Assembly: GCA_037834085.1 (NCBI GenBank)
Contig: JBBMKC010229415.1
Location: forward strand, 1 to 43,641
Length of the DNA: 43,641 nt
DNA from: Bipalium vagum
Lineage: Eukaryota
Direction: 5' to 3'
Within the stretch, counting starts at the first letter, position 1, and each line of letters starts with the position of its first letter. Under the pieces are notes generated by a model. That model did not search any database and was not told the origin of the DNA. It was given only the letters and a program-made list of their open reading frames with translations. The position numbers were made by a program, and so were the translations under genes. Of the stretch, positions 1 to 43,641 are shown in pieces.

Positions 1-543
1 GTCATTTTATTTATAACTTGAATTATTAAAACAAACAGAACAAAAACACCAAATTACATACATATTACGTGCAATAGATTAAATATTAAAATGTAATAAA
101 TGTTAACCAATTTAAACATTTTTATAAAAATGTTTTTTTCTGTAAGCCTCATTTTTTTGTCCAGCTGTGTACGTGTTTTATATAATTACCTCATTTACTA
201 TGAATATATTTATTGCTTTAATAATATTTAATAAAAAATTATATTATTATTTCGTATAAAATTGTAAATTTTTTTATATTTTTAGAAATTGAAAAAAAAT
301 CAATTTATTATTTAAAAAAAAAACTATTTAATTATTTAATGATTATTTGATTTTTTATAATCATTTATAAAAAAAAATTTTTATTATCTCTTGATAACGA
401 AATTGGGGGGAGGGTGGTACCGTTATACTTCTAATCTATTAAAAACTGACACAAAACTATGTTAATAGTAATACTTTGGTTGAAATAAATAATATAATTG
501 TCCTATCTTCCTTCATTGTCCTAATTTTCTTTTGTTATTTTAG

Positions 544-3500
544 ATTAATGAAACCCCTCCGAAATTTGTTCAAATTCCACTGAAACTAGAAGCCATTGAA
601 AAGACAATTTCAAAACTCGACTTTAAAGTTGAAGGGTATCCAACACCAAAGATAACATGGCTTAAAGATGGTCATCCATTGACTTTTAGTTCAAGAATTA
701 AAGTAAATATTATTTTAAGAAAATTTTAAAAATAAATATTTTTAGTTGATTATCAACGAAAATGATATTTATTCTTTGGTATTTTGTCCACTGGAAATTG
801 AAGATAATGGCGAATATCAGTGTATAGCTCAAAACAAAAAAGGCAAAGATCATTTTGTTACAGAAATTTCAGTAGCATCAGCTCAAAAACTAACTCCACT
901 TAAATTTTTGAAAAAATTGACTCCAGTATGTGTTCAGTCAGGTACTCCTGCAACTTTTTTATGTGTAGTCGAAGGGTCTTTGCCAATTTCATATATATGG
1001 AAAAAAGATGGAAAGTAAAAACTAATTCCATGATTTTGACAGCTTTATTATTAATATCTTTTCATAAATGTTGCAGAATTATTTCTGATTGTCCAAAATT
1101 CATGATAGATAGTAATGAATATTCCAGTTCGCTAACTGTAGAAGAAACGGATAAATCAGATGTTGGATGGTATCAGTGTATTTGTACAAATGCCACAGGA
1201 AATATTTCATGCAACGCGAGGCTGAGTTTGAAAATAAGTAGGGTTTTATTATTTTTAAGTCTTATTTAATGTAATATTAGTTTAAATATTGCAAACAAAT
1301 TTTGATAAAAGTTCTCAAGACTAAAACCTTTTATTTATAAAAAAAATTTCAAACTATTTTCTCTAATTTCCCATCTGGTGTGATGATTTTGGGCTTTGTG
1401 GTTCATTCATATATCCATCCAATCAAAAAATGGCGGAGATACAATACCATATCCCAAAACTATATTCATTATAAAAGATATTTCCTCTATTAAAAAGTTG
1501 AGAAAGTTTTTTAAAATAAAATTTAAATATTAAAAATTAATTCAATTTTAAATGTGATTAAATATAATATTAGATTTAAATTTAGATTAAAAATTTCCAC
1601 TCTTTGTAAGAATTCATCTTAATATTGTATTATCTCCTTAATATATTAAATATTAGTGTTAAGAATAAAAGTATTAATTTTATTCTAATATTTAAATAAA
1701 AAATAAAGAATTTTTGGAATGTTTTACAAAATTTCACTATTCTTGGAAAATTCTCTAATAATAGCATAATATATTATGAATGTTAATGGATTAAATTTTC
1801 ATTTAATAATAAATTTGTCTAATATGATATAATAATAATTTAATTCTTTCAGTAAAACTAGAGCAACAATCAACTACTCCAGAATGGATGAAAAACATTC
1901 CAAAACCAAAAAAATCAATAAAGTAAAATTTTTAATATAAATTATTTTATTAACCTTTTTGTATATTATAGCTTAATCAAAAATGAAACTATTGTTCCTC
2001 TTACTACTGAACAAACTCCTCCATGTATTGTCAAAAGTCCTTCTGTATGCAAATCTGATATAGGCGGAATGGCAGTATTTACAGCTGAAGTAACTGGTTC
2101 ACCTGAGCCAGAAGTTACATGGTTATTGGGAGGCAAACCTTTGAATAAAGACAATCCTTTGTACGAAAAATGTATCATAGAATCAAATAATTTGTTTCAT
2201 AATTTGACGATCCAAAACTGTCAATTATTTGACAGTACTCGTGTTGATATTATTGCGAAAAATTGTAATGGAATAGATCGAGCAGACACAAGTCTTATTG
2301 TCTTTGCTAAACAAGAAAGAAAGCTCAGTCAACAATGTAACTAGAAATTAATAACAATTTAATAATATTCAACTAAATTTGATTATATAGCCAGTGGACA
2401 TTCTCGGTCAGCAAGTATTGATTCAAGAAGATCATCTGTTGATGGCAAACCTCCACTCTTCAAATCCATATTGCAATCAATAAAAGTAAACGATGGATGC
2501 CCTGCCATGTACATACATATTCAAATTATTAACTATTTAATGTTTCTTTTAGATTTCAAGCTGAATTTACCGGAAATCCTAAGCCGGAAATTAAATGGTA
2601 TCGCGATGATCAAGAAATTATATCAAATCCAAAATTCAATGTCAGCAACAAAATTAATATGTTATTTTAAAATAATTTTAATTCTAGATTAAAAAGTCCG
2701 ATAATAATACCACATTAGAAATAGAATCGGTTTCTGAAAACGATTGTGGAATATATTCTGTGAGAGCTACGAACTTTTTAGGCACAGCAATCACTAAAGG
2801 TCGACTGACTCTTTTACCGAGTATTCATACATTTATACATAAATTATTGAATGACTTAACGTATTGTAGAACAAGAAGTGCCAGCCGCTCCAAAAATTCT
2901 GAAACCATTTAACAATGTTCTCATCAAAGAAAATCAGAAATTAGTATTAATTGCCCAAACTAATATTGATAAAGGTAACAAAAAATATTACATTGATTAA
3001 TTTTATTTATTAATTTCAACTTCTTTAAAAGTGTTCAAGTAAATATATTTTGTTCTAATATATTAGTACAGATGCATAACAATAAAATCAAAATTATTGA
3101 AAATTTTACACAAAATCTTTAAAATTAATCAATCTGAGTGATTAATCAGCGATTAATCCTGTCCTCCCATTTACAGAAGACTGTGCCAATTCTGTGAAGA
3201 AATTGTATCTAAAAAGGTAGGAACAACATCTAACTCTTCTTCTATCGCAAATTTTTTGCCCTGAAATTTTTTTGCTGATTTTTGAATAGCTAAAAATCAC
3301 ACACTAGTTACTTTGGCCTCGCGTGATGAAAGATTATTGTGAAAATATACCCAGGTCTCATCATCAGTTGCCAATCGATTGAAAAATGTCCGGACCATCC
3401 AATTGAAACTTGTTCAGGTTCCCTTTGCACATTCTCATACGTATCTCCATTTGTTCGACAGTCAGAGTATGGGGCACCAACTGAACAAAAAGAGGTCTAT

Positions 3501-6500
3501 GGCCTAGATACTTAAGGAGAATATTGTGAATTTTTTCTCTCGAAATTTTCAGTATTTCTGTTATCTGATCCAAATTTATCAAATCTCGAACTGGGGTCAC
3601 ATTTTTATCCGCAGCCACTTCTGTTTGGCGACCGGGTCGCAGTAGGTCATGAAAAACACTCCTACCCATCCGAAATTGACTAAACCAATTCGTAACAGAA
3701 GAACATTTAACAGCTATTAATCTTGTTGGTGGAGTCTATTGCGGAAAGATTCTTTTTGAACCAATAAACTACTATTACTCTTATATCTCTGAAGTTGAAC
3801 ATCATACTTTCTTCTATCATTCCTAAAATTGATTATTTAAAACAAATATTATATCATTAAAAATCATTTGGTCGCTTCAACGCTAAAGACTTTTCATCTA
3901 TACTACATCTGTATATAAATCAGTTGCAAAAGTCAACGGAAACATTTCAAATAGTTTAATATTTGACAGTAACTCAACTTTTACAAAAATATTTAATTTC
4001 CATAGAAAATGGAGTTCTGAATCAAATTGACCTTTCCGGGTTATCAATGATAATTTCCCATATTTTATCTTTGCTTGATGATGGTTTTGAATAATATAAT
4101 ATAATCTAATCGTTTCATATCTGATTTATTTTTTGTATGTTTATTGGTCCTTTCTCGTGTAAATGAGTTGGCAGAGTTTAACTGACTTTATTTGTTTGAA
4201 TATTTATATGTTAAACTTTTCAGATTATTCCACAAATTGGTATTTCAATGATCAAGAGTTATTCCCGAATAAGAATATCAGTTATTCATCAAGGCTAAAT
4301 GTCCACACATTAGTTATTGACAAAGTTAAAACAACCAACAGTGGAGTTTACAGATTTAATATTAAAAATGTTGCTGGAGAAGATGTTTGTGAGAATATAG
4401 TCACCGTGGAAGAACCGAAGATCAATCATCCACCTAAATTTATTAGAGACTTAGAAAAGACAGTTAATGTTAAAGAAGGGGATTCGGTGAAATTGTTGGC
4501 TGAAGTGGATGGTTTTCCAGTTCCTGGTATTGAGTGGTACAAAAACGGAATATTGATTGAAAAAAATCCAGATTATAAAGTAATGAAAAATGTGAATAAA
4601 TGTATATTAAATCTGACCCTTAGGTATTTCGAGACGGCAAAGTTGTATCATTGTACATTCATGAAACATTTGTTGATGACACTGGTGATTATTGTCTGAT
4701 TGCTAAAAACCAATTTGGTAATATAAAATCAACATCTCACCTCAATGTTATAAGTAAATATAATTTCTGTGGTAAATATTTGATTTCCACCGTCCCTTGT
4801 TCAGTGTCTACGGAAGACTCAGAATCTACAGCACAACCATTACAAAGTCCAATAATTGTAGAAAAACCAAAACCGGTAACAGTTAATGTGAACAAATCCG
4901 TAATATTTGAAGCAAAAGTTATAGGATTTCCGGGTAAATTGACAGTAATAATGTTATGTGAACTAATAGAATATTTAGTGCCTGAAATTAATTGGTATCA
5001 TGGAGAAGTATTGATAGAAGAATGTGAACGTTTTTTCATTGAAAGGAAAGATCATGAAATAAGCAAGTTAATAATAAACTCTGCCGAAATACAGGACGCC
5101 GGAACGTATACGATTAAAGCAGTTAACAGTGTTGGAGAGGCTCATTTTGATACTTCACTGACTGTAGAATTGGTTGATCAACAATCTACAAATGAGAATC
5201 CAAGGTTTATAAGAAAGCTACCCGTATCGTTAACCGTCAAAGAAGGTGAACCGTGCAAATTACTAGTGGACGTAGTCGGAAATCCTAAACCTACTCTGGA
5301 TTGGTATAAAAATGGAATATTGATTGAAAATATGCCAGACTATCAGGTAAATTTCCACAGCTTGGCATTTGTTTTTAGTGGACAATTTTGTGGAAATCTA
5401 TTGAGAGACAGAATTTAGACATTAAAATTTATTTTACCTTTTCAGTTGTTTGTTGACGGCAATGTCCACAGCTTATATATCAAAGAGTCATTTCAAGATG
5501 ATAGTTCGAGATATTCGGCGGTTGCGCATAATGAGTTCGGCAAAATTCAGTGTGACACTGATCTCATTGTTACAAGTTTGTTTTGTTTACTTTCACTGCT
5601 TATTGAATATTAACTAATTTCGCAGCGGATTACACTTCATCAACAAGGAGTTCTATCACTGTTACAGAGGAAGTAGAACTGATGGCTCCCAGGATTGTTA
5701 AGCAACTACCGAACACATTGTCATTATCGCCTGATACAAAGCAATGCCAGTAAGCTTTTAATTTTTTATTTGATGTTAAGACCTGCTTTCTATTTCAGAT
5801 TAACTTGTCAGGTGATTGGGTCTCCAAAACCAAAATTGACATGGTATTTCAACAGTCTCCTAATTGAGTCTGGTGATAAGTATATGGTCGAAGAAACAGA
5901 AGATGGACAAACCACTCTAACCATTTGCAATATGAGTCCAGCTGACAATGGTGATTACATTTTACGTGCTGACAACGACATTGGAGTGGCAATGACAAGA
6001 TCGGTTTTGACAGTTGATGTTCCCGAGATGTTGGAATTCAAGCAACGTCTACCAGAAAAATTGCAAGTTAAATTGAAAGATTCTTTGAACATTTCTTGTG
6101 AATTAGTTCCAACAAATGAACCGGTGTCATTGACATGGTACGTCAATGGAATTGAGTTGAAGAGTTCTGAAAAGACTTACCAAATTACAATGGGAAAGTT
6201 TTCTTCTCACTTATTCATAAAAGAAGTTAATGAAAATCATTTCGGGGAAATTAGTGTTGAAGCTGAGAGCAAATACGGAAAACTGGTTTCGACATGTGTG
6301 CTAGAAATGATACCGTTTGAAGTCGAAGATGAAACCAATATGTTTACTAATGAATTGGCAATTCCAATTTTCATTAAACCTTTGAAACCTCAACAAATTT
6401 ATCAACCTTCGCAACGAGCACAAATGGACGTTGAAATTAGATCACTCGAACCTGTAGAGTTCAATTGGTATCTGAATGGAATTAAGCTTGAATCGAACTT

Positions 6501-9500
6501 AAAACACGAAATAATTGTGGCTTCAAATAATTGTAAATCTGAGCTTATCGTCAACCATCTCGATCAAGATGACATTGCAAATTATACATGTGAAGTTATT
6601 ACGGAAACTGGAAAAAGGATTATTACAACAACTCACATTGATTTAATACATGCACCAGAATTACCAGATGAGACTCAGGAAGCTACATTAACTACTAACC
6701 TGAAATTTAAGAAACCATTACCAAAGAAAATAGTCGTTGAAAAGGATTCTACCCTGGTTTTTGAAAGTGAAGTTGTTCCAATTATTCAACCAATTGAATT
6801 CAGTTGGTATTTGAACGAAGAAAAAATAACAAATAAGCCTTCAGAAGTGGAAATCAATACATCTCCTGATGGATATCAGTGTGAGTTGATCATTCATAAT
6901 ACACCGATTTCGGATAACGCTGTTTTGAGAGTGGAAGTAGAATCTCAAAAAGAAACAATCAAATCTGTATGTGATGTAATTATTAAGCCGACTTATCAAG
7001 AAACTATGCAAATAAATCCACAATTTATAAAAAGCCTACCAAAGCAAATAGCTATTGCTGACCAAGAGTATCAAATTGTAGAATGTGAAGTTGAAGAAAT
7101 GAATGAAGACGTTGAGTTCAAGTGGTATGCTGACGAGAAAGAGTTATACAATAATGATCAAGTATCTATTCAGAAATTGAACAACAAAAGTGAAATTGAA
7201 ATCAGCACAGACCTAATGAAATCTATAAAGGAATTAAAAATCGAAGCCATCTATCCACGCACAACGATCAGTAGTATTTCCGAAGTCGTGGACGAAACAA
7301 AGGGTTCAGAAGATGTTATACCAATTTCGAGAAATGCTGTTACTTTTGTACAGTCATTAGACAGCTTAATTCATGTACCAGAATATCACGCAACAATGTT
7401 AGAATGTTGGGTTTCGAGTCATTTACCGACCCACATTGATTGGATAATAGATGGAAAAAAGGTTGAAATCAGTGAAGATATTGGTGTAGTTAATTATATA
7501 AATAAAAGTCAATTAATATTGAATGAATTTGATAATACCAAAGAGGTTCGTGCTCAAATTAGTATTACTTCCAATGAAGAGAAACCAACTATTTTAGCCG
7601 AATCAATTGCGAACATTAGTTTACCAAAACCAATTACCGTCGAAGATCAACCAGAACAGAAAATTGCTGAGGCTCAAATTAAACCAATTATCGTAACTCA
7701 TTTATCAGATGTTAGTGTTTATGATGGTCAAGCCGTAGAAATGGTTTGTGAAGTTGATGGAGAAATGCCACTTAATGTCACTTGGTTCCACGATGAGGAA
7801 AACGTTACTCATGTTGAAGATTTCCAAATTAATTTCAACCCAGAACAAAAGTTAGCCAGTTTAATAATTAAAGAAGTCTTTCCTGATGATGATGGCCTAT
7901 ATCGATGTGTTGTGTCTAATTCACACGGTAAAGCTCAGTCTGTGGCTTGTCTTCGCGTTAAAGATAATACTGAAATGGAAAAACAGTCGGACGAGAGTAT
8001 GAAAACTTCCCAAGAGGTTGTTGAGTTGAAAACAGAGGAATCAGTTCAAAAACCCGAAGAAAACACTGAAATAGAGGATCAAATACAATCGGAAATTATG
8101 GAATCGTCAAATGAAAATTTTGAAATAATCAATACGACTGATTCAACGGATAGTGCAGAATATCAAGGTGGAAAATCCGAAAATATTATTGATTCAGAGT
8201 TAGTTTTCATTGAGACTACTGAACTGAATGAAGAATTTACGATATCACTGGACGAGGAAACTGAAGAAGTTGAAGAAAATGGACACGTGTTGATTGGAAG
8301 TGATGAAGTTAAGGCTTTAACTTTCAAAGCTGATTTGGAACCAGATGTAACAAAATTCGTTGGGGAAACTTTGAAGTATGTTTATTCGCATTTTACTGAT
8401 TTTTATAATTGGAAAAATAATAAATATTATATTTCTTAATATCACTTAATTATAAGAAATCAAAATACCTTAGTAATTAATTTCAATAATTAATAAAAAT
8501 CTTAACTCAACTATTAAATTAAATAAAGAATATTAAATCTGTGTTAGTATTGATTCATGTGAAAATAATAAAAATAGTTCTTTTTAAGGGTAATAAAAAA
8601 ATTATATTATAATAAAATAAAATAAATAATAAAATTTTTAATATAATTAAAAAAATATTATTATATATTATAATAATTCTTGTGAAGGGAAATGATATTC
8701 TTAAAAGTATGAACTTGCTGATAATCTCTGGACTTGTATGTTTTTATGACAACTTTGATTTTAACAATTCGTCTTTCTGGTTTTTTAATCTTTATTAATT
8801 TTGAAAATGATCATATTTTTTTTCAGTTTTTAAAGGTTTTTTCGGTTAATTTGATCTAAAAAATATTGGCTCTTTTTTATCCTGAATATATTGATTTATA
8901 GATTTTCATGGTCGGATTTTTTAAGTTTCTATCAAAGTACGTATAATTAATTATGATTCAAACTTTTTTAATTTGATCTTTATTCTTTCATAGATATCTT
9001 AATCTTTCAAATTATTATTTTTAACCTGGTTAAAAAAGCTTGTATTAACTGAAATCGCATTGTGGTAATTAATTCATAATTAATTATAATAAATACTCGT
9101 GATAGATGTTGATCATTAAGTTAATATAGTTTTAGATCTTCAAAATTATTTATATTATATTTGAAATAATTTATATCTGTTCGGGACAATAAATTTCATA
9201 ATTATTTTATAATTCTCATCATCATTTATCATCCTTAATCATTTGATTGAGATGTTTCTCGTTGAATTTCCAGGTCGTTTCCAATCAATTTTTTCGGATT
9301 CTGATATTCTTTCTGATCTGTTCGTCTCTTATTAATTCTATACTCATGGAAAAAAGTAAAAAGCACCCTAAAATTCTAAATAATTGTTATATATATAACT
9401 TTAATTTTCCACAGCAAAGTTCTAATGATCATACTATTGTCTACATTTTTTTATAACTTCTTATATATTTTTATTTTATTTTTAAAATCTTTAAAATATA

Positions 9501-10270
9501 TAATCTTCAAAAACTATTAAATTAGTTTGGAATGCTGTTATGAATGCAGAGGACCATCTACTGTGAAATGGACATTGGATGATGTTGAATTAATTGAGTC
9601 TCCCAGAATACATATGGCACTTATATCTCCAGTTCACATATGTACTTTAACTGTGATGGATCTTAATGAAGATGATACTGGTGAATATATGTGTACCATT
9701 CAGTCTGATGATGACAAAATTGAAACATCAACATTTGTTACTGTTTTATCATCGGGTATTTATTATTTACATTTTACATGTTTATATATTAACAATTCAT
9801 TTCAGAAAAAGATCATGAAATTTCCCAAGTGGAAACAATATTGAAATCTGATCTTGCAGAAAATTCTGAGAAACGTTTAGTTGACGACGTTGAAGTATCC
9901 TTTACCTTCATTGAAGATATTGCAGAGGACAATGAGAATAAGATTCCGGAAGAAGACTTTGAAATTTCTGTAGAAGTAGCCGAAGCACCAACTTTCATTA
10001 TTGATTTGACACCAGTAAATGTCAAGGATGGTGAAAAATTTGAACTTTTTTGTAAATTTAAAGCAACACCAATGCCTCAAAAGACAGTTTGGTATCATAA
10101 CAATGAAATCATACAATCAAATGAAGATATCAATCTTTATTATGATATAAGTACTGGAGAATGTCAATTAAATATTTCAAAAGCTTTCCAGGAAGATGCA
10201 GGACTTTATAAATGTGTAGCAAGAAATAATTATGGAATTGCCGAAACGGAAACTGAAGTGATTGTTGATG
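544..10270 (+). other. N-terminal tandem I-set Ig region (about 17 Ig), I-band/kettin-like
   Basis: Consecutive Ig domains, e.g. PPKFVQIP..EGYPTPKITWLKDG..EDNGEYQCIAQNKKG and KPIIVTHLSDV..VTWFHD..EVFPDDDGLYRCVVSNSHG; no Fn3 motifs in this stretch. Confidence 0.88.
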
Positions 10271-13200
10271 AATGTGAATCTGTTTCGGATGATATACAAG
10301 AAGAAATTGTGTGTGAGATAAAACCATCTAAAGGAAATGAGTTGACAAAAACTGAAAGTGAAGTGAAAGTGGATTCTCAACAAGTTTCCCTGGATAAAAT
10401 AAGATCTCTTGCTACTCAATTTGAAGAAATTTACTCCGAAAACATCCTGACACAAGAAATAGAGGAAATTCAATTACCTACAGAAATTGTTGAATTAGAA
10501 GAATGTGAATTAAACGATATTTTAAAACCAAGTCACAAAGTCACTTTTTCTGAATCTGTAATAATGGAAGTATATTCACCCAGGAGCTCATTAACATCGA
10601 CTTACGAAGATGTTTATATAGTAGAAGGAGAAGATATGAATATATTAAAATTTCGAGAATCCGATGTTATTAGTGAAATGGAAGAATCTTGTATATCCGA
10701 TTCTGGATTAGAAGAATATTCAATGATTGATCATCCTGAAATTTTAGAAATTGAAATTCCAGAAGAACTTGTTGTCAATAGTTCAGATGAACCTAAAATA
10801 TTGAAATCTACAAAAATGATAACATTTAATGTTGATAAAGAAGTTAAAAGAGATGATGTGAAAAATCAGACCTTTGTGGCAGAATGTAAATCAGATGAAC
10901 TTAAATTTGCCGAAAGTACTTCATTTGAAGAAATGTTAGACGACAAAGTTAATGTTTTTGAAATATCTGAATCCAAGGAAATAAAAGAGACATTTGAGGC
11001 AAATCTTGATTTTCAAGAAATATTGACAGAATCAAATGCGTTAGAAATTGTGAAAGAATGTAGCATTTATGATGTGCTGGATATAGCTGATGGTAATGAA
11101 GTGGAATCCCCACAAATGAAAACTACGGACTCTATTGTTGAACTAGATGAAATGAATTTTAAACCAGAATTTTGTGTAAATGAAACCGTATTCGAAAAAG
11201 ATATGACAGTAAATATTATGATTACAAAAGTTGAAAATGTAGAGAAAACAAATGAAGAAAGATTAGATGTTATTGAAGAAAGTGAAACTCATGATAAAAT
11301 AGGAGAAATAGGTATAGAAAGACCAGTTGAAATTAATATTGGTGAATGTAGTGAAATTAAAGAAATAATACCTACTGATTTAGAAATGAAGCACAAGGAA
11401 TCTGTTGAAGAAATAACTCTGGAAAAGATATCAGAGATAACTGTTGCCGAACTAGATGACATGGAAGAAATAATAATTGAGGAATTGGAAGATCAATTTG
11501 ATGAAACTGATAAACAAGTTGATATAATTGAATATCAAGATGAAAAACCAACAGAAATATGCATAATTGGACATGATGATATTCAAGAAGTGGGAATTAG
11601 TGAGTCGCAAATTGATATAATAGCAAAAAAACAAGATGATTGTTATAAAGATAAAATATCAGAATTAATAATACAAGATATTGCCTCACATGCAGATATA
11701 ATAGAAAATAATGTAGTGGTTTTTAAAAATCTTGGTGAAAATCAGAAGCAGGAGAAGAACATCGATATAAATATGGAGAAAGCATTAGAAATAAAATTTG
11801 CAGAGCAGTCTGAATTTAAAGAAGAATATTTAACAGGTGAAACGCAAATCGACATAGAAGAAAACCGACCAAATAAATCTGTTGTTGAAATTAAACTAGA
11901 GAAAAATGTAACTATGAATATTATTGAACAAGTAGAAAATGTCGAAGAAATAGTTCAAAAAGATTTAGTTAGCATCAAACCTAATTTAATTCAAGAGAAA
12001 ACCACAGAAATAATCATAGAAAAACCAAAGGAAATTAATATTGCTGAACAATATGAAATAAAAGATGAGATTTTAGCAACTGGTATAGAAATTGAAAACA
12101 TAGAAATTGAACGTAATGAATCCATTGTAGAAATCTTTTTGGAAAAAGAATTAGAGGTTACTGCTGTTGAACAAGGAGATATTATTGAAGAAATAATAAT
12201 TGAGGAAATGGAAGATCAATTTGAAGATGGTGATAAACAGGTGGATATAATTGAATATAAACCCGAAAAACCATCAGAAATAAACATAGTTGAACAAGTC
12301 GATATCATGGAAGTAGCAGTCAATGAAGCACACATTGACAGTGTAGAATTTAAACAAGATACAATTGAAGAATTGAATATTGACAATAATGAATCAAGTG
12401 AAAATAAACTGGAAGATGACGTAGATACCTATGAAAATCTTAGTGAAGTTCAAAAGAAAGAAAAAACAGTCGATCAGGGCATGAAGCGAGCAATAGAAAT
12501 ACAGTTACCGGAAGAAATCAAAACTAAAGAGGATGCAATATTCGATTTAAAAATTGAAATTCAGGCAAATAAACCTTTAGAAAATGTGGTTGAAATCAAA
12601 AGTGAAATGATAAAAGTTGAATTGAATCAAAAAGATTTAGAAATAACAACTGTTGAGCAAGAAGATTTAGAAGAAATAATAATAGAGGAATTAGAAGATC
12701 AGTTTGAAGAAAATGAAAAACAATGTAGTATCATTGAATATGAAGATATTAAGGAAATGGAAAAAAATCTGGCTGAACAAACAGAAATAAAAGAAGAACT
12801 AACAATAAGCGAAATGAACATTGATGTTGAAGAGAGGAAATTGAAAGAATCATTAATAGACATAATAACAGAAAAAAGCATAATAATAGCTCCTGAACAA
12901 AGAGAGATCTCTAAAGAGGAAGGATCAGAAATAATAAATGAAGAAAAAGAGGAATATGTTGAGAGTGATATTGTAATAGATAAAAATAAAGAAATTGGAC
13001 ATGTCAGTGAAAGGATCGAAATTTGTGATTCAGAAAGTATTAAAGAATCAAATGAAAATATTAACGTCATAAATCTTAAACCAGATTTGGAAAGAAACAT
13101 ATTCGAAATAGAAACAACTATGTTAATAACTGACAAAAATATGCAGACCATAAAGATAGTTACATCAAAATCATCAGAAAAAATAAATATGTTAGTAGCC

Positions 13201-16200
13201 AGTGAAGGTAAAGAGATTGTAGAAACAGCTGAATTAGAAGAAATGNNNNNNNNNNNNNNNNNNNNNNNNNNNNNNNNNNNNNNNNNNNNNNNNNNNNNNN
13301 NNNNNNNNNNNNNNNNNNNNNNNNNNNNNNNNNNNNNNNNNNNNNAATGTTATGATTGAAGAAGCAAAAGCAGGTGAATCTATGATTAAGCATATGGAAG
13401 AAATCCCCGTCATTTTGAAAGAAGCTGAAACCATATTAGAAAAACCTATTGAGATCGAACAAAAGAAAGACTTATTAACTGTTTCTGATGATGTCATTGA
13501 GAAAGCAGAATCAATGGACGAATCATTTGAATTAGAACTATCTGAAGAGGAAAAAGAAGATGTTGAAGGCGATTTTGAAATTAATAAAGCTAAAGAAATT
13601 CAACAGGTCAATGAAAGTATTGAGGTCTGTGATGCAGAAGAAACTAAAGAACTCAGTGAAATTATTGATGTCAAGCAAGTTGAAAAAAGTGTAGAAGAGA
13701 ATATATTCGAAAAGAATATTGTTGAATCTTCTAATGATGAAGTTGAAATTTTGGAAAAAGAAACTGTTATTTTAATATCTGAAGACGTGGTCGAAGACAT
13801 TGAAATAGTTAAGCCAAAATCATCGGAAAAAGTAAACATTTTAGAAGCCAGTGAAGGTAAAGAGATTGTAGAAACAGCTGAATTAGAAGAAATGAATGTT
13901 ATGATTGAAGAAGCAAAAGCAGGTGAATCTATGATTAAGCATATGGAAGAAATCCCCGTCATTTTGAAAGATGCTGAAATCATATTAGAATTACATGATG
14001 AAAAAGAGTTCTTATTTTCAGATGATATTATTGAAATAGAAGATACGATGGGTGAATTGGTAGTTTGTAATGAAAGTTTTGTAAGCAGTTTCGTTGAAGA
14101 AGCAACATCACTTAAGCATCATGAAATTTCTATTAATCAGCATTTTTGTCCAGAAAAGGTTGAGAAATCAGAAGCGATTAGTGTTCCCGATCAGCTGACA
14201 TTGCAAATAGAAGAGAAGAATGACATTGTTGATTTTGATTTGATATTGGATAATAGTGAGTTTGCTTTACAATCAGTTGAAGCTCACTTTGATGCTGAAG
14301 AATTTGAAGGGGATGAAGATGATGGATTGGGTGATTCTTATACAAATAATCTTAATATCGATAAAAAGCCAATTAAGACAGAAAATGTTCATATTTTAGA
14401 GGCTGATGTTCTCACGGGTAGTTTGGACTCTTTTACGGAAAGTTTAGGATATGATGATTTTGATGACAGTAATTTTGGAGAAGTTACAGAAACAAAAATT
14501 TTAGAACATGATTTCGATACAGCTCAGTTTAGTAAACAACAAAGCCATGTAAATATGATGGATGAAAAATTAATTTTCGAAATTATTTCGGATACAAGTG
14601 ATTCTTATGAAAGTGATTTTGCTGAAATAGTTGAGTTGAAAGTAGATTCAGATATCTTAAAAATGGCAAGGAGTAGTCAAGAAATATTTTTCGTTAAAGA
14701 ATTATGTGATACCACATTAACTATAGGTGATGCTCTTTATCTTGAGTGTGAAATTACTCCGACACCAGATGTCATTGTTGAATGGTTTAAAGTAAGATAT
14801 ATATTTGTTGTTTCAAATGGTTATAAATGAAAATTAGGATCTCTCTCCCGTATTGAGCAATGAGCATATAGCGATTACATATGATCTTGGAAAATGTATC
14901 TTAATGATTGCAGAAGTTGTTGAAGATGATTCTGGAGAGTACTTATGTAAAGCATCTTCTCGAGAAAGAAGCATTTCTACTTCTAGTGTGGTTACCATAA
15001 AAAGTATTGCTTTTAACTGAATTTGATATATTTTAATTTATTTTATTATCAAGATGATAAGTTAGAACAGCGAGACTTTGATATGGATACAATAGACGCA
15101 TCATTTGATATGGATTATCAATCCAAATTACCTACCAAAGACGTATCATCTGATTTTAGCTTATCGCCTGTAATATTGAAAGAATTACCGAAAGAAATGT
15201 CCATTACTGAAAAACAGAACTTGATTCTCGAATGTAAAATTTTGTCTAATCCAAGCAATAAAGTATTCTGGTACTTGGATGGAGAATTAATCGAAGATTC
15301 TGATATCTACAAAACAGAAGTGTGTGAAGATGGAACTTGTAAATTGATTTTGTTAAAAGCATTCTCTGAGGACAGTGGACAATATTGTTGCAAGATAGAA
15401 AATGAATTTGCAGTCAGTGAAACTAGTACTGTTGTAAATGTTTTACCTGAACAAGAGACGGGTGTTCAGAGCACGAAACCTGTAAAGGAAGATTTCAGAA
15501 CTGAATCAGAAAAATTTCCAGAGATCGTTGTAGTTCCACCAGTTGCTGATTCTATAATTCCATCTGAATCATTACCAGAGACACAGGAGCAAACATCTGA
15601 TTTTAATTTGGAGCTTAATGATATTGGTACGAAAAAAATTAAATTATTATTCTCAAAATATTTTAATTAATATATTTTTTACAATACTGTCCATAACCAT
15701 CTAAATTTTATTTGATATTTAAAATTGACATATTGTTTTGTGTAAGTTATTTGAATATTAAAACAATTGTTGAATAATAATTTAGGTTTGTTATTATGTT
15801 TCCAATTGAAATTTTTTAAAGAACTATAATTTACAAATAAAGAACTTTACTTTTTAAATTTATTTATTAAACTTTCTAAATGCTTGATTTTTCTAATTTT
15901 GCTAAATTAAAATTTTTTATTAAATGAGATTGAAATAGTATAAAAATAACTGCTAGTCTAAAAATTTTTATACATTACTGAAATTTGTTCACTTTAATAG
16001 ATATGCTTTGTACATTTAACTTGATATATTACTGCAGATAATACAGAAACTAGTGTTGAGGCTGAGAAAACAATAGATGTGAAAAGTAAGCAATTTGTGG
16101 CTGCTCCAGTAGACGTTTATGCAATTATTAATCCAAAAAATGATGAGAAAAACATAATCATTACCTGGAAAATGCCTTTAGACCAAAATGATGATATCAT

Positions 16201-19200
16201 TGATTATATTTTGCAACTGAAGACAGATAAAGACCTAGAATGGCAGGATGTATCTGAAGATTTCACAATTGATAAAAACATGTTGAGTATAAAAGGCAAT
16301 TCTTTAAAAGAAAATTTGTCTTATGAATTTCGTTTAATTGCTGGAAATAAATTTGGCTCCAGTGAGCCATCAAAACCATCAAATATATTATTGATAGGTT
16401 AGCATTAAATAAGAATTAATAAATTTTTCATATATACTGTTTTGTAGAATCAACTCCAAAGATCATTACACCGCTTCAGCAAGTTATCGTTAAAAATTTA
16501 CCTGAATCAGTGGTTTTCACTTGTGAATTAACAAAACCAGTTAAAAATTACACTTGGCTGAAAAATGGATTAACTTTAGTTCCAACTAAAAACTTTGAAT
16601 TCTTTGAAAAAGACAATAAGTATATGCTAACCATAAAGGATGTTACTAAAAGTGATGTTGGTGAATACATGTTTTCAACGGGAAAACTGAAGTCGGAAGG
16701 TTCATTGAAAATTGAAGGTAACAGCTCTGATTTATCTTTATATTAATAACATATTTTTAAAATTTAGTGGCTCCACGTCTTGTAGAAAACGTTGAATATC
16801 AAAAAAGACTAATTATGAAAGTTAATTCATCGTCAGTAATAGAGATTCCATTTGTTGCATATCCTAAGCCAAAAATAACATGGACATTTAAATCAAAAAT
16901 AAATGACAATCCTACAACACCAAAATTTCGCCCAGATACCGCATTGGCAGGCTTAACATCTTTACCTTTATCAAAAGTAAAACTGGAAGATAAAGGCATT
17001 TATAATGTGAACATCATTAATGAATATGGTTCAATTGATGTATCCGTAGATGTTACCATCTTAGACAAACCAAGTAAACCGACAAATTTAACACTAACGG
17101 ATAATAAAGGTGATAGCATTATTGTGAATTGGAAAGAACCTATAAGCGAAAAAGATAGACCAGCAGATGAAATTATTGAAACCGGTCCAGTTCAGTACTT
17201 TGTTCAAATGAGAGAGCTTCCAAAACGAAGCGATTTTCCAGTGGGATCTACCCAAGAATTAAAATATGAAATAACAAATTTAGTTGTTGATAAAAAATAT
17301 ATATTTAGTGTAGCAGCTAAAAATGTCTTTGGTCAATCAGATTTCGCCGAGACTGAAACAATTGTAACTAAATATCCATTTCGTGTTCCAGATGCTCCAA
17401 CAGAATTAGTAGCCAATGTCATTGATTTGGGAGAGATTATGTTATCTTGGAATCCCTCTATCAATGATGGAGGGTCTGAAATTTTGAGATATATAGCAGA
17501 ATACAAGTTGGAAGCAGCTAATTCAAAGTGGACTCCAATTTCGATTGATATGACTGATGATAATCAATCTGCAAGTTCATGTACTATAAAATCCTTAAAA
17601 CCAACAGTCAACATTCAATTTCGAGTTGCTGCGATAAATAAAGCAGGACAAAGTCCTTTTAGTACACCAACTAGTTTCATTTTACCAATTATACCTGAGA
17701 AGTTAAAACCAGGGGTTCCTGGAATTCCATCTGTAAATCCAATAGACTTAACAAATGCTGATATTTCGTGGACTGCTCCAGAAAAGTCTACTTTTCAAGG
17801 ACCAGTAGAAAGTTATGAATTAGAGATGAAGGAGTCTTCTCAAAATATTTGGAAGCTCTGTTTAAAAACTTCTGATTTGTTCTCTACTGCAGAAAACTTA
17901 CCATCTTCCTCTGATATCATATTTCGCGTACGAGCAGTTAACAAAATTGGTTTGAGTGATTTCTCGAAACCATCAAAGCCTATTATACTAGAAAAAGGTT
18001 AATTTTCGATTATATTATTATTGGTTTATAATTTTATTTTATTTTCAGAAATACCTTTGGCATTTATTGAAGAATTAAAAGATGTTATGAATAGCAATTT
18101 TACTGATTCCATAAAATTTAATGCAAAATTGTCAAGGAAATCTGATGAGATAAAGTGGTACAAAGGTTCTAAAAGAATATTTCCAAATCAAGCTAAATAT
18201 ATTATTGCAAGCGACAGAGACAATCAACTAACACTGGAAGTTTTAAACGTTAACCCTGAAGATATTGACAAATATAAATTGGTTGTTGAAAATCTAGAAT
18301 CAGTAGCTACCTTTGATATTAGAGGTATATAAGATTATTTCACTTTTACTATTTTAATTAACTTTTAGTACCTCCTTCTTTCATATTGCCTAATGATTTC
18401 GCTGAAGCATTTGTTTTACCTGTTGGGTCTACTAAAACGATTAGTGTGCCATTTACCGCCTGGCCTCTACCTCAAATATCTTGGTTGAAAACTGATAATA
18501 ATATAAAACCTGATACTATACGATTCAAAGCTGATATTGTTGATAAATGCATCGATTTGCAGATGAAGACACTCAAAATTGTTGATTCTGGTTTATACAG
18601 TGTCATAATTGAAAATCCATTTGGAAAAGCAATTTTAAGAATTAAGTTAACGATTATAGATGTTCCTGGACCCGTGCAACAATTGAAATCTGAATTGTTG
18701 GATATTGTATCGGATGTCAAAATTGAATGGTTAGAACCTTCAGGTATCGAAGAAATGTATGCTCCTCTGGAACATTACTTAGTGTCGGTAGACGAAGAGT
18801 CGAGAAGCTTTTTGAAAAATTTGAAGCCAATACGAACACAAGATTGTAATATTATTCTATCAGAATTAAAACCTGAAACTAATTATATAGCTTCTGTTGC
18901 AGCTGTAAATTGTGTAGGGAAAGGTGAATTAAAGTCCATCAAATTCCTAACGAGCAGAATATTAAATGCTCCAGATCAACCAACAAACCTAAATGCTAAA
19001 GTATCTAATGACACTGATATATTCTTAACGTGGAAAACCCCTAAGAACGACGGGGGATCTCCAATTATAAATTACATCGTTGAAAAATGCTCATCATCAA
19101 TACCATTGAAATGGAACACTGTAATTTTTGAAAATCTTGCGGACAACCAGTGTGTGATATCTAACCTAGAAAATGGTGAATATTCATTCCGAGTATCAGC

Positions 19201-22200
19201 TGAGAACAAAATTGGAGTTAGTAGTCCTTCGGTTCCAACAATTATAAATTTTGAATTGAAGCTTGATGTTCCAGGGAAACCGGGAAAACCATATCTGGAA
19301 AAATCCATGGAAGGAATAATTCTCAAGTGGGACTCTCCTAAATATCTGGGAAAATCACCTTTCAGTGGTTACATTATAGAAAAGATTTCAGAATCTAACA
19401 AAGTATGGACAAGCATCAATAAGACATATTGTGAAGATCAGTATATACCAGTAACATTAGAAATCGGAAATAATGAATTATATCGCATAATCGCAGTGAA
19501 TACAGTTGGAAAAAGTGTTCCATCCGATATTTCCGATCTACCAAACTTAACGAAGTCTATTTCTTTCATCAGAGAATTGGAAAACATTCATATTAAAAAA
19601 TTACAATCGACTGCGATATTTGAATGTGAATTGAGTGAACCAGAATTATGTCTAACATGGCTTAAGAACGGAGTCCCTGTTTCAATGAGTCCTAAAATTC
19701 GATATAATATCAATCACAAAGTACACCAGCTTTGCATAAGCCATCTATCTGAATCAGATGAAGGAGTTTATTCCGCTTGCATTTCCAATATGTTATCCAA
19801 TGGTTGCTTAATTATTGAATGTTCTCCAGAATGGAATTTACCACCTGATTTCTCCGAACAGATAACCGTGAAATGTGGAAAGAACGTGTTTGTTGAATTA
19901 CCGTTTCTTTCTTGTCCAGCAGCTTCTGTCAATTGGTCTTTTAACGACGGACCCATTCATAGTAACAATATGAAAATCAAGATGGAACCAAATTACACAT
20001 CACTAAAAATTAATCAAGTAACTTCAACTCAAGCAGGAACGTATCTGTGTTTGCTGGAGAACGATTTTGGAAAATGTGAAATGAAAATCAATGTTACAGT
20101 CCTTGATAAACCTAGTCGACCTCAAAATGTGACATCAATAAAGAAGTCAGAAAATGAAATTTTGGTTAAATGGATGACACCATTGACTGATGGTGGGAAA
20201 CCAATTACAGGGTATGTTATAGAAAAACGAGAATCTGACAAACGAACATGGCAATATGTATCACCAGTGAATTCGGAACAGTTAGAATTGTCAATATCAA
20301 ATTTAAATCGCCAAGTACCATATTTCTTCCGAGTTATGGCTCAAAATGAAATCGGAATTAGCGAACCTGCTGAGACTGACAAATCCATTATTTTACCACC
20401 TAAAACAAGTCCTCCTTCAAAAATGAATCCACCGCTTATCCAATCTAAAGATAATGATACGTATCAAGTAAGCTGGATACATCCCTCTAGCACTGGTGGA
20501 TGTCCTCTTAAAGGATTTAAAATAATGAAATGTCATTTATCATCACCTAACAAATGGGTTGCTTTGACAGATGAGTTACTTCCACCAGATTCCACGAATT
20601 ATCTACTTGCTAATGTTTTACAAGAAGAACCATTTGCTTTGATAATAGCAGCCGTAAATGAAGAAGATTTAACTGGCCCTTTTAGTTCTAACAGTAATGT
20701 TATCAAGCCACAAAAACCTTTATCAATTCCATCGGCACCTACTTGTTTGAGAATTGAATCAGTAACAGAAAAGCTAATGACCATAAAGTGGGAAATACCA
20801 AAGTCCGACGGTGGATCGGCAATAACAAATTATGTTTTGCAATGGAACAATTGTGAATGTGACGAATGGATCAATGTTACATCAGATTTGATTTACAACC
20901 CAAAATACAACTGGAAATATCAACCCAGCAAATCTGACAATTACAAATTCCGTGTCTCTGCTGTCAATGGTATTGGAATGAGTGAATATTGCTATTTGGA
21001 AGAACCCTTCTCTGTGGAAAATTATTCAAGTCTGATTTTAAGTATCTCAAGATTCTTAACATCTTTTATATAGAACTCAATAAACCTGAAATAACTAAAC
21101 CATTAGAAGATATTAAAATCAATCCCAATAGTGCTTCGATGTTAACGTGTCAGTTTAAATTAGGAGAACCGGAAGCAACCATTACATGGTAAGTTTTTAG
21201 ATATTAATATTATTTAAAATTTCAATATAACATTTAACATTTTACTACATTAATATGTTCTTTCTTCAAGCATTTTAACTGATTTTATCAGAATATATTT
21301 TCTTTCAAATTAACTCTGAAGTATGAACCAACAGTTGTATCAGTTATATTATCCCTTTAGTTCTTTTAATTTATGTTTGATATTGACTTTTATTATTAAA
21401 TATTTAGTTTTTTCTTCATTTTTATATATAATTAAGTATTAATACATTATATTTAATAATATATAATAATAATAGTTTATTATAATGTAATATAGTTTAT
21501 TATCCAATTAAATTAAAACAATTTGCATTTAAATTTTATCAGTAGATTAATTCTATTTTTAATTAATTATTCCACAATGACATTGTACAAAATATCCCTG
21601 TTGAAGGGTATCAGCAATAAAATTAATTTATATAACATTTACAAAACAGGATGAAAGACAATAGAAACATTCGTGGATCAACCAAATTGAAAATAAATTC
21701 GGATAAACGTCACAGTACACTGTCGATAGAAAAGGGAAAATTAGAGGATGAAGGTCGTTACTCTTGTATATTAGAAAATATTCACGGAAAAGCTGAGACG
21801 ATTTGTTGCGTCAATTTTGAAGGCAAGTTTTACTTTGAGGAACATAATATTTAGGGAAAATATATTTTCTAGAAAAACCGGCTATTAAACTTGACTTGAA
21901 AATGTCGAAAGGTTTGCAAATCAATCAACACAAAAAAGCAGTGTTAACAGCAACAGTAACTGGCCATCCAAAGTGCGAAGTTATTTGGAAATTAAATGGC
22001 AAAAATATTGTTTATTCATCAAACATTCACTTTCAAGAAGTTTCGCCAAATTCATTCAGCTTGACAATTGATTCTGTAAACGTAAATGATTCTGGAGTCT
22101 ACGAAATTTTGGCTGAAAATTCATTGGGAAAATGTTCTGCATCCATTCCGTTAACAGTTTTAACAGTGCCACAACCTCCAGAAGTAGTACAGGCTATGTT

Positions 22201-25200
22201 AGAAATGTCTGACAGTGTTACCGTCAAATGGAAACCTTCTGTTCATGATGGAGGTTCGAAAATCACAAATTATATAGTGGAAAAACGTGAATTAACGAGC
22301 CAAAAACCAAACAATTGGGTCAAATGTGGAACTGTTACAGGAGATGGCAAAAATAAACTAAGTGTTTTCAATTTGACACCAGACGGAACATACAGTTTTC
22401 GAGTTGCAGCAGAAAATGAGATTGGCCAAAGTGAATTTTCTGAGATTGAAAAACCTCTTTCTCTTGAACAAGCTAAAGGTATTATTTATTTACTTTCGGG
22501 CTTTATTTGATTCCATTTTTTTAGATATTCCAACAGTTCCTGAAAACCTAGTGGTCAAGGATATTGGATTTAATAAAATTCAATTAAAGTTCAATCCATC
22601 TTCTGCTACAACTACACCTATCAGTTACCTAATAGAACAAAGAGATGATTTAACGAATATCTGGAAGCCTTCACTGCCATCCCAGACTAAGTCGACTATT
22701 GCAGATATTGGAGATTTAGACAATGATTGCAAATATCAATTTCGTGTGGCATCAAAGAATTCGAACGGTAAAAGTTTGCCTTCTTCTCCTACAGAATGGA
22801 TAACTCTTAAAAAAGGTAAAGATGTTTATAGATTATTTACTGATTGATTGAGTTTAGAAGCTAAAAAGACCGAAGAGAAACCAATAGTTCCCAATTATGT
22901 ACCACAAACACACGATTTGATAGATCAACTTAGAGAATACAAAAATATGATTAGTGAAACTAAGCCCACTGTATCAAGTTCGTATTTTTAGCACAGATTT
23001 TTATAATATTATTTTATAAATGCATAAATATTGGAGTTAAAAATTATTATTAATAATATTAAAATTATTAAATAGGCCCACCAGAAATATCTCTACTTGG
23101 ATCACCGGACTTTAAACTTCGACCTAATTCTAATATGAGAGTTCCTCTTATGATCTTGTCTGACGTTAGGCCAATTTTAGAAGTAGCTAAAATACCAGGA
23201 GCTCCAATCTCATCATCTAAATTGAAAATTGAGCAATATGGAAATAACTATTATGTCAATTTACTCAACGTCAATCTACAGTCGTCTGGAAAATATTTAA
23301 TTTCTGCTTCGAATAAAGCTGGACAAAACAGCGTATCAGTAGGTCTCTGCGTCACAGATGTTCCGAGCGAACCAGAAGGCTTGCTATTGGCAAATCAAAT
23401 ATCTCCTAACTCAGTGAAAGTTCAATGGAACCCACCTCGTGCAGATAATGGTGAACCGATCACTGAATATCTGTTGGAATACAAAGATGAAAAACGAAAT
23501 AGATTTTCAAAGCCAATTAAAGTCAATTCTAAGGAAACATCATGTATTGTTGAAGGTCTAGTTCCTGGTGTTCCATATAGATTTAGAGTTTGCGCTGTAA
23601 ATTCAGTTGGGCCAGGAGATTATCTAAATTCTAATGTTCCAACTATATTAAAAAGTGCTTACGGTAAGATTGAATCATTTTTATTTTACTTAGTCAAATA
23701 ATATAATAAATGTTAATCAGATTGTCCATCCAGTCCAGAAGGACCACTCAGTTACACAGTTCTTGACAATTCTTCACTCAATTTAGTTTGGAAAGAGCCA
23801 AAATCAGATGGAGGAAAACCTATCGAACATTATATTTTAGAAATTAAAGAAGTTGGTGGAAATAATGATTGGGCTCCTCTAGCACGACTTGGAAATAAAA
23901 ATCTTGAATATGATGTTTCCAATTTGAAAGATGGATACGCTTATAAATTTCGTGTCAAAGCTGTTAATGAAGAAGGTCCAAGTCCTTGGCTGGAAACAGA
24001 AAAATCTATTGCATTCAATGTACTCAAGAAAGTGCCTGGATTACCAGAAGGTCCAATTAAAATGCAATTACTACCGGAAAAAAAATTAAAACTATCTTGG
24101 TACTTACCTTTGGAAGATGGAGGATTGTTAATTGACCGATTTAATGTGGAAATGAAGTCCGATGACACTGAATGGAAAAATATAGGCATCTGTAGTCCAA
24201 ATGAACTTTCTTTAATTACTCCTGTTCTTGATTCCAATAAAATATACTCATTCAGAATTAATGCTCAGAACTCAATGGGACCGGGACAGTTCTTGTATTC
24301 TCAGCCATTTAATATCAGTACAAATCCTGGAGTTCTGTCTTCACCTGTGGGTCCTTTAATTGCTGTTTGTGATTCTCTTAACAGTATCCAATTGAAGTGG
24401 AATCCATCAATGAGTGGTAATCCAACAGAATATTATATTGAACATAGTTTGGATGGAACTAACTGGAAATACACAGGTCGCTCTTCGGCTTTAGAGCCAT
24501 GCTGCTATATTGCCAAAAATCTGAAACCTGGTCACGACTACTGGTTTAGAGTAACGGCTGAAAATAGTCAAGGAAGAAGTTCCCCATTAATGACAGATGA
24601 ACCAATAGCTTGTGTCAATCCGTACAGAACACCGAGCAAACCAAATGGACCTATTTGTTTCAGTAACTTGACTGATTCTTCAGTTGTACTATCCTGGAAA
24701 AATCCAGATGACAATGGAGACGCAATAATCTCACACTTTAATTGCTACATGCAATATAAAGATAGTCCAGCATTGCATAAAATCGGAAGAGTTCCTTATG
24801 GAACAAATTCAGTTCATGTTCCAAACTTAATTCAAGGAAAAATTTATAACTTCTATGTCTCGGCTGTAAATCAATATGGAGCTGGAGAATTATTGAAGTC
24901 TGACAATTTCACTTTAGAGGAAGTTAATTTTCCTCCGGATGCACCAGAATGGGTAAAGGTAATAAGTAAAGGAACCTCAACTGCTACAATCCAATGGGTA
25001 ATACCGAATGAATGTAAACATGGTCAAAAACATCTACACCATGTAGACAATTATCTAATTTATCAGAAAGAAGATAAGCCCGATTCCAAATGGATTTTAT
25101 TGTCAACTGTGGATCATTTTCTTGACAAAATAACTATCGGTAACCTCAGTCCAGATAAAAAATATTTCTTTGGAGTAGCCGGGAAAAATATGTTTGGAAT

Positions 25201-25495
25201 AGGTGATATTGTTTCAACAAAGGAATCTATTTCTCCTGAATCAGTAACAAGTGAGTTCATAGGTTTTTTCTCTTATTTCGAATTCTCAATTAATATTGTA
25301 TACTGAATTGACTATAAAATTTAAAAATCAATAATTAATCATTAAAACAAGTACATTAAAATATATAGAAATTTCTAACGAACAGATTTGTGTATAATAA
25401 GACAGAATTTCACCAAATATGATGAGTAAAGATTCATGGCAAACTTTAACTTCAATAAATCGGTCATATTTTATAATAATAATAATTAATAATAT

Positions 25496-25526
<31 letters not shown>

Positions 25527-28500
25527 TTTCAAAAAATTATAATTATGAATGCTTAGGTATTCTGTATAAAGCAGCCAAATTTTTTAATTAGGAAATTAAA
25601 AAAATTTTAATTAATAAAGAATTTTATTTCCTTTATTTTTATTCGCTAATATTATAAAAATATTATAACCAATAGAAATATAAAACGATAACTTAATGGT
25701 TTAATTTTTTATTATTTAATTTCACATATTCTAAATTTAATTATAAATGAATTCAAGTTAATTTGAAAATTTATTTTAGTATAACTAAATACGTATTCCG
25801 GGTTTCCGACAGTATTATGAATTAAAAATTATTAGTGACTTAAGGTTCAAAAATATTATTAAAGGTCCTAAAAAGTAATTTATATTTTCAAGGATTATTA
25901 TAAAATTCATTTCTTAAATTTTTATGGACAAATATTAAATTTTGACTTAGAAGAATTTTGTAATTTTCTCAAAATTAAAATTAAAATTAAAAAAAATTAA
26001 AATAATACCTTTAAATGCCTTTACTTTACCAATCTATTGATTTTTAAATATTAATAGCGTTCAAGACCATTTAATAACTCTTAATAATTTCTAAACCTAT
26101 ATGTTTTTAAAATTTCAGCCGTTCCGACAGCACCTCAAGGTCCTCTCAAAATAACTGATATCACCAAGGATAGCTGTGTATTATCATGGAATAAACCTCT
26201 GTATGATGGCGGTTCTCCAATTATTGCTTATCGAATTTATAAACGAGAACATTTTCGCACAAGTTGGCAAGAGATCGGAAAAATTCCAAATATTATCGGT
26301 CAAAATTTGGATTTTAAGGTTATGTATTTGTCAGAAGGAACGGACATTGACTTTAGAGTTGTTGCTGAAAATAAAAATGGATTCTCGGAACCATTAGAAA
26401 ATCAAGTTTTAATTAAACCTGTTAAACAATCAAATGTTCCTGGTCAACCTAGAGGGCCTATAAAAATAAAAGAACATAAGGATGGTACTGTTGCCATATC
26501 ATGGAAACCACCACTCGATGACGGTCTATCACCTATAACTGATTATGAAGTTGAATATAAAAAAAGAGGAAGGTGGTGGATGCCTTATACATCTACTGAT
26601 TCTCCCGAGGCGATATTCAATAATTTAAAACCAAACGAAGAATATTTTTTCAGATGTTTTGCTCGAAACGCTAATGGAATAAGTCAGCCGTTACATAGCG
26701 ATGAAAGTTATATTAATGTCAAGAAACCAGAGCCAATTAAGAATTTTAAAGTTATGGACGATAAATCTGGTAAAGGTCCAATCACATTATCTTGGAATGC
26801 TCCTGAAACAGAAAATGTGAAATCGTATAAAATAGAACAGAGAAATCTCAATTCACCTTTCGATGACTGGCAACCTATTGAGCTGGCTCTAAGACCAGAA
26901 CAGAAAGATAAATCAGAACCAATTAATTATGTCATTGATCGAATAAAGCCTGACACGTTTTATGATTTCCGGGTTTCGGCTGTATATCCCGATTCCGTTA
27001 GTGAATCTGTTAAGCTACCAAAACCAATTATGTTGACAGAAAAGACTCCGTTGAAACCTATAAGACATGTACACTTCAAACTTGATAAAGATCATGATCT
27101 TATTGATTTGACTTGGAGCTTACCAGATGATAGAACAGATACAAGGAAGAATGTAATAATTGAAGAAAAATGTAGTGATGATAATTTATGGAAACCACTA
27201 ATTGATCTACCTGATTCATTGAATACTTTCAGTATTTCTCGATCTGCATTAACAGATGATGTGCCCAGAGACCTTAAATTGACGATTTATGACCAAGATT
27301 CAAATATTAGGAGTTTACCTTATAAGATTAAACTACCTTCTCGAAATGACATCATGTTTGAAGGTTGTTCTCCTTACGGTTATGATGACTTACATTATGA
27401 CAGAAGACCGTTTAGGCTCACACCAATTGACAATACATATCGTGACATTCTAAGGCCTGAATTTGAGTATGATTCAATTCCAATTAATACTAACGAAATC
27501 AAATATGAAATACCATCTTTGTGGAAAGACGATGATTATGTATATGGATCCTTTGGAGATAAAAAACAGAAAAAATATTATCCAAAACCAATTAATGTTG
27601 AAGAAATACCCAGGAAAAGTCACAATCCATTAATTGTTAGGCCACTAACATCTGTAAGTCTAGAAGCTTCGTGGAATGATTATGTTCCACCATGTGAAGT
27701 TGATAAATTCAGAATTGAAAAGTGGAATCCTCTGTTGAAAAGATGGGAATATGAGGGTGAAGTCAGAGGAAATAAAACTAATTATATTTTACATGGCCTT
27801 AATGACGGAGTTCCAATGTGGATACGAGTAATTCCATTTGATAAGAAAGGAAAATCACTTCCAGTAATGTTAATGGATCATTCAGTAAGACCGCAAATAA
27901 AACTTTCTAAACCCTTAGCAGTGTCAGGTGTAAGAGTAGAGCCAGATGATTTGGGATTATTTGTAAGATGGTATAAACCAATGGATGACGGAGCGTCGCC
28001 AATTGACGGTTATAAAATTACGTTGATAGATTTAACTACAGGAGAAGAAACTAAAATTGCTACTATTGGATCTAACAGTAATCAGTGTATACTACCGAGA
28101 TTAAATCCTGAACATCAATGGATAGTGCAAGTAACACCATTTAATTCTGAAGGAGATGGACCAACGACTAAATCCTCTCCAATTTACATACCGGAAACTG
28201 AGACACAGCAGTCAATTGAACCCGTCAGACTTTATTTGTCCCAGAATATCAAACCTATTAAATTAAAATGGGATATGCCAAAAATATATCAATATCAACC
28301 AGACCAATCATTTTTCATTGAAAAATGGACATCCAAAATTAAAGACTGGGTACCCATTAGTCAGGTAAGTGGTAATTTATATGAATATGAACTTCCTGAT
28401 TTGGACATGTCCGTTGAAAATAAATTTAGAATTTATGCAAAAAATAACTATGGAATAAGTAATCCAGTTTATACGGATGTTATATATCCACATTCTTTAA

Positions 28501-31500
28501 GACCCATTCCAAAACCCGATATTCCAAGACTTGTATCTAATTTGAATAATCAAGAAGTGGATTTAGTGTGGAAATCTCCAAACCATGACGCTTTTATTGA
28601 TGAATTTTTGATTGAACGACAAATACCTTTAAAATCCAATGAATGGGAATATTTTGCAAGGGTACCCAGTCATACAACATCTTTCAATATAAAATCTCCT
28701 GTTGATGGTGCTAAATATAGGATTTTTTCAAAATATGATTATGGAACCAGTGAACCTGTTGAAGTTTTAAGCGAGCCAATTCATGATTATTACAGAAGAC
28801 CTCGGGAGTTTGAAGAACCTTTTACATTAGAATTATTTTCTCAACCAAAATCACGAAACTTGGAACCTAATATTTTAGAATTACATAGACCTACCTACAT
28901 ACCAGAAGACATGGATTATTATCAACTACAAATTCGTCAATCACCCAAGCAGGACTGGTATCCAATAAAGAATATTTCTCCTCATGAATTTTCATGTAGG
29001 CTAGACGAATATGAAGACTATTTGACTCCAGAAGCTTCTTGGCGTTTAAAACCAATCAGTAAAACAAATAAAGATTACTATGTTACACCTTCAAATATGG
29101 TTCTTTCGAGTCAAACAATTAAAGATATGCCATACATTTCTATTGAGGCCAAACCATCTTTTAGTTCAAGAGAAATTGATATTTATTGGAGTAAACCTAC
29201 AAAATCTAAGACAGATGTTATTCTATTTGAAAGAGAAAGTGATAGTCCCAACTGGGTTGAGATCAATAAATTTAGAGGTCCTGTTGAAAGAATTTCATTG
29301 ACTAATAGGCCGTCTGATAAAAAGTATTTCTATGGAGTTGCTGATGTTTATGGAGATCAAATAGGCAAAATATACAGTACTTTGGAACCAATATCAAGCT
29401 ATTATCAGCCAGAAATCGATTTCGAAACAGAGCGTCCATTAAAATTAGAAATGAGACATGAAAGTGAAAGAAAGCCTCTTGAAGTATTTTGGGATAGACC
29501 AGTTGATTTCAAGGATAATAGAAATAAATATTTTGTTGATGCATATTTACCTGAGAACAAATATTGGACAAGCATTGGGGAAATAATGCCCGGTATGTCA
29601 AGTTTTCAAATACCACTGGATATTTATAAGAAAGATGTCAAATTCCGGGTCATGAAATCTGAGGAAAATGGTAAATATCTCCCAATAAGTAATTATGTCA
29701 GTGTTCAGCCAGATATTTATAATGATGATGACATTGATTTGGAAGGCACTAGATTGCATTATATTAAAGATAGACATATTGTGGATGAATACACGGCACC
29801 ATATTACGAAAATCCATTTATGAAAGTCGATATTCCAAGGAACATATTTAGTACGCCAAATTTTATCAGACCTTCAGGAGACATGAATTTAGTCTTGGAT
29901 ACCTATCAAAAGCCATATGACAGCAGTTACGAATTTCAAATTCCAAAAGATTATGACACTATTCCAGTTTTGAGTCAAATAAATAAATTTAATCAATACA
30001 TTTCTCCTTTAGCACCAGTTGGTCCTTTACAAATATTACCGTATGAGGATTCTAAGCTCCAATTGATATGGCAGCCTCCTACTTATTCTTCTCCATCAAA
30101 ATCACTAATACCAACTTCATATGTAATAGAATCGAGACCACTAGATTCCAGTGATTTTTGGACTTTCCAAACTGAGACTGGTCCCTATACATATCATGCC
30201 ATCATTCCTAGTTCTCAAATTGATTCACATTATCGAATCAGATCAAAAGTAGGAGATTTGTTTAGTGCACCTCTTTCTGAAATCTATACACCTAATTCAA
30301 CTCCCAATAGAGATTATTGTGATTTCAAATACGTTCCACCAAGATTAAATCTGGAATTCATACCAAATCTTAAAGCCATTGAACTTGACTTACTCCCTCT
30401 TAGAAGTAAAGAAAATGTCGTTGATTATATAGTTCAAACCAAGTCTAATGTTTCACCACATTGGAGTACGATCGACATCATACCCAAAGATATTCCTAAA
30501 TATGTTTACCATGACATAGAACCTGAAGCGATTTATCAATTTCAGCTTATTCCCAGATTTACAACTAATACTCTTTCGGATATATCAATTCCAAGCAACT
30601 ATATAAGCATTCCATCATATAAATTGAAAACTGAATTGATAAGTTTACCTCAAAGAATAAAGACAAACGTCTTTGATAAAACTTTAATTGATGAATGGAT
30701 TCCTGAGCTGCGTAAATGGGAACCTTTAGTTCGTGATAGTATAAGTAGGCCAAAACTTGAAAGTGACATTTCTTCTATTCCAACACATTACCGAGTTAGA
30801 AGTGCCGAGATTCCAGACAAAGTTGAAAGATATTACTCAAAATCTCTCAAAGAAAGTAAGTGAATTAAAAATTTCTACTTTTTACATTTATTTTATTAAA
30901 CTAATTAATTATTTTTATTTCACTTTTGTTCAGCTCTTATTTTTTATTCTTTTATGAAATATAAAATTTTATTTCACAAAATATATTTTTATCAAGTTCC
31001 TCAAAAATAAATTAATTAAAATTTTTTAATTATATTTTTACGAATAATTGCATAAAAAAATATTAAAATTAATTATTTTTTTATTGAAAATCAAAAATAT
31101 TTTTTAATTTATCTGCGTAATTATTTATTATTATGAATAATTACAATTGCCATGGAAAATTTTTAATATTTTGTCACCAGAGTACTCAAGTTTGAATAAT
31201 GTTTCTTCTGTAAGAATACTTTATTTTATTATTCCAGTAACTCAAAGACTCTTCTACATTTTGAACTATTTTTGTCATTTAACAATGGACTCGAACTGAT
31301 TTTTGTTAATTACCACTATTTTGCCAGGTAAATACAAACCAATAGCCCCGTTGTCTTTCACTGCCAACAGAGAGCCGCTAAACGGAAATGTTACATTCAA
31401 CATCATTCCTTCTATTTCACATAGTTCCGATATCGGAGAGCCAACCAGTTATCTCATTGAATATCGTCCTATCAATGAGAAATATTGGAAATATTTAACA

Positions 31501-34500
31501 GAAACAGATTCTACAAATTACAGATTGCTTCACACCGGTCTAAAGCCTGACATGAAGTACGATTTTAGAATATTCAGTCAGAATAGATTGGGTAAAAGTT
31601 CACCTGTGGAAACATCTTTGTCGACTGAATTCTACAAATCAGGTAAGTCTCAATGAAACATTAAATGATTTTATTTGTCCTTTAGGTTTAATTCATAAAA
31701 AGATCCCTGAAGATTCTATCTATATGGAGCCATTTTTATGTGATAGCTATAAAATAAAATGGGAAGGTCTAGATGATGACAGAGTTTCTGGATATCGAAT
31801 TGAGAATCTTGAAATGGACAGAGACACGCAATGGAAATTACTTGACACAGTTCCATCATATCAGTGCAATTATTTTATTGATAACTTACGACCGTCTTCA
31901 GATTATAGATTTCGTGTAACTCCTATTTTTGACGATTTAATAGGCGTACCAACAGTTTATCCAAGATCATTAAAGTTACAGACGACTGTTCCGTATAAAC
32001 AACCATGTATTGATTTTGTTAAATTTGATGAGTCTCCATTGGGATCAATGAATTTGTCTTGGAAGCTTAATCAATCCGATTCATTGGTATTACCAACTAA
32101 CGATTTTGAATATTTGATAGACGTAAAATATCCTGATGAAAACCGGTGGAAAAATATTGGTCGTTCGTTTGATACTTGTTACGAGATACCAAAGGTATAT
32201 GAAGGACGAAGTATCACTCCAACCGACATAAGAATAACACCTAGAAGAAGAAACGATTATTTTGAATCATATGTAACTAGAATTCCTGAAGACACTTTCT
32301 TGACCCACAGACGTCAATTATCTCCAATTCCTAGTGAATTTTCTTTTTCAAAAATATCTCCTACGTCTCTGATTTTTAATTGGAAACCGTATGAAATAGA
32401 TTATAAGCGATTTGGGCCGGACTATTATCTAATTGAAAGTAAAATAGCAGATAATCCGCTATGGACACCGATTGGGAGAGTTGAATACTCCAAACATTAT
32501 TTTCCTATTAACAATTTAATACCGACTATCGATTACGAATTTCGAATAAGTTGTCCAACAAGATATAACCTATCACCAAGGGATGACCTACCAATAATTA
32601 ATGAATATTCATATATTTCGGTTCCGAAAATTCAACTTCTGGAAACGATTGATCTCGTACCACCAGCTAGTTTTAGTTCCAAGTTCACACCTGGTGGACT
32701 ACTGTTAAAATGGAGTCCAGAAAATTGGAAGGATGGTGTTCGGTATATTGTTGAACGAAAGGAAACGGGGCTATCAAATCAAAAATGGTATCCGGTCACA
32801 AATTTTCTGATTGATGATTTCCAGCTGTTTTTGCCTAATATCAAGGATAATCAGTATGATTTTAGAATAACTGCTTTAAATAATAACAAGGAAAGAAGTA
32901 TTCCCAAATACTTAGATCAAGTGGAAAGACAATCATACGAGCCATTGTGTAAAATTAAAAGAAAACCTTTGGAAGAAATTATAAAATTCAATGAAAATGA
33001 TTTTGTAACAAGGATCGGAGAGGATGCTATATTTAAAGTATTTTTCGATAAGGATGAAGATCTCACGATCCATTGGTTACATAATGGAATAACAGTTTAT
33101 CCCAATGCTAAGTATCAAATAATCAACAATCTTGATCATCATATTTTGCGGATATGCAATTTATCAATATTTGACCAAGGAGTGATATCTTGTAGAATTA
33201 TAAATAATTTTGGCTATGTAACAAAGCACTGTAACTTGATTGTGGAAACCATTCCAATGTTTATTCGAAAGCATGCAATACCTTCAGATTACAGAGCCTT
33301 GGAAAGAGAAACATTTACTATAAAATTACCCATAATCTATTCATTGAGACCGGCCATAGAAATTTATAAGGATGACAGTCTTTTAGTTAGAGGATTGAAA
33401 TACGGCTGGGAAATCGTTAATTATTATCTTCTTCTTACCATATCCAATGTTACTCATGAAGACGATGGCTATTACAAAATAAAGATCTACAATGGTCTTG
33501 GATATGATTATTTCTTCTTTTCTCTTAATATTAAAGGAAAACCCAGGCAACCTCTCCGATCACCTATAGTTATGGAAAGAGATTATGTGATTTTGATTGA
33601 CTGGGACTATGTGTACCCTGATTCGATAACTCACTATGAAATCGAATACCGACATGAATTTGAAGAGTGGATCAGAATTGGAAGATCTTTGACCAACAGA
33701 TTCGTCTCGAATATTTTTTCAAATTTGTTTACCAATGTTGGCTGTTATCAATTCCGATATCGGGCAGCTAACGAATATGGAGTCAGTGAACCAAGTCCTG
33801 TTTCTAGTGATTTGATTATCTGTACTCGAACGACCAGAGGTGAATATTATTGATTATTTCAATATTGAAAATCTACTTTAAAATAAACATCTTCATTATA
33901 AAATATCTTTTAGCTAATGATTGAATTAAAACTATTTTATATTATAGAAAATTATCCTATAGACATTGACTGGTTAAATAAGACTCGACTCTATGATGAT
34001 TTCGAAAAAGAATATGAGATTCTGGAGATTCTGTCAAGGTATGTTTAACAAATATTAAAAATTGTTTCTATAGTCCAGTTCAGCTTACCGGACTCCACCG
34101 TCTACCGTGCCAGAGACAGGGTTACTGGTGAATATATAATGACAGAAATATTCGATAATCGAAAAATCATTGAAAATGATATTTACTTAAAATCGAGAAA
34201 GCAATCTGAAAAAATAATTCAGAAAAAGTTTGAAGATCAATCGAAAATCATAGATCTCTCAGATAAACCTCTTGTTAGAAGTTCAGATTATATATTCGAC
34301 TCAAGCTTACTGGAAAAGAAATTCACAGGATTATATACTCCTGAAAAGATTTATAAATCGGAAAGTAAATCCGCATTTATTTTTCCAAGGTAAGTCTGAT
34401 ATTTATATTATTTTTATTGATTACAAATTATCCGTGTTGTATTTTCACATTTGCTAATATATAATCTATTTTTTTATTGGTTAAAAAATATTAAAATTCT

Positions 34501-37500
34501 CCATTGTTTTCCGTTGTTAAGAATATTTTTATATTTACTAATAATTTAATTATTTATTTTTATTTTTTTATTAATGGGTAATTTCAAATATTTTTATTGC
34601 TTTCATTTTACCTTTCTTTATTTTAAATTTTTTCACAAATAAATTCTTCAAGTGTTGCATGTCTCAAATTTCGAGTTTTACTTTTTAATGTCTTAAAATT
34701 AATGCTGCTATAGTTTCAGTGGACAAAGTCTATATGAGCCGTTAATTCACCGAATTAAAATATCTGAAAGAAAAGCTGCTGTGATCACTGAACAGATTCT
34801 GAACACCCTCAAAGGCTTACATTCAGAAGGTATAGTTCATTTAGGAATCGAAGTAGGATTTTGTCTTTAATTTGTGCTTTTCTTTACGGTTGATTTTCTA
34901 GCCAAAAAATATTTATTTTTCACCGTCTGATGATAAATGTTTCACATTGCTGCCTTCTCCCTTCATGCAGAGATTACCGTCGGGGAAATCAGAAAATGTG
35001 AAATTAGATCTTAGCTATATGAGGTATATTCCTCCGGAAATCGTGTCTAAGACTCCTGTGAGTCAAGCAACTGATCTTTGGTCTTTGGGAATGATGATAT
35101 ATGAATTGTATTGTTTTTTTAAAATATTTACTGATTTATATGAATGTTAATATTATAGATTCAGTTTCGATGAAATTACCAATAAATCCATGAAGATTGA
35201 AGAGTACAGACCAGATTTTTCAAAAATGAAAAACTATAGTGCCGAATTGGTCGATTTCACTAAAAAATTGTTATCAACAAAACCAGAAGACAGACCATCT
35301 CTTTCCATGGCCCTAGAACATCCATGGATAAAATCATTATCAAAATATGAAACCAATCGGTCAGATATCCAATATGAAATGTCACCCTCCAAATACGAAC
35401 TTGAATCGAAAGATTTTACGGATCGTTTCCTGCATATCCTGGGAATGAGATCAATCGATTTTTCAACCAAAAAGTATTATCGTGATTCAATCTCAAAGGA
35501 AAAAATGTGTGATGATATTTTACTCAAATCTCATTTAAGAAGACCTGAAATTTTGTCTCGTTTAACCAACATTTTTGCTCTCAGTGGTACGAAAGTCGTT
35601 CTCCGTTGTTATTATGACACTTTCAAGTCCATAAACTATCGTGTACGCTGGTCATGTAACAATAGTGAGATCAACGAACGAATTTCTTCGAAATATTCCA
35701 TAGATAATTCAACTTGTGGATATAGTAAATTAGAGATTTTGTGCGTTGATGAAGAAACAAGCGGAATTTATACAGTGAAAGTGATGACTGAGGCCGGTTC
35801 CGTTTTTGATTCTTGCCAGGTGATTATAAAAGGTGAGAAATTTAAATTCCTCAGACTTCCACCTTAACATTTTTCAATATTAGCTTCACCTATTACTACC
35901 AAGTCTTCATATAAACAAAATCAAATTTTGCCCAATATCTCTGGATTGGAACCGAAAATAATTCTTCCGCTGATCAATACTGCTTCGTTGAGCAACAGGC
36001 ATATTTCTCTAACTGCAAAAGGTTGGAGAGTTCAGATATCTTCAAGATAGTCTACTAACTCTTTTTTAATTTCAGTCTCCGGAATACCAAAACCATACAT
36101 AACATGGAAACATGATGGAATTGTTATCAATCCATTGGCAAAAGATCGATATTCAATGACGGAGGAAAATTTGTATGTCACTTTACATATAAATAATTGT
36201 ACTATCAAAGAAAGTGGAATTTATACTTTGGAAATATCAAATCAAAACGGTTTCGATTCGTGTTCTGCAACCTTAACAATAACAGGTATTTTTATGCAGT
36301 ATACAAAGGCTGTATGAGAAATCAGTTCATGTCATTTAGTTTTATTTGCTTCCGGTTAGTATATATACTTCCGGCACTAGTTTTAATTGCAATAGAAATC
36401 GGTTTTCAAATAACTAAGAATTGTAAAAAGAAGTAAAAAAAATATACTTTCTCTTAAACTTAAAAGATAAATTTTCAAAATGTATACAATATTTTTTGAA
36501 ACATTTTTTACGATTAATTAAATTATTAAAAATTACTTTGATAAATTAAAAGTTAACTTGTCTAGATATCACTTTCATATTAATAATTTATCATTTATTT
36601 TTACATTAAAAAGTGATTTTTATAATATTAAATTAAATAAATAAATTTAAAAATTGTTTATATTGAGAATCGATTGGTTAAAATATTGCACAGATTATAG
36701 GCTTTATTCCATATGAGTTTTTTCTTTTAAGTAGAAAAAAGACGTAAATTAAAATTATAATTTTATTTATTTATTCTGTCAGATTCATCAATTTGTGACA
36801 CAGATTAATAACCAAATAATTTAGATCAATCCCTTGATTCTTTTTGTGTACCACCAAGGTTTGAGAGATTGCTTAATTCGACAACGGTGATTATTGGAGA
36901 TGAAATTAATTTACAAGTTCGAATCACTGGGGTTCCGAAGCCCGAAATTCAATGGGTATACAACAGAGATAAAATCTTTAAAAATGGTCTTCATTCTACA
37001 TATGATGAGATAACCGGAACATGGTCATGCATAATAAAAACTAATTTCATAGGAGATGATGTGGTGACCATAGGATGCATTGCAAAGAATAGTGTAGGAA
37101 CGGCTTTTACGGAAACTGAAGTATTTAAATCATCAGGTTTTGGTTTGATTGTAAAGTAGGAATTTTTAAACAAGTTTTTCTTCAGATTTCTCAATTAAAC
37201 ACAGCAGACTGATCACTGATGATGGTATAATCAAACATTCAACTAAACATTTGCCAGAATTTGTCAGAATCTTACGAGATCGCCAATGCAGAATTGGAAC
37301 AACCTTATCACTATTTTGCTCTGCTATTGGTACCCCTGAAGTAGACATTTGTTGGTTTAGAGATAATACAAAAATCGATGGATCTCATCAAATCAAGTAC
37401 TCAATGAGAGTAAGTGTTGAACAATTTTTACTTCCTTGTATAATTATGATTCTGGATATCTGAAAAACATCTACAGATTCGAATTTTTAATCACATCAAA

Positions 37501-38944
37501 AAAAGTGTTCAAACTTTTCCGTTAATAAATGAAAACAAAATGGAAATTATATTTGACATTTTATTTAAACTGTCTTTCTAGATAACATTACAAATATTGT
37601 ATTACTTTTTCAAAATACCGATCCTAAGTATGAACTGCTCATATAAATTAATATTTTATTATTTTCTTTATTATTAATCCATGTATCTTTAATGTGAAGA
37701 CAAAGCAAACTATCAGGCATTATATTTGGAATTATACTAACGACTTAAAATATTGAATGATCAATGAATCGAATTACATTTAATCGTTATCACAATGATT
37801 ATCATTAAAAAGCGAAGACTGAACATAAAACTTTTTTTTAGAATTGTAGTGGAAGCGCTCAACTCATCATAACAAATATGGATTCCACAGACTTCGGAAC
37901 GTATACTGCTACCGCTTTTAACTGTATTGGTCGGGCTTCCACATCATGTAATGTTACGGAAATTAAGGATCTAAATATCCAACCACCAAAGATTTTGAAA
38001 GGGTTGTCAAATCTGAAAATTAGTGAAGGGCGGTCGGTTGAATTGAAAGTTGAAGTAATCGCTAGTCCATCTGTTGTATTTAAATGGTTTGTGTTAATTG
38101 GGGATTATTGAATAACTATTGACGGAATTTTTTTTGTGTAGGGAGAAGGATGGTATTGATATTAACTTGAAGCTCGAATTATCACATATTGATATATCTA
38201 ATTTTGAAAATATTTGCTGTTTGAAACTTAAAAAATCCAGTAAAAGTGACGAAGGTTTATATCGGTGCACTGCGAGCAACAAATTCGGGCACATTTCTAC
38301 TTCGGCCTTTATTTGGATAGATGAAAATGTTAGCCATAAATTTATTGAAAAAGTGTTTCACACGGATCAACAGTCTCTTATGAATCTTGAAACTAGTGAA
38401 ATGAAGCGCTCGTCGTTAGTCGAGAAAACTGTTACAGATTCAAATGAAGATTTCTTAGAAATTATCGAATGTTCTCCACAGACTTTGGAAGTTTTAGAAG
38501 GCGACGAGATTGTTTTGTGGTGCAAAGTCGAAGGAAATTCACGAATAATGGGTTTGGTTTTCATCTGATATTCTGTAAAATATTAATTTTTTCCTGTCTC
38601 CAGTGGAATGGTGTAAAGGAAGTCGAACATTGGTCTACGATGCACGTCACCGAATAACTCAGCTAGACAACCTTTATCAAATGTCAATAGCTAAGTCGAT
38701 GCTTACAGATTCTGGAAAATACACTTTAACCCTAAAGTCCGGATCCAAAACGGTCACTATGGTTTGTCGAGTTGAAATTTTATATAAAGTGAAATCTTCA
38801 AGAAAAACAAAGTATTTTTGCATACATATTGAAAGAGTTTCCATTACCTTGAATTTTTTCAGTTCTGAACAAATGTCTTCTCGTGAATCCTCTTATGTTT
38901 CCAATGACAGTTTCAGATCGCGATCGAGGTCCAAATTGTTATGA
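544..38944 (+). CDS. Giant titin/twitchin-family muscle protein (about 36 Ig, about 38 Fn3, acidic repetitive segment, C-terminal pseudokinase); 5'-partial, at least 9,935 aa
   Basis: Phase-consistent exons: 544-702, 746-1014, 1077-1237, 1853-1922, 1972-2336, 2391-2508, 2553-2640, 2688-2820, 2870-2974, 4224-4579, 4624-4753, 4805-4933, 4979-5346, 5446-5575, 5626-5749, 5799-8375, 9526-9755, 9806-14791 (contains the N gap), 14838-15003, 15054-15626, 16038-16397, 16448-16717, 16768-17997, 18049-18324, 18369-21029, 21074-21188, 21650-21822, 21873-22478, 22525-22815, 22858-22977, 23076-23663, 23721-25250, 26119-30855, 31328-31642, 31686-33839, 33948-34038, 34084-34389, 34714-34852, 34902-35107, 35159-35832, 35884-36021, 36076-36285, 36825-37136, 37186-37409, 37842-38086, 38142-38551, 38604-38811, 38863-38944 (TGA). 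I-set Ig motifs (PxF..L, GxPxPxIxWxK, DxGxYxCxAxNxxG) and Fn3 motifs (WxxPxxDGGSxIxxY, YxFRVxAxNxxG) recur throughout. The first exon follows an AG at 542-543, so the start codon lies outside the window. Confidence 0.93.
3069..3911 (-). mobile_element. Degenerate, internally deleted mariner-family transposon in intron 9
   Basis: Minus-strand fragments YWFKKNLSAID..., VTNWFSQFRMGRSVFHDLLRPGR (helix-turn-helix region), LVPHTL (WVPHEL-like) and, after a frameshift, ATDDETWVYF (TGDETW motif). Termini TA|CAGATG (3067-3074) and CATCTG|TA (3906-3913). Confidence 0.85.
10271..14680 (+). repeat. Glu/Ile/Lys-rich low-complexity repetitive coding segment (PEVK-equivalent position)
   Basis: No Ig or Fn3 motifs. 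Recurring EKxxEIxxxEQxEIxEE unit; EEIIIEE(L/M)EDQF at 11464, 12187 and 12670; a 549-nt period around the gap. Confidence 0.85.
13246..13345. other. Assembly gap (100 N) inside a coding tandem repeat
   Basis: Run of 100 N. The joined flanks read GAAATG|AATGTTATG, identical to the intact copy at 13889-13903. Confidence 0.97.
16448..22815 (+). repeat. Ig-Ig-Fn3-Fn3-Fn3 super-repeat: 3 full copies plus Ig-Ig-Fn3-Fn3
   Basis: Ig pairs start near 16448, 18049, 19555 and 21080. Fn3 starts: DKPSKP/RVPDAP/KPGVPG; DVPGPV/NAPDQP/DVPGKP; DKPSRP/SPPSKM/SIPSAP; TVPQPP/DIPTVP. Confidence 0.85.
21823..21872 (+). other. GC-AG intron (50 nt)
   Basis: Donor GAAG|GCAAGT in phase 1 joins to AG|AA AAA CCG to give NFEEKPAI. 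The nearby GT at 21827 is phase 2 and leads to TAA with either downstream AG. Confidence 0.8.
23355..32950 (+). other. Uninterrupted array of about 25 Fn3 domains, divergent in the distal half
   Basis: Successive P..P.GP / W..P / Y.FRV.A.N..G units with no intervening Ig. Distal copies keep only the Trp/Tyr cores. Confidence 0.8.
25474..25526. repeat. Imperfect (AAT)n microsatellite in an intron
   Basis: taataataataattaataatataataattaataataataataataataataat. Confidence 0.8.
34013..35330 (+). other. Titin/twitchin-type kinase-fold domain, predicted catalytically dead
   Basis: Spliced over 5 exons: YEILEILSSLPDSTVYRARDRVTGEYIMTEIF...SGQSLYEPL...EQILNTLKGLHSEGIVHLGIEPKNIYF...FTLLPSPFMQRL...YIPPEIV...ATDLWSLGMMIYEL...DFTKKLL...RPSLSMALEHPWI. 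Confidence 0.9.
35540..38790 (+). other. Six post-kinase (M-band-like) Ig domains
   Basis: Domain starts RPEILSRL, EPKIILPL, PPRFERLL, LPEFVRIL, PPKILKGL and LEIIECSP, each with the core Trp and mostly a (D/E/T)xGxY motif. Confidence 0.85.
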
Positions 38945-38999
38945 TTAACTCTTGATTAGATGAACACAAATTTTTGAAAATTTTTATTGTTGCATGAAA

Positions 39000-39005
39000 A
39001 ATAAA
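39000..39005 (+). terminator. Probable polyadenylation signal of the titin-like gene
   Basis: AATAAA 55 nt after the TGA. The region is AT-rich, so a chance match is possible. Confidence 0.5.
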
Positions 39006-40244
39006 TACGATTACTTATCTTTTAATTTAAAACCTTTTCGGGTCAGGTAATATTTTTATTATAAATGCATCATCTCTCTACTTAACATGTAAAATAAAAA
39101 TAGCTAAAATAAATAAATGATTTGAAAAATGTGGTTTAATCAGATCAAAATGATTTTCAATGATAATAATTTTGCATAACTTGATTAAATATTTTGGTTA
39201 AATAAATAAATAAATAAAAAAAATAAATTTTGGTTAATAAAAACTTATTGTTTAAGCGGTTTAAAATATATCAAAAATAATAAATAAAAAAATTAATTTT
39301 TAATTTATAAATATCTCAATCAAAAAGTTAATAATTTAAAATAATTCCTAAAATCTGGACGTGAAATTAATTAAAATCATATATTACATTTTACTAAGCC
39401 TGTTTTATCAAAACCAAGGACAAAAGTCAATGAAGAAATTATTAATGACAAATAACATGTACAGTAATTGGGATACAATATCCTTCCATATATTATGTTC
39501 TCGAAATGATTTCCATTAACAGATAAGATTTATTCAATTCTTCGTAGGAACGACAATATTTAAGTTTGCAGCTTCTCAGTACTGAAACTTGAACATTTTT
39601 CGTTTATCCATTTCAAGAATATTTTTTCGTAATGGAAAATATTTCCCTTAAGAGTACCTAAAACTTAAATATCTTTAGACTTGGATTACAACTTTAATGG
39701 AATTTCTCTTCATAATAACCTCGAATTAAATCAATTTTCAAATCTAAATTCATACCTAAATTTTAAATGTTTTCATCTGTTACTCATTTAAACAAAACTT
39801 ACTTTATTGTGGTTTCTAAGAATGCTATAATACTCTAATCCCTTTCCTCAAACAAGTAAAGATTAAAATTCTTGTTAAAATTTCAGTTCCAGGTGTTGCG
39901 AAAAAAGTCTGACTCGATCAATAACCTTGTCAATTATTGAACAGGTTTATATTCAAAAGAATATTAATACATGTTCCTTATTTATAAACATTCTATAGTT
40001 GTCACAATTTTAAAAACAAATAGACTTTTAATTTTTAAAAATGAGATTTGATACATTGTTTATTTTATTTAAACAATAAATATTAATTTTTATGTTGTCC
40101 CCTATTTTCTCTAGACAATTTTCAATTGTTACTATTATACTTAAACGTAGTAATGTGTGCTCGTGACTCCTCACTTTTATAAATCATTGTGTCCGTAACT
40201 CCTCTCAACCTTTTCGAATCAAAATACCCGCAACAATACCGTAT

Positions 40245-40548
40245 CCGCATCCACCAGAACTGAATCAAAACTTTACAATAAAACTTTATTGATTAAAGCA
40301 CAATCAAAATATCAATCACCAGGATAGGTTCCCAAAATATTTCTAATAAATAATAATAAAATGAATATACTCCTATTAATGAGAGGAAAGAAAGAGATAA
40401 TCACAAAGCGAGAAGTTCATGAAGAAAAACAGTAGAAATAAACACTAAAATAATAAGCAGTCTCACAAAGAGCGACAAGGGGTCCCCAGGTGGCCCTCTA
40501 GGTCCTTTTCAGGTCACCCTTTAATCCATTAGCTTAATCTGTCGAACA
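40245..40548 (-). mobile_element. Possible LTR plus primer-binding-site fragment nested in the Tc1 element
   Basis: On the minus strand: TG at 40548, AATAAA at 40290-40285, ...GATTCA ending at 40261, a 4-nt spacer, then TGGTGGATGCGG (40256-40245). Locally higher GC. Confidence 0.35.
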
Positions 40549-40769
40549 TCCCCACGGCAAGATTTTTGTCAAAAAAAAAAATTTCTAATAATTTTTCAAA
40601 ACAAATTCATTATTAATTAATAATTCTTATTTTTATTATTATTACAACTCTATTATCAATTTTTTTGCTACAACTCAACAAAATTCTAGTTTTCATGTTA
40701 AGAATTAATATACTTGATAGTTTCATTTGTAACTCCATTCCTAATTCCTTACATATTCAAAATCCAGCT

Positions 40770-41161
40770 ATGCCATCTTTTTGTTGTTTTCCTCAAAATT
40801 TAACTCTATTCCCCTTATACCTGCAGTATAAATTTAACATCCTATTAGAAGCGAATTTTGATAATCATGTTCGATGCAGTTAGCTTAAAATGGTAGCTCT
40901 TGGGTATCCTCGCTGTGCCATATCTTCACACAAATTAAAACATGTTCTTGTGTCACCTGTTATCACAACTTGCCTAAGTCCTTGGTGATCTATTTTAAAA
41001 ATTTTCTGGTGCTTTCACTTCCTTTCTTTCAATACAGCATCCCCTTTTTTTGAGACAGTTCTTTCTACTATCCTTAACGGTACTCGCATTATATTACATA
41101 TTTCTGTAAGTCTCTTATAACCTTTTTGAATAAAATTTGAAATGTCTTCATTTTGGACCAT
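40770..41161 (-). pseudogene. Tc1-family transposase N-terminal DNA-binding region, multiple stops
   Basis: MVQNEDISNFIQKGYKRLTEICNIMRVPLRIVERTV...ERK*KHQKIFKIDHQGLRQVV...TCFNLCEDMAQRGYPRATILS*LHRT*L...YKGNRVKF* follows the Tc1 HTH-GRPxK-HTH-HKxxRLxF pattern. Confidence 0.7.
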
Positions 41162-41932
41162 TAATCTAAGAAGATTATCAAAAATAATTTTCATTATAAG
41201 GTTAAATTATTGTATTATTAAAAGTATCTTACCTAATGTTTAAAATAACTACAAAGTATTTAAAATACAAATACATTTTTTATCAAACCACCATTTATTT
41301 GGACAATTATATTATTACCTTCCGACTTTTTCATCTAATCATTACAAATATTAACAAAATTCATAAAATTTAAGCTCATCTTAAATATAATTAAAGCACA
41401 TTGAGAAAAAAAATACACAAAAAACTATTTTTAATCAAATCTACTAAAACAAAAATCGAATATAATTGCAAACATTAATACAAAAACAGTTATTTAGTAC
41501 ATATAGGTATAGGTTATAAAATACATATAAGACTTTTAATAAGTAACACAAAAATCCTATGTACTTTACAACTTTATTATATTATTAATATTTGTTATTA
41601 GACTGTACATTGAATCTCATCTCATCTACACTAGTAACATTCATTCTGCTTAAATATCAGAATTCTTGATTTAATTTTTTGTAAAATTAATTCTTAAAAT
41701 TGATTTTTAAAGTTTTAGTTTACTGAATTACATGTTATAACTATAGATAGTTTATACATAATGAAAATGTGTAAATATTAATGTCCAATAATTGACAGAG
41801 GTATTGATTGAGTCGTACTTTTTTCGCAACACCTAGATGGTGATTATATTTTAATATAGTTCCGTTCGATTATCAGATATATAGTTTTTAAAATACAAAA
41901 TATTTAAAACATGAAATCGATAATAAATTATA

Positions 41933-42629
41933 TTATTTCTTAAATTTAAATCGCTTCTTCAGCCCTTTTTGGTGCTTTCTTTTACACTAAATTAAAAATT
42001 TATGAAAGATATAATCTTATGGTTTTTACCTTTGACTTTTGTCGCTTTCTAAAATGGTCATCGTTTTTATCCTAAGAATGAAGAATTGAAAGAATTAAAT
42101 ATCAAAAGAAAAACTTCATCGTTGAGTAATCTCATTATTTCTTCTCCTTCAACCTCCGGGTCAATATAATGTCCAAGGGCTAATTTCTTTTCAAGCTTTT
42201 TCTGTTTTTTACTTAGAACTTGTCTGGTAAAAGTACTTTCTTCATACTCCTCTCTCTCCTTAATTTTTTTAATAGCCAAGCAATTGGCCGTTTTGTCTAT
42301 CTGAAATGATCATTAAACTTAAATATAAAAAGTTTAAATTTTATTTAACTTTCTCCTCTTTAGGTAAATCATCATCACTATTAGAAATATCAGAATCATC
42401 TTTTAAATCTTCTAGTATATGTTCTATTTTTGAGATGTTAATATGCTTTCTTTTCTTTGCCTTTTCTTCCCTGTCTGAAAAGAAAAATATAATTATTAAA
42501 ATTTAATGCCATTGTTTATTATTAACCATAAAATACTTGATTAAGGCCAGTTGGCTTATAAATATCATTTTGGTTGCTTTCAAAATTTTCAATATGCTGA
42601 TCTAAATCAAGGCCAGCTTCTTTAGGTAA
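41933..42629 (-). CDS. NGDN: Neuroguidin (NGDN/Lcp5)-like SSU processome factor; 5' end unresolved
   Basis: Exons 42629-42527, 42474-42350, 42300-42115, 42071-42030 and 41986-41933 (TAA), with GT-AG introns of 43-52 nt. Translation ...IYKPTGLNQVFYDREEKAKKRK...ILEDLKDD...DDLPKEE...KEREEYEESTFTRQVLSKKQKK...KRKHQKGLKKRFKFKK* matches the NGDN motif order YxPPxLxxVxYD / ELKExYSDAPEE / RxxYEExxxxRLxxSKxxK / basic tail. Confidence 0.75.
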
Positions 42630-43641
42630 CTATATTTAAAATTATAATTTTAAGGAGATAACCATATAACTTACTAAAAAGTTCATAATAAATAATTTCA
42701 AATATTTAAACAAACATTTCCTGAGATTGTCATTACGAATTAAAATATGATTATTATTTATAATTATTTTTGAATATTTTTAAGAGAAAATTTAATATTG
42801 AAAATAATTGAATGATTCTAAATTTTCAAAGTTTGAAGTTGTGTTATTCATCAATTTTTCTATATGTAAATTTGAAATCGATTAAAATTTATTTACTAAA
42901 ATTAATAACTTTTACAAATGATTTCAATTTTAGAAACAGTAAAAATTTTATGGTTATTGATTACATAAACAGTAGAGCTTAAAAATAACATAAAATTAAA
43001 ACCTGGTTAAATAAAATTAATTTTTAAAAATTTTTAAATACGTTAATTTAATTAAAAATTTGAACTTTTATGAACCTGGGAGATGTAGTTTTAGTTACAT
43101 TCAATTTTCTATTTAAAAATTTAAATTACATTTTGCCGATAGCAAATCCTGAAACCGAAATATTATTTTTCAATTCACTACAATTAAACAATTGACATTT
43201 TATTGTCAATCAAACCAGCATAGTTTTTTACTTCGCACCTCGTATGATTTTTTTTAATCTCTGTGACTTATTCTTTCGTATTTGTAGTGTTAATTATGAA
43301 GATGCCGATCTTGAAGTTTCGTCGATTTTTAAACTAATCTTCGCGCTTTTCGATTTTTCCAATCATTCTTGATAACCTATCGATGGTTTTTAAACGGTTC
43401 AACAGTTAACAACTCAGACGTTGTTGTGAGACGTTTTGTTCTGAAGTTAATGGTACCCTCTTTCAGAATGTTGTTGAGGTTCGCTCCAATCTCTTAATTT
43501 TTATAAATAAACTTTTGGCGAAAAATAAGGTTTTGTTAATACGTTGGCCAATTTAAAATCATGTATTTTAATTATTAATTATTAATTTAAAATTAATTAA
43601 ATAAATTTTGAAAAATAAATTTTAAATATTATTTAGGAACA

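Follow-up and report, generated by a model that had tools for sequence, protein, structure and literature searches.

A titin-like pseudokinase stripped of nearly all catalytic residues in a giant flatworm gene

Introduction

What can a titin-like kinase domain do once the residues required for catalysis are gone? It has long been disputed whether titin kinase signals through catalysis or serves as a scaffold, since the vertebrate domain deviates only mildly from a canonical kinase. A dichotomy was proposed in which invertebrate titin-like kinases are active and the vertebrate ones are pseudokinases (PMC4042850). The locus studied here lies on a contig of the flatworm Bipalium vagum (JBBMKC010229415.1, assembly GCA_037834085.1), which we analysed over its full 43,641 nucleotides (the window). 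An earlier note on this DNA described a titin-type kinase with every catalytic motif erased, inactivated far more completely than titin.

Results

The window contains one giant gene on the forward strand (559–38944), encoding about 36 Ig domains, 33 Fn3 domains, a Glu-rich segment and a single kinase. The domains were counted with our own Ig and Fn3 profiles, where 45 Ig pieces were reduced to about 36 domains by joining intron-split halves by eye. Nearly all long forward-strand frames have Pfam I-set or fn3 matches, and eight other frames (six on the minus strand, two on the plus strand) have no Pfam match. The first Ig match is at 559, close to where the contig starts, and this position marks a domain match rather than a located gene start. 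The last in-frame stop is at about 38944, with AATAAA near 39000.

The gene opens with an I-band-like tandem array of about 17 Ig domains (559–10266), followed by a low-complexity segment of about 1,450 residues with roughly 20% Glu (10267–14689, including 100 N at 13246–13345), which is likely an elastic spring. A mixed region (16139–23353) repeats the order Ig-Ig-Fn3-Fn3-Fn3 three times and leads to 20 or more consecutive Fn3 domains (23390–32884), several of them degenerate. The super-repeats of titin differ from this pattern. The Ig-Ig-Fn3 block upstream of the kinase (32999–33796) is arranged like titin A168-A170 and matches PDB 2nzi (residues 38-286, E 1.5e-12). Six Ig domains follow the kinase (35544–38779, by Pfam and our profiles); the gene ends after them and contains no second kinase. 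The locus thus has the layout of a titin-like sarcomeric kinase: a giant Ig/Fn3 protein with an MLCK/CAMK-type kinase close to its C-terminus, Ig-Ig-Fn3 before the kinase and Ig after it.

The kinase domain (34013–35330, forward strand) is predicted to be spliced from five exons. Its 283 residues form an open frame with no stops, as the earlier note had read it. A phase 1 intron of 108 nt (33840–33947) precedes the exon encoding a short N-terminal linker with an NYP motif (33950–33958) and strand β1 (33948–34038). Intron 1 (34039–34083; 45 nt, phase 2) falls within the Gly loop. The next exon (34084–34389) comprises the degraded Gly loop, β2, β3 (MTE, 34139–34147), a charged insert, αC and β4–5, and is separated by intron 2 at the hinge (34390–34713; 324 nt, phase 2) from the exon for αD, αE and the start of the catalytic loop, HLGIE (34714–34852), in which Gly replaces the catalytic Asp at 34844–34846. 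Intron 3 interrupts the catalytic loop (34853–34901; 49 nt, phase 0), which continues with PKN in an exon that also encodes PSP in place of DFG (34953–34961), PPE (35031–35039) and helix F (34902–35107). Beyond intron 4 (35108–35158; 51 nt, phase 2), which contains an in-frame stop, the last kinase exon (35159–35832) holds the kinase end, a conserved C-terminal tail and the first post-kinase Ig domain (35544–35831). All four introns are GT-AG, and each is identical in codon and phase to an intron of the canonical twitchin kinase found in the same assembly (L052, G000:C159038).

Three of the four kinase exons that were scanned match Pfam Pkinase (E 1e-4 for 34714–34852, 5.6e-8 for 34902–35107 and 8.6e-6 for a third), and the N-lobe exon has no Pfam match. 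The local alignment score with the canonical twitchin kinase is 199, while 500 shuffles give a mean of 33 and a maximum of 54; the resemblance is not due to chance. Together with the fold residues described below, these matches uphold the proposed titin-type kinase fold. HxDxK, DFG and GxGxxG are absent from every frame between 33000 and 36000, which speaks against alternative splicing that would restore these motifs. Thirteen in-frame GT-AG pairs inside the N-lobe exon are candidate cryptic introns, and all were scored against an orthologue profile. A cut at 34121–34222 would yield a near-canonical N-lobe length, but the 11 cuts touching β2–β3 all lower the profile score, to 115–120 bits from 132. 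The two downstream ones (34228–34278 and 34281–34328) score about the same as the uncut exon; they may be real, and they restore no motif.

The spliced domain retains one of 11 catalytic or ATP-binding residues compared with all ten fold residues. Every motif reads as first reported: SSLPDS in the Gly loop, MTE at β3, HLGIE/PKN in the catalytic loop (split by intron 3), PSP for DFG and PPE for APE, with TDLWSLG and HPWI present. The β3 Lys, catalytic Asp and DFG Asp are all lost while the fold residues persist, which is the sequence definition of a pseudokinase. The statement that every catalytic motif is erased stands as a near-total loss but goes slightly too far, since the catalytic loop still has its His and its Asn (PKA N171), and the structural Pro-Glu survives in PPE. 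Compared with canonical kinases, the N-lobe is longer by about 33 residues, with 123 residues from β3 to the catalytic His as opposed to 88–92. This agrees in length with the charged insert of about 35 residues placed after β3 in the earlier note, but the alignments gave differing registers and the site of the extra residues is ambiguous. An 8-residue deletion after helix F is a further change, beyond those first described.

Because the catalytic Asp, the Mg-binding Asp and the β3 Lys are all missing, established kinase chemistry predicts that the domain almost certainly lacks phosphotransfer. ATP binding is probably absent as well, because the Gly loop is free of glycines, the phosphate-binding positions are acidic (Lys72 and Lys168 are both replaced by Glu), and a bulky Met at PKA position 70 and Tyr at 173 would crowd the adenine pocket. 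Met at the Ala of AxK is the titin M34 change, which was argued to occlude the adenine pocket (PMC4042850), and degraded Gly loops occur in 41 of 49 human pseudokinases (PMC2639636). An aromatic residue at 173 is not diagnostic, since Solemya PK1 also has one and retains all 11 catalytic residues.

Six relatives, from two flukes, two monogeneans and two others, carry the same signature of lost kinase motifs. Mapping the loss across taxa, as had been suggested, recovers the Asp-to-Gly change, PPE and the loss of DFG in all of them. Common to all six are Gly for Asp166, Gly for the DFG Asp, Pro for the APE Ala, Phe at 173 and a clade-specific pattern in the activation segment. Their αF–αG region is short (44 residues; 51 in B. 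vagum and 56–60 in canonical kinases). The N-lobe insert and the loss of Gly50 and Gly55 are found in 5/5 relatives with N-lobe data, and the inserts vary in sequence and length. The same five retain the β3 Lys (Lys72) and Glu91, whereas the B. vagum copy has lost the β3 Lys. Most of the inactivation is old and shared across flatworms, which refines the view of a far more complete inactivation than in titin. Among the sequences compared, only the loss of the β3 Lys, the Pro in DFG and the likely loss of the αC Glu are peculiar to the B. vagum lineage.

In the tree, the B. vagum copy and the six relatives form one clade (100/99), recovered in 100% of 200 bootstrap trees; the twitchins lie in a separate clade. 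The tree left out P0001 and P0033 (both partial), near-duplicate cluster members and most distant kinases, and included no vertebrate titin or C. elegans TTN-1; its backbone is unresolved, as is any sister relation to titin or TTN-1-type kinases. The B. vagum kinase has a long branch (1.84), an unusual composition and at best 34% identity to its orthologues, and its placement could be aided by long-branch attraction given that branch and composition. By their scores, the flanking Ig/Fn3 blocks resemble those of flukes no more than those of other family members, and the scores are too low to fix orthology. An AU test did not reject a grouping of the pseudokinase clade with flatworm twitchins (p 0.29), and the domain may be either a titin/TTN-1 orthologue or an old twitchin duplicate.

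The fluke proteins are arranged as Ig-Ig-Fn3-kinase followed by five to six Ig, and the Dicrocoelium protein also has Fn3 domains upstream. The source of Clonorchis P0057 calls it unc-89, a name that its architecture does not support. The structural model of a relative, not of the B. vagum protein, has a full kinase fold (mean pLDDT 72) with a disordered insert, and best matches titin (6ygn, E 3e-30) and twitchin (3uto, E 1e-29). Word-based homologue searches with two exons of the window returned 0 of 1125 and 0 of 1563 candidates, and the ESM Atlas gave no usable match.

The elements flanking the kinase are conserved unevenly. In the close relative P0001, 36 of 57 residues at the kinase end and 25 of the first 38 tail residues are identical, as are 60/99 in the next Ig and 8/30 in the linker, pointing to strong protein-level conservation of the kinase end. 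The tail is likely the αR1 part of the CRD: these 38 residues resemble twitchin helix R1 by eye, although the modelled tail helix of the relative has a pLDDT below 50. NYP was taken to stand in place of the titin NYD linker. The motif is present and plausibly equivalent, but it has no Asp and lies 20 residues before the kinase, compared with 27 in Macrostomum twitchin. The B. vagum copy thus lacks the YD motif of the N-terminal linker, a family feature (PMC12862963); YD or FD occurs in the linkers of both flukes and not at that place in P0060/P0061. This weakens the case for a conserved linker clamp, not for a titin-like family origin. No R-7x-R motif is evident in the C-terminal tail. Since both motifs are missing, titin-style tail mechanosensing may be partly lost.

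Vertebrate titin kinase (PDB 1tki, 4jnw, 6ygn) shares with the flatworm domain the order Ig-Ig-Fn3-linker-kinase-tail-Ig, the Met at the AxK Ala and the status of a pseudokinase. In both cases the host protein is giant and combines tandem Ig domains, Ig/Fn3 repeats and a Glu-rich segment. Titin kinase is also the best kinase match for the last kinase exon and the best fold match for a relative. It retains, however, GxGxxG, the β3 Lys, the catalytic Asp and EFG (PMC2639636), all lost in the flatworm domain, where neither YD nor R-7x-R is seen either. Twitchin and projectin (PDB 3uto, 1koa, 1kob) have a similar Ig-Ig-Fn3-kinase-Ig x5 end and are the top PDB matches for the profile of the pseudokinase clade, but twitchins are active and canonical (10/10 fold and 11/11 catalytic residues), form a separate clade and carry Ig-Fn3-Fn3 repeats (P0049). 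Nor does the gene itself fit a twitchin orthologue: the assembly contains a separate canonical twitchin kinase (L052) that groups with Macrostomum twitchin (100/97), and the repeat pattern differs. One copy of the pseudokinase was found in the assembly. More than one cox1 type occurs in the assembly, and L052 has a higher GC3 (0.42, against 0.21–0.33); this twitchin may thus come from a second flatworm.

Trichinella P0026, a TTN-1-type titin judging by its architecture rather than its source name, likewise has a tandem Fn3 run and then Ig-Ig-Fn3-kinase-Ig x5, with a slightly best flanking-domain score to the flatworm gene (195, compared with 172 for twitchin). Its kinase, in contrast, is canonical with 11/11 catalytic residues, and TTN-1 kinases are described as active (PMC4042850, PMC12862963). 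The closest precedent, which the earlier note did not name, is the PK1 domain of arthropod obscurin. PK1 of obscurin/UNC-89 in arthropods and nematodes is a pseudokinase of a sarcomeric giant protein with Gly for the catalytic Asp (e.g. Gryllus P0039); unlike the flatworm domain, it has kept AxK, DFG and the Gly loop, and it is an ATP-binding domain with PK2 as its partner. Obscurin/UNC-89 identity is ruled out for the flatworm gene, which has one kinase, 33 Fn3 compared with at most two Fn3 matches in the obscurins compared, and an end after six Ig. An obscurin PK2-like query against the assembly recovered only generic CAMK-type kinases. VRK3-type pseudokinases resemble the flatworm domain in the degraded Gly loop, the absence of the catalytic Asp and the DFG Asp, an adenine pocket predicted to hold bulky side chains, and retained fold residues, but belong to an unrelated kinase group. 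VRK3 also keeps Lys72-Glu91, and its failure to bind nucleotide was measured, whereas that of the flatworm domain is predicted.

Discussion

On this sequence evidence, the flatworm titin-like C-terminal kinase domain is likely to be an ATP-independent scaffold or mechanical module, not an enzyme. Most of the decay would have taken place once, in a flatworm ancestor, with further decay in the B. vagum lineage. By analogy to vertebrate titin, the protein would span from the thick filament to an elastic region. On the same analogy, the kinase fold, the adjoining Ig-Ig-Fn3 domains and the C-terminal tail could together form a stretch-sensitive docking surface, phosphorylation being left to twitchin. 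The loss of catalysis is likely independent of the vertebrate inactivation because the substitutions differ and active relatives lie in between, an argument made beside a tree without vertebrate titin kinase.

An unlikely alternative is a folded spacer that keeps the chain stable and of the right length, takes no part in signalling or docking, and has a drifting N-lobe. The missing Pfam match of the N-lobe exon, the several alignment registers, the long branch, the lack of YD and R-7x-R and the variable inserts of the orthologues are all in line with this. A mere spacer does not readily account for a kinase end and tail as conserved as Ig in P0001 next to a linker that is not, for the activation-segment pattern in six relatives, or for the persistence of the domain in flukes, monogeneans and the B. 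vagum lineage.

It is improbable that the domain is instead a nucleotide-binding allosteric pseudokinase like obscurin PK1, which would bind ATP without metal and regulate an active kinase, such as twitchin, in trans. Arthropod PK1 binds ATP despite Gly for the catalytic Asp, with a Kd of about 62 µM in the fly, where it interacts with PK2 (PMC10129394), and Lys72 and Glu91 in the five orthologues would fit such a role. However, none of the GxGxxG, AxK and DFG motifs of PK1 is present in the flatworm domain, which has Glu at 72 and 168, and the gene has no second kinase. An erroneous gene model, alternative splicing or pseudogene decay is a highly improbable source of the dead motifs: the junctions are predicted and the N-lobe exon offers cryptic introns, but the twitchin intron positions, the motif-free frames, the lower scores of the β2–β3 cuts, the stop-free long exons, the six further Ig downstream, the changes shared with relatives and the one copy in the assembly all speak against it.

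A titin-like domain that is flatworm-wide, implausible as a catalyst and conserved beside an active twitchin breaks the proposed dichotomy (PMC4042850). Pseudokinases in sarcomeric giants are already known, and the flatworm case extends that kind. In these animals, where RNAi is feasible, it provides an unambiguous natural test of function without catalysis. The domain appears to have been missed by curated flatworm kinomes, and our literature searches showed no description of a flatworm titin-like pseudokinase.

More tentatively, flatworms could have a genuine counterpart of titin, built of tandem Ig, a Glu-rich spring, Ig/Fn3 repeats, the kinase and terminal Igs; its kinase would have been inactivated independently of the vertebrate one and far more thoroughly. 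If so, flatworms would be the cleanest model for the scaffold function of titin kinase, with no possible phosphotransfer. Catalysis would then have been lost repeatedly and convergently in giant muscle kinases, and non-catalytic mechanosensing would be their ancestral essential job. The idea of repeated loss draws on the acanthocephalan twitchin-like kinases, which are also decaying: two of the three have 4/11 catalytic residues left.

Catalytic residues and fold

Splicing of the 34013-35330 region (+ strand) by script, with removal of four GT-AG introns of 45, 324, 49 and 51 nt, yields an open frame encoding a 283-residue kinase. It aligns to a canonical twitchin kinase with a score of 199 (shuffles 33 +/- 5). 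Of the four kinase exons scanned in the window, Pfam Pkinase matches all but the N-lobe exon. Direct reading and splicing confirm the motif readings of the earlier note. With both position sets picked from general kinase knowledge after the sequence had been seen, only one of 11 catalytic and ATP-binding positions is canonical (Asn171, PKA numbering) and all ten fold positions are kept (Val57, His164, Pro169, Pro207, Glu208, Asp220, Trp222, Gly225, Arg280 and the final Trp). The loss is near-total (10/11), but the original wording that every catalytic motif is erased slightly overstates it: Asn171 persists, as does the Pro-Glu pair of APE. The αC Glu position is Gln or Asp, depending on the family alignment used. 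The N-lobe is ~33 residues longer than canonical (the earlier note put the charged insert at ~35), and the placement of the extra residues is ambiguous. The KII tripeptide occurs three times in the insert (34160-34260), which suggests that it may have arisen by local duplication.

Splice junctions

All four introns of the domain agree in codon and phase with introns of a canonical twitchin kinase on a different contig of the same assembly (L052, G000:C159038:1-5347, minus strand), which provides strong, indirect support for the predicted junctions. L052 also encodes the tail and two Ig domains. Its kinase has a fifth intron that the window gene lacks, and a 2.1-kb intron in L052 carries an apparent mariner-type transposon remnant, recognised by eye.

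HxDxK, DFG and GxGxxG are absent from every frame on both strands of 33000-36000. The N-lobe exon contains 13 in-frame GT-AG pairs, 11 of which touch β2-β3; removing any of these lowers the orthologue-profile score from 132 to 115-120 bits. The other two, further downstream, are neutral in score and restore nothing.

Conservation among flatworms

A search with the last kinase exon (35159..35832) against 1.84 billion representatives gave 46 matches and revealed the same kind of decay in Dicrocoelium and Protopolystoma. A close relative, P0001, is 58% identical over 224 residues and covers this exon only. Scoring 7984 candidates of 533-2000 residues with a profile of these relatives and three window exons gave 25 matches; with those from Clonorchis and Cichlidogyrus and two further proteins, the decayed relatives number six.

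Mapped across relatives, as the earlier note proposed, the motif loss recurs: all six share the Asp166 to Gly replacement, Gly184, Pro206, Phe173 and a shortened αF-αG region. All five relatives with N-lobe data have an insert before αC and a bulky residue at 70, lack Gly50 and Gly55 (Gly52 is lost in 4/5), and retain Lys72 and Glu91. Judged from these sequences, the ancestor of these flatworms already carried most of the decay, and the window's lineage went on to lose the β3 Lys, since the six relatives share the decay yet 5/5 with N-lobe data keep Lys72.

In a 26-row tree, the domain and the six relatives form one clade (100/99) apart from twitchins, with the domain on a long branch and a backbone without resolution. 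An AU test does not reject a duplicated twitchin as the source of the clade (p 0.29). The Trichinella protein P0026 is closer to the window gene in architecture and differs in its canonical kinase.

PMC4042850 describes invertebrate titin-like kinases as active and vertebrate ones as pseudokinases. In the literature searched, in which subscription journals are thinly covered, a titin-like pseudokinase of flatworms is not described; supplementary alignments of titin-kinase papers might include such sequences. In the supplements of two kinome papers (PMC3117856 and PMC12837073), the S. mansoni table has two MLCKs, with no substitutions flagged in either, and the F. hepatica table three. Two fluke signature strings have no exact match in the latter table, which is weak evidence and assumes presence of the gene in Fasciola. 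Pseudokinases of this general kind are already known, and the flatworm protein is a variant. As a sequence feature, the conserved flatworm titin-like pseudokinase is real and well supported; its function and origin we infer.

Decay is also seen in acanthocephalan twitchin-like giants, which keep 4/11 (P0011, Pomphorhynchus), 8/11 and 4/11 (P0021 and P0030, Neoechinorhynchus) catalytic residues. These group with twitchins in the tree and were probably inactivated separately from the flatworm kinase; no report of this decay was found in the literature searched. The mollusc obscurin-like P0063 (Solemya) reverses the arthropod obscurin pattern: its PK1 is canonical and its PK2 keeps only 5/11 catalytic residues.

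Gene architecture

Nearly all of the window, a whole contig, is occupied by a single + strand gene, roughly estimated to encode 10,000 residues within the window. Pfam and Ig/Fn3 profiles indicate ~17 tandem Ig domains and a Glu-rich stretch of ~1,450 residues. After these come an Ig-Ig-Fn3-Fn3-Fn3 unit in three copies and a tandem run of at least 20 Fn3; an Ig-Ig-Fn3 block then leads into the kinase, and six Ig domains follow it before the gene ends near 38944. The Ig-Ig-Fn3 block before the kinase matches titin 2nzi along its length, and the best kinase match of the last kinase exon is titin kinase, by small margins. Obscurin/UNC-89 identity is argued against because no second kinase was found in the gene.

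The threefold unit (16456-21000) differs from the Ig-Fn3-Fn3 pattern of twitchin P0049. Within the Glu-rich region (13238-14000), a segment is apparently duplicated: one peptide occurs ahead of a 100-N gap and again near 13870-13960, and a collapsed repeat may lie within the gap. On the minus strand at 40850-42700, several short open frames containing runs of basic and of acidic residues suggest a small spliced gene; the one frame tested had no Pfam match.

ATP binding and putative function

On established chemistry, the residues present almost certainly exclude catalysis. ATP binding is unlikely because the Gly-loop glycines are missing, Glu replaces Lys at positions 72 and 168, and Met occupies position 70 and Tyr position 173, the last presumably equivalent to VRK3 Phe313. 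Met at 70 is the titin M34 change (PMC4042850). Prediction of nucleotide binding from sequence is fallible (PMC4718504).

The folding model is of the relative P0060, made with a 16-sequence alignment. It shows the kinase fold in full (mean pLDDT 72), a disordered insert and a long αC. Its best structure matches, titin 6ygn and twitchin 3uto, are helped by shared flanking domains.

Identity to P0001 is as high at the end of the kinase (36/57) and in the tail (25/38) as in the next Ig (60/99), and low in the linker between tail and Ig (8/30), a pattern that indicates purifying selection acting on both fold and tail. The titin A168-kinase region is described as recruiting MuRF1. By analogy with titin, the likeliest role would be a conformation-sensitive docking surface. 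Neither the YD linker motif nor the R-7x-R tail motif described for titin-style kinases (PMC12862963) was found here, which counts against a full titin-style mechanism.

Composition of the assembly

Searches of the assembly found a single twitchin-type exon and a single copy of the decayed kinase. The twitchin groups with that of Macrostomum (100/97), and GC3 is 0.42 in its contig versus 0.21-0.33 in the window gene. Four loci (L047-L050) comprise at least three types of cox1, with 74-79% pairwise identity, plus nuclear copies, one 92% identical to L048. In L047 (clearly, five AAA sites) and L048 (more weakly), AAA codes for Asn, AGR for Ser and TGA for Trp, as in rhabditophoran flatworms and echinoderms; a third type uses the ordinary invertebrate code. 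A flatworm is the probable source, but the third cox1 type and the GC3 difference mark the assembly as mixed; its mitochondria comprise two that are flatworm-like and one from another invertebrate. Many single-exon CAMK-like kinases of 300-370 aa on other contigs suggest a lineage-specific expansion.
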